Below are positions 1 through 64,000 of a stretch of DNA of 64,000 nt, one piece after another (positions within the stretch are counted from its first letter, which is position 1; each line of letters opens with the position of its first letter). Location of the stretch: positions 6,324,001 through 6,388,000 of the forward strand of contig OZ176050.1 in assembly GCA_964247055.1 (NCBI GenBank). The letters are read 5' to 3'. The DNA comes from Paragordius varius. Lineage: Eukaryota > Animalia > Nematomorpha. The notes beneath the pieces are model-generated. The model saw nothing but the letters and a program-made list of their open reading frames with translations. It had not been told where the DNA came from and did not search any database. Both the position numbers and the translations under genes were made by a program.

Positions 1-663
1 AATGTCGCAACCAACTTTCTTTCATAAAATTGATATCATCCTTGTAATTAATTTGTGTTAAAGTTTCAGATACCACATCTTTTTGGTGCGAAATTAACAA
101 ATAGTCATTGGGTGTATGAAAATTTTTACTTAGCGTTATATCATTAAAATGGTTGTGGTACGCAGCGCGGACTTTAAGCGGTTCATTAACTCCACTTATT
201 TTCAGCAACGATACGTGAGATTGAGTTTTAACAAATTTTACATCCGAAGATTGACTAGGTATACGCGTCAATTTCCCGTTTAAAACATCCATAATAAAAT
301 AAGCATCCTTAAAGTTATCTACTTCGGCCTCGAAAAATAAAAATTCTATATATATTATATATGTCAAATACCATATTCCAAAGCGGTATCAAAATTTTGT
401 TGAATGCCAAACTTGGGAAGAATAACGGGATTTATTTGGGAGGTTTTAACGTTTTTCACAATCTTTAAATTGGTAAACTTTTTGGGGTAAATAAAATTTT
501 TCATTTTTTCCATAATTTCCCAATTGGATATGGTCATCCCGGAAGATTTTGTTGGGAATAAAACCAATATTTCAACTTTCAAAATGGGTTTTAAATATAA
601 TCTAAGTTCATCATTGAGCTTAAATAAGTGTTTGGAATCATTGCAAATCGAGACCCCTGCCAT
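1..663 (-). CDS. AKAP17A: A-kinase anchor protein 17A-like splicing factor, 5' part (exons 663-372 and 345-<1; continues beyond window start)
   Basis: Translation MAGVSICND..LYLKPILKVEILVLFP..ISNWEIMEKMK..FTNLKIVK / EFLFFEAEVDN..LKISGVNEPLKVRAA matches the AKAP17A N-terminus (LYLKPITKMTISVALP, ISNWEVMERLK, FIRFEGEVEN, IKLSGFSDILKVRAA). The two exons join in frame across a 26-nt GT-AG intron (371-346). Confidence 0.88.
346..371 (-). other. Ultrashort 26-nt intron in AKAP17A-like gene
   Basis: GTATTTGACATATATAATATATATAG. It contains in-frame stops, and removal joins ..ALEY to EFLFFEAEVDN in frame. Confidence 0.7.
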
Positions 664-693
664 TTGAATCACCAGGTGTACCTTTATTGTGCA
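664..693. promoter_or_regulatory. 30-nt spacer between the divergent AKAP17A and NSUN5 start codons; putative bidirectional promoter/initiator
   Basis: CAT at 661-663 and ATG at 694-696. The inverted repeat AGGT-GT-ACCT (674-683) is centred exactly midway between them. Confidence 0.55.
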
Positions 694-4481
<3,788 letters not shown>

Positions 4482-4884
4482 GTTAATATAATTATGCAAA
4501 TTATTTCAGGGCAAATAACTGGTATCGTTTTTTGGTCCCGGTTCTTACTATTTTTTTTTCTTTGGTTCTAGAAGATGATCCTGTTCAAATATTTTGGGTT
4601 AAAAAAGTTTAAAAAAATGGTTCCGATTTTATTGTTTTTTTGCAAAAAATGCTTCCGTTTCCTCTATTGTTTGCTTTAAATGGTTCAGGTAGCCTAAAAA
4701 TAAAGTGAACAATTATCCAAAAATATAAACATATGCACAGCAATATTTTATTGTTTACTTACTTTTATATAAATCGTTAAGGTTACCATTTAATTAATTT
4801 TTATTTAAAAATATATATTTTGGAACTGCATTTTGTTACTAAACATGTTTTACCGTTTTTTGTTATAATGGGCTAGAAGAATGG

Positions 4885-5060
4885 CAGATTTTGTTACATG
4901 ACAATGCTCCGTCCCCCTTAGCATAAATGAGAGAAACCCTAAAATCTCTTCGATGAAAAAGTCTTTTTCCGCTGTACTTTCCTAAAATACGCTATCGGAC
5001 TATCACCTATTTGCATCAATGGGGCACACGCGCCCAGAGCAATATTTCATTTAGATTTTA
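4885..5060 (+). mobile_element. Decayed mariner transposase fragment (Mos1/mauritiana-like)
   Basis: Translates to ILLHDNAPS..*MRETLKSLR*K and, after a frameshift, DYHLFASMGHTRPEQYF. Mos1 has IFLHDNAPSHTARAVRDTLETLNWE..SDYHLFASMGHALAEQRF. Confidence 0.85.
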
Positions 5061-6408
5061 TATGAGATGGATTTTGGTTAATTTATTAGGGAAATAAAGT
5101 GATTTAAGCCATGTAAAACTGTTACCCACATTAAATAATTCAATTTTAAATATAGTTCCTCTTATTGAAATACTATTTTCCACCAACCATAAGTGTTATT
5201 TTCAAATATCTGCATTTGTCATTTATATTAATAAAAATAGATTTCATATGTATATCACAAATGACAAATATATGAAATCATGAATCTTCAAAATAAATGT
5301 GAGCAGGCAAAACATTATTTATGGTAAGGGATTAGAGGTAAATCCAAATGACATTCTAATCATAATAATAAACAATTCTCCAAGGATCTTTATATGATAT
5401 GAATTTGAATGATGATGGAAACACAAACCCTGTTAGCGAATATGGACACTAAAAAGTTACTCATCATTCTATAATATATGCCAGCTAAACGATAATTACC
5501 TTTTAATGGATTTATTTAGCTGTTTCGATACAGTGTTTGTGTGCTTTTGTAATGAAGATACATACCATCACATAATCTAAAATATTATATCTTATTTTTC
5601 TTGCCAAAAGTAAATTGATCTATGGATATAATTTGTTTTTTATCAAATTTAAAAGGATGGATCCATAAAAAATATTTATTTTTGCAACAACATACTATAT
5701 AAATAGAGAGAGAGAGAACAAATACCTAGAATACCTAATGACAATAATATTATGATTGTAATAATGAATTGGTATTTTAAAAAAGTAAAGTAAGTGGTTG
5801 GTATAAATCTTGGCTATTATATAAACGATACTACAAACAAATTCATAAAGAGAGAGAGATAACAAATAATTGGTGGTTAGTTATCCTTGAAAATAGGCTC
5901 AACTTTATTATCTAGGCGAAAAATGAGCATAATATATTCTAAGCACATAGCGTTTTTCAAATTGACCGCTTGATTTATTTATCATTTGCTCAATACTATT
6001 ATTTGGACATTTTATAGGAAATAAACCTAATAAATGATAATGGAAATAGATAAAGATTAAGATAAAATTGGCGTTTTTGTCCGTCAAATTAATTGAGAAT
6101 TATGTTTTAGTTTGTTTGAAACTTTGCCGCTGAATTACAACCAAAGCACCACAATTACTAATTATAGTTAATTTTTGTTTAAAAACCTGTAATTAATCGA
6201 TTTTTAATTTGTTAACTTTGGCTTAAATTATTAATATTTAATTTTTGATTTAAAAGTTTTACTAGCGATACTTATTGGTAATGACTCTAAGACCCTTTCT
6301 CGTATAAAACTGGCAACAATCATCAAATGCCTAATTGAAATCAAATTGTTTCCCTACACTTATTCATTCGACTGATAATGTTTAAATGCACCAATTCTGA
6401 ATATATTA

Positions 6409-7826
6409 TACCATTTTTCATGCAAAAACATCATTTTTTCAACCAAATGCAACATTTTTTCAACCAAACGCAACATTTTTTCAAGCAAACGCAACATTTT
6501 TTCAAGCAAAGACATCATTTTTTCAAGCAAACGCAACATTTTTTCAAGCAAACGCAACATTTTTTCAAGCAAACGCAACATTTTTTCAAGCAAACGCAAC
6601 ATTTTTTCATCCAAACGCAACATTTTTTCAACCAAAGACAACATTTTTTCAAGCAAAAACAACAATTTTTTAAAAATTAAAAACCATTTTTTTATTTTAA
6701 GACATATTAAATTTAAAGTTAATGGAAATTAATTTTAGCGTAGAATTATGATTTTTATTATTTTATCATAAATATGTGATGGTATGATTGATTTTCAAAC
6801 AAAATTTTGCCCATAATTGCATTATTTATATTATATTTTTTTTTTACAACAGTTTCACTAAATCAATAAATACAACTTGCGCTTTAAGAGTGTCTTGTTT
6901 AAAGTTTCTTTCATTTTTTTGCAAACAACCGTTATTTTCGTATGTAATTATCTATTTTTTTTAATTTAAACTAATATCTTTATTTATTAGTATTTGAATC
7001 AAAAATAATATTTTTATAGTAAAAACATCTTTATTTGTTTCGAACTAATTTTCTTTAAATCAATATTATTAACTTATTGATGTTTTAAACTAAATATTAC
7101 GATTAATAACCCACAAATCCTAGATGTTTAATAATGTTAAATTTTTTATAAAAAATAATATTGATATATGGTTCTTATGAAAGAAATGGTATTCCCTTAA
7201 AAGTTTAGGAAATAAAGAAAATAGGTTAATGATAGGATAGATGAATATAATATTGCTTGATTAATAAAAGTTAGAATCAAAATTAAAATATTGAAGGACC
7301 AAATTGAAGTGTTCTAGGACCAACTTTAAATTTTCAAGGACAATTTTGAAGCGCAAAATGTATGGACTGATAAGGTTAAACTAAAGTTGTAAAAGAATAA
7401 AATAATATAAATAATGCAATTATGGGCAAAATTTTGTTTGAAAATCAATCATACCATCAATATTTATGATAAAATAATAAAAATCATAATTCTACGCTAA
7501 AATTAATTTCCATTAACTTTAAATTTAATATGTCTTAAAATAAAAAAAATGGTTTTTAATTTTTAAAAAATTGTTGTTTTTGCTTGAAAAAATGTTGTCT
7601 TTGGTTGAAAAAATGTTGCGTTTGGATGAAAAAATGTTGCGTTTGGATGAAAAAATGTTGCGTTTGCTTGAAAAAATGTTGCGTTTGCATGAAAAATGTT
7701 GCGTTTGCTTGAAAAAATGATGTCTTTGCTTGAAAAAATGTTGCGTTTGCTTGAAAGAATGTTGCGTTTGGTTGAAAAAATGTTGCATTTGGTTGAAAAA
7801 ATGATGTTTTTGCATGAAAAATGGTA
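6409..7826. mobile_element. Foldback-type non-autonomous DNA transposon with ~420-bp terminal inverted repeats containing ~12 x 21-bp tandem repeats
   Basis: 6409-6830 is the near-perfect reverse complement of ~7400-7826. The repeat unit is CAACATTTTTTCAAGCAAACG. Ends are TA|TACCATTTTTCATG ... CATGAAAAATGGTA|TA. Confidence 0.9.
6870..7361. mobile_element. Degenerate MITE (family B, same as 51811-52921) nested in the spacer of the foldback element
   Basis: Left ATACAACTTGCGCTTTAAGAGTGTC and right AAGGACC 21-bp repeats..TTTGAAGCGCAAAATGTAT are inverted. The internal TTGATTAATAAAAGTTAGAATCAAAATTAAAA matches ~52825-52860. Confidence 0.7.
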
Positions 7827-10800
7827 TATGTTTGAATTTTTTCAATAAATTTGATAAAAATAATTAAGTTTTTTTCATATATCCAATATTATGCGTTTAG
7901 TTTACTGAATTAAATGTCATAGGTAGATACTGTTCCCAAACAGTTGTTACTGTTAAATATGGGCTCTTTCAATGTTGCCAATGTTTGATACATTATGAAA
8001 ATTGATGAAATCTGTACCCGATAATTATTATTAATTGATAATAACTTTTGATTATTTTGATCATTTTTAATGCATTTATATCGTTGTATCTGAAAAAGTT
8101 AGGCGGTTATTATACAATTGTATCTCAAAATTTGCATAGCTGCCATATATTTTGAATTATAAATTTAATTTGGATGTACCTTTCAGTTATTTATCGTTTT
8201 TGTTCCAAATATTTGTTTTATATGGTCGGCATTTCACGCAGGATGCTTTATCCCGCAGTTGTTTTTTAGAAAGCACTTTGAATTTTTTTCTTTTAAAGTA
8301 TATATATATATATATATATAAATATATATATATTTATATAAACAAAACCTCTATTAATTATATAGTTCCATGGGCGACAATTTGCTCCAATAATTTATTT
8401 TTAGGGATTGTTTATTTTGATATAATGTCATTTTAACGGGGGAAGCGGCTGAATACAGAGGCTAATTTAACAAAGTAGGCCAACTATGTGCGGCGCTTTT
8501 AATAAATAATATGGGCCTGGACACTCTTTCTGGAAATTTTTCTCAAAGCCTACATTATGTCATAATGTGTCATATTGTCAAATTTAGAGTCAAAAATGTA
8601 GTTTCGATTTTTTTCATTTTTGAATAGTGTAAATCACCAGCTTTAGGATCTTAAAAAGTGGTTCAGGGTTAAAAATCAACTCAAATACTGATAAGTATGT
8701 TAGAAAAATTTTCATTATATATTTATTGAAGATTTAAAATGGTTAACAAATAGGTGCCAAGTTCTAAAATCAGTTTTCTGGATTTATTTTCCTCATATGC
8801 AAAGTCCATTTAATGGATTCTAATAGCTGGTTGGTTTTAGTAATACTAAAATAAGTGAAATTATCTAAATCTTGGCACGCTATGTATATAATTATAAGAG
8901 AACGCTTTATAAATTATTATTTTTTGCCTAAATAATAAGGGTTTATATGTCAAGAGTGAACCGAGATCAGGGTACTTCCTGGGCGCTTGGTACTTAAACT
9001 TGGGTGACAAAATTTCTAGAAATTGCGCAATCGGCTCTTTTGGAACCGATCTAAACTTAAAATCAATTTGTTTAGCAAAATGCTCGTTATTGCAATATTT
9101 ATTTTGTCAGTAATAAAAATTTCATTGCTTTTTAAAAAGAAGATTTATTGTTTTAATCCGTAAAGAGTTTAGTTTTCAGGAAAACTGCGACTTCGTTTCG
9201 TTTTTTGGGGGCCTAACATATGCGGATAAACACACTTGACTATTTTTTAGCTTATTAAAAATAAAACATAAATGGTCGTGGATGGGTCTATTTTTCATAA
9301 AAAAAGCTTACACGCTCTAATTTAAATTATTTCAAATATAAATAAATGGTCGAAAAAAATTGCAGACAAATTTGACATTACCATCGGTAATCAGATTTCC
9401 ATATCAAGGGTATTTATTTTGGTAGATGTATACATATATCATCTAATTCCTTCTCCTAATATTTGACTAGTATTAAGCGCAATTAAATTCTTTTTTTAAA
9501 TATATAGATTACTAAAATGCAATATAAATAAAATTAAATAAATTCTAACATATTTTCACTTTTTCCTTTGTAAAATCGCGATGGTTTCTGTCGGCAAATG
9601 ATAAAATTGAAGGAGCTAGGCCCCATATTTTATGGCGACAGCCTCTTCTCCATAAAAAAAAGTTACTATCATGATAATTATAATTTTTGAACTTTCTTCT
9701 AGGCATGCAGAAAAGAATTAATTTGGTTTTTATTTTTAACATATATAAAATTATCTGTTTCTGTTAAACAAACACACTTTGTATCCTTCTAAAATATTTG
9801 TCGCATAATTTCGAATTAAATTATACGTCTAAACCAATGTTTGACATGACAATGACATATTCTAACGTTTATAAGAAAAAAAATAATTTATGATCTGTTG
9901 TCTCCTCTACCCTTAAATGGGCGAAAAATGTCACCCTTTGTCATAGCACATATTATATCTTTTCGCGTTAATAGATTATTATTATAATTAAATTTATAAT
10001 AAAAAATTATAAATCTTGGTTGATATATTCTGTGGTTTTTTATATTTTTATTGCCCAAGAAATAAGTCTAGGCTAGGACAAGAAAATTGTTGACAAATAT
10101 TTGGATATAGATAATTTATGACCAAAATATCATTAATTCATTAATTATATGCAAAATAATATTTACAACGTATATCATAATTAAAATTATAAGATATGCT
10201 TTTCTTAGAATTAGTAGGTATTTGTAGTTAAAAATATAATTTTTCTAAATATTTTATAGTTTTTCACCTTGAGTTCAGGTACATTTATATTTTAACCACC
10301 ATACTAAAAAATTATTCAACTAAAATGTGGTTAATTGTTTATTATCTTTGGTAAAAATAAATTTTTGAAATTTTTTTAAGAGGGCAGTATCTCTCCTTTC
10401 CAATTTTCGGCTGTACAGTATAAAATTTAAAAAAAAATAAAAAAAAATGTTATATACCACTTCAAAGAAATGATATAATTGAGAGCAGAGCGTATCGTAT
10501 CTATCATTTTATGACCATAATTATTTTTAGATGATATATATATATACCTTTATCATTAATAAAGTTAAACGATTATGTACTCTATCTCCCTCCATCTTGA
10601 TAAGTTCATCAAAAAATGTACATTTGGAAATATTCAGTTTGAAATAACTTAAGCATACCACCACAGGTGAGTACAAAATTTGTTTTTTTTATTACATTTA
10701 TTAACCTGGCAAATTTAATATCCCTAGTAGCTAAAGGACAATATTCATTATAATAATATGTTTGATGTGTTAATCTTAAAAATGAACCAAAATTTTGCAA

Positions 10801-13800
10801 GAAATGGTTGCGTCCTATTTTGTGGGCAGAAGGATAGAAATTGAGACATATATTTTAGACGCTAAATTTTAATATAAGCGCTTCTTGGTAAAGGAAAGAG
10901 AACAAAAAATAAATATCCTAAAGTTTAGAATCCGTAAATTGTATAAAATGAAATTATATATTATGTAAAATTATAATTATCGCAACATAGTGTGTACTCT
11001 CATAGTTTTTTAACCAAAACCAACGAGGAAAAAAACACACAAGAAAGTTTGGTTTTGGAGAAAACAAGATAATGATGATATAATTATCTATCTTTGTAAA
11101 TTTAATATTAATAATATAATTTATTTCCCTCTGCGGTGGTTATGTCGGCTGTATCATATTTATACAATTCCGTGCCGAGATAAAAATATAAAATTTTAAT
11201 AAATTAAATAATCAAATTTATAATTTTTACGATTGATTTTCAGAGTTACCAGCACATATGTTGGAAACAATTTCTTATCCCATTTAGAAAGATCAAAAAT
11301 GTTAAGGCGCGTCGCATTACTTAACCTATTAAATAAAGAGCTATTATTTATCAAATTAGTTTAGAGTCTAAAATATTTTAAATTAGTGAATTTAATATAT
11401 TTGTTATATTTTAAAATAACTAATATTTTTAGAGTAATTTAAAATGATACTACTTTCCGTTCTTGTTTCCAATTTAAAATTTTTCCTTGTGAATATTTAT
11501 AGTTATACAAATGAAATTTAACCCCTACACGCATTGTGTAATAAAAAGGTTTATTATTATTTCCTCTTAAACTGCTGCATTCAAATTTAATTTTAGATTT
11601 TTACCTGTAATCTTTTGGATTTTTACCTGTAATCCAGTAAAGTACGAAAGGTATATACATTTTTAAAAAAATCGTTTTAATTTTATCGTTTTTTTAAATA
11701 GCTACTATACAAAATAATCAGCTTTGAATAAGATTCTTCAATGTGACCACAATCAAAAACCCCATAAAAAGTTTTAATAAAATTCAACTTTTTAAAGAAA
11801 TAAAAAACCCAGCTTTGTAAAATTGTGGGAGGTAGTAGGAGGGAGTTGGAAATAAATCAGATTGATAAATAAAAAATAATTGGATTTTTATATTATTATA
11901 TCAGTTATCATTAAAATGAGAATATAAGTGAGAGGATAGATAAGAACCGACTTACATCCCTAAAAATCTGTGCGACTTAAGTGCTGAGATATTTTATGCT
12001 CCACAATATGTAATAAATATCTTTAGGTTTTATAACAAACCACACATTAGTGCGTGTTTTGTAATGCAGTGTGTTCGAAATAAAGTAAAAAAATTAATGA
12101 TAAAGTATGGGGGAAAATGTATGATTAGTGCGACAATAGAGAATTTTAAACCATATTCTCCATTTAATTCCATATTTACGGTTTAATATTTTGCAAAACT
12201 TTTATGGGGAGTTAAAAATACAATTTTATGACTGTAAGAATAATATGCCAATGATCCACGGCTTCACATGTTAATTTCTAGACACTGTTAAAACAAAATC
12301 AAGTTTATTTCTGATTCCTTAGAAAATAATAGCTGATCTGACCGTTTCGTTTAATTTTTAATAGTTCAACTAATGCCAAAAGTTATAGTTGCCAAAAAAG
12401 GATTTTATTAAATTTATGGCATAACATCAGTTTTTTGTAATTATGGAAGACAATATGATAACTAGCTATTTTTGGAGATGATGACAAATGTAAATGCAAA
12501 TATATATTTTAAATGAGAAAAGAATATTTATATTTGTTTGAATGATGAAACACCATAAATAAAGAATGTGCGTTTTAGCTGTTTATGTAATTTTTTTATT
12601 TATTGAAATTTAAAAAGTGAAATATTTTGAAACATTCATCCTCAATTAACTCTTATCTGAATTACTAAAATTTAAGTCACAATGATAATTTAAGGAATAA
12701 AAGATAGTAAATAGGGTAGGAAAAATAGTTTACAGTTATATGTTTTTGAATATATCTGCTAGATTTCTTTATTTAAATGTGGGAAATTTTCTTTTTAAAA
12801 CTCTTTTAAACTTAACATATAGATAGCAATTTATGAAAAGTGTTACAAATTTTAACCTGAATTACATGTTTTCTTTGCTAAAAAATAATTTTATGAATAA
12901 TATTAAAAAATGGTTTAGTAAGAAGTACTAATCTCTATTGTTTTCACACTTTATATTAATTTAATATAATTATTATTATAAATAGTCTTTAGAAAAAATA
13001 TGTGGAAATTGTCACGTTTTTAGAGTCTTGTGTATAATTCTCCAGATCGATTTTTACTTTTCATATAACATTTATTTCCTTAATAAATAATTGTTTTAGT
13101 ATTATAATATTTACATTTTAAAATCTATGATTTAAACAAATTATTTTACAATTAAGGATGGGCTAGAGTGATCCAAAAACACTTTGAACAAGGATTTATC
13201 ACATATGAATTAATTAATCATAAAAAATGGAAAAATTTCTATTTAATATTTTAATTTATTCTTATATTGGTTAATTTCGGTTTGTTTCATTTCTAGCGCC
13301 GTCAAACCGGTAATTATTTTGTAACTGCTTCTTAAAAGTTCCTTTTATTTTATAACCCAAATTTTATGAGAATTGGTTATCATACAAAATTTAAAGGTAC
13401 TATAATGAAACAATGACATAACTTATAAAGGGGAAAAAATATTTTTGATTAATTTATGACCCAAAATGCAACAAAAAAGGTATAGGAGGTGTTAAAAGGG
13501 TTGTGAGATTACCTACGGTGACACACATTTGCATTTAATATTACACAATTTTTTTATACATTTTTTGCTTTTAATTTTCTTTACATTCTTTATTTCCAGG
13601 GGTATCTACAAACACAGAACTTTTAAGGTGCCAAATTATCATATTTCTTTTTTTGTTGAAAAATATATCGTGTTTTGCAAGAAAAAAAGTTTTTTATTGT
13701 GCATAAATATACACACCTATATATATATTATTACAAAATGGCTTCATCCAAGCTAGCGACACTGTTTTTTCATCAAGTTTTTAGCCGAATTCAAACTCTA

Positions 13801-16800
13801 AAAAGGAAATTTTATTTTTTACAAGAGAGTATAAAATTAAAACTATAATATAATTTGTTTAAATTTTCCCGATAATCTTACAACCAGACAAAATTAAAAT
13901 ATTAAATAATGCTAATCTACCTTACATTATTTTTTTGGACGGGCAATAAATTATCTTTAATTGGTTATAAGGGGCCTTTAATTAATAAATGGAAAAAATG
14001 GAAATATATCTTGCTTAATTTGCACAAAATATGTATAATATAAAATTAATTATTTCTCTTCACCAATTTATAGGTCTTCATAACCAATAATACGGTTATT
14101 CACTATATGGAAATAAAGGTTGGAACCTAAAAAAATTCAAAAATGTAAATTTCCATATTTGTCGTAATTGCTATTGTTAGTATTTGTTTGATGTCGTTTT
14201 TATGGCATAACAAATATAACAAGCAAATAATTATTTTTTGTGTGACACATAATTTTAACCACATTTTTTTATTTTTTTATTTTTGGATTATTAGACTTGT
14301 GAAGGAAGGGGACCTTCAAATTTGTGAAAATAGTCTTTTTTATGATAATAAAAATAAAAGAAAAAGTAATATAAATATATTTAAATATTAATTTTTGTTT
14401 TCATTCAAAATTTTGTGTGTGTGCTTAATTGGCTAGGGATTTGTTTAAATTACAGTTGCTATAAAAAAATTGCTATTGTTTTTCACACCATAATCGTATT
14501 GTCTCTTTTTTCAACAGAAGAAAGAAAGAAGGACGAAATGTAAATTTGAAAATTTTAAAATCTATTTTTTTCCAGTTCAAATTAAAATTAATATTTTTTT
14601 TCATTTTTCCTACAAGATCAAAAACACTGTTAACACCTAAACAATGAAAATCTATATAGTTTTAACTTACATCTAATTGGTTCATAAATGGTAATAAAAA
14701 AATTAAACTAAAAATTACGATAATTAGCTGGCTGGGTAATTGCAAATTCGTGATCTGAAATAAATTAATGGGCCTACTTTGGCATTCAAAATCATTCCTT
14801 CGCTAATACAATTCGATTATATCAAGGCGCAACCAATATAAATTGGTGGTTTTAGTGATAAAAACAAATTGTGAAAACTCGCCTGATGCAAAAAAATTAT
14901 TTTGTTTCAAAGAGTTTAAATTTTGGAAGATTGGTTCAATTTAAATTCTAACGGTTTAATTTGATTTGTTATTTTAAAATAAAATTTTAAATTAGACAAA
15001 TATACCTTTTATTAATAATGTAACTTTCTTTATTCGAAAGTTAAGATAACTGACAAAATTCCTAAATTAACACAGATTTTAATTAATTTTGAATCTTTTT
15101 TTGTTAGCTCTCCCGAAATTTAAATAAAGTGAAAAGCCACAATAAACTTAAAATTTTCTTTAACTTCTATGGATTCATAGATTTCATTTTCATACAAATT
15201 ATAAATAATAAAAGTCGATCATTAAAATTTTCATAATACTCAAGGATATTTCTAATCAAAATCTGGTCGCGCAATTTTATTCAAATAGAATTACACATTA
15301 ACTTTCAAATTGGCTCCATAAACAAAAATCAAAATTGAGATGTAATTTATTAAATAATACATACATATATTACATAAAATAAGTTTGGTTTTCTTATCTT
15401 TTTAATTAATCTATAATCTATTTCTTATTTTGCTAAAAAAATTATAAAGATTCCACTTCTACAATATATAGTTTATTCTTAAAAATATTTAATGTACACA
15501 TGTATGTATCTAACATACCTCTCTCATCATACACCTTAACTAGTTATATTTTCTATGTATGTATACTTAAAACGCATTATAAAATAGAAATATATATAGA
15601 TATACTTTTTTTTTTCATTTGGATCCTTTTTTTCGTTTTGAGCATTTCTACGCACTACAAAGATAAATATACATTTTCATTTATTGCAAATCATAAATAA
15701 ATTTTTGGTATTGAATGGCAAATAATTATTTTTCCAATCACATTTATTTCAAATCCGGTATTTTATTTTAATTTACCTACCTGGGCACTGATTTGAAGGG
15801 ATAACATTCTAATTTCAAAACATCTGATTCGCGACCGTTATAAAATCACCCAAAAACATTGGTCAAAATTAAATAAACATTTTACACCATAGACCAAACT
15901 ATTCCAATTTTTTTTATTATAAATAAAAAAGTTCACTTCATTTTACCGTTTAACTTGCATTGAAAAATAGTGTGTGTCTGCATTATTCCCTTGTTTTTTG
16001 GGAATTCATTATAGTATAATAACCCTTAAAACATTTTATTTTTATAACATGTAATTTACCGTATATGCTATGCTATTTTCATCTCGCAATTAACTTTGAT
16101 GGCTAATTATTCAAATTTTTACATTTTTGTAGTTTAAACATAGCTTTTAGAATTACAGAAGTTATTGTTGTGCAATTTTAGCATTTTTTTCGCCTTAGAA
16201 AATTTACTTTTGTTTGAAATTATTCTAAACTGATGATTTCGGAAATTTTAGTGAAAGTCCTTACAATTAAATCTAAATTCTAATGGATATTCTAATTATT
16301 CTGATCATTATTTTAAATTGTTGGATATATCATTCAAATTGTGACAAAAGTATATTTTGAATAGTTTATTAATATGATTATTAAATTTTAACATTTACCA
16401 AATTATATACAAGTTTTTGTGTTTGAACTTTCCAAACGTGTTTGAATTCCAAGTTAGTTTTGTCCTTTTATATATAAGATAAAAATCTTTTACAATTATA
16501 AATCATCAGAATTTTCGTTAAATAATATAAAAATATCGCTGATTTTATATTTATATTTTAATAGCAAAATAATTGAAAACATACAATAAGCATATTTTGG
16601 TTCTGATAAAATTTAGGCCGCCATTCATAATTAAATTTGTTATAATACAGTATAATGTAAACTTTACAATAAACATCATTTTCGTATATACTTCAACGTT
16701 TTTTTGCAAAAACCCTTATATTTAAAAAGGGTAATTGCCCATTAGGTTTACCTAAAATATAAATTGCTACAACTTTTTTTTCCATCGATTATATAACATA

Positions 16801-19724
16801 TAAGATGACTTTATCCTATAAGTGTGCTTGATAAAGACAAAATATCATTTTTTAATTAACTTTAGGATAAAAAATTATTTTACATGTATATATAATATAA
16901 TTAATTGGTTATATTTCCGGAAAATATACATTTTGGTTTATATATAAAAATATGCGATAGTGACATGATAAAAGTATGTATAAAACAAAACAGATCACTT
17001 AATTTTGCGCTTGTGGTTTCTTCTATAAGGTTATTTAAGATGGTTAATCCATTATTATATATATACATATTTTATGAAATGTAATGCAATATAGACATAC
17101 TCTTAAGCTCTAGCTAGATATCTAACTAATTGCAAAAATATGTAAATTTTCATTTTTTTTCGTACATTTAACTTGATTGGGGAAAGAAATATATAAGTAT
17201 CAAGATTCGTAAGTGATATTTCCTTTAAGTGGATCTCAGAGATTTAATTTTTATTACCATACTCTATTGCATAAATCAATAAAGTAAAAATCGTTCTTTT
17301 TGATAGAATATCAAAAATATGCTTTTGATTTTTGCTTTCAATTTTAATTGGATTTTGCACATGTTACTGCATATTGGCAAAATAGCCTTTAATACAGATA
17401 GATTTATTTTTGGAGAAACATCAACATTCTTAAAGTTTTCATAATTTTAAGTATAAATTTAATTTACATTGGTTACACAGGGATGGAAAGAAGATATTTT
17501 AAACAAAAATTTAATAAATCAAACCAAACTCCTTAAGAGTTACTCTCTCTTTCTCTTTAATGAATTTCGGTTTTGATAACCTTGTCAAACGTCAACTTTT
17601 TTTGAAAAAAAGAAATGATTATTTTTGTCAAACAATCCATATACAAAAATATTGATCAAGGTTAAGATTCATTATAGTAAAGTTTTTGTAGTTTTGTCAC
17701 AGTTTAGTTTCATGAGTGTATTATTTATATATATTGATATCGAGAGTTTTATATGAATGACTTAAGAACGTTTGAGTCATTTTAAATTAATTTTTATTTG
17801 ACGCCCACACATTTATTTGTGTAAAATATCATTACAATATTCCCTCTAATCTTCAACAATTTACATCTATCTGTTAATTAATTGTAGTTCTCACGATAAA
17901 TATTAGTATTTGAATCACATCCACACCCATATAACTTATCAATTTTAATTAGTGTTGATTTTGTCGTTTTATCTCAAAAGTTAAAATTTTTCTTTTTTTA
18001 TTTATATTATCCCCGCTTTTTATGTTTTAAACAATAATGTATAGATATAATAATTTTAAAAATAGTACAAGAATTTTTTATGACTTAATACTTATAAGCA
18101 ACAACTATATTATTTTAAGGTATTCCACACACTTTAGTTGAGGCATTTGTTGAATTGTCCTTTTTTACAAAATTTTATGATGCATACATACTCTTTTTAA
18201 TTGAGCCATATTAATTATTTATGTATAGAAAAATACGCGTTTTATCAATGTAATGCCCCAAAGACCTGCGCTTCGCGTAAATTATTAATAGCGATTAATT
18301 TAGAAATAAGATACTAGAATTTCACAGGTCATACAATTATAACACAAAATTAATAAACCCAGATAACTAACAATCGAGTATCATAAAATGTCACAATAGG
18401 AAAATAAAAAAGGTTTGATTTTTTATTATTTTTTTATTTATTTTTACCTAAGTAATAATAAACTTATCTATCTAAGATTTATAGTTTTTATGTGTGCGCT
18501 CTAAAATGCAGATAAACACATATCATGACTTAGTAGACTTGAACAAAAGCAATAAAGGTATACTCTATACGTACCTGTAGTTGAAAATTATCTTGATAGT
18601 ATAGAATATGAGAGGCCTGCCTGTAAATTATATTGGAATTAACAATACTTTTTTTTCTATTTTTTTGACTTTAAATTACAATCAATACAGATAATAACTT
18701 TAATTTTTATGGACTAAACTTTCTGAAAAGTTAAAATAGTTTTAAATGTGTATCTGTATCAATATCATTCATTACTGTGCCTTAATTTAATATTTATAAT
18801 CTGTTCTGTATAAATACAATTTACTATATATATTGTATTCGTTTAAATGTATAAAATTTACCTGTCCAAGTTTATTCTTTAGTTATTTAACTCTACAATC
18901 ATGTCAAAGAAGATTAAGCGCTTTATTTGATTGATTTGTAATAAGATAAAAGGTAAAAATAAAAAAATCTGGATAATATAATATACTTTAAAACTATGAT
19001 ATGTATTGAAAGAGATATTGATATGCATACAAAAGAAAATATTTTAAAGCCTTTTATGATTAAAGTCTTTTATAATGCCTAGGAAGTTATATAGACCATT
19101 GTTTATTGTTTATATTTAGAATGGCATAATTATATTTTAATATTGTATTTCTCATAATCGGAAAAATGATATATGCTGAAATTTTTTTTCGAGCAAATAC
19201 ATTATATATTGTCATCAAGGGGTTTTCGAGGTAGTACGGTTTAAATTAGCTCGGTTTTATCCTAAAATTTTTTACTTTTTTTAAATAAATAATCGGGACA
19301 AAATCTTCCTTTTCCGATATCATATTCAAATCACTGCTTGTATTTAATAGGGTAGTTAATTGTGGAGTCAGATGAATTTCTGCCTAAGGTAAATTTACAA
19401 TATTGATTTTGGATTATCAATTTTCTATTTGCGATAACCATCGTTGACTGTATAACTACGTAATCGATATTTGTAATTATTGACTCCAGCAAAACAAAAA
19501 TACATTTAACTCCTAAATCATCCTTAAACAACCGATACAAAACAAATCAAACTTCGTAGACTCTTAAGTAGATAAGAAGACTTGGTTCTACTTATTTGTG
19601 CCCAGAAAGAAAATGGAACATGGCGTTCATAAAATTTTATGGATTACATGAGTTTAACAATATAATACACAATAATGAAAATATAATAATTTTAAATTAT
19701 ATAATTGTCTATAAAAATCAAATT

Positions 19725-22700
19725 ATGGAGTCAAAAGTATGGTTGATGACCCTGTTTATTTTAATTTTCAAAGGTAAGCCAATAAAATAATTTTAATATA
19801 TGAATAGGTTTTTACATCCATCATTTTCCTTATAATAAGTCTAAATCGAAAAGGCATAACAAGGAAAAATCAGATTTTTTATAATCTTAAAATTGCGCAT
19901 GGTTGTGTTTTGTCCTTGTTACACCAAGCAAAAAATTACATATGCGGTACTCTTCCGAATATTTATAGGTTAAAATCGCAAAATTTGCTGACTTATTTGA
20001 TAATAACCTTTGAAAGTTTTTTTTAAAGTATTTTCGCAATTGATTGCAAAAATAAACAGTTTTTTAACTTTTATTTTCAATAACTTTTTAAAATCAATTA
20101 TTAATTTACCAATTTTTCACACAACCTAAATACCTTCGTTTTTTTTCCACAAAAAATATTTTTGACATGGATATTAGAAAAGTTACAATATGTTGACATA
20201 AAGTTTTTTTATAAAGGTATTTTTTATTTTATAAATATACATTGTTATATATCTGGACGGCGCCCCTATTCATTTCAGAAAGAGATGATGTCCTCCATTG
20301 TATTACCTGCTGAATATCGGGGGACAGATAATATCTTTTATAAGTCGACTTTTATCAAAATAAATTAATACCATCTTTCTCTTTGATAAGTCATGATACT
20401 GTATTTTTAAGGTAGGTATATAGGAAACGGAAACGGCTTGCTATTTAAAATACCTGTTTAAAATTTAATCTGTAATAAAATGTATTGTCATTTATATGGT
20501 TATGATTTTATATATATATATATATATATATTAAATTATTTTGGGTGATTACTTTTTAATTATATCGTATAAATTTTTATATAAATTTTAATATTTTTAT
20601 AGTAAATTTGTTGGACACGAGAAACGAGCTTAGCCTGGAATGGGCACATTTTCGACCCAATGCTGATCCTTCTGAAACTAATCGTGGGGTATGTATATAT
20701 TACTTTTATAAATGTTTCATTTAATATATCTTCAATTTTAAAGAGAATAAACGTAACATAATTGTAGGGGAGGTAAGTATAGAATAGAGGTATAAGGTGA
20801 AGTAGGGATTATTTTTAACAAATATCAATCAAACAATGTATGATTAACGCGTGAGTAATTATACAAACAAACATAAATGAATTGATTCGTTCAATTTATG
20901 TACAAAAAGTGTTGTTATATTACATAAAGATTAAGAAAAGATTTTCCCTAACAATAGTACTTAATAATATAAGATTTGCTAAATAAATATATATATGTGT
21001 ACCTTAACACACACCTATACAGTTTTTTGTTTGTTTAGGCCGTTTTTCATAGATGTTACACATTTATTTATTTATACGTAACTTTTTAACGGTAGTCATG
21101 TTTTAGCTCTTGAACTTTATACAATCTAAAAATATAAACGGGATTATATTTATACTTAATCACGTAGCCTAATTTATATGGTAACAAAATATTCCGTGCG
21201 TTTTTTTGCACACACAAATGCTTAACACTTAAACTTCCGCGTCTCTTTTATATGTGCTTTAGGTGCGTATAACTTATATATTTTGAGAGGTCTTTATACC
21301 TTGCTATTGTTTATAACTTAATTATGATTAGAATATAACTTCTTTCGTATCCATGTAAAATAATGGATGTAATAAACAATAGAAATGTATATTCCCATTA
21401 AAGAAGCATTGTTTTTGTCATGTTTGTGTCAACGGAACACATATTTGACATTAATTCTAATATAGGTGCAAGTTAGCAAACATATTTAAGCTTGAAAAAC
21501 AAAAATATCCTAAGATTGTATACGATGTTAAAATTTTCGATTAGAAGAATCGATATCTATCTAAAATAACTTTATAACACAAACATTGATTTATGTTGGC
21601 TATCAAACTCTTAATTAATGTACTTTTAACTTTAGTTGTAGTGATATAAATACCATTTAAAGGAAGTACTTTAACAGCCATGTTAAATTTTAGTATATAT
21701 GGTACTAATTTTATCATGTGGCTATTAATAAACTTTAATTAAATTTTAAGAGTGTTTAGTTTGTTGTAAAGATGAGATAAGAGGTCAACATTGTTTCACT
21801 ATCTATCTTTATTATTAAATTTTAAGAAAAGAAATGGAATGAAAAACATAATTAAATTATTATAATATTGCCGCTTAAGAATCATGTTGATAAGTCTTGA
21901 AACTGATCATTTTAAAATTGGTCATAAACTGTAAAACAAATTGCCATTTTTCTTTGATCTTTTTTTACCGTCGCTTGTATTAAAAATATTTTATACAATT
22001 CTAATAAGAATATTAAATCGTTCAAACAAGAATTTAAAATATATAGTTTATTCAATCTGTAAAAGTGCATTTTTGATTGATGTAACGGCTAATGCGAGTT
22101 TATTATTTTTAATCTATTATGTAAACATCATTGGTGTATAAATATAATTTCTTTTTTTAACAAAATAAAATATAATTTGATCATAAAAAATATAAAATTT
22201 TTATAAGATTCAAAATCTCGATTGTATAAATTGATCCACCGTTATATTTTGTTTAGTAATTAATATCACTGCAAAATTCATTATAAATAGCCTTTCATTG
22301 CCTTTAACCTTATGAATAATAATTGATTTTTTACGAAATGCCAACTAAAAACGTAGTATGGCATCAAATATTTTCTTTCATAAATAGCAACTTTGAATAA
22401 AAGTTTTAATATGGTATCTATGTGATAGATTTTTTATATTTTTCGCATAAACCTTCCATTTTTTTCTTTACACTTTGGTGAATATGTCAACTTGGTACAT
22501 TTTTCGCATCTATCATACATTTGTGAAAAATATTTTATATTTTTTCCTGGTCCCTAAGAATGTCTCCATGATGCATATATTAAAACATGAATAAATTTAC
22601 ACCTGGGTTTAAAAGTGTCTACTAAGCTAAAAATGCAAAATATTTCGAAAGAGTGATTTATGAAAAGCATAATATAAGATAAATGTTTTTAAGTTTATTT

Positions 22701-25700
22701 AGAGAAAAAGAGCCTAAAAAATTAGATTTTATAATATATAATAATTAAAAGCTAAATTGATAAAAAATATTTTGAGTGTTAGGTTAAAAGTCTACACTCG
22801 CATTCAGAGAGAAGTTAACATATTTTGTATTTGTACATATTAGGTATAACTGATAACAAATTTATGATATTGTATATGTTAATGCTTTTTTATCTTGTTT
22901 TTATATATATATTATGGTTATTTATATGTTAAACCTCAAACCTCTATTGTTTAAAAATTTATTTTTTTTACAAAATTGTTACGGTATTATACTACAACAT
23001 ATTAAGTATATAGTAATCATTGAACATGTTAATGCGATAAGGATAGGGAGTAATGTGAACGAAATTGCAAAATTTTTAACTATGTATGTCTAATCTCGAT
23101 TCAATCAACGTTAACTTTTTAATCCCCCACCCCTCTTGAAAATTGAATTTATGATTGCAAAAACATTATAAAATAATAATGATATATGGTTAATTACATT
23201 GTACGAGTATAATTTAATTATGTATGTACATATGTAATAAATTATAAAAAATAATGATTTTGAGGTAATTGAATTTGAATCCATACTATTTAGGCCTCTT
23301 TAACTGAAAAAAAAAACGATTATATGATTTATGTTTATTGTAAGTAACAAAGTATAATATGGATATATAAATATGTATCAATCTAGGTTTAGATATTACT
23401 GTCTTTTATGTTCCAGATACATTTATTAGTATACACATAAATAAAATTATAAACAAAATATACATTTATGTATTGAATCAATAATCGTACCGCTAGTCTA
23501 ATTTGGAACCGCATTTTTTAAAATAATGAGATTTAAAAGTTTTTTGTAGAGATGAGCATATGGCCCTTAAAAACAATGTAACAACATGTATATTTAGTAA
23601 TAATTTTTTACCTGAATCAAATAACGATACTAATTATTAACAATTGGCCAAATGCTTATACTGACCATATTGTCAATTATACATTATCTCAAACATAACA
23701 AGAAAGACATATTTTTTTAATCCTTATTTTTTCAAAAATAAATAAAATATAAACGTAAAAAATGTTGGACATGTGCATAAAATTTAATGTTATGTTGTTA
23801 CCTGTGTCCTTATTGCGAGATTATGTTTTTTACCTTTTAACAATAAATTTATAAAGTAACTTGTTTAAGGGTCACAAAACAAACATCATGAAAATACTCA
23901 ACTTTTATGAGATAACTAATCATAGCTTATAAAACAATTATATATGTTATTATATTGAATTCAGCCAAAATTATAATATGTTATGAATTTTCTATTACTA
24001 CAAGTAATCTTTGTCAAACGTAAAAAATAAAATTAAAATATAAACTAAAATTATTGTGCCATTTCATTAAATGTAATGTAAAGATCAGTGTTAATCCAGA
24101 TAATATATATATATATATATATATATAGCTAATTTTATGTGCAATTTAGTGGTTAGAAGAAACGTATTCGCACGTAGAAAATGAAACACTTGTTAATTGG
24201 CGCTCCTACGTAGTTTGTGACATGAATGACCCCACTTCCCACATAAACCATCGTGATAATTGGTTAAGGACGCCCATTGTAACACTCAAAGCCCCAAAAT
24301 CTCAGCTAACAAACAAAAACGATGTTGATGATGATAAGGGCAAAGAGTCGTTTGTTACGGGTATGAAGAGAATATACGTCCATTTGATTTACAGTATGAG
24401 AGATTGTGTCGGTCGAACCGACGAAGAATGTAAGGAAACGTTTGAAGTTTATTATGGACTTGTGGGCAGCCGGGCCAATTCACCCAAAGGTAACTACTCT
24501 CCGCTAAAATTTAATCCGTACAAAGTTGGTAAAGGAAGTGCTCCTCGACACATTAGCGATGAATGGATCTTGCTTGATCGAATAGCCGCGGCTCCGGATC
24601 AGAGCCCAAAGTCAAAAGCGTCAAAATCTAATTATGATGAACAGAGTCAGCAAAACAACATAATTATGAGTAAACGAACGTTATCGTTTGCATTTAACGC
24701 CTCAGAGTGGTCAGGCTTTCACCTCGCTTTCCATGATACAGGAGCGTGTTTATCGCTTCTGGCCGTTGAAGTATATAAGATTAATTATAAGCAACTAGGC
24801 GTTTAAAATCTTTTAATTCCGTTTTGGTGCGTGTTATTTCATTAAACATTTCTTGTTTTCCTAATAATAAATAAATGAGCTAATATTAAAATATATTTGA
24901 CCACTAAATATTACCGATATGCAATTAAACGATTTAACTTCTCAACGTATCTTGATTAAATTTTTTGGCCCTTATTTAACATTTAGTATATAAATTATTT
25001 TATTTTTAAGCCTTGATTTGATTCATTGCTACAGATTTACACATTGTACTGTCCCGAAGGCATACGAAATGGCGTTTGGTTACAAAATACACCGACAGGA
25101 TCGGATTTGACCTCAGTCATTAGTACGCGTGGGAGTTGTCTTCCCCATTCAACATATTTAACCCATTTACCCGATTTATTGGGCAGCATTAATGTTCCAA
25201 ATCATAAAAATAGTGTGACTGGCACGGCAACACCCAACTTATTTGACACAAATTACTTGTGTCAAAGTAATGGTCAATGGTTTAATGCTCAAACTAATAG
25301 AGTTGTAAATACGCTAAAAGACACCCTTTCACCCCATCAAATAGCTCAAGCCTATTATAATCAAAGTTGTTTCTGTGACCCGGGCTATCAACCAAATTTC
25401 TTAGTCATTAATACTAAAAAACATGACTCTTTATCACATGCTTCGGCAGCCCGTAGTATGTTGGATAATTGGTGCCAAGGTATATTCTTTATTGATTCAT
25501 ATTCATTTTTAAACAAAATTGCATGTACATATATAAATATGGTTTATTAAAAAATGTGCAAATATATTTCCAACTGAGGATGTTAAAAAGAGATTTGAAT
25601 GCCAAAAACATACATCGTTTAGGCAAAAGGCTTAGAATCAAATGAAATAAAATACCCTAGACTAAAATTCCCTAAAGTCACATATGCAGACACACAGAGA

Positions 25701-28700
25701 AAACATATTTACCAAATAAAGAATTACCAAAAAATTATTTAACAGTTAGAAATATTAGATTGGTTATGTAGATAGGTAGGCTATTAGAATTCTGGACATG
25801 TCCTTTTCTTTTATTCTATGTGTGTTACTTATTTTGTTTGAATGATACCACTATCTATAACTCTACTCTTTCTGAAACTTTGATACAAAATATTTCTTCC
25901 CTGTTAAAAATAAATTAAATAATATATTTACTTTATATGTCATTCGCTGACTAAGATAAATCTCATCTAAATCCATTCTAAATCTTATCAAACAAATAAA
26001 ATATTTGGCAATGTTAATGGATCACAAAATGAAAGAAAAGTTTGACACGAGAAAATTAAACATACATCTTTTTTGACAAATTTAATTTTAATCAATCTTT
26101 GAGTACCGAATACTTTTTTGTGTGCGTGGTCCATCCTATAAATTATTTTTTGGAAAAGTTTAATAATTTAAGATATTTATTTATCAAATAGTTTTTGGTA
26201 GGGATTAAGTTTTATCACGCATTTCGCCATATTTTCATATGATAATAATTTGATAAAAAAACATTTGTGATATTTAAGCCATCCTACCCTTAATCCTTCC
26301 TTATTTTGCGCTTATATAACCAACCGTGTTTGAAAAGCAGGACAAGTTTAAATATACCAAAATTTATTGCATTTAGAAAACTAATCTAATTTTTGTTGAT
26401 ATCTATCATATTATATTATATTGCGTTGCTTACATTTAAAAATGCTAACTAAAAATTATAAAATTCCAAAATTTATAGCAAATTACATGAATAACCAACC
26501 AAAATTTTTTTACACATATAATGTCTTTAGGATTAAGATAAATTGATCTATCTGATCATGTTTCCTTTGCTTGTGATTTATTAGTCACAATTTATAAGCT
26601 AAACTACTCCTCTATATGACATTAATTTTTCATTTTTTGTGCATGCATACATGCTAAACTTATATACAATTTGTGTAATACATTTTCATATTACTACAGC
26701 ATGAAAATTTGAGATTAACATTTGTGGTTTTACCACCATAAAATATATAATGTCTTTATAAGTAGCCAATCTGACCAAAAAAATCAATTTAACATTATTG
26801 AGTAAACGACGATAATATAAGGTAATTTTGTAATGTAATCATAATTTAACCTCGCCTATTTTAAAGGAAAATGTTTTTTACAGCGAGCAAGCAATTCATC
26901 TTAACACTAATGAGGTGTAACCTTGAGCAATTTAAATATTCGATTTTTTCTTTAACGATTTATTTATAAATTAATCTTTGATCGATTAAAGTAAGTACAG
27001 TATTATGAAACATTTTGTATGGAAAAAATGTATTTTGTTATCATTGCTCAACTTAAATTTAAAAAAATTGGGTCCTATCTATCATATAATATGTACATTT
27101 AAAGAATTCCCTAGATTAATGTTTTTGGTTGGTTTGCTTTCGAATTTTAATTAAAAATGGCAATAAAATTTCCATAGTTTTACCACTATCTATAAAATTT
27201 TCTGGGTAGAGTTGGATGAAATTTAAATACATATATTTTAATTAAAACGAAGTTCACAGGCACTTTCTATGCGTACTTATTCATTTCCCATTTTTTGCTG
27301 CAAATATTTTTGAAACTTTGACATAAGACTTCTCGCGTAAAAAAAGCGATTGTACCAATTTTTAGGTCTAATTGGAAGTTTCTACTACACGCTTTGCTTC
27401 ATAAAATATTTATCATTTTTCAATTAGTAGTGTTTTCTATTTGTTTACTTAAGTAAGCATTGTTGGTTGAAAAACAAACATTAAATCCAAAATTCTAAAA
27501 ACGTTTCTACCTTAGTGTGACACTCCTCTAATGGTTTCAATGACGATAATTTTTATTTTTTAAACATTTAGAGATTTTCGAAGGGCTAGCCATGCATCAT
27601 ATGAATATTGATATTATGTGATATTTTGTGGAAAAATGTCAAACCTGTAAATTTCATAATATAATCTTATAAATATTTTAACACATTATTTTTTTTGGTA
27701 TTTATTAAATATAAATAAAATGAAACATGAAAAAAATCAAGGGTTCAACTACAGCGTGCCATAAAAATGTTTTATGGTGCTCCACATTGCGTGCCAATAT
27801 ATATGGGAGAGAAGTTCCTGTTTATTGGTTTTTTGAATCCCATGTCTATTGGGTCCCATTAATATTTTGCGTTAGGGGCATGGGTTTTTTCTAATCCTTG
27901 AACTATTATTACTTTTCGTTTCTTTATATTAAGAAGAGAATTAACTACTTTTATTATTAACCTGCCTCCAGAAAAAAAAGAGAATCCAAAAATCAATCTG
28001 AATTAACATTACTATGCAGCAGTTAAAATTAATGTGAACTCCTCTCTATTATCAAAAGCAAGGGTACGAGTTCACATTCACGACATGGCTGACAAAAAAA
28101 TCTATCTATGTGCAAATTATTTCAGATCTGTCTTCTTAGAATATTGTGTCTTGAGAGGTTTTTTTCTTAATCTATGATTATATAGCTTTTAAATTTATTG
28201 TGTGCTCAGTAGGGAAAAGTAAGATATTTTTTGCAATATTTTTAAAATTTATCAAATTAAAAATTCATAGATTCGATAAAGTCATAGCATCCACTAATTT
28301 GATATCTTTTTCACATATAATTTATTCATTTATGCAAGACTATCTATATCTAACACTCTTAATACAGAAAATTGGGCATTTTTAGGATTTTTGGGCTCTC
28401 TGCATTTTTTATCTATAAGATTGTTTGTTTATCGACAAGTTATATAGTAACTATGCGTTTCTCTCTTAATTATTCTATCACTAAGAATTATTTTAAACAG
28501 TCATGTAAAGAGTATTAAACTTTTTGGGTTGAATTCCTTATTTGTACTGCCTGACAATAAGAGTTCTGACTTCAAATTTGCAACAACACAATATTAGCTT
28601 GTATTTACATTTTGTGCGCTTATTCTTTTCACCCTTTTTGCATTAATTAATTAGCAAAATTTCATGAAAATAAAAATGGATCCATTCCATATAAATCCAT

Positions 28701-31700
28701 AAAAAATATTTTTATAGCATTTTTTTGCCATCAAAGTGTAAACCAACTTCCTTTTAAATCAGGAAAGAACAATTGCATACTAATGATGGTCAAGTTTGTG
28801 GCTAGCAAACACTCGACAATATTTGAAGATACAATATCTAAGGATGTATATTTTTTAACACATAAAAACTCTATCTTAGGTATTATAATAATTAATTAAT
28901 TATAATAGTTGGTTGGTTATCATCAAAAATCATTAAATTTTTCTTTTGTAATGTTTTTGTGGTATGAAAAAAACACTAAAACAAATGGTAGTTAATGGAG
29001 CTATTGAAATTCATTTTTTTATTGCCAATATTTGTTAATTACAATGATATAAATGTTTCAAGTGTCATCCAACTAATATTTATGTATGTGTGATGAGAGA
29101 ATGAAAAGTACTTAAAAATGGAGTATTAATTTTTAGTTTTATGGATTAATAATTTTAATTATAACTCCATTTTTATAGCCATTATTTATATATATCGTTA
29201 ATTATGTGATAAGTATGTGGTATTTTAACACAATTTTTATTATCCAGCTAATATACATCATCAATATTTACGAAAAAAAATCATATTTTTATGTGCTCTT
29301 TAAACATTTTTATTACCTATTCTGAGAGTAAAATTTATTTTCCCTCACCATATAATGATATTTCAATTGGCCTTTCAGCGCAATGCGCTAAATCATTTAT
29401 ATATATACCATATTGTAAATATTAAAATTTTACAATGATATTTTTAACTAAATTTTACCATTTAAATTTCCCTTTTTTATATGCTAAAATAAAGTTATTT
29501 GAATTAAATTATAATAATAATTATGTATCATTTTCATTTTTTTACACCATTTTATAGATATTAAAAAATAATTTTCACAAAAATTCAATTATATTTTAGG
29601 GGGTTTAGTTAGAGAGAATCGATAAAATAACCATTTAACTTAAGTTTTTAGTTATATATATGATGTATGGTTCACAACTGTAGAACAATGTACATTATAT
29701 TTTAAAATTTAATTAAAAAATTGAATGATTTATGCTGATAGGCCACATAACTTAATGAGTTTTAAAAAGGGGTTCTAGTAAAATCATTAATTTAATCTTT
29801 ATACAACCTTCCAAATTTAAAAAAAAACAGCTTTAATATATTTCAATATCAGCTTTCAGCTTTTTTTTTCTTGTATAACTGTATTTTAGATTTTAAGACC
29901 CTGTACATTAGTTAACTGCTAACATAATTTGTTAAAAATAAATTTCAACGGCATAGAGAATCATAATGAAATTAATAAATTTTACATTATTTTTTACTCT
30001 TTTTTACCTTTGTCCTAAAAATAACGCAATATTTATCGCTAAATTAAATTTGTCCTTCGAATAACAAGTACCGGCAACTAGGCACCAACAAAACATATAA
30101 ATAAATAAATCTTCCATATAATGCTACTTATTAAATTTATATATTATACATTTTACATCTTGTATGAGAAATAATTTGTTCGTATATATAGAGCGGGTTG
30201 AATATCAAAGCCTGAATTAATTTATATTTTAATCACTTTCAATGAGTTTATAAAGCACTTTAAAGTTTTAAGAAAACGATAATATACATCTAATGTTTAT
30301 AAACCAATAAATAGTTCTCAGATTAATATTTAATGTAGTAAGGACTTAAAATAGCGGTTTTCCTGATTTATCACATAGCAAAGAAATGGTGCTTTAAAAT
30401 TTTCACTTATTGTTTGGCGTGTTGCCTAACTACGGAAAAAATAAAAAAGATTTATAATTAGAACGTTTTTATATCACAAATACAGTTAAACACGTATAAA
30501 GTATAATGTTCAAAGAATATATTATTGTGGTTTGTATATTTGCTGCGCTGCATCGTTTAATTCTTTTCTGTTCTGTGAAACACATACAAAAAATCTTGCA
30601 TACATTAAATATAAAATATTTGCAGGACTTTACTTAGTTTATTGGCCTAAGATTTTGTTGCTTAGTTAGGATGGATACTATTGAACAAATTAGTAGAAAC
30701 TTTGTATTTAGTGCTAACAGAGATTTCGTCCTGGTCCAAAAATTATATCATATTTCTCGTTTTTTCCCCACCACACATTTTTTATGATTTAATTTATATG
30801 TAATTGTATTGAGGATTATATAAAATATATGTTGGATGGAAATAAAAAAACGAAGCGCATTGTTACAATAAATATAAATTAAAATTCTGTCTTGGTGTAC
30901 ACAGTGCAAACTTCACCACCTAGAAATATTATTGTATCCTAATATGGGTGAATCAAATATTTGCTGTTAGAACTAAATTCAATTAGGTTATGTTTACCTT
31001 TTATAAAACTTGCCTCTCAAATATTTTTTTACATATACTTTGGTATTTATAGTATATATTCCTTAATTTCGGACCGTTGTAAACGCTTGGCTATAATTTT
31101 CAAATTACTGAAATTTGAAATATATTATCTAGGGAATTTTTTCCTTGGTATAACATGCGAAAGATTTAAGAAGTAGAGCGCTTTTTTGCAAAATTTTATG
31201 TTTTAAATTATTTTCAGTGTTTTCGAGGCCAAATTAAACCAGTGAGCAATATAATTATTTGATGATTAATTAAAAAGGTAGTGATTTTTGGAAAATTATA
31301 ACAAGTACATTTTTTATATAATTTCAATAGAGTCTATCTTTTGGATTTAAAGCCGACCCGAGTTTTACTTTAACTACAAGGGGTGTCTTTAAAATGAAAA
31401 ATAGATATTAATAATATTTTTATTACGAAAATTTGCCGCTAGACTGGGCCATGACAGTTTGGTCAAATGTGTTTTTCGATTCTAATCTTTAAACTTCGCA
31501 AATCATCACTCTGAGCTACGGCGACATATTACATATAGAACGCTGCTATATAGGGTGAATTTACGTTTTCAACAAAACATGGTTTACCTTTAAAAAATAA
31601 TCACCTTAAGTATGATATGCAAGCTTGGTCAACGCAATAAAAAGGAAATATTGATTCAAAATATCAATTAAATTTTTTATAATAGTAGAAGATAATAGCA

Positions 31701-34700
31701 ACCCCCCCCCCCCCCATTAAATTCTTTCGACTCTATTATATATCTATTCACTTAAATAACACACTAGTTTAGTTATTTAACTGAATGAATTAACTTTAAA
31801 TTCTAAAACTATAAAAAAATAGCTAAAATATTTAAAATAAATCAATGAATTATTTATTAGGTTGAATGTTACACACAAACATACAGAGACGGAGAGTAAA
31901 TGGAATAAACTTCAAAGATGTCAAATGAAAATCCCTTTTACCAAAATTTTTAATTATTTAAATGAGCATGTCCTTTTTTTGATTGTGTATGGTCTTGGCT
32001 TAGTATTTTCAAAAAAATTTGCACATAATTTATCTGCTTTTTAGGATTTTTAGTTTAAATAGTAAAATGACACTTGACAGTTCTATTAATTGAAAAAAAA
32101 GCCTTTCATCAAAAAATTCAATGGAACAATTTATGAACCTATTATTTTAATTATGGAATGTTTTTTTAGCAATTAAGATAGGGAGAATAATAAATTTTGA
32201 AAAATTTTGGTATATTGCCTTAAAATGCTAAAAACATGCATTCGATTGCAACCAAATAATATACCATTTACAATTCAAATTCACCCTTGAACAATTCAAA
32301 TTCACCCTAAAAATAAATTATGAAATTTCAGTCTAATATCTCATCATTAAAATTAATTATATTTTTATGGCAAAGTTTATTCTTATTTTTTTGATTACAT
32401 ACAAAATTTCTTCTATTATTATAAAAATGTATAGGTAATATTTAATCTTAAAAAGCACATAATTTATTTTAGGGTGAATTTTAATTGTTCGAGGATGAAT
32501 TTGAATTGTTCGAAGATAAATTTAAACTGTAAATGGTATAATATGTTTTATATGATTTGTGTAGCATGTCCATACAACACATATAAACACTCTCACGGTA
32601 ATTATGAATGTCAATCCTGTCCGCCCAATAGTGAATCAAGCAGAGACAATCACAGAGACTTTCCAACTGTCATGTGCAACTGCAAAGCCGGGTTTTACAG
32701 ACCCGCTTCTAAATTTTATGCAGACACGGCTTGTCAAACCCCTCCCCCACCAGTTAAAAATTTAACGGTTCAACATTTGGATTCGAGTGAAATTATACTT
32801 GAATGGTTTGACTCTACTGCATCGATCAAACAACAAAATGATGGACCAGCTAAAATGAATAGCAGCAGTATTACGAATAATGAGGATTTATCTCTTCTTA
32901 CAGAACCGCATCTTTTCCCTCTCCAGTATCGCGTAACATGCGATGTATGTCCGTTTAACGTTGAGTAAGTCACTATATTTTAAAAAAATACTATATTTTT
33001 ATCAAATAAATTTTAGCTATAAATGGACCTCTTAAATTAATATTTTTTATATGAAAAGATATATACCGGACAGTGAAAACTTGAATGAAACATCGGTTAA
33101 TATTAAAAATTTAAATCCTGGCACAATCTATACATTCAATGTGTACAGTGAAAATGTCATATCAAGCATTGCTGGTTTAGCTAATCATGCAAGCATTACT
33201 ATGCAAACCAAATTTTATCGTAATTTACATTACAATAACCTTATTTTTGATAGATTATAATTTGAATTCTCGTAAAATCTAATATATTCAAAATTTGATA
33301 AAAGATGTCTGAAAAACTAATAATGTTTAAAACAAAAAAATTATTTTTTAGCCAAATTTGGACGCTCTTTGTTGCCTTTGTTTTATTATATAGTGCTATA
33401 TAACAATGAAATATGTTATGATAATTTGAACCACAACACTTTTTTGTGATAATTCCACGACACAAATATTTATTGGGTTTATTTTTAGTACCAATTTTAA
33501 TAACCGATACACGAATCAATAAAATCGGAACTGATTTCGTACAAATGGATTGGAGGATAGATGATGATGGATATCCCGACAATCAAACAATGGGCGTACG
33601 TTTTCAAATATATTATGAGCTGCTTATTACTGATGCTCAACAAAACGCCATACTTAATGTTCAAAATAATGGGGTGGTGTCTTACAAAGAAGTGGACACC
33701 CTTTTAACCACCACTGAATTAAATGGCCTCAAACCCGATTCTCGTTACAAGATTAAAGTAAATTAATTATCATTTCGAGAAAAAAAATAATTTATGCAAT
33801 AAATGATCAATAGTTTTAATATTTTTTTTCTATTTATAAAATTAATTTATAATTTTTATTAAGATACGTGCATTGACAAATGATGCATTTGGTGCATATT
33901 CCGAACCTGTGATATTCAAGACGCTGCCTTCCTCATCTTACGTATCTAATCCCGAAAGTAATTAATCCCTTTTTCCATTAACATTACATATTAATTTTCA
34001 CATAATTGTGAGTGTCTTGATTCGTAAAATCCCAAATGAATTAGTAATATAATTGATATTATATATCAACATTGTTTTAGTTTGTGTTTCCATATAATTG
34101 TCTAGATTTTAATCAATACCTTTTTTTTTCATACAAAACTTGACTTTTAGTGTAAAAATTGGCCTCAATATTGTATAAATATTTATTAGGCATTTTTGTT
34201 TGTCGATATTGAAATTCTGAAGGCCTGACGGTATAGTAGGTAGGGCGCAGGATTTTTACACTATGTGTGTGGAGTCGCAGAGTTTCAAGTTAGAAACTAC
34301 GCAATTTTTCCATCATCACTGCCTATAAGCTCTGGGCAGGCGAGTGTTAAAGCTTTCACAAGTCCGGATACAATTAAGTCCTTACCCTTTAATAAAAAGG
34401 AAAAAGAGACTCTAAATGTATATTTATTTGTTTTTTATTGTCGATATTAAAATTATAGGTTCTGTTTCAAACACTTTTGAAAAAACCGATAATAATCGAG
34501 ATAACATTACGAATATAGACACGGATTATGTAAACGATGTTGAAAATAATGCGGAAGCTAAGCAATCCCAAATTGGCCTAATTGTAGCGCGTTGTTTTAT
34601 AGTCCTTATATCTTTGCTCGGGATAATATCATTAACGGCGTATCTAGTTAAAAGGTAATTTCTTTTTCTCCAACTTTTTATGTATTAATGAGCCCCATGA

Positions 34701-37700
34701 TATATATTAGTTACATAAATATATTTATTATCGCATAATTAGGCGTAATAAAAAATGCCAAGGGAAATCTACGAGTGATTGTGATTCTTTGGAAGTTAAA
34801 ACGGGCCCAGAAGGTAAAATGAGTGATTTATGACTGCATACAATGTTGTAATTATAATTATATCCATATAAATGCGCATTCATTATGGCTATTCCTTTTG
34901 CTTTTAATTGTACGCTTTGCTTAATGCTTATTGCTTGCTTATTTATAATTACTACTAACACATCAAAAACATTTATATAGTTATGACACCATTATTTCCA
35001 CCTCCAATTTTACCACCGAGCGCATTTAACACTTTAGTCGCTTCTCAACAACCTTATGGGCATCACATACTACCCTTTTACAATGGCTTAGCCCCTCGGA
35101 ATGATTATATTATACATGCATCACACAATGAGAATAATACCAACACGCATGTTTATGAAGAAGAAAGAGATAGTATATATTATGGTGGTATGACAAACCA
35201 AAAGTCCAACACAGTCATAGATGGAAATCTCATGAATTACAATAGGACAGATATGAGCCTCAACCAAGAAATCTTGTCCACTAATGGAGAACAGAAACAA
35301 TGTTCAAGGCCTTATTTGACTAGTGCCATTCCTGGACAAATATTGCATCCTTACCAACAAACTTCAAATCCGCAAGAAAATCCTTATTACATGGCCGCCT
35401 CAATCCAACATAATGCTTTGCCCCCGCTTCCCCTATTCCCTTCCCACTCTCATCCATTTTATGGAACTGATTCTACCAATCACCAAATGTTGGATTACAA
35501 CAACAGATATTATGCTGTTGACAATTTGGATAACCAAAACTCTCAACCTCGAATATCCACATACTATTCGAGTTTAGAGGATGAAAGTATGACTTTAGCG
35601 GCGCACCTTAATAACATGGCGGCACACAAACGTAATAGTAAATACATTCATGCTAATCAAGTTATTGATCCACTTACAAATCAACATCATTTTATCCATT
35701 TTTTGGGGATGGAACGTGAAATAACTACAGCTACTGATGAAAGAATGTCAAATTTTGTCGCCCCAATGCATAATCAAATGGCTGATTTTGGGGCGGCAAC
35801 ATCTACGCTAAAACCTTCACTCGATTCAGGGTTTGGGAGTCAACATTCCGAACCTACAGGCCAAAAGCTGGAAAATCTTAAAGATGACCAACTTAATTGT
35901 CATAATTTGGTTACCACTAATTTGGACAATAAATCGATTAACGATGACTCGAAAAATTATCCATACCTAAACGATAATAGTTGTGTGAATGGCTTACCAC
36001 CTCTAAACAATTTTAATACAAATAATAACAATAATAATAATAATAATGGGAAGGATGATTTGAATCAATGTTATATAAAATATGCATTTAACAACACTAA
36101 TGTGTCTGACTCTAATCAGGCCGTATCACGCATAGATAATATTAATGGCTTTCATAACACTAACAAAGATGCGCTTGCTATATTTATTGATAATAAGGCT
36201 AAAACTAACCCAATAGATATATCACACACGATGATAGGTATTAAACGTTTTAAATATATTAGTTTTTTATTTCGGTCATTTAAATTAGTCTAAATAATAT
36301 ATATATTTCCAGGTAAAGGAAAACATTACTATCGAATGTTTTATGGGGCCAACAGGTATATCCAAGATCATCATAACAAAAAATCCAAAAATTCGCAGGT
36401 AATTGTTGCACTCAACAATTTTTTTTCTTAATACTTTTTTATACATATATAGTGGCGTTATTAAATTCCTTTAACGTTTATACATTTAGAATTCAAATTT
36501 TGGGACCTTTGAGCATCACCCAAGATTACGATCGGGAACTTGTAATGGGGCGAACAAAAGTAGTCTAAGACGTTCCTCTTGTTTGTTTGTGGCACCGAGT
36601 TTTAGCCGATCAGCCAATTCTCGCGACAGTCACACCTATGAAGAACCAGCTGTCATTCAAAACATGGCCATTCTACAATCATCTTCTATTCAAAATTATC
36701 CGGTACAGCTTAGTAAATCGAAACTTTTATATCTTGCAAAAAATTATGTGATATCGTTGCCAAGAACCGATCGAAATTATAAAAAATGAATAATGTAGAG
36801 GGTCGTTTCATACATATATTTTAAGCGATATCTAATGTTTGTATAATTATGCTAAAATGTCAAATATTTAATATGTCTGTTTCTGGGTATTTTTATTATC
36901 TTAATCACAAATTCTGCTCTTATTTTTTATCTTAAAGAGTTAAATTTTAAACATTACTATGTTAATATATATATTCATCCAATAACTTTTATATGGGTTA
37001 TGATGGGATTCGTCATATAACATTTTTTATTTTGATTAAAGGGTTTTGGTCAAATGGAAGCTATGTTCAAACAAATCGATCCACAAGTTGACGAATGTCG
37101 CATCTTATCAAATAGTCATGTATTGCTAAAGAAGGGAACATTTCTAAATGTTTATCGTGCTATTATGTGCAGTAACGTGGAAAGTAATGATATTAGAAAT
37201 ATGTCCTATTTTTGTGAAGCTTAAATCCTTTATATAAACCATTTTTATCATTTTTATTCTTGCCGTTTTAGGTGATGCCAATTCTAACCATAGCAATATG
37301 ATAAACCCAATAAAACGTATGGGAAACATTTTGAGTGATTTGAAATCTAGCACGGAATCAAATCATCAAACATCATTAGACAAAACGGGGTCTGAACAGA
37401 CGAATTCCAAAACAACAGGAACCGGTTTAACTAATGTTTGTGTTAAAACATTTATGATTAACACATTATCACCACCAGCAACAGGAGATAAAATACTGAA
37501 AAATTTGATTAAATTTGTCAACAAAGCCTTGACTTTGCAACACATTGCTAAATGTTTGAATAATGGCACGAAACAAAAAGAAACTAACAAAAAATGCGAT
37601 AATTCATTTATGTCCCAATCAGAGGAACAAAATTATTGCAAACATTTGATACGTTTTGTAGGTGTTTACCAAAAAAATTGCTTCATGCCAACATTGACGC

Positions 37701-40244
37701 ATAATTTTACCATTATAACGGAATTTTGTGAGAATGGTTCTCTCGAATCTTTTTTAAAGGTACAACTTATTTCTTACTTTATTTAAAATTTGTACATTCC
37801 TTTGAGTTGACTTTTTTTATTTTGAAAGGACATTTTTTAAAGTAAATAATCTCTGAACTAATTAGTTTTTTTAAATAAATTTTAAAAATTAGTCGTGAAA
37901 ATTCCTATTTTTAATTACCTTAATAAATAATATTTATATTAATTTGCATAGCACAATGAATACAAATTAACGCTAAACCAATTGTTGGAACTGTGTGCCG
38001 GAATTGCTAAAGGGATGGAAAAATTACATGAAATAGTTGGGCCAAATTTTTCCCATATGAAACTTACACCATGGCATGTCTATGTTGACCGACAAATGAA
38101 TTCCAGAATAGCTTCCATAAATGGTAGCATATGTATAATTTTAAACTATTTCTATTGGTAACGAAAATTTTTATAATTGTTTGCTTGAATTAAAAAGATT
38201 TAAACTAAATACAATTTAAAAGGCAATTAAATCAAAAATATAAAAGATAGCAAAACGCTAATTATATTTTTACATATAGCTTTCCATGATAACAATCTCA
38301 AATACATTATCAAAGATAGAGTTGGCTATAAATTAACGCCCCAAACTGGTGGAGCAGAACCAAATAATTATAAAGTAGATTTTTTCAAAATATTTATTGA
38401 AATTTATATATATAACGTACATAATATATACATATTTATTTAAACTTCTAACATTTAAATTATGTTATTACTAGGAAACAATTAAAATACCACTACGTTA
38501 TACTGCACCAGAATGCTTGGTGAACATACTTGAAAATAATATTTCAAATACTCAATTATTTGAGGACGCTCGTTACGGAAATAACCAACAAATGACATCC
38601 AACCCGCTAAAACTATTTAATCAAAGTAGTGATGTATGGAGTTTTGGTGTAATATGTTGGGACATTTTTAATTATTGCACCCTTAAGCCATATGAATTGT
38701 TGAACGGTAATGGACCTGCTTCGCTTGAACCAAAGTGTCTCCTAACTGCACTTTATAATCAATGTTATCGCCTTCCTCCACCTATGGTGAGTACAAAAAA
38801 AACAATAGTTTTAAATTATTTTTTTACAATTAATGTAGATTTATATGGTTTTAATTTATAACAGATGTGCCCGGAAATTTTGCATGAAATTATGATGTAT
38901 TGCTGGCATTTTGATCCAAACAAACGGCCAACATTTAGTCAATTGACTAAATTTTTGTGCGGAATACAAAAAAGAGAAAATCATTATATAATGGATTCAC
39001 CTGCATACATAAAGTAAAAATTTCATAGACCATCAAAAAATATTTTATTAATCCTTTTATACCAAACCATGATTAAATTTTTTTCAAACTTTGTAGAACA
39101 AATTAATGCTTTAAGTCGAATCAAATTTAAACGTAATTTTTTATGCCATAGTTGCTGAATATAACAATTTTATTCATATAACCGTTATTTATTTATAACA
39201 GATCAATTAACTATGATCCTGTCGGTGCTTCATGTTTTTCCGGATTAGAGGATTGGCTAAATTATCTTAAGTTGGGTCGGTATGCGCCTTTGTTTGAAGC
39301 ATTTAATGTTCGAAAATTGGAGGAACTGCTACGTATTACCTCGCATGAATCTATGGGTGAAGCCAGAGGCGTAGAAAGAATCAGACCTCTAACGCCCAAT
39401 CACCATTTATTAAATTTAATAAATTCCATGAGTATAACAAATTTAGCCCATAAAAATAAGCTCTATATGGGTCTCGAAACCATACGACAAAGTCTTGAAC
39501 CATTAGTGATGAAAAATAATCCAGATATGGAATACAATCAATTTTTACCCGTTCTTGCTTCTAATTGGCAAACCATTATAAGTGAATCGATGGTCGTGGA
39601 TTCGACAGCTTCCTTAAAAGACACCATGTTAATGCGTAACAAGCAAATGTCAAAAAAATCACCCGTCAAAAACACAAAAATGAAATCATCAGTCAAGAGC
39701 GGTAAAATAGCCAAGGAAAAGAAAAATAAATCTAATAATTCGCACCAGGAGAATCTAATAGGATTAGGTAAGAGTTAAACTTAATCCTAATACATTTATG
39801 ACAATAGTTTTATTAAAAGAGTGTAATTTCATATTATATAGGATAAAATATTTAATCCAAATTATAGATTCGCCTCCAAACGTAACAAAATCAAACAATT
39901 ATACAATGCCAGAAAGTGGATGCCATATAAATTTAACCATGTCTTTAAACAGTTCCACGGAATCATCAAATGGAACCAATTTTGAGGCAGAAACGATAGA
40001 ATTATCATCATCATCTAATAACAACAGATTACCAAATAATACACATAAAGAAACCGATATATTTAATGGTAGTACAATTAACACATCTTCCCAAGCTGCA
40101 ATGATGGTTTATCCCACTGTGATCCAAAACAATTATCATAAAAATGTCTGTAGTCCACAAAATTCTGATGTAACAAAAGCTACCCAATTATTTTGGCCCA
40201 CGTCTCATGATTCACATACACCTGTTAACGGATATTTAGTCTGA
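19725..40244 (+). CDS. Eph: Eph receptor-family protein with catalytically degenerate kinase domain (~2,080 aa). Exons: 19725-19773 (uncertain), 20603-20688, 24150-24770, 25035-25479, 32565-32964, 33059-33219, 33489-33757, 33864-33957, 34459-34654, 34743-34813, 34981-36237, 36313-36398, 36490-36702, 37042-37183, 37272-37759, 37952-38123, 38280-38374, 38475-38786, 38865-39013, 39202-39767, 39868-40244
   Basis: Complete Eph domain order: ligand-binding domain (VNLLDT..WLEE..RSYVVCD..DNWLRTP..YSMRDC..CKETF..GFHLAFHDTGACLSLLAVE), sushi/EGF Cys-rich region (CDPGY, CPYNTYK..CQSCPPNS..CNCKAGFYR), two FN3 domains, TM helix, HTYEEP, kinase fold (ITEFCENGSL, KIPLRYTAPE, SDVWSFGV, YRLPPPM, CWHFDPNKRPTFSQL), SAM domain (LEDWLNYLKLGRY) and C-terminal GYLV. 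Splice phases are consistent throughout (6249 nt). The first exon and two donor choices are uncertain. Confidence 0.92.
24104..24127. repeat. (TA)n microsatellite (similar tracts at ~1408-1430, ~8298-8335 and ~20510-20530)
   Basis: Direct reading of the sequence. Confidence 0.9.
32262..32538. mobile_element. 277-bp MITE (family C) with TACCATT termini and 21-bp subterminal repeats
   Basis: TA|TACCATTTACAATTCAAATTCACCCTTGAACAATTCAAATTCACCCTAAA ... inverted copy ending TGTAAATGGTA|TA. Confidence 0.85.
34222..34380 (+). repeat. Possible tRNA-derived SINE head / GC-richer island in an Eph intron
   Basis: GGCCTGACGGTATAGTAGGTAGGGCGCAGGAT resembles a tRNA 5' half with an A-box, and GAGTTTCAAGT is a weak B-box. 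There is no proper cloverleaf and only one copy in the window. Confidence 0.25.
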
Positions 40245-41027
40245 AAACAGACCAAATGTTAATATAGATTGATTGATTACCTTGGAGAGAGGAGAGAGTA
40301 AGTAATGAATGCATAATTTTCCGGTGCTTATATCATTCTCCAATTAAAATGCATATAAAATGTGAATATCACCAAAGTTATTGTGTATGTTAGTGATATA
40401 GTGCCAGATCTCAATCAAAAAGCGTTGATCAATGAGGGTTAAAGGCATCTACAATAACCATTTAATTGATGACAATTTATTTCCAATTGCATTTTATTTA
40501 TGACCAATTTTTTATGTTACAAATATGATATATATATGACAAATTTTTAATGTAAAAAATAAATTAATTAGTAAACAGTTTTATAAGTTGTGTGTGGGCT
40601 AATTATTTCAATCCGTTTTGTATAAATTAGCAGTGGACTTGTCATGCGTCGTGTTTAAGTTTTCAAAAGATGGTCTTATCAGTTTATTTATAAAGGTGAT
40701 AACCATAATTGATTTCGAATAAGGTCACAAGTTTTTCTGAATATTGCTTCAAGATTCTTTTTATGAAGGGAAAAGGAAAGTTTAATCTAGGGTTGGCCCT
40801 TGCCTAAAAGCTAATTAAAAGCGCTATTAAGTTAACCATAAACACCCAGCAAGAGTATGTTTTAATTATTATTATACTATCAAAAAGCATGAATGTTTCA
40901 TGGAATAATTGATTAATTTACGTAAAATATAATTAAAATTATTTATTCATTTTTTTGATCCATAGTTTCTAAATGAAAATAATGAAATACAATAAAAATA
41001 GATTATAAAACAAAAGGAAAAAGTAAA

Positions 41028-41598
41028 CACATCGAAAATTGGGGTATCTAAATACCCCAGATTAAATTTAAATTAAAATTTTTAAAAAACTACTGAAGGA
41101 AGCAGTCCCAATATTAATTGCTTCTATCCTAATAAAAATTATATAAAAAAGCCAAAATATCTAAAGAAAATTTCGTTTTGAAAAAAAGGTTCCATGTCAA
41201 ACTACTCAGACGCCATTTTAAATCTACCAAAATTTTGCAAAATATCGTGTTAATTTGATTCTAACGATAAAATTAAAGCTAATTTTTTTATTTAAATTAC
41301 ATCTAATTTTGCTAGAAATGTAAAAAGTGGATTGTTTTGTATATTTTTCAATTTAGCCAATGCACATATGTTACGTTAACTAAATTTTTACCTTTGGGTT
41401 TTACATTAAAAAAAGAAATATCAAGTATTTTTGAATAAAATTTTTTATATATTTCGGTTTATTAATGTAGGTGCAAAATTTTGCTATGGTTTCGATTCCT
41501 TCCATATTTTTTGAAGTATTTAATTTTAAAAAGGCCTGGGGTATCCAACCACCCCAATTTAAATCGAAGGACTGAAATGAGTGTGTTGTATCCAAGTG
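41028..41598 (+). mobile_element. piggyBac-type MITE (~570 bp), degenerate left end
   Basis: Aligns along its length with 47516-48083 and, inverted, with 51827-52404. Contains GGGGTATCTAAATACCCC and ends ATCCAAGTG|TTAA. Confidence 0.75.
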
Positions 41599-42397
41599 TT
41601 AAATGACAGCCATACTTTTGGAATCTTGATTTTTTATATCGCGTTCATTACGATTGTGAAATATATAATTGAAATTGTGACCAATTAACATTTCTGTTCC
41701 CAATTTTGCAACCCAGAAGGATAAGTTATTTTTTAAAAATCAAGGTTTAAAATATGGTGGTCTTTCAAAAATATTTGTCTTTTATTTTTTTGTTTTTATA
41801 AATACAATTTTTACTGTAATAATGATTAAAATTAATAAATTAAAACCAAAAAAATACCATTAAAAAAGATATTACCATGTATCGAAAATTCTGGATATAG
41901 GTTAGTTTTATATAAAATTTAGGAGGAATATTATTATTAAACTCATGTGTTTCTGAAAACTTGGACTTAAGTTTTTCACAATTTAAATTTTTCGACCACT
42001 AATTTTTGGGGGTGGAGATGCATTTTACATCCTACAGGTTACTAACCAATGACTGAAAAGGCACTAGCTATGATTCTTATATTTTATCAGACAAATATTT
42101 AGGACCATTAACGACATAGGGTCTCATACGTGTTCCGAGAAATTGGTTAAAAAAATATTTTTAGAGCCTTAGTTTTTTACGAATTTTAGGGCAGGGCCTG
42201 AACACAGGGACTAATTTATAAATAATGTCATATAACCTATAAATTTTAAGGGGCATGACGGAGCACGGGGATGTATAAAAGAGTCAAAAATTGGCACCGT
42301 ATAAGTTAATATATTATGTTCAAAGTCAATATCTAACGCTTTTTGAAAAATATAAATTTAGAAATTTACGCACAATAAGGTGGATGTTGGTTTAAAG

Positions 42398-43296
42398 CAG
42401 GGGTGTTTAACAGGTGGTTCCGGAGCCAGCCCTTTAAAAAAAATTGAAAAAAAATTTTTTTTTGCAAAAAGTTTAATTTTTGAGTGGGTAAAATTTTTTA
42501 AAAGTAAAAATTTTAGCCAAATGTCAGCATAATGATTTTATTTGGCATTTAAATAAGGCTCTGATATGTTAATGCAAAATTATGATATTATCAAATTTTT
42601 CAATTGATTAATTTTCTCAGTATTAAAAAAAATGAATTTAAACAACCTTACATCCTTCGTTAAATCATCTCTATAATTACTCTGCAATAAAAAAATATTA
42701 ATTTAAATTATTTAATAAAATTTTTTGTTACAATTTATTTTAAATTGATATAGATCTTTAATTGTTTATGCTCTAATAAGATGATTATATATAAAAAACT
42801 ATGTTTCTAACCACATGAATCATTGTAAAGGGAATAAGTTTAAATCTTGGTGAAACAAGTGCATTGTTAATATAAATATTAAGACGTCGGATTTTATTTT
42901 AAAATAATTATAAAGGATTCCTCGGTAGCCCATATATATTTCTAATAGTTTATTATATTTAAAAAATGTTAAACAGATTTCAACAGGAATTTATGTGGGG
43001 TAAGTTTAAGTTGTTTTCTGGGAAAACATCATTTTCTAGAATAGAGTTTATAGTATATTCAATGGCAGATATAAAAGAATTAAGTTTAATTTGTCCATGC
43101 ATTTAATCAAATTTTTTGTTTTTACGCACATTAGTACAATTTAACAGCAAATTGAAAATAAACATATGTATATATGTTAAAATAATTAATTTATTTGATA
43201 TTTATGACTTGATATATATATTGATTCAAATGTGGCTCTTCGGAATTTCGAGACCGAAAATGTGGCTCTTCAAGCCATTTTTGTTAGGCACCCCTG
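42398..43296. mobile_element. Non-autonomous hAT element (Buster/Charlie type), 899 bp
   Basis: TIRs CAGGGGTGTTTAAC and GTTAGGCACCCCTG, with a perfect 8-bp TSD GTTTAAAG on both sides (42390-42397, 43297-43304) carrying a central TA. Subterminal AAATGTGGCTCTTC occurs twice. Confidence 0.92.
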
Positions 43297-44199
43297 GTTT
43301 AAAGATTACTGGAGCCTAGTAATTAAATATTTGTCATCTTGGAATAATTACATTTATTTCTTAAAATAATGGGATTTTAATATAATTACCAAAATTAAAA
43401 TTTGACCTATCCATTAAACAATAAATGTTTCTGATATAAAAGCTCAAGATGTTTGATTTTTTGGCAATAGATATTTATTTAACACTTCATTGCTTTTTGA
43501 AATATTTAAGTAATCGAGAGCGAATTTCGAATATTATAAAAATTATTTAAAATATTGGGCAAAGTATAAAAGTATGCAATATTATCTTTTAAGTGCATAC
43601 ATTCTTTTTTAAAAAGTGATGCAAAATATCTTTACCTCAAACTTTTCGCTGCCATTTTTTTCTATCTACAGCAAAAAATGAATATTATGGATCAAAAATG
43701 AAAATAATTAACTTTAGAGAGCTTCCAATTTTTTAGTAGCAAATTTTTATTTATAGATTATTATTATGTCAGCTGTTTGTTACAATCGAATTTTGGAGCT
43801 ATCAGAATTATTGGCTCTGATAGTTAGAACACAGTAAATATTAATTTTTTTATCTAATACAGGATAGCAATTTATATTATTGTAAACAAAACAGCAAGCA
43901 AAAGAGTAGTTTATTTACAACTTTCCGCGGGCTCTATTAACGGATGACTAGCATATGCCATTTTAAAATAAATATTAAGAAAAATAATTATTTTTGAAGT
44001 TATTTTTATATAAAATTTCAATCAATAAATGTTGATTCAGAAGACTTTTGGTTGTCATGCAAATATTAAAACATTTATTTAATTTATTAAATTTACAATG
44101 GATTAATTTTACATCTTGCGACGAATTTTGAATGATTGTAAAAAATAGATTTGTAGTTTTTGGCAAAAATCTTTATAATTTACTAGATTTTATGAATCA

Positions 44200-45150
44200 C
44201 TGCATAACTGGTTTTATATAAGGGACATATGCTCCAAGTAAATTCCGTCAAATCGAAAAGAGGGTCCGCGCCGAAGTTTTGAGATTAGTTAAGGAATTGG
44301 TGTGGACTAGTTACAGACATAAGATGATTAAGTCCGCTGTATTTTTGGAAGATAATATCAATTTTTACTACAAATATATCTTTTTTACATTAAATTATTC
44401 ATTTTCACATTTATAATATCTAAATTCGCTTTTTAATCTTGCTTTTTGGGACTCTGAAAAATCTATATATTATTTCTTCCTCTATCCTCCAAATTTCGTA
44501 AATTCATAAAATCTAAAAAATTATCATGAGATTTGCATAGAGCCACGAACCCATTATTTCTTGCAATCCTCGCTGCAGTTCCGTCGGTTGTTATGGATAC
44601 AAGCTTTGAAATCGTTAAAAAACTGTAATATAATTATTAAAAGGAATTCAATATACCCTGAATGGTGTGTTCTTGCAGAGGTAGACAAACTATAACTCCT
44701 GCGAATAACAACGCATAATTGCGCAATTCCAACTTAATCGGTGGACTCGTCAATTTGAAGCGAAAAAAATATACAAGATTTAATATTTTTTATTTAAAAT
44801 TTCGATAAGATGAGTAAGATCATCAGCTCCCCGCATAATTGTGTTTCTAGATAAGAATAATCTTTTTATTTCCATAATATTCTTTTTGTCTTCAAATTTT
44901 CAAACAGCACTTCAGAAGCTTAAATAAAAGCTTCTTTTCATTTTTTTCCGCCCTGAAAAAATTGGTTTCTTTGTTAGTATTTCTAATATTTTGTAAGTTG
45001 AAATTATGGAATTTGTTTGATCTTTACTGAATTTCATGCATAAGCATTAAGTTGCTCTTTCAATAGTTAATTTCTGATTTGCGAATATCTGAATTGTATT
45101 TTTGATACTTTATGAGAAGCGTAGTAAAATGTCTTTATTAGCAGTTTAGA
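44200..45150 (-). mobile_element. Decayed hAT (Buster/GTF2IRD2-like) transposase remnant
   Basis: Minus-strand translation with stops: STYKILEILTKKP..KEAFI*ASEVLFEN..LSRNTIMR, LQIDESTD*VGIAQLCVVIR, KLVSITTDGTAARIARNNGFVALCK. Confidence 0.85.
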
Positions 45151-45867
45151 TATTCAAACAAGTACATTTATATTTTATCATAAAAAATAATCTTACCATT
45201 AATTTCTATAACGATATATTTTAGCGATTTTCTAAATTTTTAATTATACTAAAATAAAGGTCATATGATTAAATAAATATATTAAAATAATTAATTAAAT
45301 TTGTTAATTAACCTTGAGTCTAAAATTTTACCCAACGATCGATTAAAATAAACATCTGATTTTAATATTTATCAATATCAAGTTTTTGTTAATTATTTGG
45401 ATTTTCCAATCATAATCTACATTTATTTGCCTATTGTGTTGACTGCACAAAAAATTTAAAAAAGCGGCGAAAGTTTGAGACGTTGTATTAACAATCATTT
45501 AAAAAAAATTGGGGCCCTAAAAAGCTAAGATAATATTTTTAAATTTGGCATATCTTAAATACTTTTAATATTCAGGGTTTAAATCGCTTTGGGATATTAA
45601 ACTAAAAGAAAATAAAAATGTATTTGACCGGAAATTTTTTTTGTCAATTATTGGTCTTTAAATATTTGTTCCAGGTGGATAAAATCTTGATCTTATTCAA
45701 CAAACAAAATTCTAAAAAAAGGCTTATATGTTATGTTTGAAATCATATTTTAGCAAAAATAAAATTTAAAAGCTTTGAAGCAATAATTACACCAAAATTT
45801 ATTTTTCATAAAAAAATCAAATTAGTGGATTTAAGACATTGCTCGCAAAAAAATAACTTGATAAAAT

Positions 45868-46978
45868 ATATATCCTCAATGTATTAGGATTATCATAACG
45901 CTTTTGGTTTTTCCCTTACGGGTGTTAAAAAGTAAATTAAACTTTTGTTGTAAGTGTTCTATAATAGAAAATGGAAAATTTGCGCTAATTTTATTTAATA
46001 TTATGGTAAAAGCTAAATGTTATTCCTAAAATATCACTAATATATAAAACTACACATAAAAAGCAAAACAATATTTTTAAAAAAATTTGAATTTTTGATG
46101 TGGGGAAGTCCTAAATTTTTTTTCTTTAAAATAGGCCAATCCTAAACTAAAAGCAAAAATGCCGAGATTGCGCGAAAAAAATATAAATATATGCTAAATT
46201 TTGAGATCAACTAAAAATATAAAATGCATATATTTTTAAAAAAATGTTAGCAAAATTTTGTAAAGCATACTTCATACTATTGGCATGATTGAAACGAAAT
46301 AAAAAGGATTTGAGACATTACAAAAACACTTTTTTATATAAAATTATGCTAAACATCTCTGTTGCCTCAGAATTCCGATAAAAACATTCGTTCATCTTCA
46401 AGATTATGTTAAATAAGTATTTTGGTCTTTTACCAAAATTTTAATAATTTATTTTAGCAATAACCTTTAAATTGAAGATCTGAAGCGATAGAAATGTTCA
46501 GGATGAATTATATAAAAAAGTGTTTTTAGATAAATTAAATGCTTTTATATTGTTACAATAATGTCTAATAGTAAGAAGTACGCTTCAAAGATTTGCTAAA
46601 AATTAGATTTTAAAGTATCCATTATTTTAATATATTTTCATTGATATCCAAATATAACATATGTATCTAAAATTTTGGTCGCCCTATTTCGGCATTTCTG
46701 CGTTTATTCTAAAAGAACTAGCCCATAAAATTTGGACTTTCCTCACATCTAAAAATTTAAAGTTTTAAAAAATATTTTTGTTTGTTTTGGAGTTTAGATA
46801 TATTTTAGTGATATTATTTGGAATGAAGCAACTTTTGCCAAAAAATATAAAATGTGAGCAAATTTTGCCATTTTCTGACATGGAACATTTACCACAAAAG
46901 TAAATACTTTTTAAATCATTCGTAAGGGACAAAACCAATAGCATCATGATAATCCTGATATTTTCTTATAAGATATAT
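45868..46978. mobile_element. Old, almost wholly palindromic foldback element (~500-bp degenerate arms, ~100-bp loop)
   Basis: Collinear inverted matches, e.g. GGATTATCAT..TCCCTTACG vs CGTAAGGGAC..ATGATAATCC, AGAAAATGG(C)AAAATTTGC, AATATCACTAA, GATGTGGGGAAGTCC vs GGACTTTCCTCACATC, and AAAAACACTTTTTTATATA. Confidence 0.75.
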
Positions 46979-47515
46979 ACATCATCCGTTATTTCTTTAT
47001 CATCCTCAATTTTGGACGCAATGTAAAATATAAATAGGCCACTATGGCCTATAAGGGTCATCTAATATGTTTGGTAAAAAATAGAATAACAAAATCTCTC
47101 AAAGCTATTGAATTTTTTATTAAACTAAATGTCATAACCATATTATGATTATAGTTTGATCAAAAATAGATGTATTAAATTATTTTCATCTATTTCCCTA
47201 ATTTCAAATTTGTATTAAATTTGAGTTATCCAAATTTCTTTTGTAGAAGCAACATATTAAAGCTTAATGTATGATCTAGCCCATTCTCAATTTTATATTA
47301 CATATTAACCCAGGGTGACCATAACACTTCAAAAAAAATTAAAATGTTAGCGGTAGTACTCACCAATTTTGAGGGGCCAAAAAAATATTTTTCTTGACTC
47401 AAAGGCCGTGGATACTATAATACCGAAAAATAATGGCTGTTTGACAGATAGCAAATATTTTTACTCCAAAAAGGTTTTAAAAATTAAAATGAGTATGGTT
47501 ATAAAGCAGTTCTAA

Positions 47516-48083
47516 CACTTAGATTCAATTTGGGGTATCTAAATACCCCAGAACAATTTAAGTTGGGATTTAAACTACTGAAGGAAACGGTCCTAATTTA
47601 AATTTATGCTTCAATCCAAATATAAATTATATAAATATGCTGAATAAATAAAATTTTGTTTTGAAAAAAAAGTTCCTAGTCAAACTACTTCGACGCCATT
47701 TTATATTACATTTTTGCAAAATGTCGTCTTCATTTAATTTTTAGGGTGAAATAAAGCTAATTTTTTATTTAAACCACATCAAACATTGATAGATAGAAAC
47801 AGAAAAAGCGGTTTATATTGTATTATTTCTCAATTTTATCATTGCACACATGTCACATTGACTAAATTTTTGCCTTTCAGTTTTAGCTTAAAATAAATAA
47901 TATCAAGTATTTTTAAAAATTTTTTTTATATATTTCGGTTTATTAATGTTATATAAGTGCAAAATTTTGCATGGTTTTGTATTCCTTCCATATTTTTAAA
48001 ATTTTTTATTTTAAACAGATCTGGGGTGTCCAATTACCCCAATTTGAATCGAAGGACTAAAATGAATGTGTTGTATCCAAGTG
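47516..48083 (+). mobile_element. piggyBac-type MITE copy
   Basis: CACTTAGATTCAATTTGGGGTATCTAAATACCCCAG ... CTGGGGTGTCCAATTACCCCAATTTGAATCG..ATCCAAGTG. Homologous to the other copies; the TTAA TSD is not preserved on the right. Confidence 0.75.
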
Positions 48084-48492
48084 AAGCTGCTTGTGGCCTG
48101 TGGGCGGCGGTTTTAGCACGATAGAGTGCTAAGGACTCAAATTTAAAATTTGATGCTGACAAAAAGTAAAATCTGATTTTAGCGAAAAGTTAAGAATGCT
48201 AAATGATTATATAATTGAGGTTTTATATGTTTTTTTGAATAAATGAGTTTGGACGAAAATATAAAAAAACAAAAAAAGCAGTTAAATCATATAATATATT
48301 GTCAAAACAGTATACAATTAAATAAACAATTTTTTTGACAATACATTTGTATAGTCGCTAATTATTTCATAAAATCATGTAAAATGGAATAATTTTTTAT
48401 TTATTTTATTGAATATTTTATTTTATCTTTTCACTTGATATTTATCAACTGTAAATTTTATTGGAATCGGTTTTTAAAATACTTGCACCTGT

Positions 48493-51400
48493 ATGGAATT
48501 TCAAAGTTTTCCAAATATTCAAACCATTAATGATTATATTAACCTTAACAAAAATAAAATTACTGTAATATTGTTTTCTGCTGACTGGTGTCCACAAGCT
48601 AAAGAAATCGAAACCTCCATAAAAAGTTTAATTGATGATGCCGATTACAAACAAATGTGTTTTATTAAAGTAAATGATGATTTTATTGAATTTTTTGAAA
48701 AACACCAGGTCGAAATTGTACCGACTGTTGTATTTTATCGTGATAATGAAGTTTTAGACAAGGTAGTAGGTTACAATGTAAAAGAAATTATTGAAAAACT
48801 AAAATTTTGGTCTCAACATATTCCAAAACCTGACGATATCACATTTTCTGTTCCATTTAACAATAAAAACATTAATGATAAACTGCAAAAGTTAATTAAT
48901 CAAGCACCATTTATGCTTTTTATGAAAGGCACAGTGTCTAATCCACAATGCGGTTTCAGCAAACGAATAGTTGATATATTGATACAAAATAAAATAAAGT
49001 TTGAAACCTTTGACATTCTTACAGATCAAGACATACGAGAGGGTTTAAAAAAATATTCAAATTGGCCAACATATCCACAATTTTATGCGAATGGAGAATT
49101 AATTGGAGGTGTTGACATTATTACTGAACTTGATAAATCCGGCGAGTTAAAATCGTTGGTGGCGGAAAACATAAAAGTACCAGAAATAATTCCTGAATCT
49201 AAAATTTCTACCTTGAATGTCGACGACGCTATTCACCTAAATGAGCGCATAGATAAACTTATTCGCCGAGCGCCTGTTATGGTTTTCATGAAGGGTAATC
49301 GACAAAATCCTGTTTGCAAATTTAGTAAAGCGCTTATTCCTTTGTTAAATCAAACGGGTGTATCTTACCAAACTTTCGATATTTTAGATGATGAAGAGGT
49401 TGTTTTCATATTTGTAAATCAGTATATTAATTATATTATATATTATTTGACCGGCCAAGATAAAGGGTCCGACTGGTCATAACCTGTCTGTAATTACCAG
49501 ATTTAAGAATATTTATTTCTAAATTAACGAATACAAATTGCTTTCAATATCGTAATTCTCAGAAACAAATAATTAGTAAATGGATTTATAAATTAAACAT
49601 TTATTGATTAAAATTTGACTTTTACACGTGCATAGTAGGTAAAATTTATATATTTTTTTACACCACTTTGCTGCACATATCCTAACAAAATTTATTTAAA
49701 AATATCTAAAAAGGCGCGATTAACCCTACAGTACCCACTTTATTTTTGGCCAAAACAAATATTTTTTATAATTAAATAGACAGATTTAATGTTGTAAGAT
49801 GGGAAAATGTTGTTTAATTTTAATCATTCGTTGCTTTTGACCCATACGTTACTATGTGAAATAGGCAAAAATAATGTAATTTGGCCATCAATATTGATAA
49901 TTTTTTTCGAGCTATTAACACGTCTTTTGCCATATCCAAAAACCATCTGTTCCATTTTTTAACGAATTTTTAATATAAATTTATCCTTAATTTTGCTTTT
50001 ACAAAATCAAAAAGTTGTGATTATTGATCCAAAAATATTTTTTTATGACAATTAACCCAAATCTTTTATTTTTTTTCAAATCAACATAATTAGGGTCTTA
50101 TGTTTTTCATAAAAATTTTGTATAAATCCAATCAAGCCTTTAACGCTATCCTTACAGATAAATGAATATGTGATACTCAATTTAATTTAAAAAAATCAAA
50201 ATGATAATAACACTGCTCAACAAGGTTTTGCACCACCCCAATATTTTTGCATTTTCTGATACCTAATGGCATGGAAAGGCCAAAACAAAAAAGAAAATTG
50301 AGGCCACCAATAGGATTTTTCCAAAATTTAATTTTTAAATTTGTATTTAATTCAAAAATAACAATCATTCCTCGTGTACATATGTTTAAATATTCAAACA
50401 AGCAAGTCGATACAAGTAATATTATATGCATGGATAACAAATTCTAGGCATTAAATAAGATACTAAACAAGCTAAGAGACAAAGTATTAAAAATCTAAAA
50501 GGGGCTTATGTATAGTGTGATAGATATGGGCGGCTGCACAAGCTCTGCATATCCCCCAAGCGATCCTATAATTATGCCAGATATGGCAAAGATAACAATA
50601 AGTAATCGTAAAGTCCGATTAGAGAGACTTGCAAGCAAAATCGTGGCAAATTGACATGTCAAATTAACCAATTTACAGAATAAAGTTAGATAAATTCTAC
50701 AATTAAATTGAATATAAATTAGGTAAATACAAATGGTCCAACCCCATAACAGTAAATTCTACTAAAAGTGGCTACACAACATCTATCTGAAATTCAAAAT
50801 ACAAAACAACCAATAATTTTAAAAAAATAAGGTATATCCACTAGGTATAATAAAGGATTTTTTATAAGAACCAACTCAAGAGAAAAAGTCTAATAAATAC
50901 TCGAAAGAACGAAATCTAACAAAAAAATATAACCTATTTGAAAGCCGAAGGTTTAAACCATAGAATGCCTTTTTTAGTATTTTTTTAAAAACATTTTATA
51001 TGTGTTAAAAATTTACAAAAAAAAAGACTAAATTTTGACGTTTATGTCCGTACTATTTTTCTCTCTCTGATATTTAAATGATATATTTATATTCAAAAGA
51101 TAGAGTTTAAAACGCTTTATTAAATGATATTAAGTTTATAATATAATAACATTTTATTATAAAGTATATTTAATTTTCTCTCGATTTTTTCTTGTTTTTG
51201 AAAAATTGAAAAACCTATATAATTTCAAAATTCTGATTGGCGGGATCAAAATTTTTTTCAAATTTGGTTTTAAAACACTGAAATTAGTCATAATTTAAAA
51301 AGTTTGAGTGGTGGTGCTTAAAAATGTCCAAATTTGTCGACTAGTGTAATTCATATTCTCTACGACTAGAAAATTCGAGTTTTTAACACAATAACCATAA

Positions 51401-51618
51401 AATTTGTCGTTTTAACTGATAAAAGTATTGTATATTGTAATTATTACATATTTTATCATTGTTTAATTCAGATACGACAAGGTCTGAAAACGTATTCTGA
51501 TTGGCCTACCTTCCCTCAAATTTACGTAAATGGCCATTTTATAGGAGGATTAGATATCGTAAAAGAACTCAACGAATCCAATCAACTGACAGAAACATTG
51601 TTAGGAAAAATATCATAA
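48493..51618 (+). CDS. GLRX3: Glutaredoxin-3 (PICOT): Trx domain plus two monothiol Grx domains; exons 48493-49398 and 51472-51618 (350 aa)
   Basis: [10 protein letters not shown] (Trx-like), [46 protein letters not shown], and a second [23 protein letters not shown]|[30 protein letters not shown]. The intron is a phase-0 GT-AG intron. Confidence 0.95.
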
Positions 51619-51810
51619 TTTAATTATGTATAAAATATGTAATAAATTTATTATTGCTTTTTGATAACTCTTTGTTTGCACATTTGGCGTAAGAATCTGT
51701 CTTCCTTGATCCATAAGTTCATCAAATTATATAAAAATAAAAAAGTATAACATAATTATTTATGTTAGTTTTCTTAAATTTAAAGCTATATTCCCTAAGA
51801 AATTTTTATA

Positions 51811-52921
51811 TACCATTTGCCTTTAACACTTGGATACAACACACTCATTTTAGTCCGATTCAAATTGGGGTAGTTGGATACCCCAAGCCTGTTTAAATTA
51901 AAATTCTTTAAAAAATATAGAAGGAATCGAAACCATGGCAAAATTTTGCACTTATCTAACATTAATAAACCGAAATATATAAAAAAATTTATTCAAAAAT
52001 ATTTGATATTACTTTTTTTAAGCTAAAACCGAAAGGTAAAAATTTCGTCAACGTGACATATGTCAAATTGTAAAATTGAAAAATAATACGAAATAAACCG
52101 CTTTTTCTATTTCTATCAATGTTAGATGTAATTTATATAAAAAATTAGCTTTGATTTTACCCTTAAAATTAAATAAAGCGATATTTTGCAAAAATTTTGT
52201 AAAATAAAAATGGCGTCGAAGTAGTTTGAGATGGAGCTTTATTTTCACAACAAAATTTTATCAAGATATTTTGGCATATTTATATAACATTTATCAGGAT
52301 AGAAGCATAAATTTAAATTGGGACCGTTTCCTTCAGTAGTTTTTTAAAAATATTAATTTTAATTTAGTCTGGGGTATTTAGATACCCCAATTTGAATCGA
52401 AGTGTTAAGAGTGTCCTTAAAATCTTCAAGTTGGTCTTTGAACATTTAAAAGTGGTCCATTAACCTTTTAAGTTTGTTAACCATAAATTTTGCATTTATT
52501 ATTTTTTTATCATTTCCTGACTTATTTTTGTTAATTTATTATATGTTTATTCATTTAAAATTAATATTTTTTATTTAAATACCATTTTTTTGTTTCAAAC
52601 TATTTTTATTCAATTTAACTATGATTTAATTATAGATTTTAACATTGTAATTAATAACCGTGAAAACCCATATTTTTATCAATTAGCTGTTGAAATCTTA
52701 TTAAAATTAATATTTTTATTAAAAAAAATATACGGTTTCTGAATGACCAAAGGTTGATTTTGATTTAAAAGTTGGGTTGAATCATGAGAATAGGTTACAA
52801 TCAAATATATTAATACACGGTTTGATTGATAAAAGTCAGAAACAATTTAAAAAAATTAAAAGACTATAATGTTTTCAAGGACCAACTTGAAGTGTAGGAC
52901 ACTCTTGAAGTACAAATGGTA
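51811..52921. mobile_element. MITE family B (TA TSD, TACCATTTG termini, 21-bp subterminal repeats), interrupted by a piggyBac-type MITE
   Basis: TA|TACCATTTGCCTTTAA[insert]GAGTGTCC...GGACACTCTTGAAGTACAAATGGTA|TA. A duplicate of its distal part lies at 58611-59132. Confidence 0.85.
51827..52404 (-). mobile_element. piggyBac-type MITE, 578 bp, intact TTAA TSD
   Basis: TTAA|CACTTGGAT ... ATCGAAGTG|TTAA, with asymmetric subterminal inverted repeats containing GGGGTA-N6-TACCCC hairpins. A partial duplicate lies at 58514-58610. Confidence 0.85.
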
Positions 52922-54146
52922 TAATTAATATATATTTTCATCAGTCATAGTGACCATAAAAATTTTAAGGACCAAAAAATATTTTTCTTGTTTCAAGGGC
53001 CGTGCACCATATAATAGTGATAAATAATTTTAGCTGTATTACACAGTAAGTTATTTATAGCCCAAACATTACAATTAAAAATTAATTAAATATTTTAGGG
53101 CCATAAAAAATAACCTTTAGGGCTGCATGCGCTCAATAGACTGCGGTTAGAGCACCACTGCTATATATCATTGATGCCAATAATTAAGTTTATTTGATAG
53201 GATGATTATCCCTATAAAAGATGGTAGAAAATGGTTGCAAGAGGTTTTCTTGTATACACTCAGTCAAAACAATTAGTGACTGGATTGAAAAGGGCGTAGG
53301 CTAGATTATTTTAATTATTTTTTTTGTATTTTAAGTCGAAATAATTCACCCAACTAATCAATATTTTGCAAAAGTATTATAAATTATTTGAAATAAATTA
53401 GGACTTAACTATTTATAATTAAAAATTATAATCTAAAAGGATTGGTTACTTACGCATTGTTCCAATAATAATAATTCAATAAAATTTATTAATTAAGATG
53501 TCCAACTTAAATTTAATAACAAATTGCTCAAAATATATTCTTACTATAATGCCAAAATTTTTTATACGAATTATACCTTGGTAAAAGGCATCGATCATAA
53601 AATATATTTTTATATAAAATATTAAGAAATCATTTAAATATGGATCACATCTTTTTTGAATTTACCACCCAAAAGCATTAAAATTAATTTAATTTTTGAT
53701 TACATCCACAAGGAAAAACGTCTAATATATAGTTGAGTTTATAACTAGAAATTTTAATTATAAAAGATTTTGATGTAAAAATTGGTTAAATTTTAAAAAC
53801 TGATTTTAACATATGTTACCATTTACAGTTTGATTTAAATTTTAAAATAGAGCATGTGGCTATCCTTAAATGTACCTTGCCTTGCGCAAGTTATAATTTT
53901 TATCTTGATGCAAACAACATTGTCACTTAGGCCACAAGAAAATGAAAAACGAGACATTAAAACCATTAACGGCCTATGGAAATTTTCTATATCCCCGAAT
54001 ATGTCCATTGATAAATGGATAAGTCATGAGACATATATTCCTGTTCCTGCTAGTTATAATGATTTATTTTATGATTCTACTATACGAGATCTTATTGGTG
54101 TAACTTGGTATCAAAAAGACTTTAAAATTACGTCATCATGGAAATC

Positions 54147-54171
54147 GTAAAATTTTAAATATATTATCTAG
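54147..54171 (+). other. Ultrashort 25-nt intron in GUSB copy 1 (equivalent at 60364-60388 in copy 2)
   Basis: TC|GTAAAATTTTAAATATATTATCTAG|A. It contains the in-frame TAA, and removal restores WKS-NLENYKFIINFASVHY. Confidence 0.8.
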
Positions 54172-56497
54172 AAATTTAGAAAATTATAAATTTATAATTA
54201 ATTTTGCCAGTGTCCATTATTTTTCACAAGTTTGGTTAAATAAACAATATTTAGGATCACATGAAGGTGGTCATTTGCCGTTTGAATTTGATGTTACATC
54301 TATTTTAAATACTAAAGGTAATTTTATTTATATTATAACCCCATTTTTGTAACTATGGTCAATTAATTTTATCCGCTTACATATTATGATTCCGATTTTA
54401 ATATCTTTTTTATTATTATAGATATCGATAAAATATACTTATGATTAAGGTTAATGACCGGTTTGACCTTTTATAAATAACCAATCCAATTATTTGAAAA
54501 CATGATTTTTACCAGTTATAATACATGTATAAATCTGTGTAATAAAAATGTAAAATTTTGGCTTTAAGTGAAATTTCTTGTACGCGGTTCATAATTAATT
54601 AGAATCAAAACTCATTCATGCCCAGAGCGTTTCAGAGCCCTTTTCAAATTGCTCGCAGAATTAAGCGCTACTCATTACAAAAGCATATCGTATGAGATAG
54701 TTTTTAGATAATGTATGGGCCCATTTTCATTTAATAATGGTAATAGGCATTTACGAATGTCAAGATTATACCTTTTTGAATAAGTCTTGGTTATCCTAAA
54801 ATCTATTACCTGCTCCCCTAATACTACGATTTTTGTCTAAGGCAGCCATCACCAAAAAATGACGGTCCACATAAAAATATATTGTGCCGTTTCACATATC
54901 AATATAAAATTTAAACCTTAAGCTTGTTTCGACTATAAAGTTTGAATGAGTTTGCAGAAGCACAAAAAGTATCTTGACTTTCATCTAATCAAACCAGACA
55001 TTTGATAAGAATTCAAAAAAGCCTATTAAAAAAACCGCCCAAAGATTTCTTTTACAATTATTATAAATTACAACTCTAAATTTGAATGATTTGTCGATCA
55101 GTTTCTTTTTTGATGCTAAACATCAGTAAATCTCATATAAACCCTTGTATCGTTTTGAAACAATTTTTAACGTATTATAGATTTGATCATGGCCGGTTTA
55201 TTTTATTTATGCATAGAATTATTTTGGCTTTTTTAATTATGGAGAGAAAACTAAGTAATTAATATCGAATTATAATACTTTTTTGCCGTTTGATTTCGGA
55301 TTACACTAGACAACAAATTTTTCTGCCACTCGAGTTTTTTGCATTTTCTGATATTTAGCATCATTCTAACAGTAAATCTGAAATAAAAATTAATACTCGA
55401 TGAAAGAATTTTGTATAATTTGATTTTTTTGATTATGCGCCCTCTTTATCAAAATTTTACTAAAAATTGTTTTTCTTTAAAAATATACTAGTAATTCCCA
55501 TTTGTAATATATGATTCGAAAGAGTATTAAAAACTCTATAAAATGCATACTAATATGTATTACATCGACAATTAATATTGAACACAAAGAGCGACAAACG
55601 CGCGAAGCGAGAGCACTTTTTTTTAATTATTATAATTTTAAAACTAATGGATGAAAATAGCTCAAACTTTATTTAGAGGGAGATGAATGTCCAAAAAAGA
55701 TAACACAAGAAAGTTTTTTTTGATTAAAACATTTTTTATTGCTTTTATGTCACTCAAAACAGCCATTTTTAAGTTTTTTGTTTTTTAAAAATTAGCATGT
55801 CATCAATATTAATAAATTTTCTTTACAAGGCTGATAATTTCGAAATTTAAAAGATAAAAACAAAGTTTAAGGTATTTTTGATATTTTATAGCCATTATGT
55901 AATAAATTTACAGTTATAACTATGCATTTTAGTATCCACGAGGTAAAATATTTATGATAATAATAATTTTTATTTAAAAAGCAAAACAAAAGCTTTTTCA
56001 AACATTTTTTTAAATTAAATACTAATATAACCCTAATAATTATATTATGATAATTTATATGATTTTCAAATTAGTTTGTCTGTGAAAATTCTTGACTTAT
56101 TTAAGGATTGAAAATTTCGACCATTTAAATCCAAATAACTTTTACATCCGGTTGATTTAAATGACTTACTACCATTTAAAAGATTCAGTTTTTTGCGCTC
56201 TTTCGAATGATATAAAATACATGGCTTCATATCTAAAACTTTAAATTTTCGAAATTTCGAGTCTAATGTTAAATCGGGGCCAAAAATTATCGATAAACTC
56301 TAATATAAAAAATTCTTCCATGCTAGACCAATTTTCTTTTCAGATATACTAATTATGTACTTTAATGAAATAAATTTTAAATTTACAAGAATGGCAGTTA
56401 AAAAAAGTTAAAATTTGTTGTCTAGTGTTATAAAGATGTAATGATTAATTTGTGGAATTTAGATTTTGATAAATATACACATTGCATAGAATTGCCT

Positions 56498-56532
56498 TGC
56501 GAGTCGCATGCGGCTGCAGTGTGTCCCGCTAG
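56498..56532 (+). mobile_element. Helitron-like 3' terminus (duplicate at 62791-62825)
   Basis: GC-rich hairpin TGCGAGTCGC-AT-GCGGCTGCA, a 10-nt spacer, then CTAG followed by T. The 5' end was not identified. Confidence 0.5.
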
Positions 56533-59500
56533 TATAATCCTACAAATAAAAATGGAATAATATAATACATATATTGAAAATTATTTTAAAAGCAAGGCTT
56601 CTAACCCGAACCTCCTGATATTATAAACAGTATCGAAATCCACCTACTTCTGTCTAAAAAACACCAGTTTCCCCTTTTTTATTTTTCAAAAAACAATCAG
56701 ATTCTGTTCCTAACCGTCCTGTGATTATCATAGTCCAACGCCTGGTTAAAATTTTTTTAGTATCTTATAATTTAAACTGATAGCGGGCCATAAATTCCTA
56801 GGCCAGCGGCATGCGGTTTGTATTTTAGGTTTTATAGAGACCAATGTCATTAAATTTATTATCGATTGATAATTACTAAATGTTTTAACTATTCGTCTTT
56901 CGATTGTACTGTTTCTCTTAGATTTGCAGTTATCGTATAACCAATCATCGTTTTTGCCAAGAAATCATCACACCGATTTAACATTGAATGTAGCTGAATT
57001 AAGATGGGTTTTTATTTTTGTTTTCCCATTGTATCTTCTTTTTTTAATGTCGCCTCAATAAGGTGGTCATTTGTTTAGTAGTGGGCCATTTTGAAGGGCC
57101 TCTCAGGTAATGAGCTTATTGTGGAGTATTGGATATCGTTTGGTGGTCTACGGTTTTTTGACTCTAAACAAGGGGTCAGGCACTGATTTTTTGGAGATCG
57201 AATATTAGCAAAATTACAAAGTTTGGGATTATGGCAACAATTAATTTTTATGTTTGCCTATTTTGATTACCTGTAGATTTTAAAAAGAAAACTGAATCGG
57301 AACCATATGATTAAAAACATTATAGCTGAAGTGCGAGACAAGATATAATATAAATGATGCAACGTTGGTTTAGGTTTTTTCGCCATAACATTAATATACA
57401 GCCGTCATCATGTTTTTCCAGCTAATTTGATAGCTAAATTATAAAATCGCTATAATTATATAATCTTTACGACTCTCTTGCGATCAAAACTCTATAAATT
57501 CTGTAGGTATCTTGGTATTTAAATAACATTTATAAGTATTTTACTTTTCTATTTTTTAAATTCTAAACAATACCCAAATATTATTCAGGAATGAATATTT
57601 TGACAGTTGCAGTTAACAATACATTGACAGAATTCACGATCCCTCAAGCTCAGTATACTCACAAATCTGGACAAAATCATGTATAATCTAATATAATTTT
57701 TAGAAAAAACCGCAAATTATATATGAAAATCTATTTTATTTTAACCCATTAAATATTATATATTGATTGCTACACTGATAATATTTATTTTAAGCCATAA
57801 AATACTTTATTAAACCTTTTTTAATATTTAACATTTTACAATGTTAAATATTTAATTTATTGTTTATTTTTGCAACATGGCCTCATTTTGTGTAATTACA
57901 CCAAAAATTATTCAAATCTAATTTTAGAAAAAATAGGTAACTGTCCATAAAATTTGTTATTTTTGGTAGTTTTTTGACAAATATTTTTTATATAATTATA
58001 GAAAAAGGCTAGAGTTGCCTATACACCCAGTGGGTTCACGGAAGATGTCTTGTTATTCGATTTTTTTAATTATGCCGGAATTCACCGTGATGTCACTTTA
58101 CAAAGGATACCCAAGACACATATTAAGGATGTAAATATCAGTTCCAACATGATTTCTTTTTATCCATCCAGTGCATCAATATCGATTTCCATTGATGTTG
58201 AAAACGATAATGGTAAAACATATTTTAGGCATTTATGTTATTAAAGACAATTTATTTAATGAAAATTTTGGAAATAGACCCGATGAACATTGTATGTCAA
58301 GTATACCTGTACGAAGACCCTGAGAAATCTATATACCCCCAAAAAATTATATCGAAATCAATATTAGATCCTATCTACCATGGACAGATTATAAATTTTA
58401 AAGGTGTTATAACTCTTGCTGATAATGTTAAACTTTGGTGGCCGTATACTATGGAACCTAAGGATGAAAAACCAGGATTTCAATATATGGCAAAGATTAT
58501 TCTAAAACAACACTAAATTTAAATTGGGACCGTTTCCTTCAGTAGTTTTTTAAAAATATTAATTTTAATTTAGTCTGGGGTATTTAGATACTCCAATTTG
58601 AATCGAAGTGTTAAGAGTGTCCTTAAAATCTTCAAGTTGGTCTTTGAACATTTAAAAGTGGTCCATTAACTTTTTAAGTTTGGATTTAACCATAAATTTT
58701 GCATTTATTAATTTTTTATCATTTTCTGACTTAATTTTCTTGATTTATTATATGTTTATTCATTTAAAATTAATATTTTTTATTTAAACCAATTTTTTAT
58801 ATCAAACTATTTTTATTCAATTTAACTATGATTTAATTTTAGATTTTAACTAAAAATTGTAATTAATAACCGCGAAAACCTGTATTTTTATCAATTAGCT
58901 GTTGAAATCTTATTAAAATTAATATTTTTATTAAAAAAATATACGGTTTCTGAATGATCAAAGGTTGATTTTGATTCAAAAGTTGGGTAAAATCATGAGA
59001 ATAGGTTACAATAAAATATATTAATACACGGTTTGATTGATAAAAGTCAGAAACTTTAAAAAAAAATTAAAGGACTATAATGTTTTCAAGGACCAACTTG
59101 AAGTGTAGGACACTCTTGAAGTACAAATGGTATATTTAATATATATTTTCATCAGTCATAGTCACCATAAAAATTTTAAGGACCAAAAAATATTTTTCTT
59201 GTTTCAAGGGCCGTGCACCATATAATAGTGATAAATAATTTTAGCTGTATTACACAGTAAGTTATTTATAGCCCAAACATTACAATTAAAAATAAATTAA
59301 ATATTATAGGGCCATAAAAAATAACCTTTAGGGCTGCATGCGCTCAATAGACTGCGGTTAGAGCACCACTGCTATATATCATTGATGCCAATATAATTAA
59401 GTTTATTTGATAGGATGATTATCCCCATAAAAGATGGTAGAAAATGGTTGCAAGAGGTTTTCTTGTATACACTCAGTCAAAACAATTAGTGACTGGATTG

Positions 59501-60070
59501 AAAAGGGCGTAGGCTAGATTATTTTAATTATTTTTTTTTGTATTTTAAGTCAAAATAATTCACCCAACTAATCAATATTTTGCAAAAGTATTATAAATTA
59601 TTTGAAATAAATTAGGACTTAACTATTTATAATTAAAAATTATAATCTAAAAGGATTGGTTACTTACGCATTGTTCCAATAATAATAATTCAATAAAATT
59701 TATTAATTAAGATGTCCAACTTAAATTTAATAACAAATTGCTCAAAATATATTCTTACTATAATTAAGCCAAAATTTTTTATACGAATTATACCTTGGTA
59801 AAAGGCATCGATCATAAAATATATTCTTATATAAAATATTAAGAAATCATTTAAATATGGATCACATCTTTTTTGAATTTACCACCCAAAAGCATTAAAA
59901 TTAATTTAATTTTTGACTACATCCACAAGGAAAAACGTCTAATATATAGTTGAGTTTATAACTAGAAATTTTAATTATAAAAGATTTTGATGTAAAAATT
60001 GGTTAAATTTTAAAAACTGATTTTAACATATGTTACCATTTACAGTTTGATTTAAATTTTAAAATAGAGC

Positions 60071-63000
60071 ATGTGGCTATCCTTAAATGTACCTTGCCTT
60101 GCGCAAGTTATAATTTTTATCTTGATGCAAACAACATTGTCACTTAGGCCACAAGAAAATGAAAAACGAGACATTAAAACCATTAACGGCCTATGGAAAT
60201 TTTCTATATCCCCGAATATGTCCATTGATAAATGGATAAGTCATGAGACATATATTCCTGTTCCTGCTAGTTATAATGATTTATTTTATGATTCTACTAT
60301 ACGAGATCTTATTGGTGTAACTTGGTATCAAAAAGACTTTAAAATTACGTCATCATGGAAATCGTAAAATTTTGAATACATTATCTAGAAATTTAGAAAA
60401 TTTTAAATTTATTATTAATTTTGCCAGTGTCCATTATTTTTCACAAGTTTGGTTAAATAAACAATATTTAGGATCACATGAAGGTGGTCATTTGCCGTTT
60501 GAATTTGATGTTACATCTATTTTAAATACTAAAGGTAATTGTATTTATATTAATTAGTAACCTCATTTTTGTAACTATGGTCAATTAATATTATCCGCTT
60601 ACATATTATGATTTCGATTTTGATATCTTAAATAACTACTCACACTCAGTATATTGTTAATTTTAAATTAAAAGTCGTCTATATTAAATATGAAAAAGTT
60701 TTTTTATTATAGATAGCGTTAACAAATACTTATGATTAAGGTTAGTGACCGGTTTGACCTTTTATAAATAACCACTCCAATTATTTGAAAACATGATAAT
60801 TATAAAAACATGTATAAAATCAATGTAATAAAAATTTAAAATTTTGGCTTTAAGTGAAATTTCTTGTACGCGGTTCATATTTAATTAGAATCGAAACTCA
60901 TTCATGCCCAGAGCTTTTCAGAGCCTTTTTCGAATTGCTCGCAGAATTAAGCGCTGCTCATGTTATTACAAAAGCATATCGTGTGAGGTAGTTTTTTGAT
61001 AATGTGTGGGCCCATTTCGATTTAATAATAGTAATATGCATTTACGAATGCCAAGATTTAACCCTTTTTTGATTTAAGTCTTGGTTATCCTAAATCTATT
61101 ACCTGGTCCTCTAATACTACGATTTTTGTCTAAGGCAGCCATCACCAAAAAATGACGGTCCACATAAAAATATATTGTGCCGCCTCACATATCAATATAA
61201 AATTTAAACCTTAAGCTTGTTTCGACTATAAAGTTTGAATGAGTTTGCAGAAGCACAAAAAGTATCTTGACTTTCATCTAATCAAACCAGACATTTGATA
61301 AGAATTCAAAAAAGCCTATTAAAAAAACCGCCCAAAGATTTCTTTTACAATTATTATAAATTACAACTCTAAATTTGAATGATTTGTCGATCAGTTTCTT
61401 TTTTGATGCTAAACATCAGTAAATCTCATATAAACCCTTGTATCGTTTTGAAACAATTTTTAACGTATTATAGATTTGATCATGGCCGGTTTATTTTATT
61501 TATGCATAGAATTATTTTGGCTTTTTTAATTATGGAGAGAAAACTAAGTAATTAATATCGAATTATAATACTTTTTTGCCGTTTGATTTCGGATTACACT
61601 AGACAACAAATTTTTCTGCCACTCGAGTTTTTTGCATTTTCTGATATTTAGCATCATTCTAACAGTAAATCTGAAATAAAAATTAATACTCGATGAAAGA
61701 ATTTTGTATAATTTGATTTTTTTGATTATGCGCCCTCTTTATCAAAATTTTACTAAAAATTGTATTTCTTTAAAAATATACTAGTAATTCCCATTTGTAA
61801 TATATGATTCGAAAGAGTATTAAAAACTCTATAAAATGCATACTAATATGTATTACATCGACAATTAATATTGAACACAAAGAGCGACAAACGCGCGAAG
61901 CGAGAGCACTTTTTTTTAATTATTATAATTTTAAAACTAATGGATGAAAATAGCTCAAACTTTATTTAGAGGGAGATGAATGTCCAAAAAAGATAACACA
62001 AGAAAGTTTTTTTTGATTAAAACATTTTTTATTGCTTTTATGTCACTCAAAACAGCCATTTTTAAGTTTTTTGTTTTTTAAAAATTAGCATGTCATCAAT
62101 ATTAATAAATTTTCTTTACAAGGCTGATAATTTCGAAATTTAAAAGATAAAAACAAAGTTTAAGGTATTTTTGATATTTTATAGCCATTATGTAATAAAT
62201 TTACAGTTATAACTATGCATTTTAGTATCCACGAGGTAAAATATTTATGATAATAATAATTTTTATTTAAAAAGCAAAACAAAAGCTTTTTCAAACATTT
62301 TTTTAGATTAAATACTAATATAACCCTAATAATTATATTATGATAATTTATATGATTTTCAAATTAGTTTGTCTGTGAAAATTCTTGACTTATTTAAGGA
62401 TTGAAAATTTCGACCATTTAAATCCAAATAACTTTTACATCCGGTTGATTTAAATGACTTACTACCATTTAAAAGATTCAGTTTTTTGCGCTCTTTCGAA
62501 TGATATAAAATACATGGCTTCATATCTAAAACTTTAAATTTTCGAAATTTCGAGTCTAATGTTAAATCGGGGCCAAAAATTATCGATAAACTCTAATATA
62601 AAAAATTCTTCCATGCTAGACCAATTTTCTTTTCAGATATACTAATTATGTACTTTAATGAAATAAATTTTAAATTTACAAGAATGGCAGTTAAAAAAAG
62701 TTAAAATTTGTTGTCTAGTGTTATAAAGATGTAATGATTAATTTGTGGAATTTAGATTTTGATAAATATACACATTGCATAGAATTGCCTTGCGAGTCGC
62801 ATGCGGCTGCAGTGTGTCCCGCTAGTATAATCCTACAAATAAAAATGGAATAATATAATACATATATTGAAAATTATTTTAAAAGCAAGGCTTCTAACCC
62901 GAACCTCCTGATATTATAAACAGTATCGAAATCCACCTACTTCTGTCTAAAAAACACCAGTTTCCCCTTTTTTATTTTTCAAAAAACAATCAGATTCTGT

Positions 63001-63973
63001 TCCTAACCGTCCTGTGATTATCATAGTCCAACGCCTGGTTAAAATTTTTTTAGTATCTTATAATTTAAACTGATAGCGGGCCATAAATTCCTAGGCCAGC
63101 GGCATGCGGTTTGTATTTTAGGTTTTATAGAGACCAATGTCATTAAATTTATTATCGATTGATAATTACTAAATGTTTTAACTATTCGTCTTTCGATTGT
63201 ACTGTTTCTCTTAGATTTGCAGTTATCGTATAACCAATCATCGTTTTTGCCAAGAAATCATCACACCGATTTAACATTGAATGTAGCTGAATTAAGATGG
63301 GTTTTTATTTTTGTTTTCCCATTGTATCTTCTTTTTTTAATGTCGCCTCAATAAGGTGGTCATTTGTTTAGTAGTGGGCCATTTTGAAGGGCCTCTCAGG
63401 TAATGAGCTTATTGTGGAGTATTGGATATCGTTTGGTGGTCTACGGTTTTTTGACTCTAAACAAGGGGTCAGGCACTGATTTTTTGGAGATCGAATATTA
63501 GCAAAATTACAAAGTTTGGGATTATGGCAACAATTAATTTTTATGTTTGCCTATTTTGATTACCTGTAGATTTTAAAAAGAAAACTGAATCGGAACCATA
63601 TGATTAAAAACATTATAGCTGAAGTGCGAGACAAGATATAATATAAATGATGCAACGTTGGTTTAGGTTTTTTCGCCATAACATTAATATACAGCCGTCA
63701 TCATGTTTTTCCAGCTAATTTGATAGCTAAATTATAAAATCGCTATAATTATATAATTTTTACGACTCTCTTGCGATCAAAACTCTATAAATTCTGTAGG
63801 TATCTTGGTATTTAAATAACATTTATAAGTATTTTACTTTTCTATTTTTTAAATTCTAAACAATACCCAAATATTATTCAGGAATGAATATTTTGACAGT
63901 TGCAGTTAACAATACATTGACAGAATTCACGATCCCTCAAGCTCAGTATACTCACAAATCTGGACAAAATCAT
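60071..63973 (+). CDS. GUSB: Beta-glucuronidase (GH2), copy 2, 5' part (exons 60071-60363, 60389-60534, 63882-63973; continues beyond window)
   Basis: Same GH2 N-terminal motifs as copy 1 with intact frames. It is presumed to be the complete gene, but its 3' part lies outside the window. Confidence 0.85.
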
Positions 63974-64000
63974 GTATAATCTAATATAATTTTTAGAAAA

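What the first reader, a model, noticed from the sequence alone, without database searches (positions are those of the whole stretch)
37042..39013. Invertebrate Eph pseudokinase: every catalytic motif except the beta3 lysine is lost
Seen: the Gly-rich loop reads KKGTFLNVYRA (canonical GxGEFGEVYRG), the beta3 Lys is kept (VCVKTF), the alphaC Glu is absent (FVNKAL for FLSEAS), the catalytic loop is HMKLTPWH for HRDLAARN (CAT ATG AAA at 38054-38062), and DFG is replaced (RIASING for KVSDFG). The C-lobe scaffold (KIPLRYTAPE, SDVWSFGV, YRLPPPM, CW..RPTF), SAM domain, GYLV tail and ectodomain are intact with no stops over ~2,080 codons, so this is not a decaying pseudogene. Known: the characterised kinase-dead Ephs are vertebrate EphA10 and EphB6, with different substitutions, while Drosophila Eph and C. 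elegans VAB-1 are active. Inference: an independently evolved kinase-dead Eph acting as a scaffold, co-receptor or ligand for reverse signalling.
Basis: partly seen in the sequence, partly recalled or inferred. Interest (0 to 1): 0.75.

Follow-up and report, generated by a model that had tools for sequence, protein, structure and literature searches.

The report
Kinase-dead Eph receptor of hairworms
A horsehair worm (phylum Nematomorpha) has an intact, conserved Eph cell-contact receptor whose kinase domain has lost the residues needed for catalysis; the hairworm Gordionus shares this state, so this is an invertebrate origin of a "dead" Eph receptor, known until now only from jawed vertebrates.

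Summary
Window 37042-39013 (+) carries six phase-consistent GT-AG exons of an Eph-type kinase domain. The catalytic loop reads HMKLTPWH (canonical HRDLAARN), the DFG position reads SIN, and the Gly loop reads KKGTFL. VCVK, the C-lobe, the SAM domain and an NGYLV tail are kept. The gene spans about 20.6-40.2 kb and has every Eph module.

The exhaustive protein search found one close relative, LOC135926139 of the hairworm Gordionus (51% identity in the ligand-binding domain). It is collinear exon by exon and also degenerate, but with different residues (HRRLRAAA; DFG lost; VAIK kept). The loss therefore most likely predates the split of the two hairworms.

Neither locus holds an alternative HRD/DFG exon. 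Every frame-breaking polymorphic indel listed lies in a predicted intron. The ligand-binding domain diverges at an ordinary rate, whereas the kinase domain is about 41-44% identical to active Ephs, which keep 67-90% among themselves.

The Gordionus domain is still predicted to fold as an Eph kinase. No second hairworm Eph was found, but absence is not proven. No RNA data were available, and catalytic inactivity is inferred from sequence. Earlier scan notes report other degenerate tyrosine kinases on other DNA of this genome; none reports this gene.

Verdict: real, a new variant of a known kind, moderately interesting.

The parts
20602..20688 (+). Ligand-binding domain, first exon found (the signal-peptide exon was not located)
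   Evidence: 69% identical to Gordionus P0001 residues 27-55; the AG acceptor and GT donor were read.
24150..24770 (+). Ligand-binding domain, main exon
   Evidence: Pfam Ephrin_lbd, 4.4e-20. It is 51% identical to Gordionus and 36-40% identical to mollusc and bee Ephs.
25035..25479 (+). Cysteine-rich region exon
   Evidence: Weak Pfam Ephrin_CRD hit; 39-45% identical to Gordionus; phase-1 donor matches the next acceptor.
32565..33935 (+). Ephrin_rec_like / EGF-like module and two fibronectin-III modules, in several exons (32565-32964, 33059-33218, about 33470-33760, about 33858-33935). The inner boundaries of the last two exons are approximate.
   Evidence: Pfam Ephrin_rec_like, 1.7e-6; collinear tblastn hits to Gordionus residues 422-716.
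34461..34655 (+). Transmembrane exon: a hydrophobic stretch followed by KR
   Evidence: Translation; aligned to the Gordionus transmembrane segment.
34741..34812 (+). Small juxtamembrane exon (motif SDCDSLEVKTGPE)
   Evidence: 67% identical to Gordionus residues 818-841. A similar motif occurs in mollusc Ephs (alignment).
34980..36237 (+). Lineage-specific low-complexity juxtamembrane insert (about 419 codons); the start is approximate
   Evidence: Open frame. It begins with VMTPLFPP, as in Gordionus. The listed polymorphisms are 11 synonymous to 7 non-synonymous.
36313..36398 (+). Mini-exon of the juxtamembrane region
   Evidence: GT-AG junctions with matching phases read. Three polymorphic indels (36411, 36416, 36419) lie just after it, in the intron.
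36490..36702 (+). Juxtamembrane exon with the conserved HTYEEP tyrosine motif (the JX2 site of Ephs; the JX1 Tyr is lost)
   Evidence: Sequence. HTYEEP is identical in Gordionus and aligns to H/FTYEDP of active Ephs.
37042..37183 (+). Kinase exon 1: degenerate Gly loop (KKGTFL) and the beta1-beta2 strands
   Evidence: 57% identical to Gordionus, with NVYRAIMC identical; aligned to GGGEFGDV of active Ephs.
37272..37759 (+). Kinase exon 2: long insert, then VCVK (beta3 Lys), alphaC (FVNKAL, no Glu), a second insert and the hinge (ITEFCENGSLESFLK)
   Evidence: Weak Pfam PK_Tyr_Ser-Thr hit; the C-terminal part aligns to EphB1 and to Gordionus.
37952..38123 (+). Kinase exon 3: alphaE, catalytic loop HMKLTPWH and the DFG-equivalent SIN
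   Evidence: phmmer register against solved kinases; alignment to Gordionus and active Ephs.
38280..38374 (+). Kinase exon 4: activation segment
   Evidence: The 156-base intron 38124-38279 has in-frame stops. Gordionus has no intron here.
38475..38786 (+). Kinase exon 5: KIPLRYTAPE, a roughly 30-residue insert, SDVWSFG and YRLPPPM
   Evidence: Pfam PK_Tyr_Ser-Thr, 6.6e-8; PDB hits to Eph and other tyrosine kinases; 53% identical to Gordionus.
38865..39013 (+). Kinase exon 6: alphaH-alphaI (CW..RPTF)
   Evidence: Pfam PK_Tyr_Ser-Thr, 1e-6; 56% identical to Gordionus.
39202..39767 (+). SAM domain exon plus a linker
   Evidence: Pfam SAM_1 and SAM_2; 53% identical to Gordionus over the SAM core.
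39868..40244 (+). Last exon: tail with the conserved HINLTMSLNSS motif, the terminal NGYLV (PDZ-binding type) and the stop codon
   Evidence: Sequence. The Gordionus tail ends in NGFLV; mollusc, flatworm and rotifer Ephs end in EGFLV, DGYLV and NGFLV.

Best explanation
This is the horsehair-worm orthologue of the protostome Eph receptor, and its kinase domain has become a pseudokinase. The catalytic Asp (HRD to HMK), the metal-binding Asn (to His), the DFG Asp (to Ser), two of three Gly-loop glycines and the alphaC Glu are gone. The beta3 Lys, the hydrophobic core, the C-lobe, the ephrin-binding ectodomain, one juxtamembrane tyrosine motif (HTYEEP), the SAM domain and the PDZ-type tail are kept. 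The Gordionus orthologue lacks the same catalytic residues but carries different replacements. Catalysis was therefore most likely lost before the two hairworm lineages split, and the freed positions then drifted while the fold stayed under selection. Inferred mechanism: the receptor still binds ephrin at cell contacts and clusters. It then signals without its own catalysis in one or more of three ways. It may act as a docking platform, with HTYEEP phosphorylated in trans by a cytoplasmic tyrosine kinase and with SAM and PDZ partners bound. It may act as an adhesion or repulsion partner. It may act as the 'ligand' that triggers reverse signalling in ephrin-bearing cells. Shown here: gene structure, motif losses, orthology, conservation pattern and predicted fold of the orthologue. 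Inferred: lack of activity, partners, and whether it is the only Eph.
For: The one close relative is Gordionus LOC135926139, collinear over all exons. It shows HRRLRAAA, loss of DFG, alphaC Glu replaced by Thr and VAIK kept, in all three isoforms. No HRDxxxxN, DFG or GxGxFG exon occurs in any frame of the window or of the 76-kb Gordionus locus. Every listed frame-breaking indel polymorphism lies in a predicted intron. The exonic ones keep the frame: +AAA at 40158 and a +1/-1 pair at 37603/37610. The juxtamembrane insert shows 11 synonymous to 7 non-synonymous changes. Divergence is domain-specific. Against a mollusc Eph, active Ephs keep 67-90% identity in the kinase domain with 27-57% in the ligand-binding domain. 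Gordionus has 44% and 39%, and the window about 41% and 36%. The Gordionus terminal branch is 6.3 substitutions per site against a median of 0.048. The kinase-like domain is still 47% identical between the two hairworms, far above the barely alignable juxtamembrane insert. The AlphaFold model of the Gordionus domain has pTM 0.66 and core pLDDT 75-90, and its best 50 Foldseek matches are all Eph kinase domains with target-normalised TM-score 0.72-0.88.
Against: No RNA run holds the locus. All four runs laid are genomic DNA, so splicing and expression in this species are inferred. Catalytic inactivity is a sequence inference, and some kinases lacking canonical residues are active. The retained beta3 Lys could point to residual nucleotide binding. 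The fold was predicted only for the Gordionus protein and with an alignment of active Ephs, which biases it towards the kinase fold. The window's own spliced protein was not folded. The N-lobe alignment (beta3, alphaC) is ambiguous. Loss in the common ancestor is the parsimonious reading, but two independent losses are not excluded.
Confidence: 0.8

Rival explanations
1. It is an EphB6-like modulator. Hairworms would also have a catalytically active Eph paralogue elsewhere in the genome, and this dead receptor would work only as its co-receptor, being trans-phosphorylated by it.
For: This is how vertebrate EphB6 and EphA10 are thought to act (PMC7586955). The HTYEEP tyrosine motif is retained. 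Only 64 kb of this genome could be read.
Against: The exhaustive HMMER search with the window's ligand-binding exon found a single hairworm cluster. Every named hit among the 20 further hits looked up is an arthropod, apart from one fish. No second Gordionus protein appears among the best 120 hits to the Gordionus kinase+SAM region. No scan note in about 1,680 windows mentions another Eph. Single Ephs are recorded for C. elegans and Schistosoma mansoni, and from my own knowledge for Drosophila. All of this is indirect evidence.
Confidence: 0.3
2. The domain is still an active kinase and uses a non-canonical mechanism, with other residues standing in for the missing ones.
For: The beta3 Lys is conserved in both hairworms. 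Some proteins once classed as pseudokinases have been found to catalyse; HER3 and JAK2 JH2 are cited in PMC7586955.
Against: The catalytic base, both metal ligands (the Asn and the DFG Asp) and the alphaC Glu are all missing. The replacements differ between the two species (K/H/S against R/A/G or a deletion), which is what unconstrained positions look like. The Gly loop is degenerate in the window.
Confidence: 0.06
3. The gene is a recently inactivated or unexpressed pseudogene, or the exon model is wrong.
For: No transcript evidence was available for this species. The kinase exons are very divergent.
Against: About 2,000 open codons lie in a 26-30% GC sequence. All junctions read are GT-AG and phase-consistent. 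The exons are collinear with an annotated Gordionus protein. The listed polymorphic indels avoid exons or preserve the frame. Synonymous changes are in excess in the insert exon.
Confidence: 0.04

Closest known systems
Gordionus sp. m RMFG-2023 LOC135926139 (XP_065317929.1; three annotated isoforms), named 'uncharacterized protein'
   Same: It is the orthologue. Its exons are collinear and it has the same modules. Shared features include the juxtamembrane motifs, the inserts in the kinase domain, the HINLTM.LNSS tail motif and an NG(F/Y)LV end. Identity is 51% in the ligand-binding domain and 47% in the kinase-like domain. It also lacks the HRD Asp, the catalytic-loop Asn, the DFG Asp and the alphaC Glu.
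   Different: The replacing residues differ: HRRLRAAA against HMKLTPWH, and DFG deleted or GLC against SIN. Its Gly loop is better kept (GRGGFT), and it has VAIK rather than VCVK. Two introns of the window (38124-38279 and 39768-39867) are absent there. Its own source names it only 'uncharacterized protein' or 'unnamed protein product', and my paper searches returned no description of it as a pseudokinase.
Vertebrate EphB6 and EphA10 (receptor tyrosine pseudokinases)
   Same: They are full-length Eph receptors with an intact ectodomain, SAM domain and PDZ-type tail and a kinase fold that lacks catalytic residues. EphB6 keeps the juxtamembrane tyrosines that other kinases phosphorylate.
   Different: They lost the beta3 Lys (VAVH, VAIQ) but keep an intact Gly loop. 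The hairworm proteins do the reverse. Their catalytic loops (HRGLAARH, HRSLSAHS) and DFG replacements (GFG, RLG) are different. They arose within gnathostome Eph paralogue families alongside many active Ephs. The hairworm gene sits on its own very long branch outside the vertebrate clades and may be the only Eph.
Caenorhabditis elegans VAB-1 (the single nematode Eph; nematodes are generally regarded as the sister phylum of hairworms)
   Same: It is the single protostome-type Eph of a related phylum. From my own knowledge (George et al. 1998, Cell 92:633, not read here), kinase-domain alleles of vab-1 are weaker than null alleles. Part of its function is therefore kinase-independent, which is a precedent for an Eph working without catalysis.
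   Different: VAB-1 has the canonical motifs and is an active kinase. The hairworm receptor has none of the catalytic residues.
Other receptor pseudokinases (HER3, PTK7/CCK4, ROR, RYK)
   Same: They are receptors with a retained kinase fold that signal by scaffolding or through partner kinases (review PMC13259870, abstract seen).
   Different: They belong to different receptor families, and each has an ancient, conserved dead state across animals. Here an otherwise universally active family has lost catalysis in one phylum.

Membership tests
Eph receptor family | N-terminal ephrin-binding (Ephrin_lbd) domain | tested here: met
   Pfam PF01404, 4.4e-20 and 72.9 bits against a cut-off of 27.
Eph receptor family | Cysteine-rich / Ephrin_rec_like module followed by two fibronectin-III modules | tested here: met
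   PF07699, 1.7e-6 and above its cut-off. The FN3 pieces give no Pfam hit on their own, but they align collinearly to the Gordionus protein, whose precomputed domains include PF00041.
Eph receptor family | Single transmembrane segment, then a juxtamembrane segment with two tyrosines (YxDPxTYEDP) | tested here: inconclusive
   A hydrophobic segment is present. Only the second tyrosine motif (HTYEEP) is kept, and the first Tyr is Ser. A roughly 450-residue lineage-specific insert precedes it.
Eph receptor family | Eph-type tyrosine-kinase fold with the signatures KIPIRWTAPE, SDVWSYG and YRLPPPM | tested here: met
   KIPLRYTAPE, SDVWSFG and YRLPPPM are present. PF07714 hits occur in three exons. 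The orthologue's model matches Eph kinase structures best.
Eph receptor family | C-terminal SAM domain and PDZ-binding tail | tested here: met
   SAM_1 and SAM_2 hits lie above their cut-offs. The NGYLV end aligns with EGFLV, DGYLV and NGFLV of other protostome Ephs.
Pseudokinase (sequence definition: at least one of beta3 Lys, HRD Asp, DFG Asp missing) | HRD catalytic Asp absent | tested here: met
   HMK at 38054-38062; the register is fixed by phmmer alignment to solved kinases and by MAFFT alignment to ten Ephs.
Pseudokinase (sequence definition: at least one of beta3 Lys, HRD Asp, DFG Asp missing) | DFG Asp absent | tested here: met
   RIA-SIN aligns to RIS-DFG and KVA-DFG.
Pseudokinase (sequence definition: at least one of beta3 Lys, HRD Asp, DFG Asp missing) | beta3 Lys absent | tested here: not met
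   VCVK is retained (the most likely register), and Gordionus has VAIK. Absence of this residue is not required when the other two are missing.
Pseudokinase (functional definition) | No phosphotransfer activity | not testable with these tools
   This needs a recombinant protein assay.
EphA10 / EphB6 orthology group | Descent from the gnathostome EphA10 or EphB6 lineage with their characteristic substitutions | tested here: not met
   The substitutions differ. The closest relatives of the ligand-binding domain after Gordionus are arthropod Ephs. The kinase-domain tree places Gordionus outside all vertebrate clades.

The most novel reading that the evidence does not exclude
The catalytically dead gene is the only Eph receptor of the phylum Nematomorpha, so hairworms run Eph/ephrin contact signalling with no receptor kinase activity at all. 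It would also be one case of a lineage-wide decay of tyrosine-kinase catalysis: scan notes on the same genome report a degenerate JAK JH1 domain, an EGFR-like receptor and other RTK-like genes with degenerate motifs. That would make hairworms a natural knock-out for asking what phosphotyrosine-independent Eph signalling can do.
Probability: 0.4. Interest if true: 0.75.

Novelty: new variant of a known kind. Interest (0 to 1): 0.58.

Why it matters
Eph receptors are the largest receptor tyrosine kinase family. The published evolutionary survey concludes that their VAIK, HRD and DFG motifs are present in every phylum it examined and that kinase-dead Ephs go back only to jawed vertebrates (PMC6993872). 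A dead Eph conserved in two hairworm genera shows that the switch from kinase to pseudokinase happened a second time, with a different pattern of losses: Lys kept and Gly loop lost, instead of the reverse.

If it proves to be the sole Eph of the phylum, it is a natural experiment on kinase-independent forward signalling and on reverse signalling. Both are debated for vertebrate Ephs and hinted at by C. elegans vab-1 genetics. The residues that stay conserved between the two hairworm proteins mark candidate non-catalytic interaction surfaces. These are the alphaH-alphaI region, NVYRAIMC, HTYEEP, the SAM domain and the tail motifs.

It also corrects a database gap, since the source records name the Gordionus orthologue only 'uncharacterized protein'.

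Tried and rejected
1. RNA evidence. The look-up of sequencing runs returned no RNA holder. The four runs laid are genomic contigs that span the introns, so splicing could not be confirmed. They did give useful polymorphisms.
2. Word search with the exon-2 ORF found nothing, not even the window's own sequence. The window's protein is not in the collection, so no reference for the spliced protein exists.
3. phmmer of exon 2 against the PDB suggested a different alphaC register with an Asp. I rejected it in favour of the register bridged by Gordionus, but it is not excluded.
4. MAFFT --addfragments misplaced the N-terminal half of exon 2, so I did not use that part.
5. The idea that the window is a flatworm (AT-rich, long inserts) was dropped once the only close relative proved to be Gordionus. 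Papers on the Schistosoma kinome and planarian Ephs say nothing relevant about kinase state.
6. Alternative catalytic exon: motif scans of all six frames of the window and of L001 found none.
7. One paper search for the genome's tiny introns and a look at a parasitoid-genomics preprint gave nothing. One paper reading failed on a term that was too short.
8. dN/dS against Gordionus was not attempted, because synonymous sites are saturated at about 50% protein identity.
9. The look-up of encoding contigs on P0001 failed; the longest isoform, P0038, worked.

Full report
**What is in the window**

The window is very AT-rich, 23-34% GC in 2-kb bins. It carries a long multi-exon gene on the + strand. 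Stop-free stretches and their translations, together with the DNA at the junctions, give a chain of GT-AG exons whose phases agree at every junction I read.

- Two exons of the ligand-binding domain lie at 20602-20688 and 24150-24770.
- The cysteine-rich region lies at 25035-25479.
- The Ephrin_rec_like and fibronectin-III exons lie at 32.5-33.9 kb.
- A transmembrane exon lies at 34461-34655, followed by a 24-codon juxtamembrane exon at 34741-34812.
- A roughly 419-codon low-complexity insert ends at 36237, followed by a mini-exon at 36313-36398.
- The juxtamembrane exon with HTYEEP lies at 36490-36702.
- Six kinase exons lie at 37042-37183, 37272-37759, 37952-38123, 38280-38374, 38475-38786 and 38865-39013.
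- A SAM exon lies at 39202-39767, and a last exon at 39868-40244 ends in NGYLV and a stop.

Pfam recognises Ephrin_lbd (4.4e-20), Ephrin_rec_like, PK_Tyr_Ser-Thr in three kinase exons, and SAM_1/SAM_2. The signal-peptide exon was not located.

**The observation**

CAT ATG AAA sits exactly at 38054-38062. The register does not rest on eye alone. phmmer aligns SHMKLTPWHVYVDRQMNSRIAS column for column with IHRDLKPANVLLDDDMEARISD of a solved kinase. A MAFFT alignment with ten Ephs puts HMKLTPWH under HRDLAARN and SIN under DFG.

The catalytic Asp is therefore Lys, the metal-binding Asn is His and the DFG Asp is Ser. The Gly loop GxGxxG reads KKGTFL.

Four small corrections apply.

- Kinase exon 1 ends at 37183, not at the stop at 37222.
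- 'RIASING' runs one codon into an intron; spliced, it reads RIASIN-A.
- The alphaC register is ambiguous by itself, because offers an Asp.
- The beta3 Lys (VCVK) is the most likely register, by similarity to LVTVAIKK of the orthologue, but not the only one.

**Whose gene it is**

An exhaustive HMMER search of 1.84 billion representative proteins with the ligand-binding exon gave a single strong hit (7e-46, 51% identity). This is P0001, 1765 residues, which is LOC135926139 of the horsehair worm Gordionus sp. m RMFG-2023, named only 'uncharacterized protein'.

tblastn of P0001 on the window is collinear over all modules. That includes lineage-specific pieces such as SDCDSLEV.TGPE, VMTPLFPP, the inserts inside the kinase domain and a tail motif HINLTM.LNSS. 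The next-best ligand-binding hits that carry names are arthropod Ephs from a copepod, an ostracod, a mite, a bee, a springtail and a centipede.

Other follow-ups of this scan had independently called this genome a relative of Gordionus. The window is thus a nematomorph, and the gene is the orthologue of the Gordionus gene.

**The orthologue is also dead, in a different way**

In Gordionus the Gly loop is GRGGFT and VAIK is intact. AlphaC reads FLRTAT, with Glu replaced by Thr. The catalytic loop is HRRLRAAA, and DFG is missing (KIS-GLC against KV.DFGLS). All three annotated isoforms carry the same residues.

The same four functional positions are lost in both species, yet they hold different residues. 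That is what is expected if catalysis was lost once, before the split, and the positions then drifted. Two independent losses cannot be excluded.

Six-frame motif scans find no HRDxxxxN, DFG or GxGxFG anywhere in the 64-kb window or in the 76-kb Gordionus locus L001.

**Not a decaying pseudogene**

- The open exons are far longer than chance allows at this composition.
- Four public DNA runs of the same and a related label hold the locus as genomic contigs that span the introns.
- Every frame-breaking indel listed falls in a predicted intron: 36411, 36416, 36419, 36933, 37211, 37789, 37812, 38386 and 38405.
- The only exonic indels listed are an in-frame +AAA at 40158 and a +1/-1 pair seven bases apart at 37603/37610, which restores the frame.
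- In the juxtamembrane insert exon the listed substitutions are 11 synonymous to 7 non-synonymous. That is a ratio of roughly 0.2 per site, by my own estimate.
- Only 40 of 278 substitutions and 12 of 66 indels were printed, so the kinase exons themselves are barely sampled.

**Domain-specific relaxation with retained fold**

Against a mollusc Eph, active Ephs from a flatworm, a rotifer, a starfish, a bee, a frog and a fish keep 67-90% identity in the kinase domain. Their ligand-binding domains are 27-57% identical.

Gordionus shows an ordinary 39% in the ligand-binding domain but only 44% in the kinase domain. The window's exons, scored one by one, give 36-40% and about 41% over the alignable parts. 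In a maximum-likelihood tree of kinase domains the Gordionus terminal branch is 6.3 substitutions per site, against a median of 0.048. The acceleration is therefore specific to the kinase domain and is not just a fast lineage.

The domain is nevertheless 47% identical between the two hairworms, with stretches such as NVYRAIMC and the alphaH-alphaI region near 56-80%. The neighbouring insert is barely alignable.

An AlphaFold2 model of Gordionus residues 1070-1462, built with an alignment of 24 active Ephs, has pTM 0.66. Its core pLDDT is 75-90 and the inserts are disordered. Its best 50 Foldseek matches in the PDB are all Eph kinase domains, with target-normalised TM-score 0.72-0.88. The alignment used biases this towards the kinase fold, so it shows compatibility, not proof.

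**How it probably works**

What is retained points to a receptor that still binds ephrin and still assembles partners.

- The ectodomain is intact.
- The ancestral juxtamembrane motifs are kept, including the JX2-type tyrosine (HTYEEP, identical in both hairworms).
- The kinase fold, the SAM domain and the protostome-type (E/D/N)G(F/Y)LV PDZ-binding end are kept.

By analogy with EphB6, the tyrosine would be phosphorylated by another kinase. EphB6 keeps its juxtamembrane tyrosines and works with partner kinases (PMC7586955). A scan note places an ephrin gene about 2.4 Mb downstream in the same genome (not checked by me), so a ligand and reverse-signalling partner seems to exist. These steps are inference.

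**Is it the only Eph?**

The evidence is indirect.

- The exhaustive search with the window's ligand-binding exon found one hairworm cluster only. Every hit whose source names an organism is an arthropod, except one fish.
- No second Gordionus protein is among the best 120 hits to the Gordionus kinase+SAM region. That list is truncated and has a length floor of about 970 residues.
- No scan note mentions another Eph.
- A single Eph is recorded for C. elegans and Schistosoma mansoni.

I put 'sole Eph' at somewhat better than even. Whole-assembly scans are needed.

**Comparison with what is known**

Arcas, Wilkinson and Nieto (PMC6993872) report VAIK, HRD and DFG in Ephs of all phyla they sampled, from sponges to human. 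[quoted passage not shown] Nematomorpha does not appear in the passages I read.

Table 1 of PMC7586955 gives the vertebrate motifs.

| Receptor | Gly loop | beta3 | alphaC | Catalytic loop | DFG |
|---|---|---|---|---|---|
| EphA10 | GGGRFG | VAVH | E | HRGLAARH | GFG |
| EphB6 | GTGSFG | VAIQ | R | HRSLSAHS | RLG |

Both vertebrate proteins lost the Lys and kept the Gly loop. The hairworm proteins keep the Lys, and the window's protein has lost the Gly loop. The hairworm gene is therefore not a member of either vertebrate group. It is a separate, convergent Eph pseudokinase.

Scan notes on the same genome report further tyrosine kinases with degenerate motifs: JAK JH1, an EGFR-like receptor and two RTK-like genes (not checked by me). 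If they hold, the Eph case may be part of a wider remodelling of phosphotyrosine signalling in hairworms.

- No transcript data were available.
- Only 64 kb of this genome was visible.
- I never built, searched or folded a joined spliced protein. The fold evidence therefore comes from the Gordionus orthologue only.

**Verdict**

This is a real, conserved, independently evolved Eph pseudokinase of horsehair worms. It is a new variant of a known kind and of moderate interest. Its interest rises if it proves to be the only Eph of the phylum.

Noticed in passing
window 39900-39960 (tail exon) and Gordionus P0001 about residues 1640-1655: A short motif after the SAM domain, HINLTM(S/T)LNSS, is nearly identical in the two hairworm proteins although the surrounding tail is barely alignable. 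It is an unassigned, lineage-specific conserved element; NLT and NSS look like N-glycosylation sequons, but the segment is cytoplasmic.
   Followed up: no
window 38124-38279 and 39768-39867; L001 63660-63938 and 65085-66011: Two introns of the window's gene (156 and 100 bases) have no counterpart in Gordionus, where the catalytic-loop and activation-segment region, and the SAM and tail region, are each a single exon. This indicates intron gain or loss between hairworm genera.
   Followed up: partly
window 34980-36237: A roughly 419-codon low-complexity, N/Q/P-rich insert lies between the membrane and the kinase domain. It is barely alignable to Gordionus beyond its first eight residues, yet shows 11 synonymous to 7 non-synonymous polymorphisms, so it is coding and constrained.
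   Followed up: partly
window 37603-37610: One haplotype in run X1 carries a +1 insertion and a -1 deletion seven bases apart. Together they replace three residues (SFM by IIL) in the insert after alphaC and restore the frame.
   Followed up: partly
window 34400-40300, runs X3/X4 and X5: Contigs of sample S2 are mostly only 90-99% identical to the window. A run labelled as a different organism (X5) holds the locus at low depth with three quarters of its laid contigs running on into unlike sequence. This suggests divergent haplotypes, a cryptic sister species, or hairworm DNA inside a host sample.
   Followed up: no
window about 56804 and about 63097, minus strand: Identical translated stretches about 6.3 kb apart mark a recent duplication. 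It is probably the GUSB duplication that another note on this window mentions.
   Followed up: no
L001 (Gordionus OX940785.2, 20353499-20429512): The Gordionus orthologue spans 56 kb, against about 20 kb or more in the window, with the same 26% GC. Its introns before the main ligand-binding exon (about 22.7 kb) and before the Ephrin_rec_like exon (about 10.8 kb) are much longer than in the window.
   Followed up: no

What the first reader, a model, noticed from the sequence alone, without database searches (positions are those of the whole stretch)
54147..54171. 25-nt micro-intron in GUSB with a built-in natural control from the duplication
Seen: the in-frame TAA after WKS is removed by a 25-nt GT-AG intron. 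The two tandem copies are identical over the preceding 293-nt exon but differ at 2 of the 25 intron positions (GTAAAATTTTAAATATATTATCTAG vs GTAAAATTTTGAATACATTATCTAG), keeping length, GT and AG. The next differences are one conservative change (Y/F) and one synonymous change. The only competing acceptor (54210, a 64-nt intron) would delete KFIINFAS, which aligns to the core GH2 strand RIVLRFDAVTH / RVVLRIGSAH. This is the strongest independent evidence that the micro-intron class is real and not gene-specific.
Basis: partly seen in the sequence, partly recalled or inferred. Interest (0 to 1): 0.78.

Follow-up and report, generated by a model that had tools for sequence, protein, structure and literature searches.

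The report
Tiny 25-base intron in GUSB
The beta-glucuronidase gene of this hairworm-like animal can only be read if a 25-base stretch is spliced out, which adds one more case to this genome's unusually tiny introns; the duplicated copy offered as a built-in control is too recent to prove anything.

Summary
A 25-nt GT...AG segment lies at 54147-54171 and a second copy at 60364-60388. The copies differ at 2 of 25 positions, at 0 of 293 in exon 1, and by one Y/F and one synonymous change in exon 2.

A real phase-2 spliceosomal micro-intron is the best explanation (about 0.85).
- Exon 1 and exon 2 abut on the GH2 N-domain profile (positions 80|82).
- The rest of the gene is intact, with its catalytic motifs.
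- The closest relative, Gordionus beta-glucuronidase, has a 55-nt phase-2 intron in the same loop and four further introns at identical codons.
- The same genome's single BiP-type HSP70 gene has a 28-nt GT-AG intron whose flanks abut exactly on BiP residues 91|92.

- The "two GUSB copies" are a head-to-tail duplication of only the 5' part of one gene. The finding lies in the truncated copy.
- The duplication control has no power. The copies differ by 1.4%, and non-coding runs of up to 1452 nt carry no substitution.

No RNA evidence could be obtained. This scan has already reported the micro-intron class on other DNA of this genome.

The parts
52308..58513 (+). Duplication unit A (6206 nt): upstream region plus exons 1-5 of the beta-glucuronidase gene, cut inside exon 5. 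A TAA follows directly at 58514-58516.
   Evidence: blastn of the extended window against itself and the junction sequences
58514..64000 (+). Duplication unit B. It runs to 64806, beyond the window, and continues into the only catalytic part of the gene at window-equivalent 65.5-69.7 kb.
53854..54146 (+). Exon 1, copy A: signal peptide and the first half of the GH2 sugar-binding domain. It ends after 2 nt of a Ser codon.
   Evidence: Pfam PF02837 positions 1-80; PDB beta-glucuronidases
54147..54171 (+). 25-nt GT-AG micro-intron, copy A, phase 2. If retained, it gives TCG then TAA at once.
54172..54317 (+). Exon 2, copy A (ends in phase 1)
   Evidence: Pfam PF02837 positions 82-122; PDB alignments
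54318..57588 (+). Intron 2, 3271 nt (GTAATT...TTCAG). Same codon and phase as Gordionus intron 2.
57589..57680 (+). Exon 3 (the LTVAVNNTL strand)
   Evidence: tblastn with the Gordionus protein, 72% identity; sequence
57681..58001 (+). Intron 3, 321 nt
58002..58212 (+). Exon 4 (FDFFNYAGIHR motif)
58213..58277 (+). Intron 4, 65 nt, with donor GTAAAA like the micro-intron
   Evidence: frame arithmetic on the sequence
58278..58513 (+). Exon 5, copy A, truncated by the duplication breakpoint
60071..60363 (+). Exon 1, copy B (identical to copy A)
60364..60388 (+). 25-nt micro-intron, copy B (two substitutions relative to copy A)
60389..60534 (+). Exon 2, copy B
63882..63973 (+). Exon 3, copy B

Best explanation
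Positions 54147-54171, and the twin at 60364-60388, form a genuine U2-type GT-AG spliceosomal intron of 25 nt. It is in phase 2 and is the first intron of the single beta-glucuronidase (GH2) gene of an AT-rich animal whose closest protein match is the hairworm Gordionus. Removing it joins ...SSWKS to NLENYKFIINF..., that is, the conserved Trp to the next beta-strand of the sugar-binding domain. An unspliced message stops at once (TCG TAA), so retention would truncate the protein after Ser98. The intron lies inside a recent 6.2-kb tandem duplication of the gene's 5' part. Only the downstream unit (B) is joined to the catalytic exons. The upstream unit (A), where the finding lies, can encode at most a 326-residue N-terminal fragment. 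Shown here: the sequence, the frames, the homology on both sides, the intact gene, the Gordionus intron and the BiP precedent. Inferred: that the spliceosome actually excises these 25 nt.
For: (1) Exon 1 matches Pfam Glyco_hydro_2_N positions 1-80 in one frame, and exon 2 matches positions 82-122 in the +1 frame. The PDB alignments agree: E. coli GUS 4-81 then 85-122, and human 8-91 then 99-137. (2) Frame 0 stops immediately after WKS, so a +1 shift is required. Among 36 frame-restoring GT/GC-AG pairs, only the 25-nt one keeps both the Trp and the strand. (3) A frame-restoring GT-AG in the 46-nt interval allowed by homology occurs by chance at 9% of window positions; a GTAA...TAG pair occurs at 0.4%. 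(4) The gene downstream of unit B is complete, with 11 exons. It carries WSLANEP, LEYGSE and the N-x-K glucuronide motif, and it is the only GH2 TIM barrel in the genome, which argues against a pseudogene. (5) The Gordionus sp. m RMFG-2023 beta-glucuronidase-like protein is 70-80% identical in the catalytic exons. Its gene has a 55-nt phase-2 intron in the same Trp-to-strand loop and four other introns at the same codon and phase as here. Strongyloides ratti and Laodelphax have no intron in that loop. (6) Positive control in the same genome: the only BiP-type gene found among the HSP70 matches is interrupted by a 28-nt GT...AG (L007:447-474). Its flanks map to residues 14-90 and 93-439 of PDB chain 6hab_A, so the junction falls exactly at 91|92. 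(7) The donor GTAAAA is the same as that of this gene's 65-nt intron 4.
Against: No RNA evidence was found. No protein from this species covering exon 1, exon 2 or BiP exists in the protein collections. The junction lies in a variable loop. The spliced loop is 8 residues, against a mode of 4 and a usual range of 3-7 in 85 homologues, and 21 in Gordionus. Loop length alone therefore does not exclude other joins. The Gordionus intron sits 9 codons further from the Trp, so positional identity cannot be shown. Its sequence shows no significant similarity to the 25-mer (p = 0.06-0.2). There is no polypyrimidine tract, and the only branch-site candidate is weak (TTRA at intron positions 9-12). The duplication comparison adds nothing either way.
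Confidence: 0.85

Rival explanations
1. The gene carries an inherited frameshift or nonsense lesion, so it is a pseudogene or a gene dying at its 5' end. The 25-mer is never removed, and the GT and AG are there by chance.
For: Frame +1 is open from 54104 through the 25-mer, so a one-base slip would also connect the two homologous segments. A frame-restoring GT-AG arises by chance at 9% of positions. No transcript was seen.
Against: All other exons are intact with canonical splice sites and catalytic motifs, and this is the only GH2 TIM barrel in the genome. The chance rate for the fuller GTAA...TAG motif is 0.4%. Gordionus has an intron in this loop in the same phase. The same genome needs a 28-nt excision in its BiP gene.
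Confidence: 0.06
2. Splicing happens but uses another pair: donor 54132 with acceptor 54171 (40 nt), or donor 54147 with acceptor 54210 (64 nt).
For: Both pairs restore the frame without a stop in both copies. Lengths of 40 and 64 nt are ordinary for animal introns.
Against: The 40-nt version has a weak donor (GTCATC) and deletes SSWKS, including the Trp found in all 124 homologues aligned there. The 64-nt version deletes 13 residues including the beta-strand aligned to E. coli 85-95 and human 99-109.
Confidence: 0.05
3. Assembly artefact: the two units are two haplotypes laid in tandem, or the frame break is a consensus error.
For: The units are exactly head to tail and differ by 1.4% plus 14 indel events, a level that could be heterozygosity.
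Against: There are no N runs. The join is a clean breakpoint inside exon 5. The same 25-nt interruption, with two substitutions, is present in both units, so a random consensus error is unlikely. A false duplication would change only the 'two copies' part of the story, not the intron.
Confidence: 0.03
4. Programmed +1 ribosomal frameshifting at the TCG TAA site reads through without splicing.
For: A stop in the zero frame next to an open +1 frame is the geometry of known +1 frameshift sites (general knowledge).
Against: It would add 8 residues to a loop that is already long. No such site is known in GH2 genes. Splicing explains the same data and has a precedent in this genome.
Confidence: 0.01

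Closest known systems
Ultra-short (<30 bp) introns of myxobolid Myxozoa and of Dicyema japonicum (Hadjez et al. 2026, PMC13644364)
   Same: These are animal GT-AG introns of 20-27 bp with AT-rich interiors. Their 5' signal is reduced to about GTA, they lack a polypyrimidine tract, and a few A residues upstream of the AG are the presumed branch site. They were validated by conserved exon junctions, as done here.
   Different: In those lineages the median intron is 22-27 bp, and short introns have short neighbours. Here the 25-nt intron sits next to a 3271-nt intron in the same gene, and most introns checked are ordinary. That paper does not mention Nematomorpha in its main text. It had Iso-Seq support; no RNA evidence is available here.
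About 25-bp introns of Paramecium and Nyctotherus (PMC5014332, abstract)
   Same: Same length class. The length is not a multiple of 3, and a stop follows on retention.
   Different: Ciliates have only ultra-short introns and use another genetic code. This gene uses the standard code and also has kilobase-sized introns.
Intron 1 of the Gordionus sp. m RMFG-2023 beta-glucuronidase-like gene (XP_065313221; L010:3330-3384)
   Same: Same gene, same loop between the conserved Trp and the next strand, and same phase (2). Both are the first intron. Four other introns of the two genes coincide exactly.
   Different: It is 55 nt rather than 25. It lies 11 codons after the Trp rather than 2, and the spliced loop is 21 residues rather than 8. 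There is no significant nucleotide similarity.
28-nt intron in this genome's BiP gene (G000:C4:12482546-12482573)
   Same: GT...AG, AT-rich, begins GTTAAAATTTT (here GTAAAATTTT). Its length is not a multiple of 3, it has an in-frame stop on retention, and it lies near the 5' end of the gene.
   Different: Phase 0. Its flanks are so conserved that the junction is fixed to the residue, which is not possible for the GUSB loop.

Membership tests
U2-type GT-AG spliceosomal intron | GT at the 5' end and AG at the 3' end | tested here: met
   GTAAAA...TCTAG in both copies
U2-type GT-AG spliceosomal intron | Removal restores one reading frame and joins segments that are adjacent in homologues | tested here: met
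   Pfam positions 80|82; PDB alignments; enumeration of all frame-restoring pairs
U2-type GT-AG spliceosomal intron | Excision seen in RNA | not testable with these tools
   No protein or transcript product from this species for exon 1, exon 2 or BiP. Searches with joined exons were left out by rule.
U2-type GT-AG spliceosomal intron | Branch site and polypyrimidine tract | tested here: inconclusive
   The only YTRA-like candidate is TT(A/G)A at intron positions 9-12, and the A/G substitution between copies keeps a purine there. There is no pyrimidine tract (read from the sequence).
U2-type GT-AG spliceosomal intron | Intron at the corresponding place in a related species | tested here: inconclusive
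   Gordionus has a 55-nt phase-2 intron in the same loop, but 9 codons away in a loop of different length. No intron is present there in Strongyloides ratti or Laodelphax.
Ultra-short animal introns of the myxobolid/dicyemid type | Length under 30 nt with a reduced GTA...AG signal | tested here: met
   25 nt, GTA at the 5' end and AG at the 3' end; the definition is from PMC13644364
Ultra-short animal introns of the myxobolid/dicyemid type | Genome-wide shortening: median intron under 30 bp and short neighbouring introns | tested here: not met
   The neighbouring introns in the same gene are 3271, 321 and 65 nt. Nearly all junctions in the HSP70 and CCT genes are over 40 nt.
GH2 beta-glucuronidase | Glyco_hydro_2_N plus a GH2 TIM barrel, with the acid/base NEP motif, the nucleophile EYG motif and the N-x-K motif | tested here: met
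   PF02837; PF02836 at 133 bits; WSLANEP, LEYGSE and VNRKG in the exon translations
Tandem whole-gene duplicate (two GUSB genes) | Each copy holds a complete coding region | tested here: not met
   There is one TIM-barrel locus in the genome. Unit A ends inside exon 5 and runs directly into unit B.

The most novel reading that the evidence does not exclude
This ecdysozoan, a relative of hairworms, would be a third animal lineage with introns under 30 nt. It would also be the first in which such introns form a minority class, mostly near the 5' ends of genes, living beside kilobase introns in the same gene. The GUSB case, set beside a 55-nt phase-2 intron in the same loop of the Gordionus gene, would then be consistent with a micro-intron arising by shrinkage of an ordinary short intron rather than by whole-genome compaction.
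Probability: 0.7. Interest if true: 0.7.

Novelty: new variant of a known kind. Interest (0 to 1): 0.5.

Why it matters
Introns under 30 nt were long held to be absent from animals. They have been published for only two parasitic lineages, both with genome-wide intron shrinkage (PMC13644364). A genome that keeps kilobase introns yet splices 25-28-nt ones would show that the animal spliceosome's lower size limit is not tied to genome compaction. There is also a practical cost. Standard gene finders and aligners skip such introns, which breaks gene models and may inflate apparent gene loss in these animals. This GUSB case adds one more member, together with a comparison to a related worm's 55-nt intron. 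It is not the strongest proof of the class; the BiP case found here is stronger.

Tried and rejected
(1) RNA-level support. Word-based protein searches with exon 1, exon 2 and the BiP exon, and the exhaustive search with exon 1, returned no protein from this species.
(2) Joined-exon steps. Searching for the spliced junction, searching with the spliced protein, and folding the domain with and without the 13 residues were all left out.
(3) A window-wide test counting every boundary dinucleotide pair that fuses two long open frames. It was uninformative. GT-AG made up 34 of 18410 pairs, about the background rate, because each frame junction yields many shifted pairs.
(4) Nucleotide homology of the 25-mer to the Gordionus exon tail or intron was not significant (p = 0.06-0.2). 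A tblastn alignment that ran through the stop (NFKYI against EYKYL) is therefore treated as low-complexity chance.
(5) CCT (PF00118) and tubulin scans gave no further junction under 40 nt.
(6) The selection reading of the duplication was rejected because substitutions are clustered.

Full report
**Observation.** The window is AT-rich, at 23-34% G+C. It lies at G000:C1:6324001-6388000 of a 110.6-Mb assembly.
- The 25-nt string beginning GTAAAA and ending TCTAG is at 54147-54171. Its variant is at 60364-60388. These are the only two matches, and none occurred in 100 shuffles.
- Exon 1 (ATG at 53854 to 54146, 293 nt) reads in one frame up to ...SSWKS and is then stopped by TAA.
- The next homologous segment, NLENYKFIINFASVHYF..., lies in the +1 frame.

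**What the repeat really is.**
- Self-alignment of the window, extended by 10 kb from the genome (L003), shows an exact head-to-tail duplication. Unit A is 52308-58513 and unit B is 58514-64806.
- Each unit holds about 1.5 kb of upstream sequence and five exons: exon 1, the 25-mer, exon 2, a 3271-nt intron, exon 3, a 321-nt intron, exon 4, a 65-nt intron, and part of exon 5.
- The breakpoint lies inside exon 5. Unit A therefore ends ...KQH followed at once by TAA, the first bases of unit B. Unit A can encode at most 326 residues.
- The genome has a single GH2 TIM-barrel locus (PF02836, 133 bits), at window-equivalent 67.2-68.0 kb, downstream of unit B.
- This is therefore one beta-glucuronidase gene with a duplicated 5' part, not two genes. 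The finding's coordinates fall in the truncated unit.

**Is the gene alive?** Guided by the closest relative (see below), the exons after unit B are all present with GT-AG borders and compatible phases. They carry the acid/base motif WSLANEP, the nucleophile motif LEYGSE and the N-x-K motif of glucuronidases. Nothing else in the gene is broken.

**Does a 25-nt excision fit the protein?**
- Exon 1 covers Pfam Glyco_hydro_2_N positions 1-80, and exon 2 covers positions 82-122.
- On E. coli GUS the two pieces map to residues 4-81 and 85-122. On human GUSB they map to 8-91 and 99-137.
- I listed all 36 GT/GC-AG pairs that restore the frame without a stop. Three lie near the junction:
  - the 25-nt pair;
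  - the 64-nt pair, which removes the strand.
- The spliced loop between the Trp and the strand is 8 residues. In 85 homologues the mode is 4 and the usual range is 3-7. The loop is a little long but plausible.
- A frame-restoring GT-AG in the 46-nt interval that homology allows arises by chance at 9% of window positions. A GTAA...TAG pair arises at 0.4%.

**The duplication as a control.**
- The units differ at 87 of 6196 aligned positions (1.4%) and by 14 indel events.
- Exons show 5 substitutions in 980 nt, against 80 in 5191 nt of non-coding sequence (Fisher p = 0.01). The 25-mer's 2 of 25 against exon 1's 0 of 293 gives p = 0.006.
- These tests assume evenly spread substitutions, and they are not evenly spread. 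Non-coding runs of 1452, 686, 580 and 542 nt carry none.
- The clean run over exon 1 is 457 nt and starts 154 nt upstream of the ATG.
- About 8.6% of all 25-nt windows carry two or more substitutions.
- Under neutrality, GT and AG would both survive with probability 0.94, and the length with probability 0.95.
- The comparison therefore neither supports nor weakens the intron. It cannot be called the strongest evidence for the class.

**Related species.**
- The exhaustive protein search with exon 1 found no protein from this species. It did find a clear nearest relative.
- That relative is 40% identical in exon 1 and 70-80% identical in the catalytic exons.
- It is named beta-glucuronidase-like, isoforms X1-X3, of Gordionus sp. 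m RMFG-2023, a hairworm.
- Its genomic locus (L010) shows exon 1 ending ...SLNN plus two bases of an Ile codon. A 55-nt GTAAGT...GCAG intron follows at L010:3330-3384, and then DHEEKASFKYILRF....
- That is a phase-2 intron in the same Trp-to-strand loop, as here. It lies 11 codons after the Trp rather than 2, and the loop is 21 residues rather than 8.
- Four other introns coincide in codon and phase in the two species: after ...TSK/NTK...NELP...LIG/DRI and ...IPG/TYA.
- The planthopper Laodelphax and the nematode Strongyloides ratti have no intron in this loop.
- The two worms therefore share an intron in this loop that the two other animals checked lack. This points to a real intron here that is 55 nt in one worm and 25 nt in the other.
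- Positional identity cannot be proven, because the loop lengths differ and the intron sequences show no significant similarity.

**Positive control in the same genome.**
- Scanning G000 with the HSP70 profile showed one gene whose first two matches are 16 nt apart, with overlapping profile positions.
- In the fetched locus L007, a 28-nt GT...AG segment (447-474) separates ...DMKYFPYT from IKEKNGKPSIVV....
- On the BiP chain 6hab_A the two pieces map to residues 14-90 and 93-439. Their ends meet exactly at 91|92, with about 85% identity downstream.
- It is the only BiP-type gene found among the HSP70 matches, and a chaperone this conserved is unlikely to be a pseudogene. This shows independently that the genome needs sub-30-nt excisions.
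- Both micro-introns begin with GT, then (T)AAAATTTT. Neither length is a multiple of three, both give an in-frame stop if retained, and both lie near the 5' end of their gene.
- Most other junctions in the HSP70, tubulin and CCT genes are ordinary.

**Mechanism.**
- Shown: the sequence signals, the frame requirement, the homology on both sides, and the related-species and same-genome precedents.
- Inferred: ordinary U2-type splicing by intron definition. The donor C|GTAAAA is shared with this gene's intron 4, the acceptor is TCTAG|A, and the branch adenosine is perhaps A12 in TT(A/G)A. Retention would truncate the protein after Ser98.

**What could not be done.**
- No RNA from this species could be reached.
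- There was no junction pattern search, no search with the spliced protein, and no fold with and without the 13 residues.

**Comparison with what is known.**
- Introns under 30 bp in animals are published only for myxobolid myxozoans and Dicyema japonicum. In both, the median intron is 22-27 bp and short introns have short neighbours (PMC13644364). That paper's main text does not mention Nematomorpha.
- The two hairworm genome papers I checked do not mention introns at all.
- Here the tiny intron sits beside a 3.3-kb one.
- Earlier notes of this scan report the same class (20-32 nt) in other windows of this genome. I used them as leads only. One of them prompted the look at the related worm's gene structure.

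**Verdict.** This is a real-looking 25-nt intron (confidence about 0.85) and a further member of a class this scan has already reported. The duplication "control" carries no weight, and the "two copies" are a partial 5' duplication.

Noticed in passing
window 52308-58513 and 58514-64806 (extended coordinates): Substitutions between the two duplication units are strongly clustered. They are dense at 52308-53300 and 54300-54900 and absent over 56013-57465. This may reflect gene conversion between the units or a mosaic origin.
   Followed up: partly
window 53854-58516: Unit A keeps a promoter-side flank, a signal peptide and five exons. It ends in a stop created by the duplication junction. It could encode a secreted 326-residue fragment (sugar-binding plus Ig-like domain) without the catalytic barrel. 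Of the 5 exon substitutions between units, 4 are non-synonymous (in 3 codons).
   Followed up: no
G000:C4:12482546-12482573 (L007:447-474): A 28-nt GT-AG intron in the BiP gene, whose flanks meet exactly at BiP residues 91|92. This is a cleaner proof of the micro-intron class than the GUSB case.
   Followed up: yes
L010:3330-3384 (Gordionus sp. m RMFG-2023, OX940783.2): The Gordionus GUSB first intron is 55 nt, phase 2, in the same loop. The Gordionus loop is 13 residues longer. Isoform X2 uses an alternative donor inside exon 2 that drops the conserved GGHLPFEFD segment.
   Followed up: partly
window 41036-41598 and 47527-48083: A second, older direct repeat (about 80% identity, spacing about 6.49 kb) upstream of the GUSB duplication. 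It has no similarity to GUSB and its nature is unknown.
   Followed up: no
window 34000-40300 (+): A receptor-type kinase gene (Pfam PK_Tyr_Ser-Thr, then a SAM domain) with candidate short introns of 30 nt (38835-38864) and 34 nt (39774-39807) between long open frames. The profile coordinates do not abut cleanly at the 30-nt one.
   Followed up: partly
window 346-371 (-): A 26-nt GT...AG between open frames of 121 and 114 codons on the minus strand. Neither frame has a Pfam match.
   Followed up: partly
extended window 64571-67500: This genome's GUSB has two introns (after ...DDDDA and after ...GCDKT) inside what is one 231-residue exon in Gordionus.
   Followed up: no
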